A stretch of 64,000 bases of DNA from an uncultured Alphaproteobacteria bacterium (GTDB lineage: Bacteria; Pseudomonadota; Alphaproteobacteria; HIMB59): assembly GCA_902613185.1 (NCBI GenBank), contig CACMGP010000002.1, forward strand, positions 35,378 through 99,377. Reading direction: 5' to 3'. Shown here piece after piece: positions 1-64,000 of this stretch (positions are counted from its first letter, which is position 1; every line of letters begins with the position of its first letter). The notes beneath the pieces were generated by a model. The model worked only from the letters and a program-made list of their open reading frames with translations, was not told the DNA's origin and did not search any database. A program made the translations under genes and the position numbers.

Positions 1-441
1 CCAATGATGGATATTCATCCTCCAGGCACAAAATTTAAAATTGGAAAATCTATTGTGGTAAAAAAAGGAGAGGATTTAACAATTGTAGCAACTGGTGAAA
101 CTTTGCAACGAGCATACTTGGCTAGTGAAATTTTAAAAAAAAGTAATATTCATTGTTCAATTATCAGTATGCATACAATAAAGCCCTTTGATAAAGAGAC
201 ATTTATAGAATTTTCTCAAAACTCTAAAGCAATTTTAACAGTCGAAGAACATAGTATATTTGGAGGACTTGGTGAATGTTGTGCGAGCCTAATTGCTCAA
301 AACAATATAAATGTAAAACTCAAAATACTTGGAATACCTGATGAATATATGATTAATGGATCTCAAGCTGATGTATTAGATCATTATGATATGAGTCCGG
401 AAAAGATAGCTGAAATATCAAAAGACTTACTTAACAAATGA
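1..441 (+). CDS. Transketolase C-terminal subunit (split transketolase, AptB-like), 5'-truncated by the window edge
   Basis: Frame is open from base 1. GKS...GEDLTIVATGE, SMHTIKPFD and TVEEHSIFGGLG motifs of the transketolase C-terminal domain. Confidence 0.9.
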   Translation, partial: PMMDIHPPGTKFKIGKSIVVKKGEDLTIVATGETLQRAYLASEILKKSNIHCSIISMHTIKPFDKETFIEFSQNSKAILTVEEHSIFGGLGECCASLIAQNNINVKLKILGIPDEYMINGSQADVLDHYDMSPEKIAEISKDLLNK

Positions 442-1913
442 GTTATATAACTATTGACTCAAGTACGTCATCTACAACAGTTATTGTTTTTAATGAAAAA
501 TTAGAGATCGTAAAAAGATTTCAAAAGGGACACCGGCAAATAATTACAGATGAAGGTTATATTGAACACGATTTAGAAGAAATTTATCAAAACTTATTAG
601 AGTTAGTTAAAAAGGCATCAGAAATTATGTCAAATCCTAAATTCATCAGTCTAACTAACCAAAGAGAAACATTTACACTTTTTAATAAAAAAGATGGAAA
701 ACCAATACATAATGCAGTTGTTTGGCAGTGCACTAGAGGTCAAAAAATTTGTGAGGATATTCTAAACGATAAGTCAAAAAATAATGAAATTATTGATAAA
801 ACTGGTCTTAAACCAAATACTTTTTTTTCTGGCAGTAAATTAAAATGGGTTTATGAGAACAAATCAGAAGTTAAATCGAAAATTGACAATGGGGATATCT
901 TATTTGGAACAATCGAAACATATCTCATCTATAGACTTACAAACCTAAATTCTTATGTGACTGATACTACAAATGCATCAAGAACCTTATTATTTAATTG
1001 TTTAGAAAATTCGTGGGATCAAAATTTATTAAATATTTTTAATTGCAATAATTTGAAACTTCCAAAAATACTCAATAGTTCAAATATTTTTGGAGAGAGT
1101 GATTTTAATAAAGCATTTAAAAAGTTAATACCTATAATTGGAGTTGCTGGTGATGCGCAAGCTTCATTTTTTGCAAATTTTTGTTTTGATAAAGGTGATA
1201 CTAAAATCACGACAGGAACTGGTTTTAACATTCAAACAAACATTGGCAATGAGATGATTATCGATGAAAATTCATTAACCTCCCTGGCTTTCACAAGTGA
1301 TAAACAGAATATCTATGCATTAGAGTGCCTAAACTCATTCGCTGGAGGAACGATTACATGGCTTAAAAACAATTTAAAATTAATTGATAAGCCTGAGGAT
1401 AGTGAAGTCTTATCAAAAAAAGAAAAAGATAATAATGGAGTCTATCTAATACCTGCCTTTTCAGGGCTAGGTCCTCCATTTTGGATATCAGACGCTAGGG
1501 CTGCATTCTTTGGAATAAGTGCATCTACAAATACCAATCATTTGGTCAGAGCTGGATTAGAGTCTGTTGCTTATCAAGTGGTGGTGTATTTAGAGTTTAT
1601 GAAAAAATCAAGAAATCTTGATTTAAAAAATTTGTCCATTGATGGTGGTATGATAAAAAATAAGTTTTTCCTTCAAATTATTAGTAACCTTTTAGAAATT
1701 GAGTTAAATATCCCTGAAATGGAGGATATGTCATCGTATGGTGCGTTACTTTTTGGAATGCAGTATTATCATAATTTAAAAAATACCACTGGTTTAAACG
1801 ATTTTAAGGTGAAAGACTCTAAAATTATTCCTAATAACGATGACTCTATAAGAAATTCTTTTAGTTCATGGAAAGAAATAGTTGATAAACATTTCGTGAA
1901 AAATCAAGACTAA
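438..1913 (+). CDS. FGGY-family carbohydrate kinase, glycerol-kinase-like (possible apulose kinase)
   Basis: IDSSTSST, EHDLEEIY, TNQRET, WQC, DTTNASRTLLFN, GDAQA, PAFSGLGPPFW and DGG motifs. Diverged from canonical GlpK (DQGTTS/GDQQA). 4-nt overlap with the transketolase gene. Confidence 0.85.
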   Translation: MSYITIDSSTSSTTVIVFNEKLEIVKRFQKGHRQIITDEGYIEHDLEEIYQNLLELVKKASEIMSNPKFISLTNQRETFTLFNKKDGKPIHNAVVWQCTRGQKICEDILNDKSKNNEIIDKTGLKPNTFFSGSKLKWVYENKSEVKSKIDNGDILFGTIETYLIYRLTNLNSYVTDTTNASRTLLFNCLENSWDQNLLNIFNCNNLKLPKILNSSNIFGESDFNKAFKKLIPIIGVAGDAQASFFANFCFDKGDTKITTGTGFNIQTNIGNEMIIDENSLTSLAFTSDKQNIYALECLNSFAGGTITWLKNNLKLIDKPEDSEVLSKKEKDNNGVYLIPAFSGLGPPFWISDARAAFFGISASTNTNHLVRAGLESVAYQVVVYLEFMKKSRNLDLKNLSIDGGMIKNKFFLQIISNLLEIELNIPEMEDMSSYGALLFGMQYYHNLKNTTGLNDFKVKDSKIIPNNDDSIRNSFSSWKEIVDKHFVKNQD

Positions 1914-1936
1914 AAAATTAAAATTTAGCTAGCATG

Positions 1937-1981
1937 TTGACGTGACAATAGGATATTGTAAATGTGACTATATATAGGAGG
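1937..1981 (+). promoter_or_regulatory. frcB promoter region: -35-like TTGACG (1937-1942), operator-like repeats and strong SD AGGAGG (1976-1981)
   Basis: Motifs read directly. ACAATA-GGA-TATTGT inverted repeat at 1945-1959. No clean -10 was identified. Confidence 0.5.
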
Positions 1982-1989
1982 AAATAACT

Positions 1990-3024
1990 ATGAGAAAATT
2001 ATCTCTAGTTCTAGCTTCACTTATGGCTGTTGCTTTTACTTTTGCTACTATGCCAGCAAAAGCAGGAAGCCACGCTGTTGAAGCTTGCTTAATTACAAAA
2101 ACAGACATCAACCCTTTCTTCGTTAAAATGAAAGAAGGAGCTGAAGCGAGAGCTAATGAATTAGGTGTCAAATTATCATTCTTTGCGGGTAAAGTTGATG
2201 GTGACCATGAGACTCAAGTAAGAGCTATTGAGACTTGTATTGCTTCAGGTGCAAAAGGTATTTTAATTGCTGCATCTGACACAAAAGCTATTGTTACTCC
2301 ATTAAAAAATGCTCAAGACAATGGTTTACTAGTTATTGCTCTTGACACACCACTAGAGCCAATTACAGCTGCAGACTCTACTTTTGCAACTGATAACTTC
2401 AAGGCAGGTGAGTTAGGTGGAGCTTGGGTTGCTGCAAAGTTAGGAGCAGATGCTGCTAATGCCAAAATTGCAATGTTAGACCTTAACGAGAGTCAACCTT
2501 CTGTTGGTGTTCTTAGAGATCAAGGTTTCTTATCTGGATTTGGAATCGATGTAAAAGATGTTTCCAGATGGGGAGATGAGGATGATCCAAGAATTATCTG
2601 TAATGAAGTTACAAACGGTAACGAAGAAGGTGGAAGAACTGCAATGGAAAAATGTCTACAAAAAGATCCAGACATAAACGTTGTATACACTATTAATGAA
2701 CCAGCAGCTGTTGGTGCTTATGAGGCATTAAAAGCAGTTGGAAAAGATGATGGTAGCGTTCTTATTGCTTCAGTTGACGGAGGTTGCCCAGGTGTGGCTG
2801 ACGTTGAAAGAGGAATTATAGGTGCTACATCTCAGCAATACCCATTGTTAATGGCTTCACTTGGTGTTGAGGCGATTAAAGCTTGGGCTGAAGATGGTTC
2901 AAAGCCTGAAAATACTCCAGGTCTTGACTTCTTTAACACTGGTGTGAACTTAGTTACAGATGATGCTGCTAGCGGAGTTCCATCAATTAGTGTCAAAGAA
3001 GGCATGGATAGATGTTGGGGTTAA
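1990..3024 (+). CDS. frcB: Sugar ABC transporter substrate-binding protein, FrcB type (fructose/mannose/ribose)
   Basis: Signal peptide; [42 protein letters not shown] and QQYPLLMA motifs; strong SD. Confidence 0.9.
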
Positions 3025-3040
3025 TCCAATAATTTTATTA

Positions 3041-3066
3041 TTCAGGGCAGATTATTCTGCCCTGAA
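3041..3066 (+). terminator. Intercistronic hairpin after frcB (partial terminator or mRNA stabiliser)
   Basis: Perfect 11-bp stem TTCAGGGCAGA / TCTGCCCTGAA with a 4-nt loop TTAT. This position after a binding-protein gene is typical. Confidence 0.75.
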
Positions 3067-3083
3067 GTTATGATATTTTTTAA

Positions 3084-4178
3084 ATGAATAAAGTTTCTGA
3101 TGACATTTCTAAAGATCTAAAAGATCAACCTAAATTCACAACTGATATAGGTGAAAAAGATCAAGATCATCACTCTTTTGATTTAGGTGAACAAACTACA
3201 CTAAAAAAAATTCAACATTTTCTTCACGGTAATCCAACAATAGTTCCTGTTATTATTTTAATATTAAGCGTTATTGCATTCGGCTTCATCGCTGGAGGAA
3301 AATTTTTCTCTGCTTTTAATTTATCTCTGATTGTACAACAAGTTACAATTGTCGGTATTCTTGCAGCTGCTCAAACTTTAATAATATTAACTGCTGGAAT
3401 TGATTTAAGTGTTGCTGCAATGATGGTTTTAGCATCAGTATTTATGGGTAAGCTTTCTGTTGAAATGGGAGTTCCAACCCTCCCAGCAATAGCAGTAGGG
3501 TTTATCTCTGGTATTGCAACAGGTGCTTTCAATGGGTTACTGGTAACCCGCTTAAGATTGCCTCCGTTTATAGTTACTTTAGGAACTTGGAATATATTTT
3601 TTGCACTAGTAATATTCTTTACTGGATCTCAATCTATTAGAAGCTCCGATATTGAAGTAAATGCTCCTCTTCTGCACTTTTGGGGTGAGAGAATAAATCT
3701 TGGGGGTTTTGTATTCACTTACGGTGCGTTTCTCATGATTGGTATTTTCGTTTTTCTCTGGTTTTTACTCAATAAAACTGCTTGGGGGAGGCATGTTTAC
3801 GCAATTGGCGATGATAAGGAGGCTGCTGAGTTATCAGGTATTAGAACTGATAGGATGTTAGTTTCAATTTATGCTGTTGCTGGTCTTGTTGTTGCTATTG
3901 GAGCATGGGTTTCCATAGGTAGAGTTGGTTCAGTTTCTCCAACATCTTTTTATGAGGGTAACTTAGACTCCATCACAGCTGTTGTGATAGGTGGAACATC
4001 TCTTTTTGGTGGAAGGGGCACTATAATTGGATCTTTATTTGGAGCTTTGATTGTGGGTGTATTTAGCTCAGGTCTGTCCATAGCAGGTCTTGATGTATTG
4101 TGGCAAAGATTTGCTTTAGGTTGTCTTATTATAGTAGCTGTTGGAATAGATCAATGGATAAGAAAGGTCTCAGCATAA
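3084..4178 (+). CDS. frcC: Sugar ABC transporter permease
   Basis: Multiple TM helices; GIDLSV, LPPFIVTLG, GRHVYAIGD and AVVIGGTSLFGGRG motifs. Confidence 0.92.
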   Translation: MNKVSDDISKDLKDQPKFTTDIGEKDQDHHSFDLGEQTTLKKIQHFLHGNPTIVPVIILILSVIAFGFIAGGKFFSAFNLSLIVQQVTIVGILAAAQTLIILTAGIDLSVAAMMVLASVFMGKLSVEMGVPTLPAIAVGFISGIATGAFNGLLVTRLRLPPFIVTLGTWNIFFALVIFFTGSQSIRSSDIEVNAPLLHFWGERINLGGFVFTYGAFLMIGIFVFLWFLLNKTAWGRHVYAIGDDKEAAELSGIRTDRMLVSIYAVAGLVVAIGAWVSIGRVGSVSPTSFYEGNLDSITAVVIGGTSLFGGRGTIIGSLFGALIVGVFSSGLSIAGLDVLWQRFALGCLIIVAVGIDQWIRKVSA

Positions 4179-4942
4179 TGCAGCCAGTGCTAGTAGCAAA
4201 TAAGTTGTCAAAAAAATACGGTAAAGTTGTTGCACTCGATAGTGCCGATTTAGAGCTTTATCCAGGTGAGGTTTTGGGAGTAATTGGAGACAATGGTGCT
4301 GGAAAATCTACACTAATTAAGGTTTTATGTGGTGCTGTTATACCTGATAGTGGTGAAATATTGCTTGATGGAAATAAAGTTACTTTTACATCACCCATAG
4401 AAGCAAGAAAATTAGGTATCGAAACTGTTTATCAGAACCTTGCACTTTCACCTGCTTTATCAATCACTGATAATATGTTTTTAGGAAGAGAAATTAGACA
4501 AAAAGGCTTTATGGGTAGTTTTTTAAAATTTTTAGATAAAAAAGCAATGGCAGATGAAGCTAGAAAACGACTGTCTGATCTTGGTCTATTAACCATACAA
4601 AATATAAATCAATTAGTTGAAACATTGTCTGGAGGTCAACGGCAAGGTGTTGCGGTTGCAAGAGCAACATCATTTGGTACTAAAGTCGTTATTATGGATG
4701 AGCCTACTGCCGCTCTAGGTGTCAAAGAAAGTAGAAGAGTTTTAGAATTAATCGGTGAGGTGAGGTCTAGAGGAATTCCCATCATATTAATTTCTCATAA
4801 CATGCCTCATGTGTTTGAAGTAGCTGATAGAATACATATTCATAGACTTGGAACCCGATTATGTGTAATTGACCCAAAGAAACATGAAATGTCTGATGCT
4901 GTCGCATATATGACAGGTGCTAAGCAACCACCTCAAGATTAG
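4178..4942 (+). CDS. frcA: Sugar ABC transporter ATP-binding protein
   Basis: Walker A GDNGAGKST, LSGGQRQ signature, Walker B IMDEPT. Start moved to ATG 4178, overlapping the frcC stop (TAATG), instead of the track start at 4100. Confidence 0.92.
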   Translation: MQPVLVANKLSKKYGKVVALDSADLELYPGEVLGVIGDNGAGKSTLIKVLCGAVIPDSGEILLDGNKVTFTSPIEARKLGIETVYQNLALSPALSITDNMFLGREIRQKGFMGSFLKFLDKKAMADEARKRLSDLGLLTIQNINQLVETLSGGQRQGVAVARATSFGTKVVIMDEPTAALGVKESRRVLELIGEVRSRGIPIILISHNMPHVFEVADRIHIHRLGTRLCVIDPKKHEMSDAVAYMTGAKQPPQD

Positions 4943-5577
4943 TTTATTAAATTAAATTCAGCAGAAATACTTTTACTAATAACATTTAATCCATTTGGAA
5001 GATCATTTTTATAAACTTTATTTTTAATTTGATCATTAGATAGCCCATAACTCTCCCATCTTTCAATTAATCTTTTTTCTAAAATATCTTTATTACAATC
5101 AATCATTATAGTTGTGTCAAAAAAATTATGAATTTTTCTCCATGGTTCTTGATCAAGCAATAAATAATTACCCTCTACTATTATAATTTTTGTATTCTCA
5201 GATATGACTAATGCAGATGATCTTGATAGTTCTAATGATCTATCGAAGATAGGAACAATTACTTCACCCTCATTTTTTAATCTTAATAAACAATTTAATA
5301 AACTTAGTACATCAAATGTTTCTGGTGCCCCTTTTCTCTCAATCAATTTTTTTTTCTCAAGAATATTATTATCTAGATGGAAACCATCCATTTGAAGAAC
5401 ACTTGATTTGTGGTTTTTAGATATTAGTTCGGACTTTAATTTTTCAGATATTGTGCTTTTTCCAGATGCTGGCGCTCCTGCAATTGCAATAAAATAACGA
5501 CTTTGATTAATTTTAATAACATTTTCTAGTATTTTGTTTACTAATTCAGGGAATTCTATTCTTTGGTTACTAGACAT
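4939..5577 (-). CDS. frcK: FrcK-like P-loop kinase (pantothenate/uridine kinase fold)
   Basis: AIAGAPASGKST P-loop, MDGFHLDN, RKGAPETFD and VEGNYLLLD motifs; adjacent to frcBCA. Confidence 0.75.
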   Translation of the reverse strand: MSSNQRIEFPELVNKILENVIKINQSRYFIAIAGAPASGKSTISEKLKSELISKNHKSSVLQMDGFHLDNNILEKKKLIERKGAPETFDVLSLLNCLLRLKNEGEVIVPIFDRSLELSRSSALVISENTKIIIVEGNYLLLDQEPWRKIHNFFDTTIMIDCNKDILEKRLIERWESYGLSNDQIKNKVYKNDLPNGLNVISKSISAEFNLIN

Positions 5578-7024
5578 TTTTTCCTAAATAAAAGCTTTTC
5601 CACCTTAAAAATCTGTCTTTTAAAATATCCGTTTGAATTTCATTCTTGCCTATAATTTTTTTGACTTTTGGAAGACTAAGGGCTTCACTTGGTTTTAAAT
5701 TATTGTAACCAAGAAATGCTATTCTAGCAGCCCCAAAAGCAGCCATTGTATCTGAAGCATCCGTTATAGATAAATCTCTCTCCATCAATGAAGCAAGTAT
5801 TTGTATCCAGCTATCATTTTTAGAACCACCTCCTATTACAAAGATGTTATCTAACTTTATACCTGTCTTAACTAAGGAAGAATAATTATCATATAAACCA
5901 AAAGAAATACCTTCTATTAAACTATATATTAATGTATCTCGATGAGTGTCAATACCCATTTCGTGAAAACTTGCTCTTATATGAGGGTCATTAATTGGGG
6001 TTCTTTCACCTGTGAGATAAGGAAGATAATAAGGGTATCTATTTATATCTGAAAAATTATTTAAAACAGAACTTAACACTTTATTAATCTCATCAATTGA
6101 TGAATTAAAATTATTTATAAACCAATTAACATTTGAGGTACAAGAGAGCATCACTGACATGAGATGCCATGTTTCTGGTAAGCAGTGGCAAAAGGAATGT
6201 ATCGCATCATCATAATTTTTTAAAAAATTTTTTGTTGAGCCAAAAATTACACCAGAAGTACCTAAAGATAATGAAGCATTTCCCTCTTGGTAAAGCCCTA
6301 ATCCAACAGCGGCGGCAGCATTATCTCCTGCTCCACCAAATACTTTGCAAGAGTTATTAAAGCCATATCTTTCTGCAATCTCTTTTTTTATTACACCTGT
6401 TTGATCGGTACCCTCACAAGTTTTAGGCATTTGCGAGATATCCATTGAGCCGATGTCTAAAAGTTTATTAGACCAAGTTCTATTTTTTACATCTAACCAA
6501 TAAGTGCCTGCTGCGTCTGACAAATCACTAAAAAACTCTCCTGTTAAATAAAACCTTAAATAGTCTTTCGGCAATAAAACCTTTGCAATTGAATTAAAAT
6601 TTTTACTTTCGTGTTCTTTCATCCATAAGATTTTTGGTGATGTAAAACCAGGCATTGCTATATTTCCAGCTATATCCATAACAGTCTCGTCAGCCATAAT
6701 ATGACTGCACTGCTTAAAACTACGTGTATCATTCCAAAGTATGCATGGCCTTATGACCTTATAATTTTTATCAATACAAGTTGCACCATGCATATGTCCG
6801 GAAAAAGATACAGCTTTGATCTGAGATAAATCAAATTTCAAAACAATTTGTTTGATACACTGATCTAACGCTTTTATCCAAAATGATGGATCTTGTTCTG
6901 ACCAGCCATTTTGAGGAGTGGACAGTGGTATATCTTCGCTATTTACACTAAACAAAATTTCTTGTTCTTCTCCAAGTAGCAAACACTTCATCGAAGAAGT
7001 ACCAAGATCAATACCTAAATACAT
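5570..7024 (-). CDS. xylB: Xylulokinase (FGGY family)
   Basis: GIDLGTSS, SGHMHG, ILWNDTR, LLPKDYLRF, GAGDNAAAA, SLGTSG and PYLTGERTP motifs. Confidence 0.88.
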   Translation of the reverse strand: MYLGIDLGTSSMKCLLLGEEQEILFSVNSEDIPLSTPQNGWSEQDPSFWIKALDQCIKQIVLKFDLSQIKAVSFSGHMHGATCIDKNYKVIRPCILWNDTRSFKQCSHIMADETVMDIAGNIAMPGFTSPKILWMKEHESKNFNSIAKVLLPKDYLRFYLTGEFFSDLSDAAGTYWLDVKNRTWSNKLLDIGSMDISQMPKTCEGTDQTGVIKKEIAERYGFNNSCKVFGGAGDNAAAAVGLGLYQEGNASLSLGTSGVIFGSTKNFLKNYDDAIHSFCHCLPETWHLMSVMLSCTSNVNWFINNFNSSIDEINKVLSSVLNNFSDINRYPYYLPYLTGERTPINDPHIRASFHEMGIDTHRDTLIYSLIEGISFGLYDNYSSLVKTGIKLDNIFVIGGGSKNDSWIQILASLMERDLSITDASDTMAAFGAARIAFLGYNNLKPSEALSLPKVKKIIGKNEIQTDILKDRFLRWKSFYLGKNV

Positions 7025-7030
7025 TTTTAT

Positions 7031-7078
7031 ATTATATAGAGAATAAAACTATTTTCTATTTTTAGAATTGAGTATAAT
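7031..7078. promoter_or_regulatory. Divergent leaderless-type promoters for xylB and the aldolase-like gene
   Basis: Perfect TATAAT on the minus strand (7036-7031) and on the plus strand (7073-7078), each exactly 6 nt before its ATG. No SD before either gene. Confidence 0.6.
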
Positions 7079-7084
7079 CAAATT

Positions 7085-8077
7085 ATGAAAAAGTCTTTAG
7101 ATCAAAAAATTCTTAGAATAAAAAATAATAAATATTCTCCAAGAGACTTCATTATAGCAGATGCTAAAGATGGCGATCTAGCAATGGGTATCACAACACC
7201 TGGACCAAAAAGAAATGAAAATGGAAAAGTACTAAAAGGATATAAAAATCTAGTAGATTACAAAAATGCAATGATATCGATGACTAAATCTAATTTAGTA
7301 GATATTATGCTGATGTCTGCATCAGTTGGTGAAGATCTTGTAAAAAGAAATTTATTTAAAAATTCAAGTATTACACCTGCTATTAGAATGAATGATACGA
7401 CTGATATCTGGCTGATGAGAAATGGAAATTATAGAAAAACTAATCCTAGACCTTTTCGGTCTGCTCAAATAAACAAAGTAAGTAGATTAGTTAATCTTGG
7501 TTTATTTTCTATAACATTTTCTAATAATGTTGACTATGACCTTGCAATGTTAAATGCCTATAAAGAATATAGAATTGAGGCTTCTAAATATAAATTTAAA
7601 CATTTTTTAGAAGTATTTAATTCCCCGATTGATCTAAATATGAACATAAGACAAATGGGTGACTACATTAACGATTGCATTATAAAAGCAATAGCTGGGC
7701 AAACTAAGGATGAGAGACCTCTTTTTTTGAAAATAGCTTACAATGGTCCAAAAGCAATGGAGGAGCTAGCCAGCTTCGATCCTGAAAATCTTATTGTTGG
7801 TATTCTTGGGGGTAGCAAGGGCACGACAAGAGATTGTTTTGAATTAATTAAAAAAGCCAGTCAATATGGTGCAAAAGTAGCTTTGTTTGGGAGAAAAATT
7901 AACTTAGCTGAAGATCCTATCTTATTAGTAAAAATTATGAGAGAAGTTGTTGAAAGTAACATTAAACCTAAGGATGCTGTAAAACTTTACCATTCTGAAT
8001 TAAAGAAAAATAAACTCATACCCGACAGGAAACTTTTAAAAGACCTTGAGATCACTGAAAAAGTTTTAAAATTATAA
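7085..8077 (+). CDS. Uncharacterised TIM-barrel protein, class I (DhnA/LsrF-like) aldolase-like
   Basis: FLKIAYNGP (candidate Schiff-base Lys), GILGG and LFGRKI occur in the order seen in class Ia aldolases. Sugar-cluster context. Confidence 0.6.
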   Translation: MKKSLDQKILRIKNNKYSPRDFIIADAKDGDLAMGITTPGPKRNENGKVLKGYKNLVDYKNAMISMTKSNLVDIMLMSASVGEDLVKRNLFKNSSITPAIRMNDTTDIWLMRNGNYRKTNPRPFRSAQINKVSRLVNLGLFSITFSNNVDYDLAMLNAYKEYRIEASKYKFKHFLEVFNSPIDLNMNIRQMGDYINDCIIKAIAGQTKDERPLFLKIAYNGPKAMEELASFDPENLIVGILGGSKGTTRDCFELIKKASQYGAKVALFGRKINLAEDPILLVKIMREVVESNIKPKDAVKLYHSELKKNKLIPDRKLLKDLEITEKVLKL

Positions 8078-9049
8078 TTTAGATATATTGGGTAAATTTC
8101 CAGAAGAGGCATTAACTTTTATCATAGATGTCCCAGCTGCATGAGCTTTTTTGAGAGTTTTTTTTATGTCCCAATTTTCATGTATTCCAAATATAAATGC
8201 TGCACAAAAAGCATCTCCAGCTCCAACTGAATTTATTACCCTGCTTTTTGGTAAAACCTTTGATTTAGTGTAAATTTTTTTTGATCTATCAAAATAGAGC
8301 GACTCAGTTGGACTATGAATAACAACTCCTCTAATAATACCCTTTTTGAAAACTTTACTGATTAACTTGATTAAGATTTTTTGATTAAGTTTTTTATTGA
8401 AGTCGTAAATTTTTTTATCAAATAGTATCTCTGCTTCAATTTCATTCAAAAGCAAATAATCGGTGAATGGCAATGAGCTTTCAATAATATTTTTATATTT
8501 AGGGTGCTTATTTGAAACTAAATCTAAAACTGTTATCACATTTTTACTTTTAGCTTTTTTTAAAACTTTTGATAAACGAGTTTTTTTGTCAACATCAAAT
8601 TTGTCCAATTTACCTAATAGTGTAATATATCCGACATAAAGAACTTTAGGTGAAATTTTTAATTGGTTAATTTTAAAATGTTTTTTATCAAGTAAGCTGT
8701 TTGCCCCTGGATAATATAAAAAAGTTCTTTCTTTTTGTTTTTCAAACATACAAACGGTATGAGAAGTAGAAATTTGCTTTGATACAATTAAATATTTAGT
8801 CTCTATTTTATTTTCTCTACAATGTTTTTTTATAATTGATGCATCTGTATCAAGTCCAATTGATCCCATTGCGTACATTGGATGTTTAAATCCTAAAGAA
8901 TTTAAATCCGTCAAAACATTTGATGGACCTCCACCTACGCATTGAAAAGTATTAGAAATTGCTTCTAATTTACCTCTATCAGGTAAATTATCTATTTTGT
9001 ATGTGGTATCTACACACCACATTCCAAGGCCAATTATACCTCTTTGCAT
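8072..9049 (-). CDS. PfkB-family carbohydrate kinase
   Basis: GGGPSNV, ERTFLYYPGAN, LLLNEIEA and NSVGAGDAFCAAF motifs. Confidence 0.9.
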   Translation of the reverse strand: MQRGIIGLGMWCVDTTYKIDNLPDRGKLEAISNTFQCVGGGPSNVLTDLNSLGFKHPMYAMGSIGLDTDASIIKKHCRENKIETKYLIVSKQISTSHTVCMFEKQKERTFLYYPGANSLLDKKHFKINQLKISPKVLYVGYITLLGKLDKFDVDKKTRLSKVLKKAKSKNVITVLDLVSNKHPKYKNIIESSLPFTDYLLLNEIEAEILFDKKIYDFNKKLNQKILIKLISKVFKKGIIRGVVIHSPTESLYFDRSKKIYTKSKVLPKSRVINSVGAGDAFCAAFIFGIHENWDIKKTLKKAHAAGTSMIKVNASSGNLPNISKL

Positions 9050-9714
9050 TATATTTCATTCCAGAGAGGATGTATCGCAACTTCATCTTCTTCAACTTCA
9101 GTAAACCTTCCCACACTTTCTAAAAAATAGTTATCTTTATTATCATCGTTGACTTGAGAAACCTCTCCTGCCATAACCATTCCTGAACCCTCAGCAGAGT
9201 AAAATTTATGATATATGTTTCTTTCAACAGTGACGCTCTGACCTCTTTTTAAAATTAAGGGTTCTCTTGGTGCAACAGAAACTATTTCACCATCAACAAG
9301 AACATCAATTTTAGAGTTTAATTCAATTTGATTTGAGTCGACTTCTAAAAATTCAATTACTAATTCCCCGCCTCCCCGATTAATTATATCTTCTAGTTTT
9401 ACATTATGGCTATGAAAAGGAATTTCTTGACCTTCTCTCATAAACAATAACTTTTCTGCATAGGGTTTGTCATCATTATTACCCTGTATTCCATTCCTTA
9501 TACAAAATAAGGTGATACCTTTTTTTTCAAATTCGCCTTTACCAAAATCAGTAACATCCCAGCCCATTTGATGATTTTTTAAATAATTTTTTAGGTCAGG
9601 ATTATTGTTGTACTCTTCTTTAGACCAATAGCCCCATTTAGGTAGAACCCACGAATATCTATCGATCATATCTTTAGCTTCAGATATTGCAGCATTTATT
9701 TCAGATCTTTTCAT
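9049..9714 (-). CDS. D-lyxose/D-mannose family ketol-isomerase (cupin, DUF1498 type)
   Basis: MKRSEIN, GWDVTDFG, TLFCIRNG, YAEKLL, PFHSH..KLEDIINRGGG and EVSQVNDD..DNYF motifs. Confidence 0.88.
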   Translation of the reverse strand: MKRSEINAAISEAKDMIDRYSWVLPKWGYWSKEEYNNNPDLKNYLKNHQMGWDVTDFGKGEFEKKGITLFCIRNGIQGNNDDKPYAEKLLFMREGQEIPFHSHNVKLEDIINRGGGELVIEFLEVDSNQIELNSKIDVLVDGEIVSVAPREPLILKRGQSVTVERNIYHKFYSAEGSGMVMAGEVSQVNDDNKDNYFLESVGRFTEVEEDEVAIHPLWNEI

Positions 9715-9760
9715 TTCAACTTAGATTATCAAAAAAATAAATAATTGATATAATCAAGTA

Positions 9761-10777
9761 ATGAAAACAATAATTGTTGATCCTTTTCCAAGACAAATGG
9801 ATCTTATTTTCTCTAAAGATAAGCTTGTTTATTTAAAAAAAAATTTCAAACTTATTAACGCTCCAATAAAAAATAAAAAAAATTTTTATCAAAACAATAT
9901 ATCAAAAGCAGATTTTATAATTGGACAACCTGACCTTCCAAATTCAATTTTAAAAAAGGCAGCAAAACTTAAAGCTATATTCAATGTTGAGAGCAACTTC
10001 ATGGACAATATGGATTATGAGTATTGTTTTAGAAATGGTATCTATGTTCTCTCCACTGCTCCTGTTTTTGCTCAAACAGTTGCTGAAATTGCAGTTGGTT
10101 TTACTTTATCTCTCAAGAGGGAAATTCATCAATCACATATAGATTTTATTAATAATAAAGAAAAATATGGATTGGAAAGTAATATGAATGCTAGTTTATT
10201 GCAGAATAACACTGTCAGCTTTATTGGTTTTGGAGATCTAGCCAAAAAGTTAAAACCCTTGTTAGAGCCATTCACAAATAATTTTCTTGCATACGACCCT
10301 TGGCTTCCAAGCAAGTTGCTTGAGGATAATAATTGTAAAATTAATTCTCTTAATGAAATATTTAAAAAATCAGATGTGATATATGTTCTTAGTTCTATCA
10401 CAACAAAAAACAAACATATGATTGATAAAAAGCTACTGAGTCTGATGAAACAAAATTCTTGTTTACTAATTCTAAGTAGGGCTAATGTAGTGAATTTTAA
10501 AGACCTACTAAAAATTTCAAAAAAAAGAAAAATAAAAGTTGCAACAGATGTATTTCCTGAGGAGCCAGTAAAAAAAAATGATCCCATACGTAAATCTAAG
10601 AATATTCTTTTCTCAGCACACAGAGCGGGAGCTCTAGAGTCTGTCTTTTATGAAATGGGCGAAATAGTGTTTGAAGATTTAAAACTAATAAATAAAGGTC
10701 TCCCTCCAAAGTTATGTAGAAAAGCAGAGCTAGAGACTGTCGGAAAACTAAGATCAAAACCAGTAAAGATTAATTAA
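9761..10777 (+). CDS. D-isomer-specific 2-hydroxyacid dehydrogenase family protein
   Basis: FIGFGDLA Rossmann motif, AYDPW, SRANVV (Arg), DVFPEEP (Glu) and SAHRAG (His). Confidence 0.88.
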   Translation: MKTIIVDPFPRQMDLIFSKDKLVYLKKNFKLINAPIKNKKNFYQNNISKADFIIGQPDLPNSILKKAAKLKAIFNVESNFMDNMDYEYCFRNGIYVLSTAPVFAQTVAEIAVGFTLSLKREIHQSHIDFINNKEKYGLESNMNASLLQNNTVSFIGFGDLAKKLKPLLEPFTNNFLAYDPWLPSKLLEDNNCKINSLNEIFKKSDVIYVLSSITTKNKHMIDKKLLSLMKQNSCLLILSRANVVNFKDLLKISKKRKIKVATDVFPEEPVKKNDPIRKSKNILFSAHRAGALESVFYEMGEIVFEDLKLINKGLPPKLCRKAELETVGKLRSKPVKIN

Positions 10778-10816
10778 TTAAGTTGAATTTAACGAATTAA
10801 TTTAGTTCTATATTAT

Positions 10817-11275
10817 ATGCTTATTAAAATTGATCCTATTCTTAGTCCAGAGGTTTTGCATACTTTAAGAGCGATGGGACATGGAGATAAATTAATTTTA
10901 TGTGACTCAAATTTTCCCGCCTATTCGATGAACTCCAGAGTTCATCGTATTGATGGTGTAAATGCTGCAAGAGCTGCCGAGGCTATACTCTCCGTATTTC
11001 CTCTAGATAGCTTTGTCGACTCTCCTATTCAAAGGATGGAAATTGATGGAAATCCAGATCAATTAAATGAAGTTCATCAAGAAATAATTGACATAACTAA
11101 GAAAATCTCAGGAGAGCATTGGAAAATTTCATCTATTGAAAGGTTTAAATTTTATGATGAAGCCAAAAAGGCATTTGCCATAATAACAACAAACGAAACA
11201 AGACCATTTGGATGCTTTATCTTAACTAAAGGAGTTGTTAAACCTGATGGTACTGTTTGGGTACTAGATCATTGA
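10817..11275 (+). CDS. RbsD/FucU-family sugar mutarotase
   Basis: LRAMGHGD, DSNFPA, ERFKFYDEAK and TNETRPFGCFILTKG motifs. Confidence 0.9.
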   Translation: MLIKIDPILSPEVLHTLRAMGHGDKLILCDSNFPAYSMNSRVHRIDGVNAARAAEAILSVFPLDSFVDSPIQRMEIDGNPDQLNEVHQEIIDITKKISGEHWKISSIERFKFYDEAKKAFAIITTNETRPFGCFILTKGVVKPDGTVWVLDH

Positions 11276-12177
11276 GTATTTGTGTATTTGGGATATTCGT
11301 TGCAGATCTGTGTTTCTTTGCAAATGATATTCCAATACCAGGTCAAACCATATTAGGAAAAAAATACATCATCGGACCAGGTGGTAAAGGGTCTAACCAA
11401 GCAATAGCAGCAGCTAGAGCAGGAGGTAATGTATCATTTATAAGTAAAGTAGGTAAAGATAGCTATGCCGATCTTGCAATCTCTTTATACAAGAGAGATA
11501 AAATAAATTATGATGGTTTGGCTATCTCTGAAAATGAATCAACTGGGGCTGCAGGTATATTGATTAATGAAAAAACTGGGCAAAATGCAATAAATGTTGT
11601 TCCAGGAGCTGCTGGTACAATTGATGAAAATTTAATCGACTCAAAGTTAAATATAATTGAGTCTTCTAATGTTTTTTTAACTCAGTTAGAGACACCAAAA
11701 GAGGTAACACTCTATGCTCTAAAAAAAGCGAAAAATTTTAATTGTACAACAATTCTAAATCCAGCACCCGCCAGTGAAATAACTAATGATAACTTTCAAT
11801 ATTTTGATTTTTTTACCCCCAATGAAACAGAAGCAAGTTTTTATTACGGTCAATCAATTAAAAATGAGGAAGACTGTAAAAAAGCAGGAAGTTTTTTTTT
11901 AGACAAAGGGATAAAGAATATAATTATTACACTTGGAGAAAATGGTTGTTATTTTAAAAACAATAAAGAGGAGTTTATAGTACCTGCTTCAAATCTAAAA
12001 AAACCAGTAGTTGACACAACAGGTGCGGGAGATGCTTTTAATGGGGCTCTAAGTGTGGCAATCTCACAAAATAAAAACTATAAAGAAGCTATTGAGTTTG
12101 CTAATCTTGTGGCAGGTGTTTCTGTTACAAGGGAGGGAGCAGCAAATTCGATGCCATACAAAGAGGAATTACTTTAA
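11272..12177 (+). CDS. rbsK: Ribokinase
   Basis: PGGKGSNQA, LTQLE, ILNPAP, TPNETE, ITLG..G and DTTGAGDAFNG motifs. Probable TTG start overlapping the upstream TGA. Confidence 0.85.
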   Translation: MSICVFGIFVADLCFFANDIPIPGQTILGKKYIIGPGGKGSNQAIAAARAGGNVSFISKVGKDSYADLAISLYKRDKINYDGLAISENESTGAAGILINEKTGQNAINVVPGAAGTIDENLIDSKLNIIESSNVFLTQLETPKEVTLYALKKAKNFNCTTILNPAPASEITNDNFQYFDFFTPNETEASFYYGQSIKNEEDCKKAGSFFLDKGIKNIIITLGENGCYFKNNKEEFIVPASNLKKPVVDTTGAGDAFNGALSVAISQNKNYKEAIEFANLVAGVSVTREGAANSMPYKEELL

Positions 12178-12179
12178 AA

Positions 12180-13205
12180 ATGCCATATATTTCAGACAAA
12201 AATCGCTATCAAAAAATGCATTATAGAAACTGTGGTGATAGTGGTTTAAAACTACCTGTCTTGTCAATAGGGTTATGGCATAACTTTGGTGGCAATGGAA
12301 TGGCTTCTGAGTCTAAAAAAATTCTTTTTGAGTCTTTTGATGCAGGAATTACTCATTTTGATTTAGCAAATAATTATGGACCACCTTATGGCAGTGCTGA
12401 GTCTAATTTTGGAAAAGTCATGAAAAGTGATCTTGGAAAATACCGTGATGAGTTAATTATATCGTCTAAAGCAGGTTACGATATGTGGGATGGACCCTAT
12501 GGTGAATGGGGTTCAAAAAAACATGTAATTGCTAGTTGCGATCAAAGTTTAAAGAGGATGAAACTGGATTATGTAGATATATTTTATTCTCATCGTTTTG
12601 ATCCAAATACACCTCTTGAGGAAACAGCTGATGCTTTAGAAAGTATCTATAAAGCTGGTAAGGCCCTGTATATTGGAGTCTCTTCTTACTCCTCCAATAA
12701 GACAAATAAAATGATTTCAATTTTAAAGAGCAAAGGAATCAAATTATTAATTCATCAACCTTCTTATTCATTAATTAATAGATGGATTGAAAAAGATTTA
12801 ACAAAAACTCTCATAAAAAAAGGGGTTGGTTGTATCGCCTTTTCTCCACTAGCCCAAGGTTTTTTATCTAATAAATATTTAAAAGGAATTCCCAAAGTTT
12901 CAAGGGTTAATGAGAATAGCTCTTTCAGCAAAGATTTAATAACGAAAAAAAATACTAAAATTATTAATGAACTCAATAAAATTGCAAAAAGAAGAAATCA
13001 ATCTCTATCCCAAATGGCTATAGCATGGGTATTAAATAATCGTGCAATAACCTCTGCTTTAATTGGGGCTAGAACAGTAAAACAGCTTAAAGAAAACTTA
13101 GCTACACTTGATAATTTAAAATTTTCAAAAATAGAAATAAAAGAAATAAATAAAGCTGCAAAAGAGGGTGATATAAATATATGGGCTCCTTCTAGTGCCC
13201 ATTGA
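12180..13205 (+). CDS. gpr: Aldo/keto reductase, L-glyceraldehyde 3-phosphate reductase (YghZ/Gpr/MgrA) type
   Basis: YRNCGDSGLKLP..SIGLWHNFG, HFDLANNYGPPYGSAE, SSKAGYDMWDGPYG and HQPSYS motifs. Confidence 0.85.
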   Translation: MPYISDKNRYQKMHYRNCGDSGLKLPVLSIGLWHNFGGNGMASESKKILFESFDAGITHFDLANNYGPPYGSAESNFGKVMKSDLGKYRDELIISSKAGYDMWDGPYGEWGSKKHVIASCDQSLKRMKLDYVDIFYSHRFDPNTPLEETADALESIYKAGKALYIGVSSYSSNKTNKMISILKSKGIKLLIHQPSYSLINRWIEKDLTKTLIKKGVGCIAFSPLAQGFLSNKYLKGIPKVSRVNENSSFSKDLITKKNTKIINELNKIAKRRNQSLSQMAIAWVLNNRAITSALIGARTVKQLKENLATLDNLKFSKIEIKEINKAAKEGDINIWAPSSAH

Positions 13206-13238
13206 TTAATTGAAATTTTTTATTATCTCACTAATAAA

Positions 13239-14246
13239 TTAAATTTTAATCCACTTTTTTTTCTTAATAGACATAAAAATTGCATCTAAGACTTTCATAT
13301 TTTTTTTTGCATCTAATAATCCATAATCTATTTTAGTTTTATAAATTAACTCATTAGAAAATTTTGTAACTTGATGTTCATATTGATCAGTCGCTGGAAA
13401 TACTTTTATTGTATTGTCTTTTCGATAGATTGATTTTCCATTGTAGATAACAACTGTAGTTGGTTTATTCGCAATTGCGTTGAAAGGATTTTCAATAACA
13501 ACTGTTTTTTTTGTGCCAAGAATTACTACTTGTTGTGAATATGTGCTTTGTGTAGCAACTGTAAAAGTTGAGAAAATATCTCCAAAATCTAACAATGCGG
13601 ATGATAAAATATCTGTTTTAAATTTTTTATCATTTTTAGAAGTTGCAATAACTCTTTTTGGTTCTTTATCTAAAAGAAATCTTGATATGACAGTCGGATA
13701 ACATCCAATGTCATAGATGGCCCCTCCACCAAAGTTTTTGATATTTCTGATATTTTTTGGATTTTTATTATTGTATGAAAACACTGTTGATATACTTGAT
13801 ATTGATCCGATCTTACCTGATTTTATATATTCTTTAACCCATCGCCATTGAGGATGATGCCTGACCATAAATGCTTCTTTAACAATAACTTTATTTTGTG
13901 AGGCAATTTTTATTAATGGGTCTATATCTTTTGATTTTAAAGATAATGGTTTCTCTAATAAGAGATTTTTTTTATTTTTACAGGCCTCAATACTTGATTT
14001 TATATGTAAGTGGTTAGGAAGAGGGTTATAAATTACATCTACATCTTTATCTTCATATAACTCTTTATAAGAACCATAACTTTTAGGTATTTTAAATTTT
14101 TTTGTTAAAGCCGTTGCTCTGGATAAATTTCTACTAGCGAGCGCTATAACCTGACTATTTTTAGATTTTTTTATTGCAGGTATTACGTGCTCCCAACCAA
14201 TTTTAGCAGTGCTTAATATGCCCCAATTAATAATTCTTTTTTTCAT
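13239..14246 (-). CDS. Gfo/Idh/MocA-family oxidoreductase
   Basis: WGILSTAKIG, YNPLPNHLH, LLEKP and GGGAIYDIGCY motifs. Confidence 0.9.
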   Translation of the reverse strand: MKKRIINWGILSTAKIGWEHVIPAIKKSKNSQVIALASRNLSRATALTKKFKIPKSYGSYKELYEDKDVDVIYNPLPNHLHIKSSIEACKNKKNLLLEKPLSLKSKDIDPLIKIASQNKVIVKEAFMVRHHPQWRWVKEYIKSGKIGSISSISTVFSYNNKNPKNIRNIKNFGGGAIYDIGCYPTVISRFLLDKEPKRVIATSKNDKKFKTDILSSALLDFGDIFSTFTVATQSTYSQQVVILGTKKTVVIENPFNAIANKPTTVVIYNGKSIYRKDNTIKVFPATDQYEHQVTKFSNELIYKTKIDYGLLDAKKNMKVLDAIFMSIKKKKWIKI

Positions 14247-14277
14247 AAAAAAAATTTAAACCTATTTGACTACAATC

Positions 14278-14312
14278 CATACATATATTTAAAAGATTTC
14301 ATACATATATTT
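14278..14312. repeat. Perfect 13-bp direct repeat CATACATATATTT with a 22-bp period in a divergent promoter region
   Basis: Copies at 14278-14290 and 14300-14312, read directly. Confidence 0.85.
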
Positions 14313-14337
14313 TATAACTTATGGTATCTATTTAAAA

Positions 14338-15261
14338 ATGAGTGATTTTAAAATAGGCATTGATTACGGTGGTACCAAAATTGAGGGTATTTTAATAGAC
14401 TCAAATGGTAAAGAAATTCTGAGAAAAAGATCTACTTATGAAAAAAATTACGAAAGTGGTTTAAATACCGTAAAATCTTTAGTTTCAGAATTTGATAAAT
14501 TTACAGATCAACAAAATTCTGTAGGGGTTTGCATACCAGGATTTTCTTCATATGAAACTGGCTTAGTAAATAATGCTAATTGTATATGGATTAATGACAA
14601 ACCATTTCATAAAGACTTAGAAAAAAGTTTAAATAGAGAAATTCGAATCATGAATGATGCTAACTGTTTTGCATTATCTGAAGCTATCGATGGTTCTGGG
14701 GCAAATTATAAATCAGTTTGGGGTGTAATTATTGGATCTGGTTTTGGCGGATCATTTGTTTATGAAAAGAAAGTCATTGAGGGCGTTAACCAAATTGCAG
14801 GAGATTGGGGACATCAACCATTACCTTATCCTACTGAGGAGGAAATTAATTCTGATGTCCAATGTAATGTAGGTAATTGCAAAAGACCCTTATGTGCTGA
14901 GCAATTTATATCAGGAATAGGTTTTACAAAATTATTTAACGAGAAATATGGCACCAGTTTAAGAACAAGAGAAATAGTTGCTTTGGAAGCAAATGGTGAT
15001 GAAAGAGCAAAAAAAGAATTTGAATTATATGAAGATCGTTTTGCCAGATTAATATCTGTAATGATAGGTATCGTTGACCCTGATGTAATAGTTTTTGGTG
15101 GAGGTATGTCAAACGTTGGTAGACTTTATGACAATATACCTAAATTACTTCCTAAATACACATTTAGTGATAAGATAAGAAATAAGATCTTACGGAATAC
15201 TCACGGTGACTCCAGCGGTGTTAGAGGGGCAGCGTGGTTGTGGGACTCAGATAAATTTTAA
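14338..15261 (+). CDS. ROK-family sugar kinase (Mak-like fructokinase)
   Basis: GIDYGGTKIE, NDANCFALSEA.DG, IIGSGFGG, AGDWGHQPLP and HGDSSGVRGAAWL motifs. Confidence 0.88.
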   Translation: MSDFKIGIDYGGTKIEGILIDSNGKEILRKRSTYEKNYESGLNTVKSLVSEFDKFTDQQNSVGVCIPGFSSYETGLVNNANCIWINDKPFHKDLEKSLNREIRIMNDANCFALSEAIDGSGANYKSVWGVIIGSGFGGSFVYEKKVIEGVNQIAGDWGHQPLPYPTEEEINSDVQCNVGNCKRPLCAEQFISGIGFTKLFNEKYGTSLRTREIVALEANGDERAKKEFELYEDRFARLISVMIGIVDPDVIVFGGGMSNVGRLYDNIPKLLPKYTFSDKIRNKILRNTHGDSSGVRGAAWLWDSDKF

Positions 15262-16344
15262 ATGAAAAAAATTGGAATTCTTACTAGTGGTGGAGACTGT
15301 GGTGGTTTAAACGCTGCAGTTAGATCGATATTTTTCAGAGCTAAAAATACATATCAGATGGAAGTTATGGGTATTCGTGATGGCACTGTTGGTTTAATGC
15401 AAAGACCAGTAGCTTATGTTCCATTAGACTATCAAACTTTTAGCGGTTCTCTTCTAAGACAAGGTGGGACATTTTTGGGAACAACAAGTAAAGGTAATCC
15501 TTTTAAATTTCCCATGCCAGATGGTAAATACAAAGATAGATCCCAAGACATTATTGATGGTTACAAAGAATTAGGTCTTGATGGGCTAATTGTTATAGGC
15601 GGAGATGGAAGCATGTCGATTTTAACTGAAATTGCAAAAAGAGGTGACTTAAATATTGTAGCCATACCTAAAACAATTGACAATGATGTGGGAGCCACTG
15701 AGAGCTCCATAGGGTTTAATACAGCTGTAAATGTTGCTACCCAAGCACTAGATAACTTACAAACAACTGCTGCAAGTCATCAAAGAACGATGATTTTAGA
15801 AGTAATGGGGAGAGACGCAGGACACATAGCTATTAACGCTGGCATTGCAGGTGGAGCAGATGTAATCCTAATTCCTGAATTAAATTACTCTATCAAAGGA
15901 ATTGTCAATAAACTCACTGAAATGAAAAATAGAGGAATAGTTCATTCGCTGATTGTAGTAGCAGAGGCAGTAAAAACAGAAAGCGGAAAAAGTTATACTG
16001 TTGAATACGCTGATGGTCAAAAAAGATTAGGCGGTATAGGTAATTATCTTTCAGAGGAAATAATGAAAAGTACTGATATAGAGTGTAGGGTTACTTCTTT
16101 GGGGCATGTTCAACGAGGTGCGCCCCCTACTCCACGTGATAGAATTTTAGCAAGTGCTTTTGGAGTTTATGCTGTTGATTTAATAGCAAAAGGAAAATAT
16201 GGAAGAATGGTTGCATGGAGAGATAGAAAAGTTGTTGATGTTCCAATTAGTGAAGGAATTTCTACTTATAAAGTTGTAGATAGATCCGATCCTCTAATTG
16301 AAACTGCTTTAGCACTTGGGGTATATGTTGGTGATATAAAGTGA
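15262..16344 (+). CDS. pfkA: 6-phosphofructokinase (group III; GGDG/PKTIDND pattern indicates ATP dependence)
   Basis: TSGGDCGGLN, GGTFLGT, IGGDGS, PKTIDND, EVMGRDAG and LGHVQRG motifs. Confidence 0.92.
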   Translation: MKKIGILTSGGDCGGLNAAVRSIFFRAKNTYQMEVMGIRDGTVGLMQRPVAYVPLDYQTFSGSLLRQGGTFLGTTSKGNPFKFPMPDGKYKDRSQDIIDGYKELGLDGLIVIGGDGSMSILTEIAKRGDLNIVAIPKTIDNDVGATESSIGFNTAVNVATQALDNLQTTAASHQRTMILEVMGRDAGHIAINAGIAGGADVILIPELNYSIKGIVNKLTEMKNRGIVHSLIVVAEAVKTESGKSYTVEYADGQKRLGGIGNYLSEEIMKSTDIECRVTSLGHVQRGAPPTPRDRILASAFGVYAVDLIAKGKYGRMVAWRDRKVVDVPISEGISTYKVVDRSDPLIETALALGVYVGDIK

Positions 16345-17175
16345 ATGTTTATACCAATAGAAAAAATTTCAAATCTTCAAGAATTTAAAAAAGATATTTT
16401 TAGTGGAAAAGTTTTTGTATTTCAAAAATCAAAAACTTCAAATGATTTAATAACCCAAATTAAAAATAAAATACAAAATATTTATGATGGTGAAATAGAA
16501 GAAATACACCATTTAAAAAATTCTGAGGATATAAGTAAGGATATTGTATCAAAATTAAAAAACCATGAAGATTTCAGAAAACTATTTTCAAACTTTTTAT
16601 ATGAAATTGGATATAATAAAGGTGAAACTTTTTGGGATCGATTTGTTGTAAGAGTAGCACCAGCAGAAAATAACTTACCTTACAGAGAAGCATCTAGAAT
16701 AAATATTCATCGTGATACTTGGGGCACAAATTTGTATCAACAAATTAATTGGTGGGCACCAGTAAGCAATGTAGAGGAAAAAAATACTATGATTTTTTAT
16801 CCAGATTATTTTGATGTTCCAGTAAAAAATACTACTTCGACTTGGGACTTAAACATTTATTTAGCCAATAGAAAAAAAGGCGATTTTTCTTATCCCTCTG
16901 CTCCACAATTAAAAGAGGACTTGCCCAGCAATATTAAGAAAATACCAGTAACTATAAAACCAGGAGAAATTTTATGTTTTTCAGGTGCTCACTTACATAG
17001 CTCATCAAAAGAAAAGTCTGAAAATACAAGGATAAGCTTTGAAATTAGAACTATTTGTGAAAACGACTTAAATAGTTCAGCTCAAGCCCCAAATGTAGAC
17101 TGCGATTTGCAATGGAAGTTCCCTAAAATTTTTAAAAAAATTAATGACAATTCGCCGCTGAAAATAACTAGCTGA
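16345..17175 (+). CDS. Hypothetical protein, probable Fe(II)/2-oxoglutarate-type (DSBH) oxygenase
   Basis: HRDTW (HxD), NWWAPV, GEILCFSGAHLHSS (distal His) and RISFEIR (RxS). Confidence 0.6.
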   Translation: MFIPIEKISNLQEFKKDIFSGKVFVFQKSKTSNDLITQIKNKIQNIYDGEIEEIHHLKNSEDISKDIVSKLKNHEDFRKLFSNFLYEIGYNKGETFWDRFVVRVAPAENNLPYREASRINIHRDTWGTNLYQQINWWAPVSNVEEKNTMIFYPDYFDVPVKNTTSTWDLNIYLANRKKGDFSYPSAPQLKEDLPSNIKKIPVTIKPGEILCFSGAHLHSSSKEKSENTRISFEIRTICENDLNSSAQAPNVDCDLQWKFPKIFKKINDNSPLKITS

Positions 17176-17203
17176 TTATTTTATTTTTTGCTAATTTGCT
17201 GAT

Positions 17204-18454
17204 GTGAAGAAAAAATATTCAATATTTAGCCTTGCTAAAAATGCACTATCTGGCCATAAAGACTGGCCAAAAATGTGGAGAAGCCCCGAACCCAGAGAGT
17301 TTTATGATGTCATAATAATTGGTGGTGGGGGTCATGGACTAGGAACTGCATATTACTTAGCAAAAGAACATGGATTAACAAATATTGCCGTAATAGAAAA
17401 AGGTTGGCTTGGTGGAGGTAACACAGGTAGAAACACCACTATCATTAGATCAAATTATTTATGGGATGATAGTGCTCATTTGTACGAACACTCTTTAAAG
17501 TTATGGGAAAACCTATCAAGCGAATTAAATTACAATGTAATGTTTAGTCAAAGAGGGGTTATGAATTTAGCCCATAACGAACATGATATAAAAGAAATTA
17601 AAAGAAGAGTTAGTGCAAATAATTTAAATGGTATTGATTCATTTTGGTTATCTAAAGAAGAAATTCAAAAAAAGGTTCCTATAATGAATACTGACAATCT
17701 TCGATATCCAGTGCTAGGTGCATCTTACCAACCTCGCGGTGGTGTAGCACGACATGATGCAATAGCATGGGGTTTTGCAATGCGCGCTGATGAGATGGGA
17801 GTTGATATAATTCAAAATTGTGAGGCACATCAAATAAGGACTAAAAATGGAACAATAGAAGGTGTCGAAACTTCCAAGGGTTTTTTAAGGGCAAATAAAA
17901 TTGGAGTTGTTGCTTCAGGTCATACTGGTGTTTTAGCAGAGAGTGCGGGTATCAGGTTACCTTTACAAAGTAAGCCACTTCAGGCACTTGTTTCTGAACC
18001 AATCAAACCTATTATTGATACAGTGGTAATGTCCTCTGCAGTTCATGCTTATGTCAGTCAATCTGATAAAGGTGAATTAGTTATTGGAGCAGGAACCGAC
18101 AGTTATAATTCTTTTACTCAAAGAGGTGGTTTTGACATTATTGAAGATACTATTCGAGCTATGGTCGAGCTTTATCCAGTATTTGGCAAAATGAAAATGC
18201 TTCGTCAATGGGGTGGTATTGTTGACATCTGCCCAGATGCTAGTCCTATTATTAGTAAATGTGACATTGAGGGTTTATTTTTTAATTGTGGCTGGGGCAC
18301 AGGTGGTTTTAAAGCTACACCTGGAAGTGCAAATGTTTTCGCACATACCATTGCAAAAAATGAACCTCATCAAATTAATAGTGCGTTTAATCTTGATAGA
18401 TTTGCAAGTGGAAGATTAGTAGACGAACACGGTGCTGCAGCCGTAGCACATTAA
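17204..18454 (+). CDS. soxB: Sarcosine oxidase beta subunit (N-methylglutamate dehydrogenase MgdA not excluded)
   Basis: [34 protein letters not shown] and [10 protein letters not shown] motifs; GTG start. Confidence 0.9.
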
Positions 18455-18459
18455 TAAAT

Positions 18460-18810
18460 ATGCTCATAATTAATTGCCCTTATTGCGGCCCGAGAGATCA
18501 ATCGGAATTTTCAAATGGAGGAGAAGCACATGTAAAAAGACCCGATGGATCAAAAGAAATTGGTGATCGTGAGTGGGGAGAATACGTCTTTATAAGAGCA
18601 AATCCAAAAGGTTTGTTTTATGAGCGCTGGGTACACACACATGGTTGTCGCAAATGGTTTAATTGTGTAAGAGATACATCTACTGATGAAATTTTGGTGA
18701 CCTACAAGCTCGATGAAAAAAAACCAAATTTAAATAATTTTAAAAGTGTTGTTAAAACGCCCTCTGGTGAACCAGAAGTTGGGTCGGGTAATTTTACGGT
18801 TGAAAAATGA
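18460..18810 (+). CDS. soxD: Sarcosine oxidase delta subunit
   Basis: CPYCGPR..EF..GGEAH and ERWVHTHGCRKWFN Zn ligands. Confidence 0.92.
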   Translation: MLIINCPYCGPRDQSEFSNGGEAHVKRPDGSKEIGDREWGEYVFIRANPKGLFYERWVHTHGCRKWFNCVRDTSTDEILVTYKLDEKKPNLNNFKSVVKTPSGEPEVGSGNFTVEK

Positions 18811-21785
18811 AATCTATAAATTTAAAAGAAAATCAATTTATTCAGTTTCATCAAAAAATTAGCTTCAAATTCGATGGGGTCAAATATTTTGGCTACAAAG
18901 GCGATACTATAGCCTCAGCTCTATTAAGAAATAATATTAGCATTGTAGGAAGAAGTTTTAAGTACCATAGGCCAAGAGGAATTTATACTTGTGGTATAGA
19001 AGAACCAAATGCTCTAGTCCAAATAATTAGTGAATATTCCGAACCAAACACAAGAGCAACTATAAAAAAAATTTATGAAGGAATGGAAATTGAAAGTCAA
19101 AACAGATGGCCTTCTCTTGAAAACGATTTTGGAAGTATCAATAACTTATTTTCTCCAATTTTTACTGCTGGTTTTTACTATAAAACGTTCATGGGGCCGC
19201 ATAAGAAATTTTGGAAAAATTTGTATGAACCACTTATTAGAAGAGCCGCTGGATTAGGTAAACCTCCCAAAGATTTCAAAGGCATAAGCAATCATATCCA
19301 TCACAATGTCGATATTACAATTATAGGAGGAGGATTAAATGGACTCCTCGCAGCTAAATCTTTCATCAACTCAAATTATGATGTGTTGTTAATTGACTTT
19401 GAGGAACAACTTGGTGGCATTATAAATAATTCAAACAAAATATCATCAATTGATAACAAAGAGCCTAAAGATTGGTTAAAAGAAACTATACAAGAAATAG
19501 AAGACTCTAAGAATATAAAGATTTTAAAAAACACACTTGTTACTACTTATAATTACATTAATCATCTTATAGCCATTGAAGATAGATTTGTTGGCTCTAA
19601 ACCGATAGAAGGAAAAGTTAATAGCACTTTACATAAGATACGCACAGGTCACACAATATTATGTAATGGACACATTGAGAGATTTTTATCTTTTCAAAAT
19701 AACGATCTCCCAGGCATAATGCTAAGCTCTTCCTTTGAAAAATATATGTGCCGATATGGACTAGCACCTTCTAAAGAACCTGTTATTTTCAGTAATAATT
19801 CGAATTCAAACAGCTTAGTTTATAGTCTTATAAAAGCTGGTTTAAAACCAAAAGCATATATCGACTCACGATCCGGGGAGGAAATTGAGCCAAATTTGTT
19901 TGACTTGATAAGAAAAAATGATGTTCCTCTTTACACAAATTCACAAATAAAAGGAGCATTTGGAAACAAAAAAATTGAAAAAATTCTTGTTGAGGATAGT
20001 TCTGGTGCCTTGAATGAAATTAAATGTGACTGCTTATGTTTGTCAGGTGGAATAAATCCAGATGTTCACTTGTTTACTCAATCAAAAGGTTTATTAGATT
20101 GGGATGAGAAAGATTTAACTTACAAACCATCAAAACCTTTTCAACCTACCATAACTCTTGGTTCTGCTTCAGGACAATTTAATTTTGATAATTTAAATTC
20201 TGATATAAATGAAAAATTGAAAACTTTTAAAGTCAAAAAATTAGACGTTAAACTCGAATTAAATACAAATGCTAAGTATAACATTGAAAAATTATGGGAG
20301 GTCTCTCCGCAAAAGAAATCATTATGGGCTAAATCATTTATTGACTTACAAAATGATGTAACAACTAAAGATATCCGTCAAGCAATAACAGAGGGTTTTG
20401 ATAGAATTGAACATTTAAAAAGATATACAACAAATAGTATGGGAACCGATCAAGGTAAAATTAGTAGTATTAACGCACTGGGAATAGTTTCTGATCTTCT
20501 TGATAAAAAAGTAAATGAAGTTGGCACAACTATTTATCGACCACCCTATGCTCCTTTAAGTTTTTCTGCAATAGCTGGCAGAAATTGCTATGAGTTTTAT
20601 GACCCAGAGAGAAAATCACCAATACATAATTGGCACTTAAAAAATGGTGCAATTTTTGAGGATGTCGGGCAATGGAAAAGGCCATGGTATTTTCAAATTA
20701 ATAAAGATGAGTCGATGCATGATGCTGTTCAACGAGAGAGCAAAAATGTAAGAGAAAACGCAGGTATTTTAGATGGGAGCACATTAGGAAAAATTGAGAT
20801 CAAAGGTGAGGATGCGTTAGAATTTATGAATTTAATTTACACAAACAGTTTTACTAAGATGAAACAAGGTTCTGCAAGATATGCTCTTATGTTGGGGGAA
20901 GATGGGATGGTAAAAGATGACGGGATAATTTGTAAAATTTCTGATCAGCATTTTATTGCCACTACAACTACTGGAGGTGCTGCTACTGTTTTAGGTTGCA
21001 TGGAGGAATATGCTCAAACCGAGTGGCCAAATTTAAAAGTTTTTATGAACTCGATTACAGAACAATATGCAACTTTCAACATTAGTGGACCAAAAACAAG
21101 AGAAATTATGAAGAAAGCCTTTCCAAATATCAATTTTAGTAATGAGGAGTTTCCATTTATGACTTTCCAATTTCATGAATTTAATGGTGTTCCAATACGA
21201 ATTCTAAGAGCAAGCTTTACCGGGGAGCTAGGTTACGAAATATATATTCCATCAAATAGTGCCCCTAAAATTTGGGATAATATTCAAAGTTTTGGAAAAG
21301 AATTTGGTCTTGCTCCCTACGGCACGGAGGCAATGCATCTTTTAAGGGCAGAAAAAGGTTACATTATTGTTGGCCAAGACACAGATGGTTCTATAACACC
21401 AATAGATTTGGGACTTAGCTGGATGATTGGTAAATCAAAAAAAGATTTTTTAGGCAAAAGATCACTTACTCGGTCTGATACTATAAGAGAGGATAGGAAA
21501 CAACTTGTTGGTATCATTCCCTCGAATAAAGCCGATAAACTAGAGGAAGGACAACATATCATTCTTGATAAGGAAATTAAGTCTCCTGTCCCGATGCTTG
21601 GTCATATTACATCTTGTTATTATAGTTCTACTTTAGGTCATGATTTTGCATTAGCTGTTATCAAAAATGGCCACTCTATGATTGGAACAAAAGCTTACGC
21701 TTCCACATCAAGTATGAGTACAACTGGTGTGGATATAGTAAAACCCGTTTTTTATGATGCGGATAATAAAAGGTTAGTTTCATGA
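18807..21785 (+). CDS. soxA: Sarcosine oxidase alpha subunit
   Basis: GDTIASAL, RSFKYHRPRG, DLQNDVT, EHLKRYTT..MGTDQGK, GQWKRPWY and SFTGELGYE motifs. Confidence 0.92.
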   Translation: MKSINLKENQFIQFHQKISFKFDGVKYFGYKGDTIASALLRNNISIVGRSFKYHRPRGIYTCGIEEPNALVQIISEYSEPNTRATIKKIYEGMEIESQNRWPSLENDFGSINNLFSPIFTAGFYYKTFMGPHKKFWKNLYEPLIRRAAGLGKPPKDFKGISNHIHHNVDITIIGGGLNGLLAAKSFINSNYDVLLIDFEEQLGGIINNSNKISSIDNKEPKDWLKETIQEIEDSKNIKILKNTLVTTYNYINHLIAIEDRFVGSKPIEGKVNSTLHKIRTGHTILCNGHIERFLSFQNNDLPGIMLSSSFEKYMCRYGLAPSKEPVIFSNNSNSNSLVYSLIKAGLKPKAYIDSRSGEEIEPNLFDLIRKNDVPLYTNSQIKGAFGNKKIEKILVEDSSGALNEIKCDCLCLSGGINPDVHLFTQSKGLLDWDEKDLTYKPSKPFQPTITLGSASGQFNFDNLNSDINEKLKTFKVKKLDVKLELNTNAKYNIEKLWEVSPQKKSLWAKSFIDLQNDVTTKDIRQAITEGFDRIEHLKRYTTNSMGTDQGKISSINALGIVSDLLDKKVNEVGTTIYRPPYAPLSFSAIAGRNCYEFYDPERKSPIHNWHLKNGAIFEDVGQWKRPWYFQINKDESMHDAVQRESKNVRENAGILDGSTLGKIEIKGEDALEFMNLIYTNSFTKMKQGSARYALMLGEDGMVKDDGIICKISDQHFIATTTTGGAATVLGCMEEYAQTEWPNLKVFMNSITEQYATFNISGPKTREIMKKAFPNINFSNEEFPFMTFQFHEFNGVPIRILRASFTGELGYEIYIPSNSAPKIWDNIQSFGKEFGLAPYGTEAMHLLRAEKGYIIVGQDTDGSITPIDLGLSWMIGKSKKDFLGKRSLTRSDTIREDRKQLVGIIPSNKADKLEEGQHIILDKEIKSPVPMLGHITSCYYSSTLGHDFALAVIKNGHSMIGTKAYASTSSMSTTGVDIVKPVFYDADNKRLVS

Positions 21786-22303
21786 CTGAAGTTATCCGAT
21801 CTGATGGTATTGAAATTAAAAAAAAAGTTATTCAACAAATTCTGTTAAGAGGATCTGGTGACTCAAAATTTAATAATCACATAAATAAATCTTTAAAACT
21901 TTTGCCGCCATTAGATAATTTAAGGATAATTTCAAATGATAATTATACTTTAGCGAAAATGTCTTTTGATCAATGGAATTTGATATTTGAAAAAGAAATT
22001 GAAAATAAAAAACTCAACAAAATCTTAGCTGACTTAAATAAATCACCCTTAATATTGGCAACAAATATTTCTGACTCACAAGTTTTTTTTGAAATTCAGG
22101 GTAAAAATAGTTTTGATATATTAAATAAATTAACGCATTTTGACTTTAGAGAAAAATCCTTTAAAAAATTCACTGCTGCACAAACATTATTAGCTAGAGT
22201 AGACTGTTCTATTTTTAATCTTAATCTTAAATTGTTACTAAGTTGTAATCGATCATTTGCTGACTATCTTGAGGATCGTCTTATTGACGCGGTTAACTAT
22301 TAG
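21782..22303 (+). CDS. soxG: Sarcosine oxidase gamma subunit
   Basis: Position after soxA; C-terminal AQTLLARVDC..RSFADYL pattern. Confidence 0.8.
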   Translation: MTEVIRSDGIEIKKKVIQQILLRGSGDSKFNNHINKSLKLLPPLDNLRIISNDNYTLAKMSFDQWNLIFEKEIENKKLNKILADLNKSPLILATNISDSQVFFEIQGKNSFDILNKLTHFDFREKSFKKFTAAQTLLARVDCSIFNLNLKLLLSCNRSFADYLEDRLIDAVNY

Positions 22304-22316
22304 GTTTTTTTTCATA

Positions 22317-22357
22317 TTGACATCAAATTTTGGAACTGATTAGGTATTTTTAGAGGA
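22317..22357 (+). promoter_or_regulatory. Promoter/RBS for the DMG oxidase-like gene
   Basis: Perfect -35 TTGACA (22317-22322) and SD GAGGA (22353-22357). The -10 is degenerate. Confidence 0.5.
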
Positions 22358-22361
22358 ATAA

Positions 22362-24836
22362 ATGGCAAGAAAATCAAGAATAATAATCGTTGGTAGTGGT
22401 ATTGTTGGAGCGAGCACCGCCTATCATTTAGCTCTATTGGGTTGGAAAGATATGGTTATACTCGATCAGGGGCCATTGTTTGAAACTGGAGGCTCTACAA
22501 GCCACGCACCAGGAGGTGTGTTTCAAACTAATCCTTCACGAATGATGTGTAAATTTGCACAGTACACAGTTGACTTACTTAGATCCTTATCATTTGAGGG
22601 AAAACCTTGTTTTCATACTGTTGGAGGAATTGAAGTATCGAAGACAAAAGAAAGACATCAAGACCTTTATCGAAAACTAGGTATAGCACACAGTTATGGA
22701 TTAACTGATGCAAAAATAATCACTCCAGATGAAGTTTTAAAAATGAGCCCCTATATTGATCCAGAAAAAATTCATGGGGGATATTATGTTCCAACTGATG
22801 GTTTAGCAGCACCTGTAAGAGCAGTTAGAGCAATGGCAAAATATGTGACTGATTTAAAAGCAGGGGAATTCTTTGGTGATACAGCAGTTAATGGTTTTAA
22901 AATTCAGAATAATCAAATTCGTGGTGTACAAACATCTAAGGGTTATTATGAAGCTGATATTGTACTTGTCTCAACTGGTATCTGGGCTCCAAAAATGGGA
23001 AGACTCGCGAATATATCATTACCTCTAGTTCCCTGCGAACATCAAATGGTGTGGTTAGAACCGTTTGAAGAATTGAAAGAATTTAAAGCTGATCACAAAG
23101 AAGCTTTGGTTGAACATGCATTGATGCGTCACCAAGATTACAGTCTCTATTTCAGACAATGGAATGATACTTATGTTATTGGAAATTATCGACATGAACC
23201 AAGAATTTTAGAGTCAGAAGAATTAAAGAAACCTGAAGATGCAGAAGAAATGCCCTCTTTGGTGGACTTTAGACCTGATGATTTTGAAGGTGCACATAAA
23301 GAGTCGAATTGGTTGTTCCCAAGATTTTCAGAAAAAAAACTTACAAAAAAAATTAATGGAATTTTTTCATTTACAACAGATGGTAACCCTTTGATGGGCG
23401 AGACAAGTGTAAAAGGTTTGTGGACCGCTAATGCTGTATGGATAACACATGCGGGTGGTGTTGGAAAAGCTATGGCAGAGTGGATAGTTAATGGTGAGCC
23501 TGAACTTGATGTTCGTCAAGGAGATATCAATCGTTTTCATCAACATCATCATGTCAGGAAATATCTAAGGTCAAGAGGTAAGCAGAATTATAAAGAGGTA
23601 TATGATATTATTCACCCACTTCAACAAATGGAGCAGCCAAGACCACTAAGAAGAAGTCCATTTTATGCAAGGTTAGAGGGACAAAAAGCATATTTCTTTG
23701 AGACTATGGGCTGGGAAAGACCTCAATGGTATGAGTCAAATGCTGAATTAATGAAAGGTAAAAACTTTCCAAATAGGACAGGCTGGGCTGCAAAATATTG
23801 GTCACCAATTCAAGCAGCTGAACATCTTGTAACAAGACAAACGGGTGCCCTGTTTGATATTACAGGATTTGTGAAAATTGAAGTAAGTGGAAAAGGTGCT
23901 CTAAAATTATTACAAAAAGTTTGCACAAATAATATTGATGTTGCCGTAGGTAAAGTTGTTTATAGCGTAATTTCTAATATGTATGGTGGTATAAAGAGTG
24001 ATCTTACTATTAGTAGACTTGAGGAAAATAAATTTTGGGTCTTGGCAGGAGCTGGGAATGGAATGATTGATATTAGTTGGCTTCGAGCAAATGCTCCTGA
24101 TGACGGAAGTGTTCAGATCATAGATTGGACATCGGCTTTTGCAGGTATCGGCTTATGGGGGCCAAATTCAAGATCTGTTCTTGAAAAACTGTGTGATGAT
24201 GATGATGTATCTAACGAAGGTTTTCCATTTTTCCATATTAAAAAGATTTCAATCAGTAACATCCCTTGTGTTGCTGTAAGAATATCTTATATAGGTGAAT
24301 TAGGTTGGGAAATATATACACCTACGGAGTATGGACTATCACTATGGGATGAACTTCGAGAAACCTCAAGAGAGTTCAACATGATTTGCTCAGGTGCTGG
24401 TGCTTTTGAGTCACTCAGATTGGAGAAAGGCTATAGATCACTGGGTACAGATATTCATACTAATTACAATCCTTATGAGTCAGGCTTAGGCTTTACGGTA
24501 AAGCTTAAAAAAGATGATGAGTTTATCGGTAAGAATGCACTTCAAAAAATAAAAGAAAAACCAATTGAAAAGAGACTTACTTGTATGATTATTGATGACC
24601 CTGAAGGAATGGCCTTGGGCACAGAACCGATTTATTCAAATGGTAAAGCTGTAGGGTACGTTACAAGTACAAATTATGGCTATTTTGTTGATAAACACAT
24701 TGTTTATGGATATTTACCAACAGAATTGTCAGAAAAAGGAAATAAGTTAGAGGTCGAGTACTTTGGCAAAAGGTATCCATTAACAGTTACAGAGGAACCT
24801 TTGCTCGACCCAGAAAATCGTAGATTAAAGTCTTAA
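22362..24836 (+). CDS. FAD-dependent oxidoreductase-GcvT fusion, dimethylglycine oxidase/dehydrogenase-like
   Basis: IVGSGIVG, GGSTSHAPG.VFQTNPS, NGIFSFT.DG, GWERP, SYIGELGWE and SLRLEKGYR motifs. Confidence 0.88.
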   Translation: MARKSRIIIVGSGIVGASTAYHLALLGWKDMVILDQGPLFETGGSTSHAPGGVFQTNPSRMMCKFAQYTVDLLRSLSFEGKPCFHTVGGIEVSKTKERHQDLYRKLGIAHSYGLTDAKIITPDEVLKMSPYIDPEKIHGGYYVPTDGLAAPVRAVRAMAKYVTDLKAGEFFGDTAVNGFKIQNNQIRGVQTSKGYYEADIVLVSTGIWAPKMGRLANISLPLVPCEHQMVWLEPFEELKEFKADHKEALVEHALMRHQDYSLYFRQWNDTYVIGNYRHEPRILESEELKKPEDAEEMPSLVDFRPDDFEGAHKESNWLFPRFSEKKLTKKINGIFSFTTDGNPLMGETSVKGLWTANAVWITHAGGVGKAMAEWIVNGEPELDVRQGDINRFHQHHHVRKYLRSRGKQNYKEVYDIIHPLQQMEQPRPLRRSPFYARLEGQKAYFFETMGWERPQWYESNAELMKGKNFPNRTGWAAKYWSPIQAAEHLVTRQTGALFDITGFVKIEVSGKGALKLLQKVCTNNIDVAVGKVVYSVISNMYGGIKSDLTISRLEENKFWVLAGAGNGMIDISWLRANAPDDGSVQIIDWTSAFAGIGLWGPNSRSVLEKLCDDDDVSNEGFPFFHIKKISISNIPCVAVRISYIGELGWEIYTPTEYGLSLWDELRETSREFNMICSGAGAFESLRLEKGYRSLGTDIHTNYNPYESGLGFTVKLKKDDEFIGKNALQKIKEKPIEKRLTCMIIDDPEGMALGTEPIYSNGKAVGYVTSTNYGYFVDKHIVYGYLPTELSEKGNKLEVEYFGKRYPLTVTEEPLLDPENRRLKS

Positions 24837-24854
24837 CTATTATATTTTAAAAAT

Positions 24855-25736
24855 ATGATCAAAGAAAATATTGTTTCTTTAGTTGATGGCTTTACCGTAG
24901 AGCTTAACCCAAAAGTAAGACACAAACTAAAGTCTATCCCTCTAGATAAAAAAAATAATGTCTACATAACATATCTACCTGATGCTACGGAAAACGATAT
25001 TTTAGAAACTGTTGATTTTGTATCTAAACAAGAATTAACTCCTATTACTCATTTGCCTGCAAGGACAATGAAAGATTTAGATCATGTTTCAGACTTCCTA
25101 AAAGAACTTAGAAATAGAACAGATAGCAAAAAAATTCTTGTTATTGGTGGTGGAGGTAATCAAAATGGATCAATATCATCTTCGCTGGAAATACTAGAGT
25201 CTGGTTTATTAAAGGATAATGATTTTGAAGAGATAGGAATAGCTGGACACCCAGAAGGTTCACCTGATATTGATCAAAATACTGTCAACGAATTTTTAGA
25301 TAAAAAATATGAGTTATCAAAAAATAAAAATTTAAGTTTAGAACTTGTTACTCAATTTTTTTTTAATGCCGAACCATTTATTGAATGGTGCAAATTTTTA
25401 GATAATTCAAATATAAAATTACCCGTCAGAGTAGGCTTTCCAGGCCCAGCATCTTTTAAGACACTTCTTAATTTTGGAATAATGAGTGGTGTTGGAAATT
25501 CATTAAGTTTTCTTAAAAAGAACTCATCTAAAGTAACTGACCTTCTAACAAAAACTTCAAACGATGAAATGTTTATTGAGTTAGCAAATTTCTCTAAAGA
25601 ACAAAGTTCATTTAAAAATTTTCACTGCTTTCCTTTTGGTGGCTTCGAAAAGACCTGTCATTGGTTAAATGCTCTTCAAAATGGTGATTTTATCATGGAA
25701 AATGACAAAATAGTCCTCCACAACAAAATCTTTTAA
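24855..25736 (+). CDS. metF: Short-type methylenetetrahydrofolate reductase (MetF family)
   Basis: VYITYLP, PITHLPAR, GIAGHPEG, VTQFFF, GFPGPA and HCFPFGG motifs. Confidence 0.8.
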   Translation: MIKENIVSLVDGFTVELNPKVRHKLKSIPLDKKNNVYITYLPDATENDILETVDFVSKQELTPITHLPARTMKDLDHVSDFLKELRNRTDSKKILVIGGGGNQNGSISSSLEILESGLLKDNDFEEIGIAGHPEGSPDIDQNTVNEFLDKKYELSKNKNLSLELVTQFFFNAEPFIEWCKFLDNSNIKLPVRVGFPGPASFKTLLNFGIMSGVGNSLSFLKKNSSKVTDLLTKTSNDEMFIELANFSKEQSSFKNFHCFPFGGFEKTCHWLNALQNGDFIMENDKIVLHNKIF

Positions 25737-25751
25737 GTTCAAATTTTTCGA

Positions 25752-25812
25752 TTGCATAGACCTTAAAAAGAAATTAATTTTCAAAAATTGCTACTGCATT
25801 TTTTATAGGAGG
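25752..25812 (+). promoter_or_regulatory. Sigma70-type promoter and SD for the aminomethyltransferase-like gene
   Basis: TTGCAT (25752-25757), 17-nt spacer, TAATTT (25775-25780); SD AGGAGG at 25807-25812. Confidence 0.6.
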
Positions 25813-25816
25813 ATAT

Positions 25817-27121
25817 ATGAAGCTAAAGCAACCAAGTTCAGTGGACCAATCTGACAGAAAAGTCCCATTTAATTTAAGGCAATCAGGACCAACACCTCAA
25901 CAAATGCTGATTTCTACCAGAGTTAGAAAAAACCCATATTGGCATTTATCAGTTGAGGCAGGATGTTGGAGATGCACTGTGTACAATAGAATGTATCATC
26001 CTAGAGGTTATGTAAAACCTGAGGATGGTGGTGCAATGGTCGAATATGATGCATTAGTAAATCACGTAACTATGTGGAATGTTGCAGTAGAAAGACAAAT
26101 TCGTGTAAAAGGACCTGATGCCTTAAAATTTACAAATTTCGTTATCACAAGAGATGCAACAAGAATTGATGTAATGAAAGGAAAATATGTAATCCTTTGT
26201 AATGACAAAGGAGGAGTATTAAATGATCCAATATTACTCAGAGTCGCAGAAGATGAGTTTTGGTTTTCACTTTCTGACTCTGATATTATGTTTTTTCTTC
26301 AAGGGGTAAATCACGATAAAAAGTTTAATGTAGAAATTGATGAAATAGATGTATCTCCTGTTCAAATTCAAGGACCAAAGTCAATCGATCTTATGGCAGA
26401 TTTAGTTGGAGATGCTGTTAGAGACATTCCTTACTATGGATTAATGGCAGCAAAAGTTGGAGGGAGAGATTGTATTATTTCCCAAACAGGTTTTACTGGG
26501 GAAAAGGGATATGAAATCTACCTCAAAGATGCAACTTTGTATGCAGATGATATGTGGAATGCTGTTTTAGAGGCTGGAAAGAAACACAATCTAAAAGTAA
26601 TTGCACCTGCACACCATAGAAGAATAGCTGCAGGAATTTTATCTTGGGGTCAAGATCTTGATGCCGAAACTTATCCATTTCAATGTAACCTTGGCTATCA
26701 GGTTCCAAGAAAAAAACAAGCTGACTATATTGGTAAAGAAGCTCTAGAGGCAATGAGAACAAAAATTGAGGCAGGTGAGAAACCATATAGCAACCAACTA
26801 GTTGGATTTAGATTAGGTGGTAAACCCATTGATGAATATGCTCCAGACTTTTGGCTTATATCTGAAGATGGATCTACACCAATAGGGTATCTAACATCAC
26901 CTTGGTATTCCCCTGAATTGGGAACAAATATCGCAATGGGATATGTACCTTATGAGAAAAAAGACTTAGGTAATAAATTTAAATTTCATCTACCTGATGA
27001 GTATTGTGAAACTCCAGGGTCACCTGTAGATGGTGAAATAGTTGAAATACCTTTTAGGCCATCAGTAAATCCTAATGCGCGAGAAATTGCAAAGGATGAT
27101 GGAAGAGATACGGCATATTAA
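25817..27121 (+). CDS. GcvT/DmdA/LigM-family THF-dependent (amino)methyltransferase, substrate unknown
   Basis: RVRKNPY, WNVAVERQI, GGVLNDPILLR, SLSDSD, QIQGPKS, QTGFTGEKGYE and RRIAAGILSWG motifs. Confidence 0.85.
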   Translation: MKLKQPSSVDQSDRKVPFNLRQSGPTPQQMLISTRVRKNPYWHLSVEAGCWRCTVYNRMYHPRGYVKPEDGGAMVEYDALVNHVTMWNVAVERQIRVKGPDALKFTNFVITRDATRIDVMKGKYVILCNDKGGVLNDPILLRVAEDEFWFSLSDSDIMFFLQGVNHDKKFNVEIDEIDVSPVQIQGPKSIDLMADLVGDAVRDIPYYGLMAAKVGGRDCIISQTGFTGEKGYEIYLKDATLYADDMWNAVLEAGKKHNLKVIAPAHHRRIAAGILSWGQDLDAETYPFQCNLGYQVPRKKQADYIGKEALEAMRTKIEAGEKPYSNQLVGFRLGGKPIDEYAPDFWLISEDGSTPIGYLTSPWYSPELGTNIAMGYVPYEKKDLGNKFKFHLPDEYCETPGSPVDGEIVEIPFRPSVNPNAREIAKDDGRDTAY

Positions 27122-27131
27122 TTTTATTTTT

Positions 27132-27166
27132 AAAAAGCCTAGATAAATAAGTATTTAGGCTTTTTT
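27132..27166 (+). terminator. Rho-independent (potentially bidirectional) terminator
   Basis: AAAAAGCCTAGATA / TATTTAGGCTTTTT stem followed by a T-run, 10 nt after the stop codon. Confidence 0.85.
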
Positions 27167-27181
27167 CATTTTAAAATTTCT

Positions 27182-27209
27182 TTGACATATCGAAAGTATC
27201 TAATGTAAT
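27182..27209 (+). promoter_or_regulatory. Sigma70 promoter, near-leaderless
   Basis: TTGACA (27182-27187), 16-nt spacer, TGTAAT (27204-27209); the ATG follows 8 nt later with no SD. Confidence 0.55.
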
Positions 27210-27217
27210 CTTTCTAC

Positions 27218-27592
27218 ATGAATATTCCAAAAGTTATAAATTCCCAAAAACTTTACGATTTGTATGAACAAATTTTTGACTATTTTAGTTTAACTGTTTA
27301 TGACTTGGAGTCTAAAATTGATACTAATTTAAATATCTCAAATATTAAAAATAAACTTGAAACTTTTTCTGATAAGCATTTTAAAAATGCACTTAATGAT
27401 TTCAATCAAGAAGTAAAAAAAATAAAAAATCACATACCTGATGATTTTTTAAAAATCGAGCAAATCTCCCATGAGATTAAACAAAGTTATAATAAGTTTT
27501 TAGAACAGAATTTTTTTGATTATGAGTCATTAAATATATTAAAGAACAAATTAAAGAGTAATATTGATAATATTCATAAAATTTACTCTTAA
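27218..27592 (+). CDS. Hypothetical helical protein (weak HPt-domain-like motif)
   Basis: 124-aa ORF with its own promoter; DDFLKIEQISHEIKQS segment. Confidence 0.65.
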   Translation: MNIPKVINSQKLYDLYEQIFDYFSLTVYDLESKIDTNLNISNIKNKLETFSDKHFKNALNDFNQEVKKIKNHIPDDFLKIEQISHEIKQSYNKFLEQNFFDYESLNILKNKLKSNIDNIHKIYS

Positions 27593-27609
27593 ATATTAAT
27601 AAAACTGTT

Positions 27610-28572
27610 ATGAATTTGGATTTTTTAATAATTATATTTTTAATTATTGTAATCGTTCTTTTAATTTTTGTTTTATTTAAGACGAGTACTAAGACTAATG
27701 ATAACAAAGATTTAGATTTAAAAAGAATTAACGAAAACCTCGCAAACCTATTTGATAAAACTGTTGAACAAACGGGATATGTTAATTCCAAAATAGATGA
27801 AATTGGAGTTTTAACAAAAAAAATGACTAATGCTATGACAGCAAATATCTCCGATATGGGTGACATGGGTGAGGCTATTTTGGAAAATATCTTACAAGAT
27901 TGTGGAATGACCAAAGATAGAGACTACAAAACGCAATTTACTGATAAAAATGAGAGTGGGCAAATTTTTAGGCCTGATGTAGTAATTTTTCTTCCAGAAA
28001 AAAGGAATATTATTATTGATTCAAAATTACCAATGAAAGATTGGTATGATTATCAAAACACTGATGATGAAAAGGCAAAAGAGGTGTCTATAAAAAATTT
28101 CATAAGTTCAATGAAAAGTCATATAAATGCTATTCACAAAAAGGATTATACAAACCTCATAAAAGTGAATTCGCCAGATTATGTCTTTATATTCATGCCT
28201 CATGATTATGCATTGATCACTGCTCAAAAGTACGATCAGAGTATTTCAAACTATGCGCAGCAAAAACAAGTAATAATTGTGGGACCATCTACTCTCATTA
28301 TGTGCATGAAACTCGTCGAGAGTATTTGGAGACTTGAGAAACAAAATAAAAATTCAAAAGAAATTGCAGAAATTGCAGGTAGCATGTTTGACCAGATTGC
28401 AAAAACTTTAAATTTGCTAGAAAAAACTGAAGCAAGTTTAATTAAATCAACTGAAAATATAAATCAGTCAAAAAAATATATAACAGATGGTAAGGGTAGT
28501 TTATTAAGTAGGGCTAATAAAATTAAAGATTTAGGTGCCAAAACAAAAGTGGAGTTAGATATTAATGAATGA
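27610..28572 (+). CDS. rmuC: DNA recombination protein RmuC
   Basis: N-terminal TM helix; GDMGE..LENIL..CG, RPDVVIFLP, IIDSK, DYVFIFMP and VGPSTL motifs. Confidence 0.9.
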   Translation: MNLDFLIIIFLIIVIVLLIFVLFKTSTKTNDNKDLDLKRINENLANLFDKTVEQTGYVNSKIDEIGVLTKKMTNAMTANISDMGDMGEAILENILQDCGMTKDRDYKTQFTDKNESGQIFRPDVVIFLPEKRNIIIDSKLPMKDWYDYQNTDDEKAKEVSIKNFISSMKSHINAIHKKDYTNLIKVNSPDYVFIFMPHDYALITAQKYDQSISNYAQQKQVIIVGPSTLIMCMKLVESIWRLEKQNKNSKEIAEIAGSMFDQIAKTLNLLEKTEASLIKSTENINQSKKYITDGKGSLLSRANKIKDLGAKTKVELDINE

Positions 28573-29546
28573 ATATTCTTGTATATAGTTTTAATGATAA
28601 AATTGGAGATGGCTTACAAAAGGTAACTTTTTTACAAACTTTAAAAAACATATACCCTGAGTCAAAAATTTATTACACGACCACCCATACAACAACTTTT
28701 AAAGATAAATTAAATCCATTAGTAAAAGATACAATTTTTGAAATTATTGAAAATAATGGCATACAGTCATCAATATCAAATCTATTTAGAAAAAATACTA
28801 AACTTGAAAATCAATATTTTGATTTAATCATAGATTTACAAAAAGTTGTTTTAAGGACATTAAGTCTAAAAAAAATACCACATAAATATTTTTTTAGTTC
28901 ATGTGCAAACTTTTTTTTTTCTGATATTAAAAATAAATACAATTTAAAATTTAAAGATGTTTATATTGAGCAATTTTATTTTAATATTTTATCAACCCTT
29001 CAAAAAAAAGTTATTAAAGAGATACCTAATATAAGACTTCCAAAAAATATTAAGTTTTCATTTAATAATGAAGAAATTAAAAAAAATATTGCAATCTCAC
29101 CAGGTGCTGGCAATAAAATAAGACAATGGGATTTTGAAAAGTATTTAATGATTGCACACAAATTGCAAAAAAATGGCTATAATATTTTCTTTTTTTTAGG
29201 TCCTGATGAAAAAGATCTCTTAAATATTTGTCTTAAAAACGGCTTTAACTGCCCAGAATGGAAAAATGGTGAGTTAATCTCAAACGATATAACTTTCACT
29301 ATGAGTTTAGCAAAACAAATGAGTTGTTTGCTTTGCAATGATAGTGGCACTGCTTGGATGTTTGAATTTGTGGGAGTAAAAACACTTAAAATATTTGGAG
29401 TTACTAATGAAAAAAAATTTTCAAGACCTGGTTTTTCAAAGACAATTCAAATAAAAGATTATGGTTTTAAAAATTTAAAAGATTTCCCATTGAATATTTA
29501 TGAAAATATTTTACGAGAATTTCTTAAATCAATTGATGCTAACTAA
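28569..29546 (+). CDS. Glycosyltransferase family 9 (heptosyltransferase-like)
   Basis: DKIGD, IIDLQ, ISPGAG..RQW, FLGPDE and CNDSGTAW..FG motifs. Confidence 0.82.
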   Translation: MNILVYSFNDKIGDGLQKVTFLQTLKNIYPESKIYYTTTHTTTFKDKLNPLVKDTIFEIIENNGIQSSISNLFRKNTKLENQYFDLIIDLQKVVLRTLSLKKIPHKYFFSSCANFFFSDIKNKYNLKFKDVYIEQFYFNILSTLQKKVIKEIPNIRLPKNIKFSFNNEEIKKNIAISPGAGNKIRQWDFEKYLMIAHKLQKNGYNIFFFLGPDEKDLLNICLKNGFNCPEWKNGELISNDITFTMSLAKQMSCLLCNDSGTAWMFEFVGVKTLKIFGVTNEKKFSRPGFSKTIQIKDYGFKNLKDFPLNIYENILREFLKSIDAN

Positions 29547-30357
29547 CTATTTTTGAGTTTTTTTGATAAGTATAACTAGGGACTATATAATGTCTTACAG
29601 AGGATCCCTTTAATTTAAATATTCCATTGTTATTAAACTTTATATCTAATTCAGACATGTCAAAAATATCATTATTTGAAATATAATTTCTCATTACTTT
29701 TGTATACATACCAGGTCCAGTAAAATTTAAAATAGCTACCTTTGGATTTTCAAAAACCTTATCTCTATAATATTTATAGTCTGAACAAATATTATTAATT
29801 AAACTCTCTAAAAACAAATTTTTTGATGAAAATGCAAGTCCCCATTGCAAAAAATGGTTAAAAGGTCTGAGTAGTGAGAAAAGTTTCGGATCATTTGGTG
29901 GGTAATAGCAGATTGTATCCTCATAAGTTAAGACTCCTATGTGATTACTATCATGAAGTTGATTAAGTGGGCATTTGCAGCCTTTTGCTATATCGAAATA
30001 ATAACCACCTAACTCATACAATATACAATAACGGAAAATATCAGCTTTCATTGGACCAAAAATACTTTTGAAATATATTTTTGAAATATCTTCCTTGCCC
30101 CAACTAGACTCCATGTAGCTATCTCTTTTCTCCTTATCATATAAATAGAAAGAGAAAGTTGGATTTTTTTCTCTAAATTCTTGAATTGATTTAGCGTGAG
30201 TCTTTCCAAGAGATCTAGTCTCCCATGTTTGATAGACATTTTGGGGTATTTTATTAATTGATTTGTAGTTGCTTATTTTGTCTTTTATTTCAACTAATGG
30301 AAACTCAGTAAATTTTCTGGCAAATTTTCTAAGATTATATCCTATTGACTCACTCAT
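29539..30357 (-). CDS. Glycosyltransferase family 32 (OCH1/SUR1-like)
   Basis: [27 protein letters not shown] and FTGPG motifs. Start reset to ATG 30357 because the track start lies inside the tRNA. Confidence 0.82.
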
Positions 30358-30362
30358 TTTAT

Positions 30363-30452
30363 TGGCGGAGAGAGTGGGATTCGAACCCACGATAGAGTTA
30401 CCCCTATACACGCGTTCCAGGCGTGCGCCTTAAACCACTCGGCCATCTCTCC
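30363..30452 (-). tRNA. tRNA-Ser(GGA), long variable arm, encoded CCA
   Basis: GGAGAGATGGCCGAGTGGTTTAAGGCGCACGCCTGGAACGCGTGTATAGGGGTAACTCTATCGTGGGTTCGAATCCCACTCTCTCCGCCA; anticodon stem CACGC/GCGTG; T-loop TTCGAAT. Confidence 0.97.
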
Positions 30453-30456
30453 ATTA

Positions 30457-32256
30457 TTATTCATTATCACCTATTTTTAATGCCTCAAAAAAAGCAGTCT
30501 GCGGAATTTCAACATTACCAAATTGTTTCATTCTTTTCTTTCCCTTTTTTTGTTTTTCCAAAAGTTTTTTCTTTCTACTCACATCTCCGCCATAAAGTTT
30601 AGCAGTCACATCTTTTCTAAAAGCTTTAATGGTTTCTCTGGCTATAATTTTTCCATAAATTGCAGCCTGAATTGGTATTTGAAAGTTTTGTCTTGGAATT
30701 AAATCTTTTAGCTTATTACAAATCCTTCTACCAATCGTTTCAGCTCTTGATTTATGAACTATATTTGAAAATGCATCAACAGTTTCTGAATTAACAAGAA
30801 TATTTAGTTTTACTAAATCTCCTTCAAAATAATCGTAGACCTGATAATCAAAACTAGCATAACCTTTTGAATAAGATTTTAATTTGTCATAAAAATCTAT
30901 AACGATTTCATTCAAAGGTAATTCCATTTCTAAGATAGCTCTGTTGTTTTGTATATTTAAGTTTTTTTGTTTACCTCTTTTTTCAATACAAAGTGTTATT
31001 ACAGTACCCAAATAATCCTGTGGCACTATTATAGTAGATTTAACCCATGGTTCTAAAATTTTATCTATTTCAGCTGGATCAGTTAGTTCAGAGGGATTTC
31101 TTATTACAATTTCGTTTTTATTTCTGTCAATTACTTTATATACAACTCCTGGAGCAGTAGTAATTAAATCTAAATCAAATTCTCTTCTAAGTCTTTCTGT
31201 TGTAACCTCTAGGTGAAGCAAACCTAAAAAACCACACCTAAAACCATAACCTAAAGCAGCACTAGTCTCATTTTCATATGTAAAACTTGAGTCATTTAAA
31301 GCAAGTTTTTCAAAACTCTCTTTAAGTCTCTCATAATCTGATGTATCAACAGGATATATCCCACAAAACACGACTGGTAATGAGGGCTTGAAACCTGGAA
31401 GTGGTTTTATTTTTTGATCATTTAATTCTGCTATTGTGTCACCGACTTTACAGTCAGCAACTGACTTTATACTAGCATTAATAAAACCTATTTCTCCTGG
31501 ACCTAATTCATCACAATAATTTATTTCAGGTGTGAAATATCCAATTCTATCGATATTGTATTGTTGATTATTAGATAAAAACTTAACCTTCATACCTTTT
31601 TTCATAACTCCATCAAGAACTCTAACCAGAACTGTTACTCCTAAATAATTATCGTACCAACTGTCCACTAAGAGAGCCTTGAGATTTTTTTCATTTGTAT
31701 TTGGAGAAGGTAGTTTTTCTACAATCTGATCTAATAAATCTTCAACTCCAAGTCCAGTTTTTGCAGAAACGAGACGAGCTTCTGAAGTATCTATTCCTAT
31801 TGTTTGTTCAATGTCTTCTTTTACTCTTTCTGGCTCTGATGCTGGTAAATCTGCTTTGTTGAGAACTGGAAGTATCTCATGATTTACATCTATTGCCTGA
31901 TAAGCATTTGCGAGAGTTTGTGCCTCAACCCCCTGTGTGCTGTCAACAACTAAAACTGAGCCTTCACAAGCTGATAGTGATCTTGAAACTTCATAGGAAA
32001 AATCAACGTGTCCAGGTGTATCAAGTATATTAAGTTGATATTCATCACCTTTTTTATTTTTATAGTTTAATCGGACTGTTTGAGCTTTTATAGTGATCCC
32101 CCTTTCTCTTTCAATCTCCATTGAATCCAAGACTTGGTCTTTTTTAGTCCTGTCATCCATCCCTCCACAAATTTCAATTATTCTGTCCGCTAGAGTGGAT
32201 TTACCATGATCAATATGAGCTATTATCGAAAAATTTCTAATTTTAGAAATTTCCAT
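30457..32256 (-). CDS. lepA: Elongation factor 4 (LepA)
   Basis: [28 protein letters not shown] and CGFLGLLH motifs. Confidence 0.97.
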
Positions 32257-34649
32257 TAGCTTCTAATTTTTGCTTTAAATTTATTTGATACTTTTTCTAA
32301 AATATTTTTATGTAATTGTTCTAAATCTTTTTCTTCAAGAGTTTTTTCTTTAGATTGAATAGTAACCCTAAATGTTACACTTTTACTGTCATCACCTAAG
32401 TCTTTTGCTACATATAAATCAAAAAATTCTACATTTTTAATTAAGTTTTTATCTAAACCTTTGACGTATCTCTGAACTTCATAGAGATTTTGCTCCTTTT
32501 CGAATAAAAAAGAAAAGTCTTTTTCACTGAACTGAAATTGGGAATCTAAGATATTTATATTATTAGCTCTACTAATTGAATCAATTGGAAGGTTTTCAAA
32601 AAATAATTCAATTGCATAACAATTTTTAAGTTTAGGAAATTCCTCCATAATTAGTGGATGAACTTTTCCATATCTAGCTATTAATTTTTTTCCCATAAAT
32701 AGTTCAGCAGACTGACCTGGGTGATAAGTATTTGAAGTTGATCTTAATATGTTAAATTGTTTTATGTCAAAATTTAATGAACTTATTAATATTGAGGTTA
32801 ATTCTGTTAAAGAGTAAAAATTAAATTCTTCAGATTTGTAAATAGAGTTTGTATTTTCTTCAGTTGAAATAAGCAATGATAGAATATTTTCTTGAGATTG
32901 AGATGAATTATAAATAGGTCCTATTTCAAATAATTGAATATTTTTAAAACCTTTTTTAAAATTTAATTCTGCACTTTCTAAATGGTTAAATATCATAGAA
33001 TTTCTCATATAAGATTGATCATCACTGATTGCATTTGAAATTTTTAAGGATTTATCTCCTTTAAGGATTTCTTGAGCTCTAATTGAGTGAAAAGAAAAAG
33101 TTATAACTTCAGAAATTCCATTAGATATAAGGGTTTTTTTAAGTTTTTTTATTGATTTAAATTTCTTATTTGATGATGAATTATCAATTTTATCAATCTC
33201 ATCGATTGTTGCAGAGGGCACACTTTGTTTAATATTTTCATATCCATAAATTCTTATAATTTCTTCAACTATATCGATTTTGTTTTTAACATCATTCCTC
33301 CATGATGGAACTAAGACTTCACATTCCTTTTCATTACTTTTATTAATTTGAAATTTGAGATCTTTTAATATTTTGATTTGTTTTTGTGGGTCTAGTTCTA
33401 AACCAATAGTCTTATTAAAGTAATCAAAATTATAATTTATTTTATGCTCAAAATTTTCTAATTTTCCAGCTTCAATATTTTTACTTACTAAGCCACCACA
33501 TATTTTATTTATTAAATATGATGCATATTCTAAACCTTCAATGACCATATTTTTATCTAATCCTCTTTCAAAACGATACCTAGCATCTGAATTTATTCCA
33601 AGAGATCTTCCAGTTTGTGCTACGCTATTCGGATTAAAAAGAGCAACCTCAAGAAATACATTTTTAGTATCATCTGTGCATCCGCTGAGGTCTCCTCCTA
33701 TAATTCCTGCTATGGCAAGTGCATTATTTCCATCAGCTATTACAGTTGTATTTTTATCTAATGTGTATTCTTTGTTATCTAAAGCAAGAATTCTTTCTTT
33801 CGCATTTGCAAGCCTCATATCTAGTTTTTTTCCAATTTTATCTGCATCAAAAACGTGTAAAGGTCTGCCTAAATCAATAGTGATATAATTTGTTATATCT
33901 ACTAAAGCGTTTATGGGTCTTAGTCCAAGGCTGATAAGTTTTTTTTGTAACCATTCTGGAGATTTAGAATTATTTACATTTTTAAAATATCTACTTACTA
34001 CATATTCACAACTATTATCATCATTGTTAATATTCCAAATGATTGGGCTTGCGAATTCTAACTGATTTATTTTTTTAAAATTTAAAGGCTTTAGTTTACC
34101 AACACCTTTAGCTGAGAGATCTCTAGCAACGCCTCTAACACCAAGGCAATCTCCTCTATTAGGTGTAATACCTATCTCGAAAATAGGATCATTTAATTTC
34201 AAAGCTTCAACTGCTGAGGTGCCATTTTCAAAATCATCAAGTAACTCAATAATACCCTCATGATCATCACTTAAGTTAAGCTCCCTCTCAGACAAAAGCA
34301 TACCCTCAGATATTTCACCTCTAATTTTTCCTTTTTTTAAATTTATCTGTGTTCCTGGAATATACATGCCATCTTTGGCAAATATTCCTTTTAATCCCTT
34401 CTTTACATTATTTGCTCCACAGATTACCTGATAGGTATTGGTTCCATCGTCAACTTTACAGATATTTAATCTATCTGCATTAGGATGTTTTCTAAAATCT
34501 TTTATGGTTGCAACTACAAACTTTGAGTATTCTGAATAGTCAGTCAAGCTCTCAAGTTCAAGACCTAAATTTGTAAGAGCTTCACCAATTTCATTTGCAT
34601 TTTTATCTGTCTCTAAATGATCACACAACCAACTATAACTAAACTTCAC
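32256..34649 (-). CDS. pheT: Phenylalanine--tRNA ligase beta subunit
   Basis: [30 protein letters not shown] and C-terminal anticodon-binding domain. Confidence 0.95.
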
Positions 34650-35698
34650 TAAAATTCTCCTATGGTAAAGCCATTGCTAGCTATCCAATTTAAATTTCCA
34701 CTAAAAAATGATCTAATATCTGTAAGCCCATACTTTAACATTGTGATTCTGTCTAAGCCCACTCCAAATGCAAAACCTTGATAGGTATTCGTATCCACAT
34801 TGCAGTTCTCTAAAACTATTGGGTTCACCATTCCACATCCAAGAATCTCAAGCCAACGATCACCTTGACCTAATTGGATCTTGTTATTAACTATTTCATA
34901 AGCAATATCCATTTCAGCAGAAGGTTCAGTAAAAGGAAAGTAACTAGGTCGAAATCTTACTTTTAGATTCTGTACATTAAAAAATTGTTTACAGAATTCA
35001 ATTAGAGTGCCCTTCAAATCTCCCATATTTGCATTTTCATTAATAAACAAACCCTCAACTTGATGAAACATTGGAGAATGTGTTGAGTCAGAGTCACACC
35101 TATATGTTCTTCCAGGAGCAATTATTTTGACTGGGGGTTTTTGATTTAATAACGTTCTAATTTGAACTGGGCTAGTGTGTGTTCGTAAAACGTAGGACTT
35201 ACCTTCTTTATCCTTGTCATCTATATAAAAAGTATCCTGCATTTCACGTGCAGGATGATTTTCAGGAATATTTAACGCTGAAAAATTGAAAAAATCTGTC
35301 TCAATATCAGGGCCTTCGGCAACAGAGTAACCCATTGATCCAAAAATAGTGATAACCTCATCAAATGTTTTTGATATTGGATGAGCCTTTGAAGCTATAG
35401 AATTTGGTGGAGGGAAACTTATATCTAAATATTCGTTTTTTAATTTAGAGTTTATTTCTTCAATTTTTAAATCGTTAAATTTATTTTTAATAAGATTATC
35501 AACTTCAATTCTTAGTAAATTTAATTTTGAACCTGAAGATTTTTTTTCTTCTAAAGAAAGATCCTTAAGACTTTTCAATAACTCAGTTATTTTCCCCTTT
35601 TTTCCTAAGTAAGCTACTTTAACGTTTTGTAATTCTTGTTGGCTAGAGCTTTGCTCTATTTCTTTCGTAACTTCATTTAGGACTTTTTTAATGTCCAT
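34649..35698 (-). CDS. pheS: Phenylalanine--tRNA ligase alpha subunit
   Basis: HPAREMQDTFY, LRTHTSPVQ, MFHQVEG, RPSYFPFTEPS and GFAFGVGLDR motifs. Confidence 0.97.
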   Translation of the reverse strand: MDIKKVLNEVTKEIEQSSSQQELQNVKVAYLGKKGKITELLKSLKDLSLEEKKSSGSKLNLLRIEVDNLIKNKFNDLKIEEINSKLKNEYLDISFPPPNSIASKAHPISKTFDEVITIFGSMGYSVAEGPDIETDFFNFSALNIPENHPAREMQDTFYIDDKDKEGKSYVLRTHTSPVQIRTLLNQKPPVKIIAPGRTYRCDSDSTHSPMFHQVEGLFINENANMGDLKGTLIEFCKQFFNVQNLKVRFRPSYFPFTEPSAEMDIAYEIVNNKIQLGQGDRWLEILGCGMVNPIVLENCNVDTNTYQGFAFGVGLDRITMLKYGLTDIRSFFSGNLNWIASNGFTIGEF

Positions 35699-35705
35699 TT
35701 TTAAT

Positions 35706-36065
35706 CTAGTTGGCTAAATTAGCCTTGGCTTTCTCAACAATTGATTTAAAAGCAGCGGGTTCATGAAATGCAATTTCAGAGAGAATTTTTCTATTGATTT
35801 CAATGTTTGCTTTTTTTAATCCATCAATAAATTTTGCATAAGTTAGACCATGCTCTCTAACTCCGGCATTAATTCTTTGGATCCATAATCCTCTAAAATC
35901 TCTTTTCTTATTTCTTCTATCACGATAAGCGTATTGGAGAGCTTTATCCATACTTTGTGTTGCTACTCTATAAACATTTTTTCTTCTACCTCGATGTCCT
36001 TTTGTAAATTCAAAAACTTTTTTATGTTTGGCTCTTGCTGTAACACCTCTTTTAACTCTTGGCAT
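35706..36065 (-). CDS. rplT: 50S ribosomal protein L20
   Basis: MPRVKRGV and [23 protein letters not shown] motifs. Confidence 0.97.
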
Positions 36066-36081
36066 AATATCTCTCCTTTAC

Positions 36082-36282
36082 CTATTTAGAATATGGCATC
36101 ATTGACTCAATTATTATTGATGCAGATTTTGATAAGACCCTTGTACCTTTAGAATTTCTGATAAAAGAGTTTGTTCTTTTAGACATGCCATGGCGTTTAC
36201 CAACGTTTCCGACAACTAGTTTTCCTGATGAGGATTTTTTAAAGCGTTTTTTGGCGCTACTTTTTGTTTTTAGTTTGGGCAT
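36082..36282 (-). CDS. rpmI: 50S ribosomal protein L35
   Basis: [15 protein letters not shown]; located between infC and rplT. Confidence 0.95.
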
Positions 36283-36373
36283 TTCATCTCCTTTTGAGTA
36301 AGTTAATAAGATCTTAAGGCATACCCTTTAAAAGCCTTTTCGATCAGTTGATGTCAGTTAAATATCATAAATT

Positions 36374-36919
36374 TTATTTGGGTGCAACTACGAGAAAAGC
36401 TTGTCTTCCCTCGATTTTAGGTTCCATTTCAACTCTGATAAGATCTCCCAAATCTGTTTTAACCCTTTTGAGCATATCAATACCTAAATTAGAATGCTCC
36501 ATTTCTCTACCCTTAAATCTCAAGCTGAATTTCACTCTGTTTCCCTCTTTTAAAAATTTCTGAGCATTTCTGATTTTAACTTGGTAGTCGTGCTCTCCTG
36601 TACCCGGTCTAATTTTAAGCTCTTTGGTTTCAATTACTTTTTGTTTCTTTTTTGCTTCATTTTTTTTCTTCTGTTCTTGATACTTAAATTTTCCATAGTC
36701 TACTATTTTACAAACTGGAGGATTATTATTTGGAGCTATCTCTACTAAATCCATACCTCTACCTTTAGCAATGTCTATAGCTTCATTTTTTTTCATAACT
36801 CCTAATTGCTCCCCATCATCAAGAATAACCCTAACATCCGCCGCAGAAATAAAATTATTTATCTTATGGAGATCTTTTTTGCCACGAAAGTTATTATTTC
36901 TTTGGTAAGGTTTATTCAA
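36374..36919 (-). CDS. infC: Translation initiation factor IF-3 (non-ATG start)
   Basis: DLVEIAPNNNPPVCKIVDYGKFKY and KELKIRP motifs. TTG at 36919, with an in-frame ATT at 36922. Confidence 0.95.
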   Translation of the reverse strand: MNKPYQRNNNFRGKKDLHKINNFISAADVRVILDDGEQLGVMKKNEAIDIAKGRGMDLVEIAPNNNPPVCKIVDYGKFKYQEQKKKNEAKKKQKVIETKELKIRPGTGEHDYQVKIRNAQKFLKEGNRVKFSLRFKGREMEHSNLGIDMLKRVKTDLGDLIRVEMEPKIEGRQAFLVVAPK

Positions 36920-37033
36920 AATATTTTGTGTGATGGAAAAGAAAGGAGGTTTGCAATTATAAATGTCCTAGTGATTGCTTTAATAAAATCATCTAAGGAT
37001 TATTAGCAAAGATAGATCAATTGTAAATATAAA

Positions 37034-37942
37034 TTATTTTAATATTTGTTCTATTTTATTGATAATAATGTTCACACTAATATTTTTTACGTTAGATGCC
37101 GTGATTTTATGTAAATTATTCCCTAGAGGGTAACATGATCGAGAAATTTCGTTATCATTTGCTAACCAAATTACGTTTTTATTTGTTAAACCTGCAATAT
37201 GGGCTGGTCCTGTGTCATTTGTAATGACTAACACAGAAGAATTACATAATTGATAGAAATCCTCAATCTTTGATTCATTGATTTTATTTTTAGACTCTGG
37301 ACACAATTTAATTATTTCATTAATTGTATCTAAATCTAAATAAGAGCCTGTTAGATAAACTTCATAGTTTCTAACAACTAAATACTTTGCTACTCGGGCA
37401 TATTTATCCGAAGGCCATTTTTTATATTCTCCAGATTTAGATGTCCCTGGTATAAAAATTACTTTATTTGATGGTTTTGTATTACCTTTGAGCATCCAAT
37501 TTAAATCAGGTTGTGAGTAATTATTTATTTTCAGATATTTTAATTGTTCTTGATGGTTTTTAGTGATGTGTTGAATACCAAGTTTTTTTTGCTTATATTT
37601 GAAACTTGAAAATTTTCTTGCAGATAAGATTTTACATTTAGTAAACATCTTTATAAAAAAATTATAAATTTCTGTTCTATTTGAATTTTGTAAATCAATT
37701 AATAAATCTATTTTTTTTTCTTTAACTTTTTTCAAAATATTTTTTATTGAAGGGAAAATTGATATCCTATTATCAACTAAAATTTCATTCACATAAGGTA
37801 AGTTTTTAAAAATTTGTTTATAGTTAGACTGAGTAAGTAAGTATATGTTCGAGTTTGGATAATTTTCTCTTAAAGTTTTAATAGCTCCAAATGATAAGAC
37901 TAAATCACCAAGTGAACCATGTTTAATTACTAGAATATTCAT
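37034..37942 (-). CDS. Glycosyltransferase family 9
   Basis: IKHGSLGD, IDLQNSNRT, IPGTS..KKWP and TNDTGPAHIA motifs. Confidence 0.88.
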   Translation of the reverse strand: MNILVIKHGSLGDLVLSFGAIKTLRENYPNSNIYLLTQSNYKQIFKNLPYVNEILVDNRISIFPSIKNILKKVKEKKIDLLIDLQNSNRTEIYNFFIKMFTKCKILSARKFSSFKYKQKKLGIQHITKNHQEQLKYLKINNYSQPDLNWMLKGNTKPSNKVIFIPGTSKSGEYKKWPSDKYARVAKYLVVRNYEVYLTGSYLDLDTINEIIKLCPESKNKINESKIEDFYQLCNSSVLVITNDTGPAHIAGLTNKNVIWLANDNEISRSCYPLGNNLHKITASNVKNISVNIIINKIEQILK

Positions 37943-39033
37943 GAATTTATTAAATGATTATAAATGTCCAAAGTTTTTCTGCACATAAGATCAGATGAGT
38001 AATTTTTTTCTACATAAGATCTTCCGTTTTTTGATATTTCTTTATAATTTTTTAAAGCATATTTAAAAGTTTTTTGGAATGATTTAAAAGAATTAACATC
38101 AAATAACAAATTTTTATTAAATTTAAGAAGTTGCTCTTTAGTACCACCTTGATTAGGCGCTATAACAACTTTAGATACGGATAATGCCTCAGAAACAGTT
38201 CTACCAAACCCTTCGGGTCTCTTAGAGATATTTACAACCAAGTATGCCCCTTGATACAGTTTTTTTACATCTAATGTAGGTTTATGAATTATAATTTTTT
38301 TTGATATATTTAATTTATTAATTAGTAATTGTATTTTTTTTTCTTCTTTACTTTTATTTAAAGATACAATGTGAATATTGAATGTGTCTTTGTGCTTTTG
38401 CTGCAATAATGAGAAGTAATTTAGTAATAATTCATGCCCTTTCCAACTTGAAATCCTCGAGGGTATGAAAATACTTTTACTAACAAGTTTTTTTCTCGAT
38501 GGTGAAAAGTAATTTGTATCTACGCCCCTTGGAATAACATGTAGTTTATTTTTATCATTAAATTTATGCTCATATGTTTTTTTGACAAAATTTGAGTTAA
38601 AAATTATAGCATCGCCCTTCAATAAAAAACTGTTATACCAATCTTTTAAAAATGATTTTGACTCATATTTGTTGTGAACACTTGTAACAACTTTTATATT
38701 TAAATTTTTAATATATTTAATAAGAAAAAAAGCTGGTGCTCTTGAAGAGATATGAACTAAATTTATTCTTTTTTTTTTTATTAATTGTTGTATTTGCATT
38801 TTGATTTTGTTTTGATCGAAAATGTTTTTAAATTTTAAATTGTCTAATTTTATTATTTTTAGACCTTTAATTTTTAAATTTTTGTTGCTGCTTTCACATA
38901 AAATATAGTTATCAATTTTTTTTTTATTAAGGTAATTTGCAATATCTCTCACACCAGTCTCAATACCTCCAATACCCATGGTTGGAATAATTTGTAAACA
39001 AGTTATTTTTTTTGTATTTTTAATCTGTGTCAA
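37939..39033 (-). CDS. Glycosyltransferase family 4
   Basis: GGIETG, SSRAPA, IPRGVD, SRISSWKGH and EGFGR..SEA motifs. Start codon uncertain (TTG). Confidence 0.88.
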   Translation of the reverse strand: MTQIKNTKKITCLQIIPTMGIGGIETGVRDIANYLNKKKIDNYILCESSNKNLKIKGLKIIKLDNLKFKNIFDQNKIKMQIQQLIKKKRINLVHISSRAPAFFLIKYIKNLNIKVVTSVHNKYESKSFLKDWYNSFLLKGDAIIFNSNFVKKTYEHKFNDKNKLHVIPRGVDTNYFSPSRKKLVSKSIFIPSRISSWKGHELLLNYFSLLQQKHKDTFNIHIVSLNKSKEEKKIQLLINKLNISKKIIIHKPTLDVKKLYQGAYLVVNISKRPEGFGRTVSEALSVSKVVIAPNQGGTKEQLLKFNKNLLFDVNSFKSFQKTFKYALKNYKEISKNGRSYVEKNYSSDLMCRKTLDIYNHLINS

Positions 39034-39752
39034 AACTAAGCTTTTATAAAAAAGATGATGTTAAAATATCTTATAGATATTACAAAAGAAGTAAAAAAAC
39101 TCTGATTTTTTTACATGGTTTATTATCGGATAAGGATGGTAAAAAGTCTAATTTTTTAAATAATTATTGCAAAAAAAATAAAATTTCATATTTGTGTTTC
39201 GACTTTCAAGGGCATGGTAGATCTAGTGGTAAATTCACTAACTTTGGTATTAGTGATTGGTATAATAATCTAGTCAATATTATAACATACTTAAAAATAA
39301 AGAATTTCATTCTGGTTGGCAGTAGTATGGGTGGATGGGTTGCGATCATATATGCTTTGATACATCCAAGCAAAGTTACAAAACTTATAGGTATTGCCCC
39401 TGCACCAGATTTTACTACAAAGTTAATTTGGAAAAATTTTAATATTCATCAAAAAAATAAAATTAAAAACAATAAGATCGTAAAACAAAAAGTTAGTTCT
39501 GATTTTGCGTATTATTATTCTCCCGCACTATTTAAAAGAAGTAAAAAATATCTTATTAAAAATATTAAGGGTAATTTTTCAGGTGAAACTATTTTCCTTC
39601 ATGGGGGACAAGACAAAGCTGTTCCATATGGATATAATGATAGTTTCAATTTTAATAAAAAATTTAAAAACTTTAAAAATATTTACATTAAACATGCAGA
39701 TCATAGTCTATCTGATAAAGATAGTTTAATAACCCTATCTAAATTTATTTAA
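39027..39752 (+). CDS. Alpha/beta hydrolase
   Basis: FLHGLLSD, FDFQGHG, GSSMGG nucleophile elbow, IAPAPDFT and DHSL motifs; GTG start. Confidence 0.88.
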   Translation: MSKLSFYKKDDVKISYRYYKRSKKTLIFLHGLLSDKDGKKSNFLNNYCKKNKISYLCFDFQGHGRSSGKFTNFGISDWYNNLVNIITYLKIKNFILVGSSMGGWVAIIYALIHPSKVTKLIGIAPAPDFTTKLIWKNFNIHQKNKIKNNKIVKQKVSSDFAYYYSPALFKRSKKYLIKNIKGNFSGETIFLHGGQDKAVPYGYNDSFNFNKKFKNFKNIYIKHADHSLSDKDSLITLSKFI

Positions 39753-42700
39753 GCAATTTTTGATTTTTTTGTAACTGGAAATTCTAATTTATCAATCACT
39801 TCATTAGGAACGACGTGAGCAAATTTTTTTATCTCAGATTCATAATTTTCAATAATAAACTCAGCTCTCTTTGATTTAGTCTCTTTGTAGAAATCTTTTA
39901 AAAGATCTAGAAGATGGTTTTTCCAATCTTTGTTATCTATTTCATAAAGCCCTATCGTTTCCATGTTCATCAAATCAGAAATATTCTTTTGTTCAGAATA
40001 AATAAATGCAGAACCACCAGTCATCCCAGCACCAAAGTTATCACCAACATCTCCTAAAATAATTGCAGAACCACCTGTCATATACTCACAGCCATTAGCA
40101 CCACATCCTTCGACAATTGCTAGTGCACCTGAGTTTCTGACACAAAATCTATCCCCTGCTTGGCCAGAGGCATATAACCTTCCATCAGTAGCTCCATAAA
40201 GGGTGACATTTCCAATGATTACATTTTCATGACTAGGTTGAGTAAATGAGTTTCTTGGCTGAACGATAATCTTTCCTCCAGAGAGACCTTTGCCTACATA
40301 GTCATTCGCATCGCCAAACACTTTTAAAGTAAGACCCTTGACGGCGAATGCTCCTAAGGACTGACCAGCTGAGCCTCTTAGTTTTAGAGTGACATGATCT
40401 TCAGATAAGGTATTCATTCCATATTTTCTTGTAATTATAGATGAAATTTTAGTTCCTATTGTTCGTAATGTATTTTGTATATTGTATGTTAATTCAATTT
40501 TTTGACCTGAGTTAATAAAGTCTTTTCCATCTTTTTCGAACTGATCATCAAGTGTTTTTGGTACGTCGTTTCGTTTTTTTATAGAATGGTAATCATAAAT
40601 TTTACCATCATCGATCTTTGTTAATATAGGATTTAAGTCAAGATTATCTAAATCACTAGATCCATAATGAATTTGAGATAATAATTCTGTTTTACCAATA
40701 ATATCCTTTAAGGATTTGTAACCTAAAGATGCCAGAATTTCTCTGACTTCTTCGGCAATAAATGAAAACAAATTTACAACTTTTTCAGGAGTACCTCCAA
40801 ATTTTTCACGAAGTTTTTCGTCTTGGGTACATACACCGACTGGACAAGTATTTGAGTGACATTGTCTGACCATAATACATCCCATAGCAACTAATGAAGC
40901 TGTACCAATTCCGTATTCCTCAGCTCCTAATATTGCAGCAATAACAATATCTTTTCCTGTTTTGATACCTCCGTCTGTTCTAAGAAGAACTTTGTCTCTC
41001 AAACCATTTAAAGCTAAAATTTGGTGAACCTCACTTATTCCCAATTCCCATGGAAGGCCAACATACTTAATACTTGACTGAGGACTTGCCCCTGTACCGC
41101 CTGAGTGTCCTGAAACTAAAATTACATCAGCTTTGGCCTTTGCAACACCAGCAGCAACAGTTCCTATTCCTGATTGCGCGACTAGTTTTACACAAACCTT
41201 TGCAGTTGGATTGATTTGTTTTAAATCGTAAATAAGTTGAGCAAGATCCTCTATAGAATAAATATCATGATGTGGCGGGGGGCTAATAAGCGTTACACCT
41301 TTTGTACTATGTCTTAATTTAGCTATTAAATCAGTAACCTTAAAACCAGGTAATTGACCACCCTCTCCAGGCTTAGCACCTTGGGCTATTTTAATTTCTA
41401 ATTCTGAACAGTTATTCAAATATTCTGCGGTCACACCAAATCTTCCGCTTGCAACTTGTTTAATTGCTGAACTTGGATTATCACCATTTTTTAATTTGGA
41501 ATATCTTCTTGCATCCTCTCCTCCTTCTCCGCTATCTGACTTTGAACCTATTCTGTTCATTGCAATAGCTAATGTCTCATGAGCCTCAGGGCTAAGAGCA
41601 CCAAGTGAAATTCCAGGGGATACAAAGCTTTTTCTTATTTCAGAAATACTCTCTACATTATCTAAATTTAGAGAATTGCTACTTTCATTAAATTGAAGTA
41701 AATCCCTTATTTGAATTGGTTTGGAGCTATAAATTCTTGAAGTATATTTTTTATAAAGGTTATATGAGTCTCTGGTTACAGCTTCTTGAAGCATATGTAT
41801 TGAAACACCCTCATAAGCGTGTGCTTCGCTATTAGCTCTGAATCTATACTCACCACCTATATCTAAAATTACATTATCAGATTTAAATGATACCTCATGC
41901 TGTCGCCTTACTCTTTTTTCTAAACCGTCTAATCCGATACCAGAAATTCTAGAAGACATTCCTGGAAAAAAACTCTCAACCATGCTTCTACTTAAGCCAA
42001 TTATTTCAAAATTTCTTCCACCGCGATATGAACTAATTACTGAAATTCCCATTTTACTGATAATTTTTCTTAGTCCTTTCTCTATAGATTTTTTAAAGTT
42101 TTTAATTAGTTGAGGATAATCAGTATTCTGATAAATATTTTTTTTATACCTATTTGAAATGAGTTTTTCCACTAAAGAGGCATTAACAGTAGTAGCACCA
42201 ACACCAATAAGTACTGCAAAGTAGTGTACGTCAAGACACTCTCTAGAAGAAACGTTTAAAGAAGTAAAAGTCCTTAAATTATTTTTTATTAAATAACTAT
42301 GTACAGCACTAGTTGCAAGTATCATTGGTAAAGCTATTCTTTCTTTATTAATATTATTATCAGTAATAATTAGATGTTGAGAACCAGACCTAACTGCCTG
42401 TTCAGCCTCAGAACATATTCTTTGGATTTCATTTAAGAAGTTAGTCTCTTCATTTAATTTATAAGTACAGTCAATCTCTGTTGTATGCTTTGATAAATGA
42501 CTTTTTAATGTCTCCAGTTCATTATCTAATAATAAAGGGCTCTCTAGAAGTACCAAATTACATTGTTCAGAGTCTTCTTCTACAATATTTCCAAGGTTTC
42601 CAAGCCTAGTTTTTAAACTCATTACAACTTGTTCCCTCAGGCTATCAATTGGAGGGTTTGTTACTTGAGCAAAATTTTGTTTAAAGAAACTATGAAGACC

Positions 42701-44263
42701 TCGGTATCTTTCAGTGAGCACACTTAAGGGTGCGTCGTCTCCCATTGATCCAATAGCCTCTTGTCCTGTTTTAACCATAGGATCTAAAATTAAATCAAGA
42801 GTTTCTAATGTTAAATTAAATGATTTTGCAATTTGAAAAACATTTTCTTCATCCTCTGGTGATGGTTCGTAAATTTTGTCATTAGATAAGATGTTATCTA
42901 ACTTTATAGTTTTTTGATTCCAATCTGAGTAATTATTACGTTTACTAAGTAATTCTTTTAACTCAAAGCTCTCATAAAACTTATTCTCTTTATAATTGAC
43001 TGCTATAAGTTCACCAGGCCCAACTCTGCCTTTTTTTGTAATATTTTTCTCATCTATATTAATCATTCCAACTTCAGACCCTGAAATTAGTAAGTCGTCA
43101 TCAGTTAGTATGTATCGAAGAGGTCTTAACCCGTTTCTGTCCATGCCGGAAATTATCCAATCTCCAAAATTTCCGCAGACAGCTGCAGGCCCGTCCCATG
43201 GCTCAATGACAGCGTTACAATAAGCGTACATGGCCTTTAATTGATCAGATAAATCAGATCGATTAGACCAAGACTCAGGAATTATCATTGATTTTGCCAT
43301 CGGCAAGTCCCTATCAGTTTGAACAAACAGTTCAAAAGCAGCATCAAGCGAAGCAGAGTCAGAGGCATCTGGATCGAGTATCGGTTTCAAATCGTTAATT
43401 CTCTCGTTAAAAAAGGGGTGTGTAATTCTTGGTTCGTGTGCACTCATCCAATTTATATTTCCCTTTAGAGTATTAATTTCACCGTTATGAGCTAAAACTC
43501 GAAATGGTTGCGCCAAGGACCATGTAGGAAATGTGTTGGTAGAATATCTTTGATGGTAAATGGCAAATTTAGATGTAAATTCATTATCAAGCAAATCTGG
43601 ATAAAACTCTGATAACTGTTCAGCTAAAAACATACCTTTATAAACAATTGTTTGTGTCGATAAAGAGCAAACATAAAAATCATTTATACTCTGTGCTTTA
43701 ATCTTGTTCTCTATCCTTTTTCTTGTTAAGTAAAGTTTCTTTTCGATATCAGGTGTTTTTTCTTTAGGTGAGAAAATTATTTGTTCAATTTCTGGTTTAG
43801 TATAGTTTGCTTTTTCACCAATGATTTCTGTATTAACAGGAACCTGTCTCCATCCGAACAGATTCATTCCAGATTTTATTATTTCATATTCAACGATAGC
43901 TCTGCATTTTTCTTGGGCTCCAAAATCTCTTTTAGGAAGAAAAATCATGCCCACACCTAACACAGAGTCTTTAGTTGTTCTGTGACCCATTTTTAAAACT
44001 TGTTTGCTGAAAAAAGAGTTTGAAACCTCTAACATAATACCAGCACCATCTCCAGTTTTGCCATCAGCATCGACCGCACCTCTATGGAATACTGCCTTAA
44101 GTGCCTCAACTCCTTTTTCGACTATATCTCTTCTTGACTCACCACTTATTGAGGCAACTAAACCTACACCACAATTATCATGTTCATATTTTTCATTATA
44201 GACGTAATTATCCTTTAGTTTTTGTCTATTTATTTTGAAAATTTCTAATGGATTATCTTTCAT
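39749..44263 (-). CDS. gltB: Glutamate synthase large subunit
   Basis: HDNCGVG, HRGA, HQRYSTNT, AHNGEINT, SDSGEGG, QGAKPGEGGQLPG and GCEYMTGG motifs. Confidence 0.97.
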   Translation of the reverse strand: MKDNPLEIFKINRQKLKDNYVYNEKYEHDNCGVGLVASISGESRRDIVEKGVEALKAVFHRGAVDADGKTGDGAGIMLEVSNSFFSKQVLKMGHRTTKDSVLGVGMIFLPKRDFGAQEKCRAIVEYEIIKSGMNLFGWRQVPVNTEIIGEKANYTKPEIEQIIFSPKEKTPDIEKKLYLTRKRIENKIKAQSINDFYVCSLSTQTIVYKGMFLAEQLSEFYPDLLDNEFTSKFAIYHQRYSTNTFPTWSLAQPFRVLAHNGEINTLKGNINWMSAHEPRITHPFFNERINDLKPILDPDASDSASLDAAFELFVQTDRDLPMAKSMIIPESWSNRSDLSDQLKAMYAYCNAVIEPWDGPAAVCGNFGDWIISGMDRNGLRPLRYILTDDDLLISGSEVGMINIDEKNITKKGRVGPGELIAVNYKENKFYESFELKELLSKRNNYSDWNQKTIKLDNILSNDKIYEPSPEDEENVFQIAKSFNLTLETLDLILDPMVKTGQEAIGSMGDDAPLSVLTERYRGLHSFFKQNFAQVTNPPIDSLREQVVMSLKTRLGNLGNIVEEDSEQCNLVLLESPLLLDNELETLKSHLSKHTTEIDCTYKLNEETNFLNEIQRICSEAEQAVRSGSQHLIITDNNINKERIALPMILATSAVHSYLIKNNLRTFTSLNVSSRECLDVHYFAVLIGVGATTVNASLVEKLISNRYKKNIYQNTDYPQLIKNFKKSIEKGLRKIISKMGISVISSYRGGRNFEIIGLSRSMVESFFPGMSSRISGIGLDGLEKRVRRQHEVSFKSDNVILDIGGEYRFRANSEAHAYEGVSIHMLQEAVTRDSYNLYKKYTSRIYSSKPIQIRDLLQFNESSNSLNLDNVESISEIRKSFVSPGISLGALSPEAHETLAIAMNRIGSKSDSGEGGEDARRYSKLKNGDNPSSAIKQVASGRFGVTAEYLNNCSELEIKIAQGAKPGEGGQLPGFKVTDLIAKLRHSTKGVTLISPPPHHDIYSIEDLAQLIYDLKQINPTAKVCVKLVAQSGIGTVAAGVAKAKADVILVSGHSGGTGASPQSSIKYVGLPWELGISEVHQILALNGLRDKVLLRTDGGIKTGKDIVIAAILGAEEYGIGTASLVAMGCIMVRQCHSNTCPVGVCTQDEKLREKFGGTPEKVVNLFSFIAEEVREILASLGYKSLKDIIGKTELLSQIHYGSSDLDNLDLNPILTKIDDGKIYDYHSIKKRNDVPKTLDDQFEKDGKDFINSGQKIELTYNIQNTLRTIGTKISSIITRKYGMNTLSEDHVTLKLRGSAGQSLGAFAVKGLTLKVFGDANDYVGKGLSGGKIIVQPRNSFTQPSHENVIIGNVTLYGATDGRLYASGQAGDRFCVRNSGALAIVEGCGANGCEYMTGGSAIILGDVGDNFGAGMTGGSAFIYSEQKNISDLMNMETIGLYEIDNKDWKNHLLDLLKDFYKETKSKRAEFIIENYESEIKKFAHVVPNEVIDKLEFPVTKKSKIA

Positions 44264-45672
44264 GATGCTTTTTTAATTTTCGAATTCTGTAAAAAATTAT
44301 GAATAGATTTTGCAACTTCTCGACCATCATGTATCGCCCAAACAACTAGAGAAGCACCTCTAACAATATCCCCTGCAGCAAAAATCTTTGGATTGCTAGT
44401 TTGAAACTTTTTAAAATCAACTTTAACTGTTTTCCAACTAGTTAATTCAATATTTGTTTTGAAATTATGGTTCAAATCTTCGGGCTCAAAACCTAGAGCT
44501 TGAATAATTAAGTCACTTTTTATTTGTTTTTCAACACCTGTATCAACTGGTTTTCTTCTTCCACTTTCGTCAACCTCACCTAAAGTAGCAATTTTATATG
44601 TCATACTTGTTGCAGTGGAATTATCACTAATTATCTTGGATGGAACAGATAACCAATTAAATTTAATACCCTCTTGCTCTGCATTTAACACCTCTCTTGC
44701 TGACCCAGGCATGTTTTCTTTGTTTCTTCTATACAGACACGTAACCTCTTTAGCTTGCTGTCTAATAGCTGTTCTAACGCAATCCATAGCTGTATCACCT
44801 CCGCCAATGACAACTACATGTTTATTTTTTGCTGAGAGGAATTTGTTATTTGAAGGATTGTCACCTAAACCGGTTCTGTTACTCTCAATTAAAAAATCTA
44901 AAGCAGGAATGCTATTGTTTATTGATGTAGTATTAATGTCTAGTTGTCTTGCTTTATATACTCCAGTTGCAATTAATATTGCGTCGTAGTCTTTTTCTAA
45001 ATCTTGAAATGAAATATTTTTTCCAACTTCCATATTTAAATTAAATTTTACACCACTTTCTGTAAGCCACTCTGTTCTTCTCTCAACAATTTTTTTATCT
45101 AATTTAAAATTAGGTATGCCATAAATCATCAAACCCCCAGCTCGGTCATTTTTTTCATAGATATCTACTTGATATCCATTTTGAATTAAATAGGCTGAAG
45201 CAGCCATTCCTGCAGGGCCCGATCCTATTATTGCAACTTTCTGCTTGTATTGATTTTGTGATGATAGATTTTTAACCCATCCTTTTTCCCATGCTATTTC
45301 TGTTAGGTATTTTTCTAAATTACCAATTGTAATTGCTCCAAATCCTGCTTGTTCGACAACACAATTACCCTCACACAAACGATCTTGAGGACAAACTCTT
45401 CCACATACCTCTGGAAATGCATTTGTAGATGCAGATACTTGATAAGCTTCCTCTAATCGGCCTTCTGCAATATAGCGTAGCCAATCTGGTATATTATTGT
45501 TTAAAGGACAATGAATTTGACAATATGGGATTCCGCATTGAGAGCATCTTGATGACTGCTCAATAGAATCATTTTTATCAAACTGACTATAAATCTCCTG
45601 AAAATCCTTTATTCTTTTTTCAGGTTCAGTTTTTGAGGGATTCTTAGATTTTTTTTTGTGAAACTCTAACAT
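44260..45672 (-). CDS. gltD: Glutamate synthase small subunit
   Basis: RCSQCG.PYC..HCP, GRVCPQDRLCEG, IGSGPAG and GGGDTAMDC motifs. Confidence 0.96.
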   Translation of the reverse strand: MLEFHKKKSKNPSKTEPEKRIKDFQEIYSQFDKNDSIEQSSRCSQCGIPYCQIHCPLNNNIPDWLRYIAEGRLEEAYQVSASTNAFPEVCGRVCPQDRLCEGNCVVEQAGFGAITIGNLEKYLTEIAWEKGWVKNLSSQNQYKQKVAIIGSGPAGMAASAYLIQNGYQVDIYEKNDRAGGLMIYGIPNFKLDKKIVERRTEWLTESGVKFNLNMEVGKNISFQDLEKDYDAILIATGVYKARQLDINTTSINNSIPALDFLIESNRTGLGDNPSNNKFLSAKNKHVVVIGGGDTAMDCVRTAIRQQAKEVTCLYRRNKENMPGSAREVLNAEQEGIKFNWLSVPSKIISDNSTATSMTYKIATLGEVDESGRRKPVDTGVEKQIKSDLIIQALGFEPEDLNHNFKTNIELTSWKTVKVDFKKFQTSNPKIFAAGDIVRGASLVVWAIHDGREVAKSIHNFLQNSKIKKAS

Positions 45673-45766
45673 GATAATAAAATATTACTTTATTCTCCTA
45701 CAAATAAATGGACTGTATTAATACAAAGGTTTATCAGTTAAGTAAACCCATAAATGATAATAAATT

Positions 45767-46522
45767 ATGACTGATAGTAGTATTTTTTATATTTTTTATG
45801 GCTTAATTCAGGGAATTACTGAATTTATCCCCATTAGCTCCAGTGGGCATCTTAATATCTTAGAAATCTTCTTTAAAAGCTTAGAATCTAGAAATTATCT
45901 ATATGAAACATCAGCACACTTTGCATCTTTATTAGCTTTATTATTATATTTATTCGCAAACAAATATTTTTCAAAATCAAATATCAAAGCTTACTGGAAA
46001 ATATTAACCTATGCGACCATACCTGCAATTCTTGTCGGTTTAATACTCAGATTTTACGACGTAAGTTATATTAGTTTAGAGCTAATTGGATACACTTCGA
46101 TTACTGGAGCAATCTTACTCTATGCATCAGATAAAGCAAAAAAATTTAAGTTAGAAATCAAAAATAAAAACACAAAATTTATTTTAGCTGGATTTTTTCA
46201 ATGTCTTGCTTTTTTACCAGGTTTCAGTAGAGCAGGAAGTTGTATAATTGCATTCAGACTATTTGGAGAAAGCAGAAAATATTCATCTATTTATAGTTTA
46301 TATATGGGTATACCTATAATTTGTTTATCTTTTTTTTCAAATATTAAAGAATTTGAAAATTTTATTGTAGATAAAAATATATCTTTAATATTTATTACTA
46401 CGTTTTTTGCAGCATATTTTACAATAACTGTATTTATTAAAGTTATAAATAAAATTGGCTTTACACCTTTCGTGATTTATAGAATTTTACTAGGTTTAAT
46501 TTTATTAATTTATTTATCTTAA
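45767..46522 (+). CDS. uppP: Undecaprenyl-diphosphate phosphatase
   Basis: QGITEFIPISSSGH and PGFSRAG motifs; multi-TM. Confidence 0.92.
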   Translation: MTDSSIFYIFYGLIQGITEFIPISSSGHLNILEIFFKSLESRNYLYETSAHFASLLALLLYLFANKYFSKSNIKAYWKILTYATIPAILVGLILRFYDVSYISLELIGYTSITGAILLYASDKAKKFKLEIKNKNTKFILAGFFQCLAFLPGFSRAGSCIIAFRLFGESRKYSSIYSLYMGIPIICLSFFSNIKEFENFIVDKNISLIFITTFFAAYFTITVFIKVINKIGFTPFVIYRILLGLILLIYLS

Positions 46523-47452
46523 TTAAACTTTATCGATAAACTTTTTTAGATATTCTGAGGTGATAACCTTCATATCTGATAAATCTTGTTTCAATATTTC
46601 AGTTACTAATTTTTGACTTCCCTTTGAGATACTATCATGAGAAAGAGTCACATATTGATCATATGTGAATAAAGGTTTTGGAAATTTTTCTAATAATTTA
46701 CCTTGAACAATAGCCAAAAAAGAAGGTATATAAAAATATCTCTCTTTTTTTTTCAAAGAAAAAAATATATGACTTAAAATTTCTTTAAATGTAAATATTT
46801 CATTACCTACTGCAGCAATATTAGAGTTTTTGTAATTTTCAAAATTATTTAACAAATTAAAAATTAAAAGAGATAAGTCATTGACATAAATTGGCTGAAA
46901 TTTAGTCATTCCGTTTTTAATTAGAGGTAAGAATGGTAAAATTTTAGCCATCTTTCCAAATAAATTGAAAAAATTATCTTCTTCACCGTAAACAGTACTT
47001 GGCCTAATTATAATATGATTAGTATTGTTGTTTTCTATGAATTCCTCACCCATTTTTTTGCTAATTAGATAATTTGATTTTGTTTGAAAAGTAGAACCTA
47101 AACCAGAGACATGAAGAAAAGGTTTTTTGTATAATTCACAATAATTAGCGATTTTTTTTGGTAATAAATAATGAACAAGTTCAAATGATAAATTATTTTT
47201 TTCAAATAAAATGCCAATCAAATTAATTACTAAGTCTGAATTTGCAATTAAGCTTTTAATTTTATCTAAATTATGAATATCAAATTCTATTATTTCTATC
47301 TGCCCAATATCTCCTGAAAGTATATTTCTTTTTACTCTACTAGCATTTCTTACAGGACATATTAATTTGCCTCCATTTTGTAATAGTCTTTTCGTTAAAC
47401 TTCTTCCTATAAAGCCTGTGGATCCAAACACTAAGATATTTTTGTTTTTCAT
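46523..47452 (-). CDS. NAD(P)-dependent epimerase/dehydratase, complex I NDUFA9-like
   Basis: VFGSTGFIG, VINLIGIL, IRPSTVYG.ED.FFN and FQPIYV.D motifs. Confidence 0.88.
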   Translation of the reverse strand: MKNKNILVFGSTGFIGRSLTKRLLQNGGKLICPVRNASRVKRNILSGDIGQIEIIEFDIHNLDKIKSLIANSDLVINLIGILFEKNNLSFELVHYLLPKKIANYCELYKKPFLHVSGLGSTFQTKSNYLISKKMGEEFIENNNTNHIIIRPSTVYGEEDNFFNLFGKMAKILPFLPLIKNGMTKFQPIYVNDLSLLIFNLLNNFENYKNSNIAAVGNEIFTFKEILSHIFFSLKKKERYFYIPSFLAIVQGKLLEKFPKPLFTYDQYVTLSHDSISKGSQKLVTEILKQDLSDMKVITSEYLKKFIDKV

Positions 47453-47487
47453 TGTGATATCTATCTTATATAAATATATGTTCTACA

Positions 47488-48120
47488 ATGTCAAACTATC
47501 AATTATTTCAAAATGATCTCCCAAGTAAGATACTAAAATCTTTTAAAGGCGATGTTTCTATTGATACTGAAACATTGGGTTTAAATATCAAAAGAGATAG
47601 GCTCTGTCTTATTCAATTGAGAAATGAAACCGATAAAAAAGTGTATCTGATTAAATTTGAAGAGGACTTATCTCCAAAATTTTCGAAAAATATAAAGATA
47701 TTACTAGAAAATAATAATCTCACAAAAATTTTTCATTTTGGAAGATTTGATATGGCAGTTTTAAAAGAAAATTTAAAAATAAATGTTAAAAATGTTTTTT
47801 GTACTAAAGTGGCATCAAAATTAACACGAACTTACTCTTCAAAGCACGGGCTTAAAGATCTTGTCAATGAAATATTAGATATACAATTAGATAAAACAGA
47901 ACAGTCTTCAGATTGGAGTAAGAAAAAGCTTACTAAAAAGCAAATTGAATATGCAATGAATGATGTCTTGTACTTGTCAGAAATTAAAAATTCACTTAAT
48001 AATAAATTGGTTAATCAAAAGAGATTAAAATTGTTCAAATCAATTATGAAATTTATGGAAATAAGAGTTGATTTAGATTTACAAGGATGGGAGGGAATAG
48101 ATATCTTTGCGCATAAGTAA
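47488..48120 (+). CDS. rnd: Ribonuclease D (short alphaproteobacterial type)
   Basis: IDTETLGL..RDRLCLIQ, FHFGRFD, CTKVASKL.RTY and EQSSDW motifs. Confidence 0.9.
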   Translation: MSNYQLFQNDLPSKILKSFKGDVSIDTETLGLNIKRDRLCLIQLRNETDKKVYLIKFEEDLSPKFSKNIKILLENNNLTKIFHFGRFDMAVLKENLKINVKNVFCTKVASKLTRTYSSKHGLKDLVNEILDIQLDKTEQSSDWSKKKLTKKQIEYAMNDVLYLSEIKNSLNNKLVNQKRLKLFKSIMKFMEIRVDLDLQGWEGIDIFAHK

Positions 48121-48127
48121 TTTAAAA

Positions 48128-49075
48128 ATGAATAAATCTAAAATCAAAAAAGTTGGTGCAGAAGTAATAAGTTTAGAGTCCTTAGCACTAGGAAAACTAT
48201 CTAAAACTATAAATGAGGATTTTGTGAAAGCTGTTGAATTAATTTCTCAGCAAAATGGTAAGATTATTGTTTCTGGAGTTGGAAAAAGTGGAAATATCGC
48301 TGGCAAAATTGCTGCATCCTTTACCTCAACTGGAATGCCAGCGGTATATTTAAATCCTGTTGATGCAAGTCACGGTGATATGGGCATAGTCGAAAAAAAT
48401 GATGTTCTTATAATATTATCTAATTCTGGAGAGTCTCATGAACTTACGGATTTAATTAATTTTAGTAAGAAAAAAAAAGTTAAAATTATTTCTATTACAT
48501 CCTCAAAGGAAAGTTTGTTATCTAAAAATTCTGACATCAATTTAATTTTACCATCTCATGTTGAAGCCGATAAATTAAGGATAATTCCTACAACTTCTAC
48601 TACTATGTCTCTAGCATTGGGTGATGCTCTTTGTTGTTCTGTCTTAAGTTTCAGAAGATTTGATAAAAAATCTTTTAGAGAACTTCACCCTGGTGGAAAA
48701 ATAGGAAAAAAATTAAGAACTTTAAATGATATTATGGATACAGACATACCTGTAATTAATAATAACTCATCAATAATTGACGCGGTATTGATTATGACAG
48801 AAAAAAAGTATGGTTGTGTTGTTGTATTAGATAAAAATAACAGAATAAAAGGTATCATTACTGATGGAGATTTAAGAAGATCAATAGCTAATATAAATAT
48901 TCAAGAAAAGGCTATTAAAATCATGAAAAGTAAGCCTATAGTTGCAACAAAAGAACTATTAATTTCTTCAGCTATCGTCCTTATGAATAAATACTCAATC
49001 ACAAGTCTAATAGTCGCTAACAAAAATAAACCAATAGGTATTGTTAATATAAAAAAATGTCTTGAAAATGATTAA
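48128..49075 (+). CDS. kdsD: Arabinose-5-phosphate isomerase (KpsF/GutQ; SIS + CBS domains)
   Basis: GVGKSG, ASHGDMG, SNSGE, PTTSTT, HPGG and TDGDLRR motifs. Start set at ATG 48128. Confidence 0.92.
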   Translation: MNKSKIKKVGAEVISLESLALGKLSKTINEDFVKAVELISQQNGKIIVSGVGKSGNIAGKIAASFTSTGMPAVYLNPVDASHGDMGIVEKNDVLIILSNSGESHELTDLINFSKKKKVKIISITSSKESLLSKNSDINLILPSHVEADKLRIIPTTSTTMSLALGDALCCSVLSFRRFDKKSFRELHPGGKIGKKLRTLNDIMDTDIPVINNNSSIIDAVLIMTEKKYGCVVVLDKNNRIKGIITDGDLRRSIANINIQEKAIKIMKSKPIVATKELLISSAIVLMNKYSITSLIVANKNKPIGIVNIKKCLEND

Positions 49076-49496
49076 TTATTTTAAAATAAATATTTTTAAT
49101 TTTCTAATAATTTTTTTTTTAGGTATACAAGTTTTTATCTATTTTTTTAATCAAAGACCATTAACTAAAGATTTTAGTAAGATGGCAATGTCAGTTGAAA
49201 ACTTTTCAAGTATAGTTTTGAGTAAATCTGGTATAACAAAAATTGGATCAGAAAAGCTTAAGAAAATTGATGATAAAAATATTTATTTAGAAGGTAAATC
49301 CTATTTAGAAAATAAAGAATATAAAATATATGGTGAAGATATTTCTATAAAACTGGAGGAAGAAATATCAAATAGTAATAAACCAGTTAAGGTGTTAAAC
49401 TCAATGGGTATTTTAAATGCTCAAGGTTTTCAAAATTTTGACAATGAGGGTATTATGACATTTAAAGGTAAAGTGGAGTTTTTCATTGATGATTAA
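49068..49496 (+). CDS. lptC: LPS export protein LptC (short, divergent)
   Basis: N-terminal TM helix; position between kdsD and lptA. Confidence 0.65.
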   Translation: MINYFKINIFNFLIIFFLGIQVFIYFFNQRPLTKDFSKMAMSVENFSSIVLSKSGITKIGSEKLKKIDDKNIYLEGKSYLENKEYKIYGEDISIKLEEEISNSNKPVKVLNSMGILNAQGFQNFDNEGIMTFKGKVEFFIDD

Positions 49497-49950
49497 AATT
49501 TTATTCCAAATTATATTTTTGATTTTTTTTTCAATAGCGCACTCAGAAAGTTTCGTAAAGGCAAGTGATAGTCTTATTTGGGACTCTGAAAATCAAAACT
49601 ATACGGCAAATGGAAATGTAATTTTCAAAAATGAAAAATTTATAGCATATTCTGATAAAATGATTGCTAATTATATCGAAGAAAATAATAAAGAGATTTT
49701 TACTATCGTTGAATTATTTGAAAATGTTGTCATTGAATTTAAAGATGAAATCTTTAAAGGAAATCATGCTATATATACCAGAAATAATAATTTAATTAAA
49801 CTTACTGGTGACGTTTCTATTGAATCTCCAACAAGATTGCTTACTGGATACGAACTAATCGCTGATATTGACAATAATAAAAGAATTTTAAACTCAGCTG
49901 ATAAGGACTCTCTTGTTGAAGTTTTATTAGAAAATGACACAAATAATTAA
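49489..49950 (+). CDS. lptA: LPS export periplasmic protein LptA
   Basis: Signal peptide; OstA-like ANGNV and LTGDV patterns; synteny. Confidence 0.78.
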   Translation: MIKILFQIIFLIFFSIAHSESFVKASDSLIWDSENQNYTANGNVIFKNEKFIAYSDKMIANYIEENNKEIFTIVELFENVVIEFKDEIFKGNHAIYTRNNNLIKLTGDVSIESPTRLLTGYELIADIDNNKRILNSADKDSLVEVLLENDTNN

Positions 49951-50653
49951 ACTTATTGAGCTTAGTAAAAGTTTTAAATCAAAAAAGGCTCTAAATAAAA
50001 TAAGCTTAGAATTCAAAAGTAATAGGATAAATGGTTTACTTGGGCCGAATGGTAGTGGTAAAACCACGCTCTTTAATATTATAGCTGGATTTTTAACGCC
50101 TGATTCAGGAAAGATTTTATTGGACGAATTCGTTTTAAATCAGAAAAATCTTAATTTTAGAACAAAACTTGGAATTTCTTACTTGCCACAAGAGGCGTCA
50201 ATATTTAGAGATTTAAACGTCTATGACAATATATTTTCAGTTGCAGAGTTATTTCATAATAAAAATAAATCTTCAGAAATAACTAATAATCTAATTAAAC
50301 AATTTTCTTTGACTAATTTTCAGAAAACAAAAGGTAAATTATTATCTGGGGGTGAGAGAAGAAGAACTGAAATAGCAAGGGCATTAGCAAGCAATCCTAA
50401 ATTCTTGTTACTTGATGAACCTTTTGCAGGTATCGACCCTATCGCAATTGAAGAAGTAAAGTCTTCTATCTCATTACTGAAAAAGATGAATATAGGAATA
50501 ATAATTACTGATCATAATGTAAAAGAGGCGCTAAGTGTTGTCGACTTTGGATATATAATTTACAACGGTGAAATTATTAAGTCTGGAAGTCCTGTGGAAA
50601 TAACCTCTGATAAGTTTGTAAAAAAAATCTACTTAGGTAAAAATTACAACTGA
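49934..50653 (+). CDS. lptB: LPS export ABC ATPase LptB
   Basis: GPNGSGKTT, YLPQEASIFR, LSGGERRR, LLDEPFAGIDP and TDHNV motifs. Confidence 0.93.
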   Translation: MTQIIKLIELSKSFKSKKALNKISLEFKSNRINGLLGPNGSGKTTLFNIIAGFLTPDSGKILLDEFVLNQKNLNFRTKLGISYLPQEASIFRDLNVYDNIFSVAELFHNKNKSSEITNNLIKQFSLTNFQKTKGKLLSGGERRRTEIARALASNPKFLLLDEPFAGIDPIAIEEVKSSISLLKKMNIGIIITDHNVKEALSVVDFGYIIYNGEIIKSGSPVEITSDKFVKKIYLGKNYN

Positions 50654-50657
50654 ATAT

Positions 50658-51956
50658 ATGAAGCTAAACAATCAAAGTATAATTCAAGGAACATATTTAC
50701 CTCCCGGTGATAAATCAATTAGCCACAGAATAGTTATACTGACTGGACAAGCGATTGGTAAATCAGAAATTTCGAATTTATTAGAGGGCGAAGATGTAAT
50801 AAACACAATAAATGCTATGAAATTATTTGGCGTTAATATTAAAAAAAAAGGAGATAAATATATTATTTTTGGCCTACCAGCAGGCGGGTTATTTCAACCA
50901 AATAAAACAATTGATTTTGGAAATTCTGGAACAGGTATTAGGTTGATATCTGGATTAGTTTCATCAAACAATATTTATGCAAAGTTAATTGGCGATCATT
51001 CTTTGAGCCAGAGGCCAATGAAAAGAGTCACAAAACACTTATCCAGAATTGGTGCTGTCATAAAATTAAAAAAAGGATCATATCCACCAATTTCGTTAAA
51101 AGGAACTGGAAAAGCAATACCTTTAACTTTTGATATAACTATTCCATCAGCACAAATAAAAAGTGCCATTATGCTTTCAGCATTAAATACGATAGGGACT
51201 GTAAAAATAAAGGAAAAAAATTCAACAAGAGACCATACAGAGAATATGCTAAAAAGTATGGGATATAATATCAAAGTCAGAGAAAACACAAAATATCGAT
51301 TTATTGAAATGAGAAATAATAAAGAAATTAAAACGATTAATTATAATGTGCCAGGTGATCCGTCATCAGCTGCATTTCTTATAACAGCAGCTTGTTTAAA
51401 ACCTAATTCAAATTTAATAGTTAAAAATATTCTTTTTAATAAAACAAGAATAGGATTCATTAAAACTTTAAGATCAATGGGCGGGAATATTAAGGTAATT
51501 AGAAAAAGAAAAATACATAATGAATTTATTGCTGATCTTTTGATCAAGCAAAGAAAAAATTTAAATCCAACCATATTGGAGTCATTTGAAATACCATTAC
51601 AGATTGATGAAATTCCAATTTTATCTATTGCGGCGTCTTTTGCAAATGGCTTGACTGTATTTAAAGGTTTAAAAGAATTGACATTTAAAGAAAGTAACAG
51701 GCTAGAACTTATACATGAAAATTTAAAAAAAATTGGTGTTAAAACAAAAATTAAAAATTTTGACTTATATATCTATGGTAATTACGATCTTAAGAAAGGA
51801 GCAGCTGTTATAAAACACGATAATGATCATAGAATTTTGATGTCTTTTTTTATTGCAAATATGATATGTAAAAAAAACAATATTATAAAAGATAAATCTT
51901 GCGTAAAAACAAGCTATCCAACGTTTTTCAAAGACATATCAGAATTTAGTAATTAA
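50658..51956 (+). CDS. aroA: 3-phosphoshikimate 1-carboxyvinyltransferase
   Basis: PGDKSISHR, GNSGT, RPMKR, SAQIKS, RDHTE, KESNR and DHRI motifs. Confidence 0.95.
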   Translation: MKLNNQSIIQGTYLPPGDKSISHRIVILTGQAIGKSEISNLLEGEDVINTINAMKLFGVNIKKKGDKYIIFGLPAGGLFQPNKTIDFGNSGTGIRLISGLVSSNNIYAKLIGDHSLSQRPMKRVTKHLSRIGAVIKLKKGSYPPISLKGTGKAIPLTFDITIPSAQIKSAIMLSALNTIGTVKIKEKNSTRDHTENMLKSMGYNIKVRENTKYRFIEMRNNKEIKTINYNVPGDPSSAAFLITAACLKPNSNLIVKNILFNKTRIGFIKTLRSMGGNIKVIRKRKIHNEFIADLLIKQRKNLNPTILESFEIPLQIDEIPILSIAASFANGLTVFKGLKELTFKESNRLELIHENLKKIGVKTKIKNFDLYIYGNYDLKKGAAVIKHDNDHRILMSFFIANMICKKNNIIKDKSCVKTSYPTFFKDISEFSN

Positions 51957-52024
51957 TTTTTCTTGAAAAACATTAATAAAACTTTAAAAGAACCGTACTT
52001 ATTTTGAAAGGTAACTTATGACTA

Positions 52025-53722
52025 ATGATATCTAATGACGAATATAGCAAATTGCTAGACAAACAATTCGAAACTAAAAGCACAATCGCTGCAAATAAAA
52101 TTATATCTGGAACAATTCTAAAAATAAGTGATCAACTTATTACTGTTGATATTGGATACAAAAGTGAGGGTCAAATACCTAAGGAAGAATTTCTTAATAC
52201 TGGATCATCCGATGATTTAAAAACAGGGCAAGTAATTGAAGTATTTGTTGAAAAATTAGAAGATAAAGAAGGCAACATTAAGGTTTCACATGAAAAAGCT
52301 ATTAAAATGAAATCGTGGGAAAAGCTTCAAAAGCTTTATGACAACAAAGAGAGAGTCAAAGGATTTATTGTTGGTAAAGCAAAAGCTGGTCTTTATGTAA
52401 AAATTATGGGAACAAATGCATTTTTACCGTTAAGCCAAATTGATGTTCGTCCTGTAAGAGACGTGAGTCATTTAATAAAGACTGAGGAAACATTTGAAAT
52501 TCTCAAGATGGATTACTCTAAAGGCAACATTGTTGTATCAAGAAAAGCAATACTTGAGGAAAAACAAAAAGAAATAAAAAATCAAATTTTAGTAAAGTCA
52601 AAAAGTAAATCTGTTGTAACAGGTAAAGTAAAAACATTTACAGATTATGGCGCTTTCGTTGATCTTGGTGGTATAGATGGTTTGGTTCATTTGAGCGATA
52701 TTTCATGGAGTAGAATTAGTCATCCTTCGGATGTTTTAGAAGTCGGTAAAAAATATGAGTTTAAAATTCTAAAAGTATCAGATGACTCGGATAAAATTAG
52801 TTTAGGATATAAACAGCTTAAAGATGATCCTTGGGAAAAAATAGAAGAGAAAATTTCTTTAGATGAAATCTATGATGGAAAAATTACGCACATAACTGAT
52901 TATGGTGCTTTTGTTCAACTAACTGACAAAGATCTGGAGGGGTTAGTCCACTCAAATGATATAAGCTGGACTAAGAAAAATATCCATCCAAATAAAATCT
53001 TAGAAGTTGGATTTAACATCAGAGTTAAAATTTTAGAAATTGACAAAGAGAAAAAAAGGATAAGTCTTGGAATTAAACAAACTGAGCCAAATCCTTGGGA
53101 GAATATCCTAAATGAGTATAAAAATGATCAAATAATTGATACAGAAATCAAAAATATTACTGAGTTTGGTATATTTGCAAAGCTAAATGAAAACATTGAC
53201 GGACTGATCCATAAAAACGATTTATCATGGACAGACTCTAATGGTGATAGAACTTTAAAGAAATATCAAAAAGGTCAAGGTATTAAAGTTAAGATTTTGG
53301 AAATTGACCCAGAAAAAGAAAAAATAAGTTTTGGTATAAAACAATTATCTGCAGATCCATTCAACGAATTTTTTAAAGATAAATCTAAGGGTGATGTTGT
53401 CTCTGCTACAATCACTAAAGTTAACAATAATGGTATTGACGTTGAAGTAGCTAATTTTATTGAGACTACGATAAGAAGAAAAGAGCTCTCAAAAAATAAA
53501 GAGGAACAGAACATTTCCAGATATAACGAGGGTCAAAAAATAGATGCTAAGATTAGTTCTATAGATCTCACAAATCGAAAATTTTCTCTTTCAATTAGAC
53601 AACTAGAGATAGACGAGGAACAAAGCTTGTTAGAAAAGTATGGATCTAAATCTTCTGGTTCGGTTTTAGGTGAAATTCTTGGTAAGGCTTTGGATGAGGA
53701 TAAGGACTCCAAAGAAGAATAA
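52025..53722 (+). CDS. rpsA: 30S ribosomal protein S1
   Basis: Six S1 repeats (YGAFVDLGGIDGL, YGAFV, FGIFA). Confidence 0.96.
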   Translation: MISNDEYSKLLDKQFETKSTIAANKIISGTILKISDQLITVDIGYKSEGQIPKEEFLNTGSSDDLKTGQVIEVFVEKLEDKEGNIKVSHEKAIKMKSWEKLQKLYDNKERVKGFIVGKAKAGLYVKIMGTNAFLPLSQIDVRPVRDVSHLIKTEETFEILKMDYSKGNIVVSRKAILEEKQKEIKNQILVKSKSKSVVTGKVKTFTDYGAFVDLGGIDGLVHLSDISWSRISHPSDVLEVGKKYEFKILKVSDDSDKISLGYKQLKDDPWEKIEEKISLDEIYDGKITHITDYGAFVQLTDKDLEGLVHSNDISWTKKNIHPNKILEVGFNIRVKILEIDKEKKRISLGIKQTEPNPWENILNEYKNDQIIDTEIKNITEFGIFAKLNENIDGLIHKNDLSWTDSNGDRTLKKYQKGQGIKVKILEIDPEKEKISFGIKQLSADPFNEFFKDKSKGDVVSATITKVNNNGIDVEVANFIETTIRRKELSKNKEEQNISRYNEGQKIDAKISSIDLTNRKFSLSIRQLEIDEEQSLLEKYGSKSSGSVLGEILGKALDEDKDSKEE

Positions 53723-53999
53723 GTCTCATATTTTAAAGACTTTCATAAAATCAGAAACTGATTTAACACCTAAAATTAACAAAGAGATATTTAATAGTTT
53801 TTTTGATATTTTAGAAAAAAATATTTCTAACCACATTTCTATAGAGTTAAGGAACTTTGGTATTTTTAAATCTAAATACATGAAATCTAGGTATGGTTCT
53901 GATCCAAGAAATAAAAAAAAAATATATATTCCACCTAAGTGGAAGGTTACATTTAAAATTAGTGAAAATATTAATAAAAAATTAAATGAAAAAATTTAA
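53694..53999 (+). CDS. ihfB: Integration host factor beta / HU-family protein
   Basis: IELRNFGIF and GSDPRNK..I.IP..KVTFK motifs; follows rpsA. Probable start ATG 53694. Confidence 0.8.
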   Translation: MRIRTPKKNKSHILKTFIKSETDLTPKINKEIFNSFFDILEKNISNHISIELRNFGIFKSKYMKSRYGSDPRNKKKIYIPPKWKVTFKISENINKKLNEKI

Positions 54000-54693
54000 A
54001 TCTTTTATAGCTCTTGATCTTAAATCAAATGCTCAAAATATCATTATAGTAAAAAAACTGTATCGTCATGTATATGGCTTTAAAGTAGGATATAGATCTT
54101 TCTATAATAAGCGATCAGATGAACTTATCTCAGAAATCAAAAAGAAAAAAAGCAAATTATTCCTTGATTTAAAACTTCATGATATACCTAATACAGTTAG
54201 CAGCGCGATAGATTCTTTATCGAACATAAATCCTGATTTTCTTACCTTGCATATATCAGGAGGTAACGAGATGATAAAAGCTGCAATTAAATCAATAAAG
54301 AAAAATAAACTTAAAACTAAAATCCTAGGGGTATCCCTATTGACAAGCTTAGATGGTAAAGATAGTGAAAAAATATATAAAGAGAAAAATACAAAAAAAC
54401 TTGTAAAAAAATTTTCTGAAATCGCAAATAATTTAAATATTCATGGCCTTATTTGTTCAGGTAATGACTTGAGAGTTTTAGGAAAATATAAAAAATTAAT
54501 TAAAATAACACCTGGTGTTAAAATGTTTGCTAGAAATGATGATCAAAAAAGAGTTACTTTTGCTCACAATGCTTTACAAGATGGTGCAAACTTTGTTGTA
54601 ATAGGAAGGGAATTAATAGAAACCAAAACACCTTTAGATTTGTTAAAAAAATATGGCGAACAACATAAAAATAAAAATTTGTGGACAAAATAA
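53986..54693 (+). CDS. pyrF: Orotidine-5'-phosphate decarboxylase
   Basis: IALD, FKVG, FLDLKLHDIPNT, TPG, DDQKR and VIGR motifs. Confidence 0.93.
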   Translation: MKKFKSFIALDLKSNAQNIIIVKKLYRHVYGFKVGYRSFYNKRSDELISEIKKKKSKLFLDLKLHDIPNTVSSAIDSLSNINPDFLTLHISGGNEMIKAAIKSIKKNKLKTKILGVSLLTSLDGKDSEKIYKEKNTKKLVKKFSEIANNLNIHGLICSGNDLRVLGKYKKLIKITPGVKMFARNDDQKRVTFAHNALQDGANFVVIGRELIETKTPLDLLKKYGEQHKNKNLWTK

Positions 54694-55279
54694 TCCAGCT
54701 ATAATTAATCACTGTCTTGATTTAAATATTTCTTATCAAGGATTAATTTTTTATAAAAAGAGCCCAAGGTTTATAGATATGGACACACTAGCTCTTATTA
54801 ACCAATATTTTGTATCACATAAAGATAAATTTGTAGGTGTTTTTGTTAACCCATCAATTGGTGAAATTAAAAATAAATTAGAAGTTTTTGATTTTGATAC
54901 AATACAACTTCATGGGAATGAAGATCAAAACTTTATAAGTGAAGTTAAAATTAAATTTAAGAAAAAAATATATAAATCAATATCTCCAGAAGATTTTAAA
55001 ACAACTGAATTAGTGGATGTAGATCAGTTCCTCATCGAAGCGAAACCCTCTTTAAATCAGATGCCTGGAGGAAATAATAAAACTTGGGATTGGTCTGATT
55101 TTAAAAATATTAAAAAACTTCCTTATATTTTATCAGGAGGTCTAAATGTCACTAATATTAAAAAGGCAATAAGCTTAACAGGTGCGGATTTTGTTGATAT
55201 AAATTCTGGTGTAGAGGAACAACCAGGTGAAAAAAGCCTAGCTTTGATAGATGGTATTATTTCATCAATTTATAATTAA
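54653..55279 (+). CDS. trpF: Phosphoribosylanthranilate isomerase
   Basis: IKICG, KSPR, QLHGNE, LSGGL and DINSGVE motifs. Confidence 0.92.
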
Positions 55280-56484
55280 TGAAAACATATAAACAACCTA
55301 GTGCCGTTGGAAGATTTGGTGAATTTGGTGGCATGTATGTTTCAGAAACATTAATGCCACTATTATTAAATTTAGATAAATCTTACAAAAAAATTCAAAA
55401 GGATAAGAAATTTAAAAAAGAGCTAAATGATCTTTTTAAAAACTATGTGGGCAGGCCCTCGTCTTTGCACTATGCTAAAAATTTATCTAAATATATTAAT
55501 GGACCAAAAATATATTTTAAAAGAGATGAGCTAAATCATACAGGGGCCCATAAAATCAATAATTGCTTAGGACAAATACTACTAGCAAAAAAAATGGGCA
55601 AAACAAGAATAATTGCTGAAACAGGTGCTGGACAACATGGAGTTGCAACAGCAACTGTTTGTGCTCTTTTTGGTCTTCCTTGTTATATTTACATGGGGTC
55701 TAAAGATATCGAAAGACAAAAACCTAATGTTTTTAGAATGAAGCTTCTGGGTGCCACCATTATTCCTGTTGAGTCTGGCAGTAAATCGTTAAAAGATGCC
55801 ATGAATGAAGCTTTAAGAGATTGGATTAAAAACGTCAGAGATACTTTTTATATTATAGGTTCTACTGCAGGTCCTCATCCATATCCGAAAATGGTAAGAG
55901 ATTTTCAATCTGTAATTGGAAAAGAGGCGAGAGAGCAGATATTAAAAGTAGAGAAAAAACTACCAGATTATTTAATAGCTTGCGTTGGAGGCGGATCAAA
56001 TGCAATGGGTTTATTTTATCCATTTTTAAATGATAAAAAGGTAAAGATTATTGGAGTTGAAGCGGCTGGGAGAGGTGCTAAAACGGAAGAAACAGCTGCC
56101 ACAATGACCTCTGGAACCCCAGGTATTTTACATGGTAGTTTCAGTTATGTCTTACAGGACAATGATGGACAAATAAAAGAAGCTCATTCAATTTCTGCCG
56201 GTCTCGATTATCCTGGTGTGGGGCCCGAACATTCCTACTTAAAAGATATTAAAAGAGTTAAGTACTATGGAATAACTGATAAAGAAGCTCTTGAAGCATT
56301 TCAAACATGTTCAAAACTAGAGGGAATTATTCCTGCACTGGAACCTTCCCATGCCCTAGCCTACTTAATTAAAGCATTTAAAAATAAACATAAAAACAAA
56401 GTTGTAATTTTAAATTTGTGTGGACGAGGTGATAAGGATTTATTTACTGCCGCTAAAGCAATAGGATTTGATGCGGATGAGTAA
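55279..56484 (+). CDS. trpB: Tryptophan synthase beta chain
   Basis: [28 protein letters not shown] and [10 protein letters not shown] motifs. Confidence 0.97.
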
Positions 56485-57256
56485 TAATCTAGACTCTCTT
56501 CCTAAGAAAAAAATACTCTCATTGTTTATGACGTGTGGGTTTCCTACACTAAATCAGAGTAAAAAGATTTTTATTGAAATGTTATCTCATCAACCAGATA
56601 TTATTGAGTTCGGACTCCCATTTTCTGATCCGATGGCAGATGGTCCTATTATTCAAGAAGCAAATAAACTTGCACTTAGATCAAAATTATCAACACAGCA
56701 ATCACTAGATTTAATTAAATATTTGAGTAAATCTAAAAACAATACTTCATTTATTATCATGTGTTATTTAAATACTGTTCGTAAATTTGGATTAAATAAA
56801 TTCATCAAAAATATTAAAAGTATTGTTGATGGTATAATAATTGTTGATTTGCCTTTTGAAGAGGAAGGTGCAATCAAAAAATCATTGTCTAAAAATAACA
56901 TACACTTGATCAAGTTAATCTCTCCAATGACTGATAAAAAAAGATCACAAAAACTTTTAAAAAATTCAAAAGGATTCATTTATTATATATCAGCAACTGG
57001 TATCACAGGTTCAAATAAATTAGATTACAAAGAAATAAATAAAAATGTTAAATCTATAAAAAAAATGTCTTCTGTACCTGTTTTAGTTGGATTTGGGATC
57101 AAGTCTAAAAAAGATGTCATTGATATATCCAAAAAAACAAATGCAGATGGTGTTATAATTGGCTCAGCTCTAATTCAAAAATATTTTGATATAAAGATGG
57201 ATTTTAATAAGTACCTTAAAAGCCTTAAAAAATTTATTCTAGAGGTTAAGATCTAA
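56477..57256 (+). CDS. trpA: Tryptophan synthase alpha chain
   Basis: [27 protein letters not shown] and GSA motifs. Confidence 0.94.
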
Positions 57257-57258
57257 AA

Positions 57259-58104
57259 ATGAACTGGCTCACAGATTACGTAAAACCAAAATTAAGCTCT
57301 CTTGTTAATAGAAAAGAGCCTCCGTCTGATTTATGGACTAAGTGTGGATGTGGGGAAAGAACTCTGTATGTAAGTGATTTAAAAGAAAATCTTAATGTTT
57401 GTTCATATTGTGACTTTCATATGGGGATGGATGTAAATAGTAGATTAAAAAATTTATTCGATAATGAAAATTATGAATTAATAGAGGTGCCTTTTGAAAA
57501 TAATGATCCTCTAAAATTTAAAGATCTTAAAAAATACTCAGATAGGATGAAAGCTGCTCAAAAGAAAACTAATCAAAAAGATGCCGCTATTTTAGCTAAA
57601 GGTGAAATTGGAAGCACTATAGTTGTAGTTTTTATATTAGATTTTAATTTTATGGGTGGTTCAATGGGTCAATTTGTTGGTGAAGCATTTAAAATTGGTT
57701 GTCAAAACGCTGTTAATTTGAATTGTCCATTTATATCAGTTGCTTCCTCAGGAGGTGCAAGAATGCAAGAAGGTATTATAAGTTTAATGCAACTACCTAA
57801 AACAGTTGCAGCAGTGAATATGCTAGACCAACATAAAATTCCTTACGTGAGTGTTCTAACTCATCCTACTACTGGAGGTGTGAGTGCTTCGTTTGCGATG
57901 CTTGGAGATATTATTATTGCTGAAAAAGGAAGTATGATTGGTTTTGCTGGAAAAAGAGTTATCGAAGAGACTATCAAAGAACAATTACCTGAGGATTTTC
58001 AGACTGCCGAATATCTTCTTGAACACGGGATGGTTGATATGGTTGTCCATCGAAAAGAATTAAGTCAAACACTTTCAAAAGTTCTATCATTCGCAAAAAA
58101 ATAA
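57259..58104 (+). CDS. accD: Acetyl-CoA carboxylase carboxyltransferase beta subunit
   Basis: FMGGSMG, SGGARMQEG, PTTGGVSASFA and FQTAEYLLEHG motifs. Confidence 0.96.
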   Translation: MNWLTDYVKPKLSSLVNRKEPPSDLWTKCGCGERTLYVSDLKENLNVCSYCDFHMGMDVNSRLKNLFDNENYELIEVPFENNDPLKFKDLKKYSDRMKAAQKKTNQKDAAILAKGEIGSTIVVVFILDFNFMGGSMGQFVGEAFKIGCQNAVNLNCPFISVASSGGARMQEGIISLMQLPKTVAAVNMLDQHKIPYVSVLTHPTTGGVSASFAMLGDIIIAEKGSMIGFAGKRVIEETIKEQLPEDFQTAEYLLEHGMVDMVVHRKELSQTLSKVLSFAKK

Positions 58105-58108
58105 ATTC

Positions 58109-59356
58109 TTGAAAGATCCCATTTTTCAAAGGCTACTAAATCTACATCCAAAATTTTCAGATTTATCTTTAGGGAGAATTAAAAAACTTTTAAAAAAAAT
58201 AAATTTTGATGAAAATTCACTGCCAAAAGTTATTCATATAGCTGGTACAAATGGAAAAGGCTCAACAGCAGCTATTTTGAAATCAATTCTCAATCATCAT
58301 AATTATTCAACACACGTATACTCCACACCTCACCTAGTAAAATTTAATGAAAGGATTCAATTAAGATCAAAAGAAATTTCAAATCAAAAGTTATTAAAAT
58401 ATTTGAAGTATTGCGAAGATAAAAATGAAGGAAACTTGATAACATTTTTTGAAATTACTACTGCGGCAGCGTTTAAAGCTTTTCAAGATCATAAAGCTGA
58501 CTATCTAATATTAGAAGTTGGACTTGGAGGAAGATTTGATGCTACAAATATTTTAAAAAAAACAAAGTATGCAGCTATTACTCCAATTTCCTTAGATCAT
58601 CAAGATTATTTAGGAAATTCATTGGATCAAATTGCTTTTGAGAAATTAGGAATATTGAACTCAAAAAGTACGATTTTTATTAATCGACAGAAAACAAATG
58701 TTATGAAATATATTAAGTCACAATTAAAAAAAAGAAAATTAACTGCAAATCTATTTAATATTCATTGGAAAATAAAATCTAATTTTTATTTATCGAATGA
58801 TATAAGAGTTAATTTATCAAAATTAAGTTTATTAGGATCACATCAATTAATTAATGCTGGATTAGCAATACATTTAGCGAGGAATATATTGAAAGAAAAG
58901 TTTTTAATAGAAAAAACAGAAAAAGCGTTGATGAATTGTGAATGGCCTGGGAGATTGCAGCAAATTAAGAGCGGACTTTTAAATAAAAAAATAAAGAAAT
59001 ATTTGAATATTTACTTAGATGGCTTTCACAATATCGATGGCATGAAAGCATTAATTAAATCATTACCAAAAAATAGGAAGATACTCATATGCTCTTTTTT
59101 AAAAAATAAAAAATATATTCAGATGCTTTCTAACTTATCAAATCATTTTAATAAAATAATTGTTGTTAAAATGAACGAGGAAAACTCTATCACTGAGGAT
59201 TTGCTGCCCAAATACCTTAAGCTCTATTTTGCAAATTCCTTAACAGATTCATTTAAAATGATTAAAAAATTCTCATCAAATCAGACCACAATTTATTTTG
59301 GAGGATCATTATATTTTATTGGTGAAGTGATAAAATTAAATCGTTTAAAAAATTAG
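58109..59356 (+). CDS. folC: Folylpolyglutamate synthase/dihydrofolate synthase
   Basis: HIAGTNGKGS, TPHL..FNERI, FFEITT, EVGLGGRFDATN, HQ..NA and WPGRLQ motifs; TTG start. Confidence 0.94.
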   Translation: MKDPIFQRLLNLHPKFSDLSLGRIKKLLKKINFDENSLPKVIHIAGTNGKGSTAAILKSILNHHNYSTHVYSTPHLVKFNERIQLRSKEISNQKLLKYLKYCEDKNEGNLITFFEITTAAAFKAFQDHKADYLILEVGLGGRFDATNILKKTKYAAITPISLDHQDYLGNSLDQIAFEKLGILNSKSTIFINRQKTNVMKYIKSQLKKRKLTANLFNIHWKIKSNFYLSNDIRVNLSKLSLLGSHQLINAGLAIHLARNILKEKFLIEKTEKALMNCEWPGRLQQIKSGLLNKKIKKYLNIYLDGFHNIDGMKALIKSLPKNRKILICSFLKNKKYIQMLSNLSNHFNKIIVVKMNEENSITEDLLPKYLKLYFANSLTDSFKMIKKFSSNQTTIYFGGSLYFIGEVIKLNRLKN

Positions 59357-59468
59357 ATTTTCTCACTATATAGTGCCAAATAGCAAAAATATCCGCATTT
59401 ATAAAGATACATTGATTGATCTAAATTTTCTCAGAAAAGTAGAAATTAATAACTAACCTTAATCCTCC

Positions 59469-59504
59469 AGAACCATTCTTGTGGTTTTCTTCAAGAATGG
59501 TTCT
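59469..59504. terminator. Perfect 13-bp hairpin between the convergent folC and DCC1-like genes
   Basis: AGAACCATTCTTG / CAAGAATGGTTCT with a 10-nt loop, 1 nt from the minus-strand stop codon. Confidence 0.75.
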
Positions 59505-59505
59505 A

Positions 59506-59841
59506 CTAAATTTTCTTTTTGTTTTTCAAATAAAGTAGTAAAGCTAGTCCTTCGTATGCAATTTTCCATAATTGTCTAAATAATGGTAGCTTCAACAATA
59601 AAGACAGGTATCTCCATCTTGGAATTGTATCCCATAAAACTAAAAAGGACTCTGATCCAGAAAAAATTTTTCCATCATGATATACATGCATTCTTCTAAA
59701 TAAATCTTTTTTGGAGAGATGATTTATATGCTCATCTTTATTTTTTGAAATATCAACATAATTTATATTACAGGTTTTCTTTTTATAGTGACTTATCTCT
59801 GCATTACAAATATTACATGAACCATTAAAGTATACTTTCAT
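59506..59841 (-). CDS. DCC1-like thiol-disulfide oxidoreductase (DUF393)
   Basis: YFNGSCNIC (DxxCxxC variant) and GSESF..LW motifs. Confidence 0.85.
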   Translation of the reverse strand: MKVYFNGSCNICNAEISHYKKKTCNINYVDISKNKDEHINHLSKKDLFRRMHVYHDGKIFSGSESFLVLWDTIPRWRYLSLLLKLPLFRQLWKIAYEGLALLLYLKNKKKI

Positions 59842-59846
59842 TTTGA

Positions 59847-60461
59847 TTATGCGGGTGGTGGTATTGAGCCATCTTTAAATAAATCATATCCCTTTAAGAC
59901 AGCAGGTCTAAGTGATATTTGATTATACCAACGCAATAGATTGATATATTTATTCAGACCTATATCATGAATTGGATGTCTAGCGATCCAAGGAAATGTT
60001 GCGATATCTGCAATTGAATATTCATTTGCCAAATATTCATTTTTAGACAAATGATCATCTAAATTTTTGTATATCGTTTCTGCAATTTTAAAATATCTAT
60101 CTTCACCAAAATCACTTTTACCGGGATTATAATGATGAAATTGATGATGCTGACCTAACATAGGGCCTATATAACCCATTTGAGCCATCAACCACTGGGT
60201 CGTTAAACTTTGATTTGAGCCATAAAATTCTCCTGATAAATTTGCCAAGTAAATTAAGATAGCACCAGACTCAAATATGGTCTTATTATCATGTCTTAAA
60301 ACAGGAATTTTTGAAAATGGAGAAATTTTTTTAAACTCATCGTTGAATTGTTCACCCTTATTTAAATTAATTAAAGTCAAATCATAACTCTCATTAATCT
60401 CCTCTAACATTATTGAAATTTTTCTTGCATTTGGAGTTGAGTCTGCAAATAACTCAAACAT
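59847..60461 (-). CDS. Glutathione S-transferase family, YfcG/Nu-class-like disulfide oxidoreductase
   Basis: STPNARK, SPFSKIP, FESGAIL, QWL..Q...GP and YSIADIA motifs. Confidence 0.9.
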   Translation of the reverse strand: MFELFADSTPNARKISIMLEEINESYDLTLINLNKGEQFNDEFKKISPFSKIPVLRHDNKTIFESGAILIYLANLSGEFYGSNQSLTTQWLMAQMGYIGPMLGQHHQFHHYNPGKSDFGEDRYFKIAETIYKNLDDHLSKNEYLANEYSIADIATFPWIARHPIHDIGLNKYINLLRWYNQISLRPAVLKGYDLFKDGSIPPPA

Positions 60462-60797
60462 TCAAATTAAACTCATAATATATTTATGAACAAAATATCC
60501 TATTACGAGTAAAGTCAATCCAATCAAGTAAATTAACCAAAAATTCATATTGAGATTTTTTGCAAAGAAAAAAGGTAAGAAAAATAAATATGAGACAGGT
60601 ACTCCAATAAGAATGCTTTTTGCAAATATTACAGTATTTTCAGTATTTTTATGCTCTAAGAAAGAGAAGGCTATGGCTATTATACTTGCTATTGGAAGAG
60701 CAATAATAAATCCAGATAGCTCAGGTTTTTTACCGGAAAGCCAACTTGCAAATGCAATCACAAGAGCAGCTAATAAAACTTTTAAAGCAAAAATCAT
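60462..60797 (-). CDS. Small membrane protein (DUF3147-like)
   Basis: Four hydrophobic helices; SGFIIALPIAS motif. Confidence 0.65.
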   Translation of the reverse strand: MIFALKVLLAALVIAFASWLSGKKPELSGFIIALPIASIIAIAFSFLEHKNTENTVIFAKSILIGVPVSYLFFLPFFFAKNLNMNFWLIYLIGLTLLVIGYFVHKYIMSLI

Positions 60798-60827
60798 AAT
60801 TATCTATTTTATACTAATTAATAATAA

Positions 60828-61661
60828 TTAAAGATTATTTTCAGGTATTAAGAAAGTTGTTGATGCCCAATCACTGTGCCAGATTGGCTCATTTTTTTCT
60901 GGGTCTGCTTTTAATGGATAAATCACAACTGAGTCTAAAAGATATTCCCTTCCTGGTTCAATATCAAAAGTGAATTTTCCTTTATCATCCGTTATGGTAT
61001 TTACAATTGATAACTTTGTATTTTTATATTTCGAAAAAACTGTAACAAGATTTTTTTTTAGTGGTTTTTTTTTGTAATATAAAGTTCCACTCATTTGCTT
61101 TGAATTCAATTCTTTGTAAGGATTTTGGTCTAAAACAAATTCAAATAGAAGTCCTGTTTTTTTATCCTTCCCCTCACTGCCATTTAGTGTAATAAGAGAT
61201 TTTGCATAACGACGATAACTCTCAATAAAATTACTTTCGGGAAATCCTTTCTCAAAATGAGTATCGATTAGTTGCTGGTAACCTTTTTCATTAACAAAAT
61301 CCTCGAATTTTTGAAACTTTTTATAATCAACATATTTATCTTTAGTTTCATGATAAATAATTAATAAATTGTCTAAATTAGTCGTTATATTAATTGCAGG
61401 CACATCACCTAGTATGCCCTTTATTTTTTCTTTTTTATTTTTGGATCCAGATAAAATTTTAAATGTTTTAAAATCTTGTGGATTATACATTAAAACCATA
61501 CCTTGAAATTCTTGTCCTACCCTCAAGTGAGCATTTATTAAGTCATCATTAAGTTGATATTGCGTAGGCTCGATCCAAAATTCATGAGCGTTTGCTCTAA
61601 TAGAATAAGCAATAAGGAGCAAAAAAATATAAAGAATTTTTAGATGAATTTTGGTAAACAT
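60828..61661 (-). CDS. DUF4198-domain periplasmic protein
   Basis: Signal peptide, then AHEFWIEP; YRRYAKSL and TDDKG motifs. Confidence 0.82.
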   Translation of the reverse strand: MFTKIHLKILYIFLLLIAYSIRANAHEFWIEPTQYQLNDDLINAHLRVGQEFQGMVLMYNPQDFKTFKILSGSKNKKEKIKGILGDVPAINITTNLDNLLIIYHETKDKYVDYKKFQKFEDFVNEKGYQQLIDTHFEKGFPESNFIESYRRYAKSLITLNGSEGKDKKTGLLFEFVLDQNPYKELNSKQMSGTLYYKKKPLKKNLVTVFSKYKNTKLSIVNTITDDKGKFTFDIEPGREYLLDSVVIYPLKADPEKNEPIWHSDWASTTFLIPENNL

Positions 61662-61667
61662 GACCGA

Positions 61668-62771
61668 ATGATTAAGTACTTATTTTTTCTAATTTTAATA
61701 TTGGGCTCTCCTCTGCATTCACACGAAATTAAACCCGCGGTGATGGATATTACCATTATTGAAGGAAATGCATCAATCGAATTTAAATTAAATGCAGAAA
61801 CTGTTCTTTCTGAAATTGATGCCTCTTTATATCAGGATACCAACGACTCACCTCAATCTCAAAAATATGATGCGTTACGGGCCCTTTCCACTGAAAAGAT
61901 AGAGAAAATGGTCATAGAAAATGAAAACAAATTTACAGATAAGATTAAAATCAATATCGGAGATGAAACTATTCCGCTTTCTTTAAGAAATGTAGATACT
62001 TTTCAAGAAATAAACGATGAATTTCCCAGAGATACAACTTTAAACATAGGTTTTGAAATAAAAGATGAGTCTTTTACCATTCAATTTGAAAAAGAATTGG
62101 GTCCCGTGGTAATTAGACATTTTGAAGATTTATCAAAAGAGTCTGTTTTATTTACAACTTATTTACAACCTGCTGAAAGATCATCGCTCATATCTCAACA
62201 GACACGGTCTTCAGCTTTAAGTACAACAATTGAATATTTAGTTTTAGGGATAGAGCATATTGTTCCTAAGGGACTTGACCATATCTTATTCATAATAGGT
62301 ATCTTTTTTTACGCCATCAAATTTAAACCTTTATTACTTCAAGTCACAATGTTTACAGTTGCGCATTCGATCACACTTATTCTAGCTAGTTTTAATTTAA
62401 TTTTTATACCTGCTACTATTGTTGAACCGTTAATAGCATTGTCTATAAGCTATGTTGCAATTGAGAATATATTTCAAAGACGTTCAACTTTACTTCGGTA
62501 TTTAATAATTTTTATTTTTGGATTAATTCATGGTTTAGGTTTTGCGTTTGTGCTGGGAGATATTGGGTTAAATACTAGTCAACTTGTTTTAAGTTTAATC
62601 TCATTTAACATTGGTGTAGAAATAGCACAGATAGCAATTATTATCTTAGCATCAATTATCTTTATAATACCTTCACGTCAGAGTTGGTATAGAGCATTTT
62701 TGCAAATTCCTATTTCGATTATAATTTCAATGATTGGTTTATATTGGTTTATTGAAAGAGTATTCTTTTAA
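61668..62771 (+). CDS. HupE/UreJ-family membrane protein with N-terminal periplasmic domain
   Basis: GIEHI..GLDHILF, FTVAHSITL, EPLIALSI and FGLIHGLGFA motifs. Start set at ATG 61668. Confidence 0.88.
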   Translation: MIKYLFFLILILGSPLHSHEIKPAVMDITIIEGNASIEFKLNAETVLSEIDASLYQDTNDSPQSQKYDALRALSTEKIEKMVIENENKFTDKIKINIGDETIPLSLRNVDTFQEINDEFPRDTTLNIGFEIKDESFTIQFEKELGPVVIRHFEDLSKESVLFTTYLQPAERSSLISQQTRSSALSTTIEYLVLGIEHIVPKGLDHILFIIGIFFYAIKFKPLLLQVTMFTVAHSITLILASFNLIFIPATIVEPLIALSISYVAIENIFQRRSTLLRYLIIFIFGLIHGLGFAFVLGDIGLNTSQLVLSLISFNIGVEIAQIAIIILASIIFIIPSRQSWYRAFLQIPISIIISMIGLYWFIERVFF

Positions 62772-63325
62772 AAATTTATTTTAATAGTGCCAAGAACTGA
62801 TAGAGATTTATCTGTTATCACCATTTCTCCTGAACTTGGATAATAATCAAGAAAACCACCAACAATTACATAATGGGTTACAAAAATTAAATTACCTTGA
62901 CTGTCGTCCCAATTTTTAATGAATTGATTTAATTCATACATTTGTTTTGAATGGTTTTTTTGATAATCAGCTGAAAATGTTGAATTTAAGGCACTTAAAC
63001 TCTCAAAATTTCCAAATGCCAGACGAGCGGTTTCTTTGCAGCGACACCATTCGCTGGAATAAACAGAGTCTATTGGAATAGAATATTTAGAAAATAATAT
63101 ACCCATTCGTTTAGATTGATTAATTCCTTGTTCATTTAAATTTCTTTGTGTTGAACAATCGTATAATTCAAAATTATTGGGATCGCCGCCTCCAGGAGCA
63201 TATGCGTGACGAATAAAAACTACTTTGCCACCCTTTTTTAATAATTCCCAACTTGTTGTTTCATCAGATAAAGAATTAAATGTAAAAAAAAGAGAAATTA
63301 AGAAAAAGAAATTAACAATTTTCAT
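62768..63325 (-). CDS. Histidine phosphatase superfamily protein (exported)
   Basis: RHA, RNL..G, SSEWCRCKETA and VTH motifs; signal peptide. Confidence 0.88.
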   Translation of the reverse strand: MKIVNFFFLISLFFTFNSLSDETTSWELLKKGGKVVFIRHAYAPGGGDPNNFELYDCSTQRNLNEQGINQSKRMGILFSKYSIPIDSVYSSEWCRCKETARLAFGNFESLSALNSTFSADYQKNHSKQMYELNQFIKNWDDSQGNLIFVTHYVIVGGFLDYYPSSGEMVITDKSLSVLGTIKINF

Positions 63326-63819
63326 TGTTGTGAGAGGTATTGATGATATGCCTGCTTTTTTACGTCATTCCAATATTGATCTGCCTCTTCAGCTGTATAT
63401 TTTCCGTAAAGTTGCATCCAAAGATCAGTTGTCACTAAAGATAAAGCTTCCTCTTTTTCTTTCCACTCATCATAGAACCAAGGATCTAAAGAGGGCTCAA
63501 CTCCTTTTTGTGAAAAATAATTAACCTCTTCATGAATTCCCCCTATGTCTATAATCATTGTTTTAGGAGAAAACTCTACATCCTCGAAAAAACGTATACG
63601 TGCTATATCTTCTTCGGTTAATCCTTTAACCACTATACCTTCAACGCCAGAATAATTTTCACCGAAGATTATTACAGGGAAGTTTTCATTAACGACTAAA
63701 CGCAATTCACTTTTTGGTGCAAAAGCTTTAGTTATTTTTAAGTGATCAGTTTTTCCTCCTATAACCTTCTCTAATATTGCAATAGAGCGAAGTGTACCGT
63801 AAAAAAAATAATTATTCAT
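63322..63819 (-). CDS. Gamma-glutamylcyclotransferase-like (AIG2/GGCT fold) protein
   Basis: YFFYGTLR, FPVI and EGIVVKGL..EDIARI.FFE motifs. Confidence 0.8.
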   Translation of the reverse strand: MNNYFFYGTLRSIAILEKVIGGKTDHLKITKAFAPKSELRLVVNENFPVIIFGENYSGVEGIVVKGLTEEDIARIRFFEDVEFSPKTMIIDIGGIHEEVNYFSQKGVEPSLDPWFYDEWKEKEEALSLVTTDLWMQLYGKYTAEEADQYWNDVKKQAYHQYLSQQ

Positions 63820-63826
63820 TTTAGTC

Positions 63827-64000
63827 TTAGAAAAATTCTGGAAGAGCTGCTTTTTTTATCTTCATTTCATGAAGGAGTATGCAAATTTGTTCAGAAATTT
63901 CAACACTATTTGGCGTATCACTATGAACACACACTGAATGAATATTTGTTTTTAGAGTATTCCCATTACGTGAAATAATTCCTCCTTGAATAAGCATAGC
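63827..64000 (-). CDS. pxpA: C-terminal end of a LamB/YcsF-family protein (5-oxoprolinase subunit A), truncated by the window edge
   Basis: Own translation: AMLIQGGIISRNGNTLKTNIHSVCVHSDTPNSVEISEQICILLHEMKIKKAALPEFF*. SVCVHSDTP matches the family motif T(I/L)CVHGDTP. Not in the ORF track. Confidence 0.75.
   Translation of the reverse strand, partial: AMLIQGGIISRNGNTLKTNIHSVCVHSDTPNSVEISEQICILLHEMKIKKAALPEFF

Follow-up and report, generated by a model that had tools for sequence, protein, structure and literature searches.

We propose that the DNA analysed here, a 64,000-nucleotide stretch of a HIMB59 genome that we call the window, opens with the 3' half of a four-gene module for the apiose/apulose-4-phosphate route, or for a very close branched-sugar analogue of it. 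Sequence comparison leads us to give this reading a probability of about two in three, and every step of the pathway outlined here was inferred from such comparison. A transporter would import the sugar, and a divergently transcribed isomerase of the Fucose_iso_C family would convert D-apiose to apulose. The GlpK-like kinase would then phosphorylate one hydroxymethyl of the glycerol-like branch of apulose to give apulose-4-phosphate, from which a split ThDP transketolase would move C1-C2 onto glyceraldehyde-3-phosphate, yielding xylulose-5-phosphate and DHAP. Triose-phosphate isomerase would regenerate the acceptor, and the housekeeping enzymes of the pentose-phosphate pathway would take the xylulose-5-phosphate. 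Transketolase-dependent catabolism of D-apiose through ApsI, AplK and AptA/AptB was reportedly described by Carter et al. in 2018 (Nat Chem Biol 14:696). The apulose-4-phosphate transketolase route is entered in MetaCyc as PWY-8089. A first-pass annotation of the window had already suggested an apiose pathway, and both the genes that lie upstream and the placement of the kinase speak in favour of that suggestion.

A split transketolase with the AptAB signature

The window begins within tktC, the gene for an AptB-like C subunit, whose last 146 codons (of 313 amino acids in all) occupy positions 1-441 of the forward strand. Its Pfam domains are Transket_pyr and Transketolase_C, the latter scoring 96.6 bits in a profile search of the part that lies in the window. 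The full open reading frame (L002:17500-18441, corresponding to G000:C2:34877-35818) begins 501 bases before the first position of the window and is immediately preceded by tktN (L002:16680-17507, 275 aa), which encodes the Transketolase_N subunit and is thus the aptA-like gene that the first-pass annotation had proposed to look for. These adjacent genes for the N and C subunits of a split ThDP enzyme overlap by 8 nt, as do aptA and aptB in the apiose cluster of E. coli SE15, and tktC is 37% identical to the AptB of that strain. At its 3' end, the TGA stop of tktC overlaps the ATG of the kinase gene (AAATGAG, window 438-441). This ATGA overlap implies that the two genes are translationally coupled, and the pairing of a stand-alone transketolase C subunit with an FGGY kinase, which had been read from the window alone, is thereby confirmed. 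A canonical transketolase is encoded elsewhere in the genome (758 bits).

The signature that we use to recognise AptAB was derived in the present analysis from the E. coli, Rahnella, Serratia and Rhizobium proteins and is not literature-based; it consists of LGHG and WHH in the N subunit and of (A/S)DS, D469L and Q474H in the C subunit. All five substitutions, including D469L, are common to the window transketolase and to E. coli AptAB, with tktC carrying Y-G-x-L-G-x-T-H-H (D469L, Q474H) and SDS in place of ADL. Every one of the 19 kinase-linked C subunits (four AptB, seven from HIMB59 and eight from Firmicutes/Synergistetes) combines G-x-L...T/S-H-H with (A/S)DS, whereas GED...THQ and ADL are retained in the canonical transketolase and in five general split ones. 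Similarly, LGHG and WHH are found in all kinase-linked N subunits, in place of the LGQG and WHG of the canonical and the five general split enzymes. The signature is not exclusive, for Leu469 is found in three further specialised split enzymes. Asp469 of transketolase contacts the 2-hydroxyl of the aldose partner, and a Leu there therefore suits a product that is a ketone, such as DHAP. We propose on these grounds that tktN-tktC would act as an apulose-4-phosphate transketolase (EC 2.2.1.13). In the tktC tree, the HIMB59 sequences form a clade with the kinase-linked sequences of Firmicutes (support 96/98), among them those of uncharacterised operons of Lachnospiraceae, Blautia and Synergistaceae (L052-L081), while the proteobacterial AptB sequences fall in an unresolved polytomy and are not sister to HIMB59 tktC.

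The kinase and its remodelled pocket

The kinase gene (438-1913, forward strand) encodes a 491-aa GlpK-like FGGY protein (FGGY_N 192.8 bits, FGGY_C 98.6 bits) that we propose to be an apulose kinase (EC 2.7.1.233). It has the FGGY/ASKHA fold of GlpK (TIGR01311; PDB 3G25, 1BO5), its best family matches are GlpK models, its best PDB matches are the GlpK structures of E. coli and S. aureus (334 and 343 bits), and public annotations name its relatives 'glycerol kinase'. The matches to GlpK models and the public annotations would favour an ordinary second glycerol/dihydroxyacetone kinase that belongs to no dedicated pathway and merely adjoins a superfluous transketolase of the pentose-phosphate cycle. 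We consider this very improbable and have rejected it because of the curated cut-offs, the paralogues encoded elsewhere and the changed pocket. The kinase falls under both GlpK cut-offs (459.9 bits against 590.35 for TIGR01311, 442.7 against 498 for NF000756), as does the GlpK-like FGGY kinase of the apiose pathway, with E. coli AplK reaching 495 bits where the window kinase reaches 460. A bona fide GlpK (688 bits), about 37-38% identical to the window kinase by BLAST, is present elsewhere in the same genome, as is the canonical transketolase. The window kinase shares R83, E84, W103 and the catalytic D245 with GlpK but has lost the glycerol-contacting residues Y135, Q246 and F270, and its partner transketolase has replaced the acceptor-binding Asp469. 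Finally, the isomerase and kinase genes remain linked to tktN and tktC in different phyla.

The first-pass annotation had drawn attention to three altered GlpK motifs, all of which are indeed present (DSSTSS at residues 7-12, WQCTRG at 96-101 and GDAQA at 238-242) and invariant among relatives down to 61% identity. One of them carries less weight than had been supposed: WQCTR is not diagnostic, because a bona fide GlpK (L098) reads the same and E. coli GlpK reads WQCRR at this position. The informative changes, numbered as in E. coli GlpK (a numbering used for the kinase throughout), are G12S, R17T, Y135F, Q246A, C269F and F270N. In genomic terms the gene resembles aplK, being a GlpK-like FGGY kinase gene separate from the housekeeping glpK and coupled to aptAB-like genes.

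Phylogeny separates the kinase from GlpK more firmly than it joins it to AplK. Bona fide GlpKs form a clade (100/99) from which the window kinase is excluded, in agreement with what had been predicted, but the predicted grouping with AplK is unstable, at 28% identity and with a different pocket; over the enterobacterial and Rhizobium AplKs as a whole, identity is about 27-31%. A clade of all transketolase-linked kinases received support of 100/99, then 73/99 in later trees, and became a grade once sister-family sequences were added, the distant outgroup then joining a long branch. AU tests did not reject a sister relation of the kinase to alphaproteobacterial GlpK (p = 0.19, 0.09). Rooting on XylB cannot be relied on, with a stem as long as 5 changes per site and an outgroup that joins the longest branch. 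We regard the tree position of the kinase relative to AplK as unstable and its orthology to AplK as putative.

The pocket of the window kinase reads S12/T17/F135/A246/Q247/F269/N270. The AplK pocket, which we derived from seven AplK-type sequences, is K17, L135, S246, H247, S269 and S270, so that the window kinase has F/A/Q/F/N where AplK has L/S/H/S/S. The kinase of the sister family is intermediate (S12, T17, Y135, S246, Q247, S269, S270). Within the 150 best-scoring representatives of a library of 1.8 billion proteins, the combination S12/T17/F135/A246/F269/N270 is confined to the HIMB59 family, and the best-scoring representatives outside it with a recorded pocket (P0361, P0363, P0364, P0365) have S12/S246/S270 and belong to the AplK-like class, not to that of GlpK.

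That the pocket differs from those of AplK and of the sister family alike (S246A, S269F, S270N, Y135F) raises the possibility that the same chemistry has been retuned in the HIMB59 genus to a branched or rare ketose other than apulose, which would enter via one of the neighbouring transporters. We judge this unlikely, although it has further points in its favour: the kinase diverges faster within the genus (58-66% identity) than the transketolase subunits (69-74%), the isomerases (85-93%) or the ABC2 transporter (91-96%), and the 5IBQ-like DUF2291 importer of the sister family is missing from the genus. Against it, the transketolase retains the full AptAB signature, and the enzymes of the first step, discussed below, stay close to those of apiose-type clusters. 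A wider version, in which the HIMB59 module would have been re-specialised through a kinase pocket seen in no other cluster among those 150 representatives, the loss of the canonical importer and a front end kept as a long-lived three-way polymorphism in a diverged block of ~6.5 kb, appears to us similarly doubtful. The apulose-4-phosphate route remains our preferred reading of the module.

The first step and the candidate importer

The isomerase gene lies upstream of the window, adjoining tktN, where a xylose-isomerase-like apsI had been anticipated. An isomerase does stand in the expected place, but it belongs to the Fucose_iso_C family, and its gene is divergently transcribed; sister genomes carry a xylose-isomerase-like TIM protein at that site. 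The Fucose_iso_C protein aligns without gaps, at 53% identity, with its counterpart in a Rahnella cluster (SBP-DUF2291-ABC / tktN-tktC-isomerase-AplK) whose AplK is itself 72% identical to that of E. coli. In 16 loci of the genus, a TIM protein (PF01261) replaces it directly 5' of tktN, with 79% identity to the TIM protein of a Rhizobium plasmid cluster (TIM-tktN-tktC-FGGY-tpiA) and 79-84% when the Rhizobium and sister-family counterparts are taken together. Four or five loci of the genus combine the TIM protein with two SDRs, which are 57% and 53% identical, pair by pair, to those of E. coli SE15; an extra binding protein accompanies this SDR-pair variant. The corresponding cluster of E. coli ST131/ST1193 (ECSF_RS02670-02715 in SE15) supports growth on D-apiose (PMC13001218). 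A putative isomerase step of the ApsI type (EC 5.3.1.36), or an analogue of it, is encoded next to the aptAB- and aplK-like genes across the genus, and the three kinds of front end known from proteobacterial apiose clusters (Fucose_iso_C, TIM and SDR pair) all recur in it.

From these comparisons we infer that the front end for isomerisation can be exchanged as a cassette within the genus. The close resemblance of its enzymes to those of apiose-type clusters speaks for an unchanged first intermediate, and thus against a retuned substrate, and the occurrence of three alternative first steps beside an unchanged transketolase-kinase core argues that the Fucose_iso_C protein, the TIM isomerase and the SDR pair share a job. 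When E. coli AplK and the Rahnella isomerase served as queries, the matches listed included no Pectobacterium entry and no source name such as 'apulose kinase' or 'apiose isomerase'.

The only NCBIfam match of the upstream isomerase is the sulfoquinovose isomerase SftI (NF048012), and the sulfo-TK pathway of sulfoquinovose degradation likewise employs a FucI-family isomerase (SftI/SqwI) and a split transketolase (SqwGH) that cleaves an unusual ketose. That the genes described here form an SftI-like isomerase and an SqwGH-like transketolase of that pathway is nevertheless extremely improbable, and we have rejected it on two grounds: the match to SftI scores 89.2 bits where the equivalog model demands 700, and the transketolase is coupled in translation to a kinase. 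The sulfo-TK pathway is not known to need a kinase. In addition, the neighbours scanned in HIMB59 include no sulfonate reductase or exporter gene, and the isomerase is, as given above, 53% identical to that of an AplK/AptAB cluster.

Downstream of the kinase, a spacer (1914-1989, forward strand), read from the sequence, contains a promoter-like TTGACG-16-TAAATG (1937-1964), the perfect palindrome ACAATAGGATATTGT (1945-1959) and an AGGAGG ribosome-binding site. Together these suggest that the transporter that follows may have its own start; the elements were not significant in a consensus scan, where the promoter/terminator search performed at chance level. The transporter (1990-4942, forward strand) is an ABC system that looks Frc-like, of the fructose/ribose type, and is made up of a binding protein (1990-3024), a permease (3084-4178) and a single-domain ATPase (4175-4942), and is adjoined by an frcK-like kinase. 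It follows the kinase in every case within the genus, and its binding protein matches 5IBQ weakly (74 bits). PDB 5IBQ is the R. etli binding protein RHE_PF00037, reportedly in complex with apiose, and the binding protein of the Rhizobium cluster is ~88% identical to 5IBQ/4RY0. This genome contains no 5IBQ-like importer of the DUF2291 type, and we regard the downstream system as an uncertain candidate importer. A 'fructose ABC transporter' is reported for AEGEAN-169 genomes (PMC10308909).

The second transporter of the neighbourhood, upstream, looks inositol-like. It is unlikely to import apiose because its best matches are 4RU1 and rhizopine-type binding proteins, because it adjoins iolG/iolE, and because, in one sister-family locus, a transporter of this type stands beside a separate 5IBQ-type importer.

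Distribution and a possible marine source of apiose

Within the genus, 56 of 71 genomes have the kinase, and it follows tktN-tktC in every locus that covers those genes; the locus is found in a closed genome of the genus, too. Two genomes of the sister family, which belongs to the same order, keep the order tktN-tktC-kinase beside a DUF2291-ATPase-permease set and a TIM isomerase, with a kinase 45% identical to that of the window and a binding protein that matches 5IBQ at 370 bits. Further afield, the isomerase-tktN-tktC-kinase order recurs in the Lachnospiraceae, Blautia and Synergistaceae operons, whose kinases count among the nearest relatives of the HIMB59 kinase beyond the family (35-40% identity) and carry G12S as well. 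These kinases differ from it in keeping Y135, in having an AplK-like S246/H247/S269/S270 pocket and in lying nearer to GlpK (557-578 bits against 460), and the FucI-like isomerases of these operons are only 25-27% identical to that of HIMB59 (45% in one Oscillospiraceae locus). The transketolase-kinase core appears to be of a lineage shared with Clostridia and Synergistetes. HIMB59 tktC and kinase appear to group with this type and not with the proteobacterial apiose systems, and the HIMB59 cluster differs from known apiose clusters in being without a SorC/DeoR regulator, a DUF2291 ABC importer and tpiA.

Known apiose hosts are associated with plants or the gut, whereas the host here is an open-ocean oligotroph. 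Its streamlined genome, of the HIMB59/AEGEAN-169 type, measures 1.35 Mb, and the genomes of the genus come from open-ocean single cells. A seagrass source for the sugar, as put forward in the first-pass annotation, is speculation for this reason. Bacteria of the AEGEAN-169/HIMB59 type occur in large numbers in the oligotrophic surface ocean. Apiose is usually regarded as a component of land-plant and seagrass walls, and no open-ocean source of free apiose is known to us. Genome surveys of AEGEAN-169/HIMB59 note a broad use of sugars and make no mention of an apiose-type module under the terms looked up (PMC10308909). Bacterial synthesis of UDP-apiose is on record in a marine phototroph (PMC5607165). 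If our proposal is right, a near-core apiose-type pathway would point to a marine source of apiose; if the HIMB59 module has instead been re-specialised, it would point to a hitherto unrecognised pool of apiose or a related branched sugar released by open-ocean plankton, or to a new pathway substrate. The exchange of the first step beside a constant transketolase-kinase core would amount to a natural gene-replacement experiment.

Cultured strains of the AEGEAN-169 clade include HIMB59 and LSUCC0245, and the prediction could be tested in culture if either of them carries the locus. The transketolase signature and the kinase pocket classes also provide simple rules that could correct 'glycerol kinase' and 'transketolase' labels. 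For the Fucose_iso_C family, the label in public databases is 'L-fucose/L-arabinose isomerase family protein'.

A split transketolase coupled to a kinase

Our analysis supports the apiose reading of the first-pass annotation: judged from the neighbouring genes and from comparison with apiose clusters, the two genes at the start of the window probably form the 3' half of a module for the apulose-4-phosphate transketolase (apiose-type) pathway. The coupling of a split transketolase C subunit to an FGGY kinase was confirmed, the tktC stop and the kinase start overlapping in AAATGAG (window 438-441), but the subunit then seen is only a tail, the last 146 residues (window 1-441, + strand) of a 313-aa Transket_pyr and Transketolase_C protein whose remainder lies upstream in locus L002 (C2:17378-37377 of the source genome). 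An aptA-like gene, expected upstream, is present as tktN, a 275-aa Transketolase_N subunit overlapping tktC by 8 nt, whereas the isomerase of the source genome is a Fucose_iso_C protein and not xylose-isomerase-like. The kinase (window 438-1913), a 491-aa FGGY protein, has GlpK models as its top scorers but falls under both curated GlpK cut-offs (459.9 vs 590.35 and 442.7 vs 498); the motifs quoted by the annotation (DSSTSS, WQCTRG, GDAQA) are present, and relatives as distant as 61% identity keep them unchanged. The window occupies G000:C2:35378-99377 of the source genome (1.35 Mb, ~30% G+C), which also encodes a bona fide GlpK (C1:590593-592056; 688 bits, above cut-off) and a canonical full-length transketolase (C1:401677-403569; 758 bits), so the window genes are an extra, specialised set.

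As a reference we took the E. coli SE15 cluster (aplK ECSF_RS02700, aptA ECSF_RS02710, aptB ECSF_RS02715, as named in PMC13001218); strains with this cluster (ST131, ST1193 and E. fergusonii) grow on D-apiose (PMC13001218). The N and C subunits of the source genome are 43% and 37% identical to AptA and AptB, and the window kinase is 28% identical to AplK.

Near-identical loci occur in open-ocean single-cell genomes labelled uncultured Alphaproteobacteria and in MAGs labelled HIMB59; the lineage is AEGEAN-169/HIMB59. Across the genus, where many genomes are incomplete, the kinase was found in 56 of 71, and in only two of ~116 other genomes of the order; a closed 1,410,127-bp genome of the genus carries the same locus. 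One MAG of the genus has a second kinase copy, 77% identical and broken by 9-10 stop codons (loci L048 and L114; G009:C6:648-1769, also G133:C6:663-1793); this copy is a duplicate in decay or else an artefact of assembly or binning.

Kinase pocket and transketolase signature

In E. coli GlpK numbering, R83, E84, W103 and D245 are kept in all kinase groups, and the rest of the pocket differs between them: G12, R17, Y135, Q246, Q247, C269 and F270 in bona fide GlpK; G12, K17, L135, S246, H247, S269 and S270 in AplK; S12, K17, Y135, S246, H247, S269 and S270 in the Firmicutes type; and S12, T17, F135, A246, Q247, F269 and N270 in the HIMB59 genus. The pocket in kinases of a sister family (S12, T17, Y135, S246, Q247, S269, S270) stands between those of AplK and the HIMB59 genus. 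Apulose amounts to glycerol bearing a glycoloyl group on C2, and a GlpK derivative acting on it would be expected to have lost the bulky F270 as well as Q246, as the HIMB59 kinase has. Among 1.84 billion representatives searched, the HIMB59 kinase family formed a single cluster, with the next matches at no more than 41% identity. The HIMB59 pocket was absent from other clusters among the best 150 representatives, and the best-scoring outside matches with a recorded signature (P0361 and P0363-P0365) belong to the S12/S246/S270 class.

In two tree runs all transketolase-linked kinases formed one clade (100/99, then 73/99). When AplK was omitted, the HIMB59 kinase joined the Firmicutes type (SH-aLRT 100). 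Upon addition of the sister family, the distant outgroup attached to a long branch and the transketolase-linked kinases became a grade; GlpK was still a 100/99 clade excluding the HIMB59 kinase, as the annotation's reading implied. Trees placing the HIMB59 kinase as sister to alphaproteobacterial GlpK were not rejected by AU tests (p = 0.19 and 0.09). These comparisons argue firmly that the window kinase is not a GlpK; that it is an AplK orthologue is not a firm assignment. The kinase is also the fastest-evolving gene of the locus, with 58-66% protein identity across lineages where the downstream ABC transporter keeps 91-96%.

For the transketolase, we aligned kinase-linked enzymes (four proteobacterial AptAB, seven HIMB59, eight from Firmicutes/Synergistetes) with the genome's canonical transketolase, 11 other split transketolases of the same Firmicutes genomes and DXS. 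In the N subunit, all kinase-linked enzymes have LGHG in place of LGQG and WHH in place of WHG; in the C subunit they have (A/S)DS in place of ADL and Y-G-x-L-G-x-T/S-H-H in place of G-E-D-G-x-T-H-Q, the last change being D469L and Q474H in E. coli TktA numbering. Transketolase Asp469 forms a hydrogen bond to the aldose partner's 2-hydroxyl and dictates the stereochemistry of that partner; leucine here would fit a ketone partner, such as DHAP in the AptAB reaction. Since this leucine recurs in three other specialised split transketolases, the signature is suggestive and non-exclusive. These three, from Firmicutes genomes G003 and G004 (L133, SIL-GNSHY; L146, SSL-GPTHH; L148, STL-GPSHH), showed no kinase link and may be other ketone-releasing transketolases. 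In the tktC tree, the source-genome enzyme grouped with Firmicutes kinase-linked enzymes (96/98), and proteobacterial AptB fell in a polytomy.

An exchangeable front end

The tktN-tktC-kinase order is constant across the genus wherever covered, and the preceding gene varies. In 17 (+2) loci it is the Fucose_iso_C isomerase, in the source genome a 467-aa protein divergent from tktN with this as its only domain; in 16 it is a 328-aa xylose-isomerase-like TIM protein (PF01261) on the same strand, directly upstream of tktN; and in 4 (+1) the TIM protein comes with an additional ABC transporter and two SDRs. Counterparts of all three alternatives occur in apiose-type clusters elsewhere. The Fucose_iso_C isomerase is 53% identical over 463 gap-free residues to that of a Rahnella plasmid cluster (SBP-DUF2291-ATPase-permease / SorC / tktN-tktC-Fucose_iso_C-FGGY), whose AplK is 72% identical to that of E. 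coli. For the TIM protein, the counterpart (79% identity) lies on a Rhizobium plasmid, in a TIM-tktN-tktC-FGGY-tpiA cluster adjoining a DUF2291 ABC system, where the kinase (44-45% identical to AplK) has the AplK pocket and the binding protein is ~88% identical to PDB 5IBQ/4RY0 (R. etli RHE_PF00037). We take 5IBQ to be the D-apiose complex of Carter et al.; 5IBQ/4RY0 is likewise the best structure match of the E. coli apiose-cluster binding protein (270 bits). Each of the two SDRs pairs with one of the two SDRs of the E. coli cluster (57% and 53% identity), against a background of 27-34% among SDRs of the source genome; the E. coli pair has been proposed to replace ApsI (PMC13001218).

Two sister-family genomes carry DUF2291-ATPase-permease-SBP-tktN-tktC-kinase and a TIM isomerase (L151, G119:C12:208000-222455; L152, G115:C8:15000-34999), with a binding protein scoring 370 bits to 5IBQ. 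In this lineage the same transketolase-kinase core is thus found with each of the three known routes to apulose and with the canonical importer. We estimate a probability of roughly two in three that the substrate is apiose itself; a related substrate would undergo the same chemistry, and we consider it unlikely.

Against close TIM-variant relatives, the flanks (around L002:11500-18000 = G000:C2:28877-35377) are 94-98% identical in nucleotides, falling to 78-82% in the upstream ABC transporter; the isomerase cassette is unalignable, and tktN with the first half of tktC is 71-85% identical before a return to ~95%. This ~6.5-kb diverged haplotype block round the swapped gene looks like an old, maintained polymorphism.

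Transporters and the surrounding sugar island

No apiose-type importer was recognisable in the source genome. The transporter beside the isomerase adjoins iolG/iolE and has 4RU1 and rhizopine-type binding proteins as its best matches; the transporter that follows the kinase (window 1990-4942) is Frc-like, with a frcK-like gene, and probably corresponds to the 'fructose ABC transporter' that has been described in AEGEAN-169 (PMC10308909). Compared with the described apiose pathway, we regard the module as a variant, with a Fucose_iso_C isomerase in the source genome, a core of transketolase and kinase belonging to the Clostridia-like lineage, a kinase pocket confined to its own family among the representatives examined, and the canonical importer lost in the source genome.

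The post-kinase transporter seems to be served by a promoter-like site of its own, TTGACG-16-TAAATG, just upstream of its binding-protein gene and overlapped by a perfect 15-nt palindrome, ACAATAGGATATTGT (window 1945-1959), which may be an operator; no regulator gene is present near the palindrome or module. G+C in this transporter (0.383 in the 2001-4000 bin) exceeds that of its surroundings (~0.30).

A larger sugar island surrounds the module. In window 4939-12177 it holds the frcK-like kinase, a xylulokinase (above the XylB cut-off), a PfkB kinase, a D-lyxose/D-mannose isomerase, a 2-hydroxyacid dehydrogenase, a 152-aa ORF RbsD/FucU-like in looks and a ribokinase-like PfkB-type ORF, followed by an aldo-keto reductase, a ROK kinase and a phosphofructokinase; upstream lie iolG and iolE (both above cut-offs) and an HpcH aldolase. 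A 330-aa ORF (window 7085-8077, + strand) has no Pfam match and weak NCBIfam matches to class I aldolase-like proteins (LsrF, ADH synthase; 27-30 bits), and its position between xylB and the PfkB kinase is kept across the genus at 60-99% identity.

Follow-up and report, generated by a model that had tools for sequence, protein, structure and literature searches.

The window (the whole stretch of DNA that was analysed, 64,000 nucleotides) carries an island of genes for sugar uptake and breakdown, in the middle of which lies a gene for a protein of no assigned family, here called ALD. The genes that bear on its function are the following.

1990-4942, plus strand: CUT2-type sugar ABC importer (binding protein, permease and single-domain ATPase; 'FrcBCA-like'), assigned by Pfam
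4939-5577, minus strand: FrcK-like P-loop kinase (NF006746 at 245 bits)
5570-7024, minus strand: xylulokinase XylB (TIGR01312 at 499 bits, cut-off 380)
7085-8077, plus strand: ALD, a "hypothetical" protein of 330 aa whose fold is that of a class I (DhnA/LsrF-like) aldolase
8072-9049, minus strand: PfkB-family sugar kinase P0002, 325 aa (PF00294)
9049-9714, minus strand: LyxI (P0003), a cupin-type D-lyxose/D-mannose isomerase of 221 aa (PF07385)
9761-13205, plus strand: 2-hydroxyacid dehydrogenase, RbsD/FucU mutarotase, ribokinase and YghZ-type aldo-keto reductase

The coordinates, strands and lengths of the open reading frames that the first-pass annotation described were all reproduced, and so was its convergent overlap between ALD and the kinase. 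The ALD stop codon is TAA at 8075-8077 and the PfkB stop codon is the reverse complement of 8072-8074, so that the two genes converge on the palindrome TTATAA and overlap by 6 nt. On the minus strand, the stop codon of LyxI and the start codon of PfkB have one base in common (TAATG at 9049), so that these two genes are translationally coupled. ALD is on the opposite strand from LyxI-PfkB and has its own upstream region of 60 nt, beyond which XylB runs divergently; it is convergent with PfkB and not co-transcribed with it.

The importer probably brings in the sugar; its specificity is not readable from solved structures, since the best PDB relatives of the binding protein are too distant, and binding proteins 58-72% identical to it lie 1-2.5 kb from ALD in several other Alphaproteobacteria. 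The XylB region (4939-7024) is likely to represent a branch from D-lyxose to xylulose-5-phosphate, and at L052 and L054, two loci of marine Alphaproteobacteria, XylB likewise comes after ALD-PfkB. The genes at 9761-13205 may possibly handle an aldehyde product: the pair of 2-hydroxyacid dehydrogenase and RbsD/FucU recurs beside ALD-PfkB in Aureimonas, and 6 non-related loci have the aldo-keto reductase in the vicinity of ALD. The island also encodes a ROK fructokinase and PfkA, the latter 7 kb from ALD.

The identities first given to the two minus-strand products stand. LyxI matches PF07385 at E 3e-77 (259 bits) and NF051472 at 209 bits, under the 350 cut-off of that model; it has the metal-ligand pattern H-x-H-x4-E...H (H101-x-H103-x4-E108, H169), and its best PDB match is 3kmh, the E. 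coli O157 protein Z5688 (E 5e-42). P0002 matches PF00294 at E 3e-34, carries the motifs GG (39-40), NEIEAE (202-207) and GAGDAF (276-281), and has no NCBIfam equivalog match. Within the comparison set its closest relative is the E. coli O157 kinase ECs_5068 (177 bits), while the kinases that accompany ALD in other phyla score 141 and 103 bits, at only 21-30% identity, and the RbsK of the same genome 53 bits. Among solved structures the best relative is that of YdjH (3h49, E 1e-11), a ketose C1-kinase working with a class II aldolase. We propose that P0002 is a ketose kinase that feeds ALD.

ALD, with a GC content of 30%, is a real gene and not a chance open reading frame, as attested by its many homologues, its retention in related genomes and its confident fold. 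Clustering at 90% identity divides the family into over 7,700 clusters, and at 50% identity it has 869 representatives; ALD is intact in 32 of the 34 genomes of its genus, a streamlined marine alphaproteobacterium, which makes it a near-core gene there. ALD and 23 relatives, 24 members in all, were without a Pfam match at E <= 1, and the NCBIfam aldolase models scored ALD at 19-30 bits against cut-offs of 241-430. Because no threshold in either collection is reached, ALD belongs to a separate family within the superfamily, outside PF01791 as now defined. The family has neither a Pfam nor an NCBIfam model of its own; RefSeq names its members 'hypothetical protein', and the automatic names of JGI and UniProt include 'fructose-bisphosphate aldolase' for some. 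Full-text literature searches found no characterisation of the family. ALD is the founding example, in the window, of a large unnamed family within the superfamily of class I (Schiff-base, DhnA/LsrF-type) aldolases.

The first-pass annotation had pointed to class I aldolase-like motifs, and the predicted structure agrees with that proposal. The AlphaFold2 model (pLDDT 92.9, pTM 0.91) contains the eight beta/alpha repeats of a TIM barrel, and the top Foldseek matches in the PDB are solely proteins of the class I aldolase superfamily: LsrF, Thermoproteus tenax FBPA, MJ0400 (ADH synthase), LacD and YihT, all at probability 1.0 and with E values from 5e-12 (LsrF) to 1e-8. The TM score is 0.63 relative to the query and reaches 0.80 relative to the target (T. 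tenax FBPA, 0.80). The fold is accordingly of the DhnA/class Ia type, and the three motifs occur in the order first noted, with FLKIAYNGP at 214-222, GILGG at 239-243 and LFGRK at 267-271.

Where would the active site of such an enzyme lie? The candidate Schiff-base residue is Lys216 (codon 7730-7732), in a predicted strand at 215-217 that corresponds to beta6. Of 227 homologues, 222 retain this lysine of the FLKIAY motif, whose conservation was one of the points at issue. Glu176 (220), Arg101 (226), Asp73, Lys28 and Arg270 (224) are conserved as strongly, and Gly242, Gly243 and Arg270 are each kept in at least 224. The context FLKIAY shares with IIKTYY of LsrF the pattern hydrophobic-hydrophobic-K-x-x-Y on beta6, although HMM alignments place Lys216 one residue ahead of LsrF Lys203. 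A family profile aligns with LsrF over beta5-beta8 at E 2e-6, with GILGG over the IAGG phosphate loop and FGRK over MGRN. From the model and these alignments, Lys216 is the putative Schiff-base lysine, and the GG after beta7 and the G-R after beta8 are putative phosphate loops.

The likeness to the DhnA/class Ia superfamily (T. tenax FBPA, E. coli FbaB, LsrF, MJ0400, LacD and YihT) therefore covers the TIM barrel, the beta6 lysine and the GG and G-R loops, and the conserved acidic residue on beta5 is found also in LacD and muscle aldolase. The sequence similarity of ALD to known aldolases, however, is marginal. Identity is only 12-15%, with no PF01791 or NCBIfam aldolase match at thresholds, and ALD has an extra N-terminal helix, a hairpin at 41-53, additional C-terminal helices and the beta1 motif DAKD instead of D-x-G-x-E-H. 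Alignment by hhalign with E. coli FbaB, or with a small alignment of FbaB, LsrF and the FBA of this genome, recovered beta7-beta8 alone, and the alignment with the FbaB-type enzyme of the genome itself was confined to the same region.

Gene neighbourhoods were compared in 80 ALD loci from several phyla, 68 of them (L015-L082) outside the window's own lineage. A sugar kinase adjoins ALD in 67 of the 80, being PfkB in 56, a haloarchaeal-type ketohexokinase in 6 and an FGGY kinase in 5; about 13 loci have no adjacent kinase, some of these being cut contigs. Outside the window's lineage, PfkB lies directly 3' of ALD on the same strand in 44 of the 68 loci, mostly with gaps of 0-35 nt, and two proteins (P0131 and P0140) are ALD-PfkB fusions. 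In the Verrucomicrobia (Opitutales), ALD, a lyxose isomerase and a kinase recur as one operon, in which the kinase slot is held by a PF25270 kinase (E 2e-49); characterised haloarchaeal members of that family make fructose-1-phosphate (F1P) (PMC11519228). The linkage to kinases and isomerases on which the first-pass annotation had relied thus extends well beyond this genome. A minimal version in Pseudoponticoccus consists of a transporter, a ROK regulator, ALD and PfkB, and in one case dhaK-dhaL adjoins the ALD operon, which is what release of an unphosphorylated triose would lead one to expect. With a single kinase to an operon, of families whose substrates are free sugars, ALD would act on a monophosphate.

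One known operon offers a close parallel. The E. coli O157 operon to which the first-pass annotation referred is real and has the gene content given there: ECs_5073-ECs_5068 of O157:H7 encode an ABC transporter, LyxI, a class II aldolase and PfkB. The LyxI (ECs_5070) is 38% identical to P0003 and the PfkB 33% identical to P0002 (E 4e-56), a sugar ABC importer lies alongside, and the module logic of isomerase, kinase and aldolase is the same. The differences are that the binding proteins are only 30% identical and, above all, that the O157 aldolase, a protein of 286 aa and of PF01116 type, belongs to the metal-dependent class II and is unrelated in sequence to ALD. To our knowledge only the isomerase of the O157 operon has been characterised, and the literature searches returned nothing on its kinase or aldolase. 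Because the window's PfkB and LyxI have counterparts around the class II enzyme, ALD appears from sequence to replace that enzyme, which is the simplest reading of the displacement pattern and the one first suggested. With non-homologous aldolase components, the window holds a variant of the O157 LyxI-PfkB-aldolase module and not the same system.

Considering the fold together with this linkage, ALD is most likely an enzyme that splits a ketose phosphate, as part of a sugar pathway not yet characterised. The catalysis, the position of phosphorylation and the substrate can be set out as a conditional scheme. The ABC system would import an aldose or a ketose, and the cupin isomerase would convert an aldose to a 2-ketose (D-mannose to D-fructose, or D-lyxose to D-xylulose). 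The PfkB kinase would then phosphorylate the free ketose, most likely at C1. In ALD, Lys216 would form an imine with the C2 carbonyl, Glu176 (beta5) and the Asp26/Lys28 pair (beta1) would serve as acid/base, and the GG (beta7) and G-R (beta8) loops would hold the phosphate. Splitting of the C3-C4 bond would yield DHAP and an unphosphorylated aldehyde, which from F1P would be D-glyceraldehyde. Such a scheme would be the class I counterpart of the O157 LyxI-PfkB-class II aldolase operon and a bacterial counterpart of animal fructolysis by ketohexokinase and aldolase B.

How firmly can the parts of this scheme be held? That ALD is an aldolase acting on the product of the neighbouring kinase is, in our judgement, probable, and the explanation as a whole, a class I family that cleaves a ketose-1-phosphate after the kinase, is favoured by the balance of the evidence. 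The chances are about even that it is specifically a DHAP-forming ketose-1-phosphate aldolase. F1P is the leading candidate for the substrate, a choice that we make tentatively, and in the same speculative spirit ALD and the kinase could constitute a widespread bacterial fructolysis module, in which fructose, or mannose via LyxI, would be converted to F1P and then to DHAP and glyceraldehyde. A more radical variant is that ALD carries out an LsrF-like, CoA-dependent cleavage of the ketose phosphate. Several observations count against the favoured explanation: the marginal sequence similarity of ALD to known aldolases, the offset of one residue between Lys216 and LsrF Lys203, the low identity of P0002 to the partner kinases of other phyla and its convergent orientation, and the loci without an adjacent kinase. 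In addition, the ROK fructokinase and PfkA of the island could take fructose to glycolysis without ALD, and LsrF demonstrates that an aldolase fold can do non-aldolase chemistry.

The scheme has parallels in known systems. In animal fructolysis (ketohexokinase, aldolase B and triokinase), as would be the case here, a free ketohexose meets a ribokinase-superfamily kinase and then a class I aldolase, and the DhaK/DhaL triose kinase beside one ALD operon adds to the resemblance; aldolase B, however, has no sequence homology with ALD. E. coli YdjH/YdjI, to which the window is linked by the weak similarity of its kinase to YdjH, follows the same logic on a 2-ketose, with a ketose C1-kinase followed by a ketose-1-phosphate aldolase; YdjI, however, is a class II enzyme, and the substrate of the pair is an octuluronate. 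The haloarchaeal ketohexokinase pathway shares with the Verrucomicrobia ALD loci the PF25270 kinase and an adjacent class I aldolase, but in its khk-fruK-fbaB cluster F1P is converted to FBP by 1-PFK before cleavage by a class I FBA (PMC11519228).

Perhaps the phosphate sits at the other end of the sugar. ALD would then act either like F6P aldolase, giving dihydroxyacetone (DHA) and GAP, or like DERA on a 2-deoxy sugar phosphate, and the unphosphorylated fragment would be DHA or acetaldehyde, not an aldose. DERA binds a distal phosphate at this same beta7/beta8 site, and a PF01791 search of the genome matched the FBA alone and detected no DeoC-type DERA. Bacterial PfkB fructokinases normally make F6P, and the dhaKL genes beside one ALD operon suit release of DHA equally well. 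We nevertheless regard a far-end phosphate as unlikely, because LyxI gives 2-ketoses and not deoxy sugars, the O157 counterpart is of the DHAP-forming, ketose-(bis)phosphate class II type, and C1 is the position phosphorylated by the characterised members of the Khk family, a kinase of which is found in the same slot (PMC11519228).

The first-pass annotation offered as its own alternative that ALD is the FBP aldolase serving PfkA. More generally, ALD might cleave fructose-1,6- or tagatose-1,6-bisphosphate, made by PfkA or by a 1-phosphofructokinase activity of PfkB. This alternative is disfavoured, and we consider it improbable, because a canonical class I FBA is encoded elsewhere in the genome, beside gap (NF006704 at 470 bits, cut-off 277), and most ALD operons have a single kinase of a free-sugar family (Khk, FGGY), so that a bisphosphate cannot arise within the module. 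PfkA, although only 7 kb away in the same island here, is in none of the ALD loci outside the window's lineage. The structural neighbours do include FBP and TBP aldolases, the JGI and UniProt names point the same way, and in haloarchaea F1P does pass to a class I FBA by way of 1-PFK (PMC11519228). ALD was also rejected as the housekeeping FBA of the genome (FbaB type, EC 4.1.2.13), scoring 19 bits with NF040816 against a cut-off of 430, and the canonical enzyme beside gap likewise removes a second FBA for PfkA as the main reading. A class II match upstream of the window lies beside iolB and is probably IolJ.

Other chemistry on a phosphorylated sugar, be it LsrF-like CoA-dependent acyl transfer, a transaldol reaction like that of ADH synthase, or isomerisation, is a further reading to which we give little credence. 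The conserved neighbourhoods contain no LsrG-like or CoA-linked partner, the counterpart position in O157 is held by an aldolase, and a two-gene module of kinase and ALD must end in central metabolites. On the other side, the best matches include LsrF (a thiolase) and MJ0400 (ADH synthase), neither a plain catabolic aldolase, and the family is too divergent for transfer of function by homology. Two specific assignments were rejected. LsrF itself (3-hydroxy-2,4-pentanedione-5-phosphate thiolase) fails at 29.8 bits with NF006081 against 297, with no LsrG-like gene nearby and with the adjacent FGGY gene being XylB by equivalog score rather than part of an lsr context. The sulfoquinovose (sulfo-EMP/EMP2) pathway does not fit, the sulfo-EMP2 isomerase being FucI-like, its kinase of the PfkA family and its aldolase class II, and no sulfoquinovosidase lies near ALD.

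It is very unlikely that LyxI-PfkB merely feeds fructose or xylulose to ROK, XylB and PfkA beside an unrelated ALD, as the opposite strand and separate upstream region of ALD and the tight packing of unrelated genes in streamlined genomes might suggest, since the same three families occur together in Verrucomicrobia, kinase and ALD recur in Alpha- and Gammaproteobacteria, Actinobacteria and Myxococcota, and the window's arrangement is kept in 12 related genomes with ALD identities of 65-99%.

The ALD family is large yet invisible to standard annotation. If it consists of ketose-1-phosphate aldolases, predictions of sugar use miss a pathway in the host genus, whose members are abundant streamlined marine Alphaproteobacteria, and in many Rhodobacteraceae, Rhizobiales and Verrucomicrobia. 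The replacement in the O157-type module, if true, would be a clean case of a class I aldolase and a class II aldolase displacing one another within a conserved operon. ALD could also provide a new DHAP-dependent aldolase scaffold for biocatalysis, and culturable carriers exist in Aureimonas, Pseudoponticoccus, Silicimonas, Marivivens and Cerasicoccus. Should the fructolysis module prove true, bacteria would possess an equivalent of animal fructolysis that relies on a different aldolase, and abundant marine oligotrophs (an AEGEAN-169/HIMB59-like lineage, Rhodobacteraceae, Granulosicoccus and Opitutales) would be able to bring hexoses into lower glycolysis independently of PFK.

The hypothetical protein at issue (ALD) and its two neighbors were found on the strands, and at the coordinates, that the first-pass annotation had assigned to them:

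7085-8077, plus strand, ALD (330 aa), proposed to be a class I aldolase-like enzyme
8072-9049, minus strand, PfkB sugar kinase
9049-9714, minus strand, D-lyxose/mannose isomerase (LyxI)

As also claimed, the convergent ALD and PfkB genes overlap by 6 nt at their stop codons, on the palindrome TTATAA. The LyxI stop and the PfkB start have one base in common (TAATG), which makes this pair translationally coupled. The ALD start lies 60 nt from that of the divergent xylB gene, and promoter and terminator scans yielded no more than for shuffled sequence. The aldolase-like motifs of ALD follow in the anticipated order: FLKIAYNGP (214-222), GILGG (239-243) and LFGRK (267-271).

A Pfam search with ALD and 23 diverse relatives matched no family, and NCBIfam returned weak, C-terminal matches only, all far under their cut-offs (LsrF, 30 bits; ADH synthase, 27; archaeal class I FBA, 19). 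A single-sequence search with ALD found no solved structure closer than E 0.01. In a profile of the family, the beta5-beta8 region aligns with E. coli LsrF (E 2e-6); GILGG there coincides with the IAGG phosphate loop, and FGRK with MGRN. The first-pass annotation had postulated an aldolase TIM barrel, and an AlphaFold2 model based on an alignment of 24 sequences predicts one with confidence (pLDDT 92.9, pTM 0.91), with eight beta/alpha units and Lys216, the candidate Schiff-base lysine, in the sixth strand. In a Foldseek search of the PDB the top matches to this model were class I aldolase-superfamily proteins only, namely LsrF (E 5e-12), the Thermoproteus tenax FBP aldolase (TM 0.80 on target), MJ0400 ADH synthase, LacD, Slackia FBA and YihT, at just 10-15% identity.

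The FLKIAY lysine is indeed conserved: among 227 full-length homologs, Lys216 is kept in 222 and Glu176 (beta5) in 220, Arg101 (beta3) and Asp73 in 226 each. On beta1, Asp26 and Lys28 are each present in 210 of the set, and for Gly242, Gly243 and Arg270 the count is at least 224. The catalytic site of muscle and LacD-type class I aldolases is laid out in a similar way, with a beta1 Asp, a beta3 basic residue, a beta5 Glu, a beta6 Lys and a beta7/beta8 phosphate site. HMM alignments put Lys216 one position ahead of LsrF Lys203; in the ungapped pairing of FLKIAY with IIKTYY, the K and the Y both match. On these grounds we place ALD inside the class I aldolase superfamily but outside PF01791 as now defined. 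A divergent subfamily (~30% identity) lacks the beta6 lysine, FLK becoming FTL, VLF or LLQ; this branch may no longer be catalytic, or may have been put to another use. Four database relatives (P0250, P0259, P0273 and P0135, the last with the lysine kept) carry a long C-terminal extension with the conserved tail EPDFDxMTxxEKLxYNxxRRDRIFG.

The linkage to sugar kinases and isomerases expected of homologs was borne out by a survey of 80 loci from Alpha- and Gammaproteobacteria, Verrucomicrobia, Actinobacteria, Chloroflexota and Myxococcota. A sugar kinase adjoins ALD in 67 of these loci, and a PfkB in 56; several of the loci without one are cut contigs or have unrelated neighbors. Outside the window's lineage (L015-L082), PfkB lies directly downstream on the same strand in 44 of 68 loci, with gaps mostly of 0-35 nt. 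ALD is fused to PfkB in two database proteins, whose kinase parts come from different lineages. The partner PfkBs share 39-69% identity across phyla, except for two from Opitutales at about 30%. The window's kinase scores 141 bits against an Opitutales partner, 103 against that of Aureimonas and 53 against its own genome's ribokinase; it is a divergent member of the partner group. Five loci have a divergent FGGY kinase in the slot, and six Verrucomicrobial loci have a PF25270 'prokaryotic ketohexokinase' (Khk; E 2e-49), a family whose characterized haloarchaeal members produce fructose-1-phosphate (PMC11519228). LyxI also accompanies ALD in Verrucomicrobia (ALD-LyxI-Khk, LyxI-Khk-ALD, ALD-LyxI-PfkB). 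An FrcB-like binding protein (58-72% identical to the window's), permease and ATPase recur as well, in the order frcB-frcC-ALD-PfkB in Aureimonas and, in Pseudoponticoccus, as frcBCA divergent from ROK regulator-ALD-PfkB. In one marine single-cell genome, dhaK-dhaL diverges from SBP-permease-ATPase-ALD-FGGY.

The closest solved relative of LyxI is Z5688 (3kmh; E 5e-42). The E. coli O157 operon cited in the first-pass annotation is present in O157:H7 Sakai (L093, 5159700-5166466):

ECs_5073-5071, ABC ATPase, permease and binding protein
ECs_5070, lyxose isomerase, still labeled 'hypothetical protein' in RefSeq
ECs_5069, class II FBA-family aldolase
ECs_5068, pfkB sugar kinase that shares its subfamily with the kinase in the window

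ECs_5068 is the best match to the window's kinase in the comparison set (33% identity, E 4e-56) and ECs_5070 is 38% identical to LyxI. Nothing in the window corresponds to the class II aldolase. To our knowledge, the aldolase and kinase partners of ECs_5070 are uncharacterized. The same isomerase-kinase pair thus has a class II aldolase as its companion in one lineage and ALD in others, which reads as non-orthologous displacement and is the strongest single argument for ALD as the module's aldolase.

ALD, PfkB and LyxI are embedded in a 16-kb island with these further genes:

transketolase C-terminal fragment and GlpK-like FGGY kinase
CUT2 sugar ABC importer
4939-5577, minus strand, FrcK-like P-loop kinase (PRK09270 family)
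5570-7024, minus strand, XylB, scoring over the equivalog cut-off
D-2-hydroxyacid dehydrogenase, RbsD/FucU and RbsK
YghZ-type aldo-keto reductase and Gfo/Idh/MocA oxidoreductase
ROK fructokinase-like gene and PfkA

In Ilumatobacteraceae, and at two loci of Rhodobacteraceae, the FrcK-like kinase again lies close to ALD. XylB is a true xylulokinase, with no xylose isomerase in view; at L052 and L054, both marine alphaproteobacterial loci, it comes after ALD-PfkB, so it may share the same multi-sugar island logic, with lyxose entering via LyxI. The dehydrogenase and RbsD/FucU pair (9761-11275, plus strand) recurs beside ALD-PfkB in Aureimonas (L085, 12935-14416; 41-45% identity), there without ribokinase, and a role in the ALD pathway, as pyranase or in oxidation of a product, is possible. 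A 152-aa antisense ORF within the dehydrogenase gene (10129-10587, minus strand) is most likely a shadow ORF, whose recurrence in close relatives merely reflects conservation of the sense gene.

In the proposed pathway, an aldose or ketose would be imported, LyxI would convert it to a 2-ketose where required, the PfkB kinase would phosphorylate the free ketose, and ALD would split the ketose phosphate via a Lys216 imine. Each operon carries a single kinase, and the families involved use sugars that are not yet phosphorylated, which speaks for a monophosphate as the substrate. That this is a 1-phosphate, split into DHAP and a free aldehyde, is supported by the replacement with Khk-family kinases, by the kinship with YdjH and by the class II counterpart, which forms DHAP. 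Fructose-1-phosphate is the leading candidate, given an importer of FrcB type and an isomerase family that typically turns mannose into fructose. Glyceraldehyde could then be handled by the aldo-keto reductase, GlpK-like kinase, 2-hydroxyacid dehydrogenase or, elsewhere, DhaKL, while XylB probably serves a lyxose-to-xylulose branch. The ROK kinase and PfkA would open a second route, by way of F6P, which makes ALD less necessary to the window's genome and leaves its substrate less fixed; other 2-ketoses (tagatose, sorbose, psicose, 6-deoxy-ketoses, xylulose-1-P) are possible alternatives. That ALD is instead the housekeeping FBP aldolase serving PfkA is disfavored by a separate, canonical FbaB-type class I FBA (305 aa; G000:C1:404615-405532, L002 1381-2298; NF006704, 470 bits against a cut-off of 277) in a gap-fba-efp-inositol monophosphatase-like row, and no PfkA was linked to ALD in the loci examined outside the window's lineage. 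In locus L001 (G000:C2:7544-11350), which precedes the window by about 26 kb on its upstream side, a 276-aa class II aldolase family member, under all FBA cut-offs, lies between an IolB-like 5-deoxy-glucuronate isomerase and a galactose mutarotase, and is probably IolJ of an inositol pathway.

At 90% identity the family counts over 7,700 clusters with a match to ALD, of which TARA and other marine metagenomes contribute many; at 50% identity it has 869 representatives. Members are called 'hypothetical protein' in RefSeq, 'DhnA family fructose-bisphosphate aldolase class Ia' by JGI (COG-derived) and, in some cases, 'Aldolase' by UniProt's automatic naming. The window's order is a small one, with two families represented in the 51 genomes of ≥85% completeness that were searched; genome sizes run over 1.1-1.6 Mb and GC is about 30%. 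Within the genus of the window, 32 of 34 genomes carry an intact ALD gene; in the sister family just 2 of 27 have one. The nearest public loci come from single-cell genomes of the tropical ocean. These features would fit the AEGEAN-169/HIMB59 group, in which a fructose ABC transporter and pfk have been described (PMC10308909). Every test made, on sequence and on the structural model, favors ALD as a candidate ketose-cleaving enzyme. The family that ALD belongs to is new and large, but its enzyme superfamily is known and so is the type of pathway slot that it fills; it offers a good target for direct testing, not a new principle.

Follow-up and report, generated by a model that had tools for sequence, protein, structure and literature searches.

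A gene cluster from the HIMB59 group of abundant ocean bacteria appears to encode a route from glycine betaine to glycine, in which a candidate methyltransferase of the GcvT fold, AMTx, would move a methyl group of betaine to tetrahydrofolate (THF) and an adjacent type 4 methylene-THF reductase (MTHFR) would oxidise the resulting methyl-THF. We put the probability of this reading at roughly 0.55. The cluster lies in a 64,000-nt stretch of DNA (the window) and runs on the + strand from soxBDAG through a dimethylglycine oxidase-type flavoprotein and the MTHFR to AMTx, a 434-aa GcvT-fold protein; coordinates and profile matches confirm this order, which had been given in the original prediction. 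By analogy with DmdA, an onium compound would hand its methyl group intact to N5 of THF to give 5-methyl-THF, and that donor would most probably be glycine betaine, converted to dimethylglycine. The MTHFR would then convert 5-methyl-THF to 5,10-methylene-THF with an acceptor that is not NAD+, while the dimethylglycine oxidase-type enzyme and SoxBDAG would turn the remaining two methyls into methylene-THF and leave glycine. These candidate steps would therefore make up a complete betaine-to-glycine route whose first step needs no homocysteine, cobalamin or O2.

Genes and signals of the cluster

All four subunits of a heterotetrameric sarcosine oxidase are present in operon order: soxB (17204-18454; TIGR01373 674 bits, cut-off 529), soxD (18460-18810; TIGR01374 121 bits, cut-off 116.5, with a PF04267 match), soxA (18807-21785; TIGR01372 1120.6 bits, slightly below the cut-off of 1164) and a divergent soxG (21782-22303; PF04268 32.4 bits, cut-off 21; TIGR01375 41.6 bits, under its cut-off). 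SoxA carries Fer2_4, SO_alpha_A3, GCV_T and GCV_T_C domains, and thus its own folate-binding GcvT domain. The flavoprotein that follows (22362-24836; DAO, FAO_M, GCV_T and GCV_T_C) matches N,N-dimethylglycine oxidase of Arthrobacter over its full length (PDB 1pj5, residues 1-823, E 7.8e-220) and is, by similarity and architecture, a predicted oxidase or dehydrogenase of the Arthrobacter dimethylglycine oxidase type. Upstream, orf276 (16345-17175, + strand), which may be a divergent protein of the PhyH/2OG-Fe(II) oxygenase kind, stops 28 nt before soxB. Its Pfam hints are weak (2OG-FeII_Oxy_5 E 0.026, PhyH E 0.041) and a PDB search returned no relative; homologues lie 1-6 kb from AMTx in three other loci (L038, L043, L049), and its membership in the module is uncertain.

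The MTHFR gene (24855-25736) matches the Pfam MTHFR family weakly (20.8 bits) and the MTHFR of Sphingobium SYK-6, S6MTHFR, strongly (PDB 7xg9, residues 10-271, E 8.5e-41). Equivalents of S6MTHFR residues L48/P49, F215 and P268/F269 are kept in the segments TYLPD, NFGIM and CFPFGG; the C219 position is Ser, and the R78 position is Thr with the adjoining R77 retained. By kinship and motif residues it is a type 4 (S6MTHFR-type) enzyme, predicted to oxidise 5-methyl-THF to 5,10-methylene-THF. Type 4 MTHFRs oxidise methyl-THF with minimal NADH reaction, and are reported to co-occur with THF-dependent demethylases (Yu et al. 2025, PMC11868366); the partners given by Yu et al. include no DmdA-like proteins. 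The proposal that the MetF next to AMTx is of the methyl-THF-oxidising type is thus upheld by the 7xg9 match; its description as short is not, since 293 aa is an ordinary bacterial length. The adjacency is not exclusive evidence for AMTx, because this is the only MTHFR match detected in the genome and would serve DmdA too.

AMTx (25817-27121, + strand) follows an 80-nt spacer (25737-25816) that holds a GATTGCA box, invariant among HIMB59-type relatives, and a perfect AGGAGG Shine-Dalgarno sequence 5 nt upstream of the ATG. Only 23 of 1108 crude ORFs of the genome (2%) have such a perfect match, bhmt among them. A strong intrinsic terminator (14-bp stem, then a T-run) stands at 27132-27165. Of the expression signals attributed to this last gene, the ribosome-binding site and the terminator were found as described. 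The canonical promoter was not: a sigma-70 scan of the spacer found nothing that reaches 9 of 12 matches, and promoter-like sequences are no more frequent in this AT-rich region than chance predicts (38 found, 45.5 expected).

Conserved neighbourhoods and the methyl donor

Across Alpha- and Gammaproteobacteria and Actinomycetota, soil and wastewater actinobacteria included, AMTx keeps 71-80% identity; in haloarchaea it keeps 60-64%. We surveyed 27 non-redundant loci outside HIMB59 within a radius of 8 kb. At 23 of them at least one DMGDH-like, type 4 MetF, soxBDA or BHMT-type gene lies within that distance of AMTx (15, 11, 7 and 5 loci, respectively), so that the pairing with a type 4 MTHFR seen here recurs at 11 other loci. 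A tally of 117 neighbouring proteins from 22 loci is headed by GCV_T/DAO/FAO_M proteins of the DMGDH type (10-14), followed by GbdR-like AraC plus DJ-1 regulators (5), FTHFS (4) and BCCT transporters (2). Single loci have AMTx beside a GMC oxidoreductase of the choline dehydrogenase family, SHMT or FTHFS, and the haloarchaeal orthologues adjoin DHFR, MTHFR, SHMT and 850-aa FAD oxidoreductases. Three or four loci are uninformative and count against the betaine reading: two have no telling neighbours (L057, L075), one has a weak MTHFR-like match alone (L071) and one a GMC oxidoreductase and a GBBH-like gene alone (L042). No dmdBCD was found in the neighbourhoods examined. Because the orphan keeps company, across phyla and domains, with genes for dimethylglycine and sarcosine catabolism and with regulators and transporters of the betaine type, a betaine-type N-methyl compound, as originally proposed, is the best guess for the donor.

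Several points count against betaine itself. A quaternary ammonium gives up its methyl less readily than the sulfonium of DMSP does, and the nucleophile in known betaine methyltransferases is Co(I) or a zinc-thiolate. A Rieske oxygenase within the AMTx island of Haloarcula pNG700 could be the betaine demethylase there. Moreover, the five loci with a BHMT-type neighbour have no DMGDH; at these loci the donor could equally be a sulfonium compound, for example S-methylmethionine, which mammalian BHMT2 uses.

The most serious alternative, which we consider unlikely but worth keeping in view, is that AMTx transfers methyl groups to THF from some other onium compound or methylated osmolyte (proline betaine, beta-alanine betaine, choline, carnitine, gamma-butyrobetaine, S-methylmethionine or dimethylsulfonioacetate), and that the dimethylglycine and sarcosine genes beside it form a general island for methyl-group oxidation. 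The fold, the DmdA-type residues and the type 4 MTHFR partner are compatible with any methyl donor, the BHMT-type neighbours point the same way, and some loci include a GBBH-like/TauD gene, an ornithine cyclodeaminase-family gene or an Opp-type ABC transporter. However, a dimethylglycine dehydrogenase/oxidase is by far the commonest neighbour, in many cases along with soxBDA(G), and betaine demethylation yields the substrates of these enzymes; the GbdR-like regulators and BCCT transporters likewise indicate betaine or dimethylglycine. Conservation within the clade is also tight, with 152 of 434 residues invariant across 25 AMTx orthologues (two of them haloarchaeal), and this speaks for a single substrate throughout, not one that varies between members. 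As a whole, the evidence supports AMTx as a methyltransferase that depends on THF and forms methyl-THF, with glycine betaine as the most likely donor.

A DmdA-related family of its own

AMTx contains GCV_T and GCV_T_C domains, and its AF2 model (pLDDT 85.6) has DmdA (3tfh) as top Foldseek match (TM 0.93, rmsd 1.9 Å), with a TM of about 0.6 to LigM. DmdA is also the best PDB match by sequence (3tfh, E 9e-48), at an identity of 28-29%. Profile scores nevertheless fall below the cut-offs of these three families: 270.4 bits for the DmdA model NF009133 (cut-off 410), 149 and 159 bits for the GcvT models TIGR00528 and NF001567 (235.85 and 300), and 46 and 55 bits for the LigM/DesA models NF047885 and NF047633 (580 and 800). 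In the phylogeny, AMTx forms its own clade (SH-aLRT 99-100) inside a DmdA superclade (SH-aLRT 98), while 3tfh and the genome's own DmdA group elsewhere in the tree (support 98). Its clade is apart from true DmdA, GcvT (three aligned sequences, in a separate clade), DmmD-like proteins, Tdm and the folate domains of DMGDH, and in one of two trees from the folate domain of SoxA. We therefore reject assignment to GcvT or LigM/DesA on their scores, and to DmdA on score, separate clade and substituted DmdA-invariant positions. The scores and the phylogeny, which together place AMTx outside GcvT, DmdA and LigM, agree with its earlier description as an orphan methyltransferase and show it to be DmdA-related.

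With DmdA, and not with GcvT, AMTx shares W87, E92-R93-Q94, R112, N136-D137-P138, W149 and S151, and the DmdA-type folate-site residues (N-D-P, and E204 and Y206 in 3tfh) are invariant in the clade as N136-D137-P138, E233 and Y235. It differs at DmdA-invariant or typical positions (Q56T, P97I, R194Q, E259Q, L37H and W197F). Q56, P97, R194, W197 and E259 of 3tfh, which may shape the DMSP site, are replaced by T85, I126, Q223, F226 and Q289, each invariant in the AMTx clade. Among these positions only the Trp has a published link to DMSP binding, provided that W197 of 3tfh is, as we assume, the residue numbered W171 in a preprint (10.1101/766360).

These substitutions bear directly on whether AMTx demethylates DMSP as a second, divergent DmdA. 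The DmdA matches and the marine origin of the organism speak for it, but we regard it as improbable: the AMTx score is far under the NF009133 cut-off, against 484.2 bits for the true DmdA of the genome (contig C1, 509335), its clade is separate, four DmdA-invariant positions are changed in addition to W197F, and orthologues in haloarchaea and in actinobacteria from soil and wastewater, with no dmdBCD in the neighbourhoods examined, are hard to reconcile with a DMSP enzyme.

A still smaller chance attaches to AMTx as a GcvT-like methylene (aminomethyl) transferase, either an oxidase accessory or a partner of H-protein, that yields methylene-THF rather than methyl-THF. Its fold and domains are those of GcvT, its motif TGFTGEKGYEI resembles TGYTGEDGFE of GcvT, and none of the nine GCV_T proteins detected in the genome, which is 92% complete, was recognised as a canonical GcvT. 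Yet both GcvT cut-offs are missed, and where the three aligned GcvT sequences read D-D-L, AMTx reads N-D-P as DmdA does. As originally noted, neither gcvH, gcvP nor dmdBCD is among the window ORFs scanned. The dimethylglycine oxidase and SoxA have folate domains of their own, and an MTHFR that oxidises methyl-THF would then receive no product from AMTx. What the sequences show is the identity of the genes, the fold, the separate clade, the type of MTHFR and the conserved neighbourhood; transfer of a methyl rather than a methylene group, the donor and the sharing of work with BHMT are inferred from them.

The methionine synthase-type reaction is strongly favourable, and methyl transfer from a thioether to THF is its reverse. 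Demethylation of the thioether methylmercaptopropionate (MMPA) to mercaptopropionate, the second DMSP methyl, which was speculated for the Pelagibacter protein SAR11_1265 from its metF adjacency and relatedness to dmdA (Sun et al. 2011, PMC3160333), is the least probable reading, opposed by that direction and by the occurrence of AMTx beyond marine DMSP users and in betaine-pathway neighbourhoods.

Relation to known demethylation systems

DmdA (DMSP:THF methyltransferase, EC 2.1.1.269, Pelagibacter ubique, PDB 3TFH, NF009133) has the same three-domain GcvT fold as AMTx, belongs to the same superclade and shares with it residues absent from GcvT, including N-D-P and E92-R93-Q94; its redox-neutral methyl transfer to THF is also what we predict for AMTx. 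By contrast, AMTx misses the DmdA family cut-off and branches as a separate clade. Its N terminus is extended by about 30 residues, an invariant feature, and its C terminus by a tail of about 35; it is also found in Actinomycetota and haloarchaea, and its neighbours are betaine, dimethylglycine and sarcosine genes instead of dmdBCD. The pair of AMTx and MTHFR can be likened to the LigM-MetF-LigH system of Sphingobium lignivorans SYK-6 (PMC11868366), in which a GcvT-fold demethylase that makes methyl-THF is combined with an oxidising S6MTHFR-type reductase; the gene order AMTx-MetF-FTHFS of Roseospira goensis (L050) parallels ligM-metF-ligH. Unlike LigM/DesA, whose profiles it scarcely matches, AMTx is expected to take its methyl from an N-methyl osmolyte instead of an aryl methyl ether.

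The observation of such a pair is not new. In Pelagibacter ubique HTCC1062, likewise a streamlined marine alphaproteobacterium, metF (SAR11_1264), assumed to be oxidative, adjoins the DmdA-like aminomethyltransferase SAR11_1265 (Sun et al. 2011, PMC3160333), and the two mRNAs change in concert (PMC5069961). SAR11_1265 is the putative counterpart of AMTx, for which MMPA demethylation had been proposed, whereas in HIMB59 the pair is joined to the soxBDAG and dimethylglycine oxidase cluster.

The premise that AMTx supplies a missing first step does not hold. No BHMT-type gene was found on the window's contig in a PF02574 search, as foreseen for the window, but the genome encodes a human/SAR11-type BHMT elsewhere (contig C1, 234473-235510; PDB 1lt7 E 7e-45), beside a second dimethylglycine dehydrogenase, ETF/ETF-QO and an OpuA-type betaine transporter, so that betaine use does not depend on AMTx. 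A BHMT elsewhere that fully explains betaine use had been named as grounds for abandoning the proposal; the enzyme exists, although a full explanation by it is not demonstrated. For strain HIMB59, Dataset S2 of Mausz et al. 2025 lists no known gene of betaine demethylation other than the SAR11-type bhmt, and MtgBCDE, GbcAB, MetH and MetE are reported absent. AMTx would therefore be a second route, independent of homocysteine, cobalamin and O2, and would run in parallel to the BHMT route, which yields methionine.

The conversion of betaine to dimethylglycine proposed for AMTx is carried out by BHMT of the SAR11/human type, by the cobalamin-dependent MtgBCD (Mausz et al. 2025) and by the Rieske monooxygenase GbcAB/BmoAB. 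MtgBCD with MetF2 passes the methyl to THF for oxidation by a dedicated MetF, as AMTx and its MTHFR would do; AMTx differs from all three in being a single GcvT-fold polypeptide without a corrinoid protein, zinc-thiolate acceptor or oxygenase. The state of the art in 2025 lists only GbcAB, MtgBCD and BHMT, and our literature search found no description of a folate-dependent betaine demethylase of the GcvT fold. We see even odds that AMTx is the first GcvT-fold family to move a quaternary-ammonium N-methyl group, that of glycine betaine, to THF, and thereby a fourth demethylation route free of cobalamin, O2 and homocysteine. If so, HIMB59-type (and possibly SAR11) bacterioplankton, halophilic bacteria, actinobacteria and haloarchaea would share a route with a dedicated methyl-THF-oxidising MTHFR, and this route could handle much of the betaine methyl oxidation in the oligotrophic ocean that is now credited to BHMT alone.

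The genome also contains a second sox-like operon, on contig C1, which is located with tmm, tdm and mgs-like genes and more likely encodes an N-methylglutamate dehydrogenase.

Gene row and control signals

The window (G+C ~30%) derives from a marine alphaproteobacterium of the HIMB59/AEGEAN-169 type: among named organisms, its proteins are closest to those of 'alpha proteobacterium HIMB59' MAGs and of numerous single-cell genomes from the open ocean. It carries a real and well-delimited module, a tight row of genes on the + strand that runs from orf276 (16345-17175) through soxB (17204-18454), soxD (18460-18810), soxA (18807-21785), soxG (21782-22303), an 824-aa FAD+GcvT flavoprotein (22362-24836) and a 293-aa MTHFR-like protein (24855-25736) to AMTx (25817-27121), a 434-aa GcvT-fold protein related to DmdA whose gene is set off from the MTHFR-like gene by an 80-nt spacer. 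The original prediction was largely right in what it observed here, and its label 'DMG oxidase-like' is correct for the flavoprotein, which matches Arthrobacter dimethylglycine oxidase over its full length (1pj5, E 8e-220). Sugar-kinase and glycolysis genes lie upstream of the row, and RmuC, glycosyltransferases, lepA and pheST downstream. The upstream genes form a large cluster (PfkB, aldo-keto reductase, GFO/IDH/MocA, ROK kinase, PfkA) that occupies window 1-16344 on the same strand, directly 5' of the one-carbon genes.

orf276 starts without a gap after pfkA and ends 28 nt 5' of soxB. Pfam assigns it no firm family, giving weak 2OG-Fe(II)/PhyH hints (E about 0.03), and a PDB search returned no relative. 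In three distant loci of other genomes (L038, L043, L049) homologues are found at 1-6 kb from AMTx, so orf276 might belong to the module as an optional member.

The AGGAGG ascribed to AMTx is present 5 nt 5' of its ATG; within 20 nt upstream, this motif marks 23 of 1108 ORFs in a crude gene set for the genome, AMTx and bhmt both included. The expected terminator is likewise present, as a 14-bp stem at 27132-27165, 3' of AMTx. By contrast, the canonical promoter claimed for the gene was not recovered: no position in the spacer reached 9 of 12 matches in a sigma-70 scan, and across this AT-rich region such promoter-like matches are no commoner than in shuffled sequence, that is, at chance level. 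Within the spacer (25737-25816) is a GATTGCA box, which HIMB59-type relatives with AMTx only ~91% identical keep without change, and this invariance makes separate regulation of AMTx plausible. A second, ATTGCTA-like element occurs in the same spacer in those genomes, and the two elements may act as an operator or as a promoter of non-consensus type. An Rfam search of the cluster and the metF-AMTx spacer found no riboswitch or leader RNA. Directly 3' of the terminator is a 124-aa ORF (27218-27592) with no family match, kept together with RmuC in HIMB59-type loci and ~51% identical in locus L022.

The reductase partner and AMTx neighbourhoods

The MTHFR-like protein barely matches Pfam (20.8 bits) and aligns with PDB 7xg9 at E 8.5e-41. 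This structure is S6MTHFR of Sphingobium lignivorans SYK-6, an enzyme that oxidises 5-CH3-THF to CH2-THF, scarcely reacts with NADH and founds a 'type 4' MTHFR family co-found with THF-dependent demethylases (Yu et al. 2025, PMC11868366). In the alignment to 7xg9, the equivalents of L48/P49, F215 and P268/F269 are conserved in the window protein, C219 is replaced by Ser and R78 by Thr, and the Arg next to R78 is retained. As it is the sole MTHFR-like gene detected in the genome (92% complete), it also has to serve methyl-THF from DmdA.

AMTx is spread across two domains of life. A contig scan, in which all matches returned had at least 70% identity, gave proteins at 71-80% identity from Rhodospirillales (Algihabitans, Roseospira, Rhodospira), from Spiribacter and Woeseiaceae in the Gammaproteobacteria, and from Arthrobacter sp. 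H14 and Nostocoides japonicum in the Actinomycetota, and haloarchaeal megaplasmids of Haloarcula, Halobellus, Salinigranum and others encode relatives at 60-64%; cultured hosts include Haloarcula, Arthrobacter sp. H14, Algihabitans albus and Rhodospira trueperi. Among 27 non-redundant loci outside HIMB59, a DMGDH-type flavoprotein lies within 8 kb of AMTx in 15, type-4 MetF in 11, soxBDA in 7 and a BHMT-type gene in 5, and 23 of the 27 have at least one of these. Among 117 neighbour proteins, drawn from 22 of the 27 loci and classified with Pfam at a threshold where type-4 MetF is not detectable, the GCV_T/DAO/FAO_M architecture of the DMGDH type was commonest, followed by AraC+DJ-1 regulators with the GbdR architecture (5), formate-THF ligase (4), and BCCT transporters, BHMT-type proteins, ETF and GBBH-like proteins (2 each).

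Individual loci repeat these themes. The Roseospira order AMTx-MetF-FTHFS parallels ligM-metF-ligH, the order in Arthrobacter sp. H14 is glyA ... AMTx-fhs ... DMG oxidase, a GbdR-like gene adjoins AMTx in L036, and in one MAG a GMC oxidoreductase of the choline dehydrogenase family overlaps the AMTx start. On Haloarcula marismortui pNG700 (locus L081) DHFR-AMTx is accompanied by a convergent MTHFR, two 850-aa FAD oxidoreductases, a Rieske oxygenase and threonine ammonia-lyase (ilvA), and the Halobellus locus additionally has glyA. Taken together, these neighbourhoods provide strong guilt by association tying AMTx to the path from betaine through dimethylglycine and sarcosine to glycine, with folate one-carbon oxidation.

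Several further features of these loci deserve mention. The Rieske/ring-hydroxylating oxygenase alpha subunit of pNG700 (20028-21167) lies between the island's two DMGDH-like genes and could be a GbcA-like oxygenase of betaine or another quaternary amine alongside AMTx. Both haloarchaeal loci carry conserved hypotheticals of ~400-430 aa and an AstE/AspA-family gene after MTHFR. AMTx occurs twice in one alphaproteobacterial MAG (L042 and L047), at 74% identity to the window protein; a GMC oxidoreductase and a GBBH-like dioxygenase adjoin one copy and DMGDH the other, and these paralogues may differ in donor.

Glycine betaine as the proposed methyl donor

Glycine betaine ranks among the most abundant osmolytes and labile N and C sources of the sea and of saline soils. 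Whether its methyl groups end up in methionine or are oxidised for energy depends on the first demethylation step. In the route we propose, N5 of THF in the DmdA-type site of AMTx would attack one methyl of OpuA-imported betaine, giving dimethylglycine and 5-CH3-THF; type-4 MetF would oxidise CH3-THF to CH2-THF and pass the electrons to an acceptor; and the DMG oxidase-type enzyme with SoxBDAG would release two further CH2-THF and glycine. The analysis establishes the gene identities, the fold, the clade, the MTHFR type and the context; we infer the donor, the relation to BHMT and that AMTx moves a methyl rather than a methylene group. Its transfer from an onium donor to form CH3-THF is quite probable. 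That betaine is the physiological donor is a narrower claim, to which we give a probability of roughly 0.55. Another betaine or a sulfonium compound would call for the same transfer to THF and is a less likely alternative; the recurrence of DMGDH-type and soxBDA genes beside AMTx argues for glycine betaine.

The original prediction was partly right in its interpretation: the enzyme type and the probable substrate that it proposed stand. Its premise that AMTx supplies a missing first step fails, as contig C1 of the same genome encodes a protein of 345 aa with a match to human BHMT (1lt7, E 7e-45). This human-type BHMT, with its own AGGAGG Shine-Dalgarno, is part of a methylated-amine island outside the window (C1:204000-236000) that also includes a second DMGDH, ETF and ETF-QO, an OpuA-type betaine ABC transporter, a choline-kinase-like gene, FMO-type Tmm, Tdm, a DmmD-like GcvT paralogue, mgs/mgd-like genes, and sox-like genes that are probably N-methylglutamate dehydrogenase. 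AMTx is consequently not required to explain betaine use and would be a second route. BHMT spends one homocysteine per betaine, so it cannot alone carry bulk betaine oxidation. Three betaine demethylation routes are recognised, only BHMT is assigned to SAR11-like bacteria, and these are proposed to use it alone; strain HIMB59 is listed with a SAR11-type bhmt only, and with none of MetH, MetE, MtgBCDE, MetF2 or GbcAB (Mausz et al., PNAS 2025, Dataset S2, PMC12478193). Because BHMT needs homocysteine and the lineage is without MetH and MetE, a folate route from AMTx via MetF, FolD and Fhs would be a reasonable catabolic complement.

The pairing of a DmdA-like demethylase with a type-4 MTHFR is of a known kind, of which the betaine-linked AMTx module is a new form; we found no description of a folate-dependent betaine demethylase of the GcvT/DmdA fold in the literature searched. 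If the proposal is true, a single-polypeptide folate demethylase with a methyl-THF-oxidising reductase would fill a gap for vitamin-B12-poor, streamlined plankton, and the donors known for the GcvT fold, sulfonium compounds and aryl ethers, would be joined by quaternary amines. Metagenome reads called dmdA-like or 'gcvT' would then need reinterpretation, because members of the AMTx family routinely carry the annotation glycine cleavage T protein. The module is of high ecological relevance, and the proposal is directly testable.

AMTx beside DmdA and GcvT

The best NCBIfam model for AMTx is DmdA, the DMSP:THF methyltransferase, whose cut-off of 410 bits lies well above the 270 bits that AMTx scores; its scores for the GcvT, LigM and DesA models are likewise far under their cut-offs. 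In maximum-likelihood trees AMTx sequences form a single clade (SH-aLRT 99-100) nested in a broader set of uncharacterised relatives, and a separate clade unites P. ubique DmdA with the true DmdA of this genome. A DmdA superclade (98) holds both; DmmD-like proteins, Tdm, DMGDH folate domains and three GcvT structures fall outside it, as does the SoxA folate domain in the first tree. The named check on the original prediction, clustering with true GcvT or DmdA, thus found neither. The AlphaFold model (pLDDT 85.6) is nearest to P. ubique DmdA (3tfh, TM 0.93), then to GcvT (0.90), and LigM is structurally distant (TM about 0.6).

We reject AMTx as a true DmdA on its score and separate clade; a second DmdA, to which the nearest model and structure would point, is correspondingly improbable. 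True GcvT is rejected on scores and on the position of the GcvT structures, leaving a GcvT-like methylene transferase, despite the similar fold, more improbable still. LigM/DesA is rejected on scores and, for LigM, on structure.

Conservation in the AMTx family is unusually high: across 25 orthologues, 152 of 434 positions are invariant. W87, E92-R93-Q94, R112, N136-D137-P138, W149 and S151 are common to DmdA and not to GcvT, whereas AMTx departs from DmdA-clade invariants at Q56T, P97I, R194Q, E259Q and L37H and has Phe at W197, where most DmdA sequences, 3tfh included, have Trp. This residue pattern fits DmdA chemistry on a different, universal substrate. The stretch V9-G24 does not vary between HIMB59 and haloarchaea, and neither DmdA nor GcvT has it; it falls in residues 1-33 (window 25817-25915), which are disordered in the model (pLDDT below 50), and may be a lid or an oligomer or partner interface.

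In Pelagibacter HTCC1062, metF (SAR11_1264) adjoins SAR11_1265, a DmdA-like aminomethyltransferase of unassigned substrate that was speculated to demethylate methylmercaptopropionate (MMPA) (Sun et al. 2011, PMC3160333), and both mRNAs drop together in stationary phase (PMC5069961). The pair resembles the MetF-AMTx pair of the window, making SAR11_1265 a putative counterpart of AMTx; the AMTx protein-cluster look-up returned no Pelagibacter names, and our searches for follow-ups on SAR11_1265 and for proteomic evidence found only Sun 2011 and Smith 2016. We reject thioether demethylation for AMTx, which suits neither its spread beyond marine DMSP users nor its betaine-pathway neighbours, and an MMPA demethylase is the least credible reading of all.

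Among the genome's nine real GCV_T-domain proteins are a true DmdA scoring 484 bits, a Tdm scoring 1161 bits and two DmmD-like proteins. Besides the DmmD-like paralogue of the C1 island, another, of 398 aa, is encoded on the small contig C10. None of the nine reaches a GcvT cut-off in this 92%-complete genome, so a canonical glycine-cleavage T protein may be absent.
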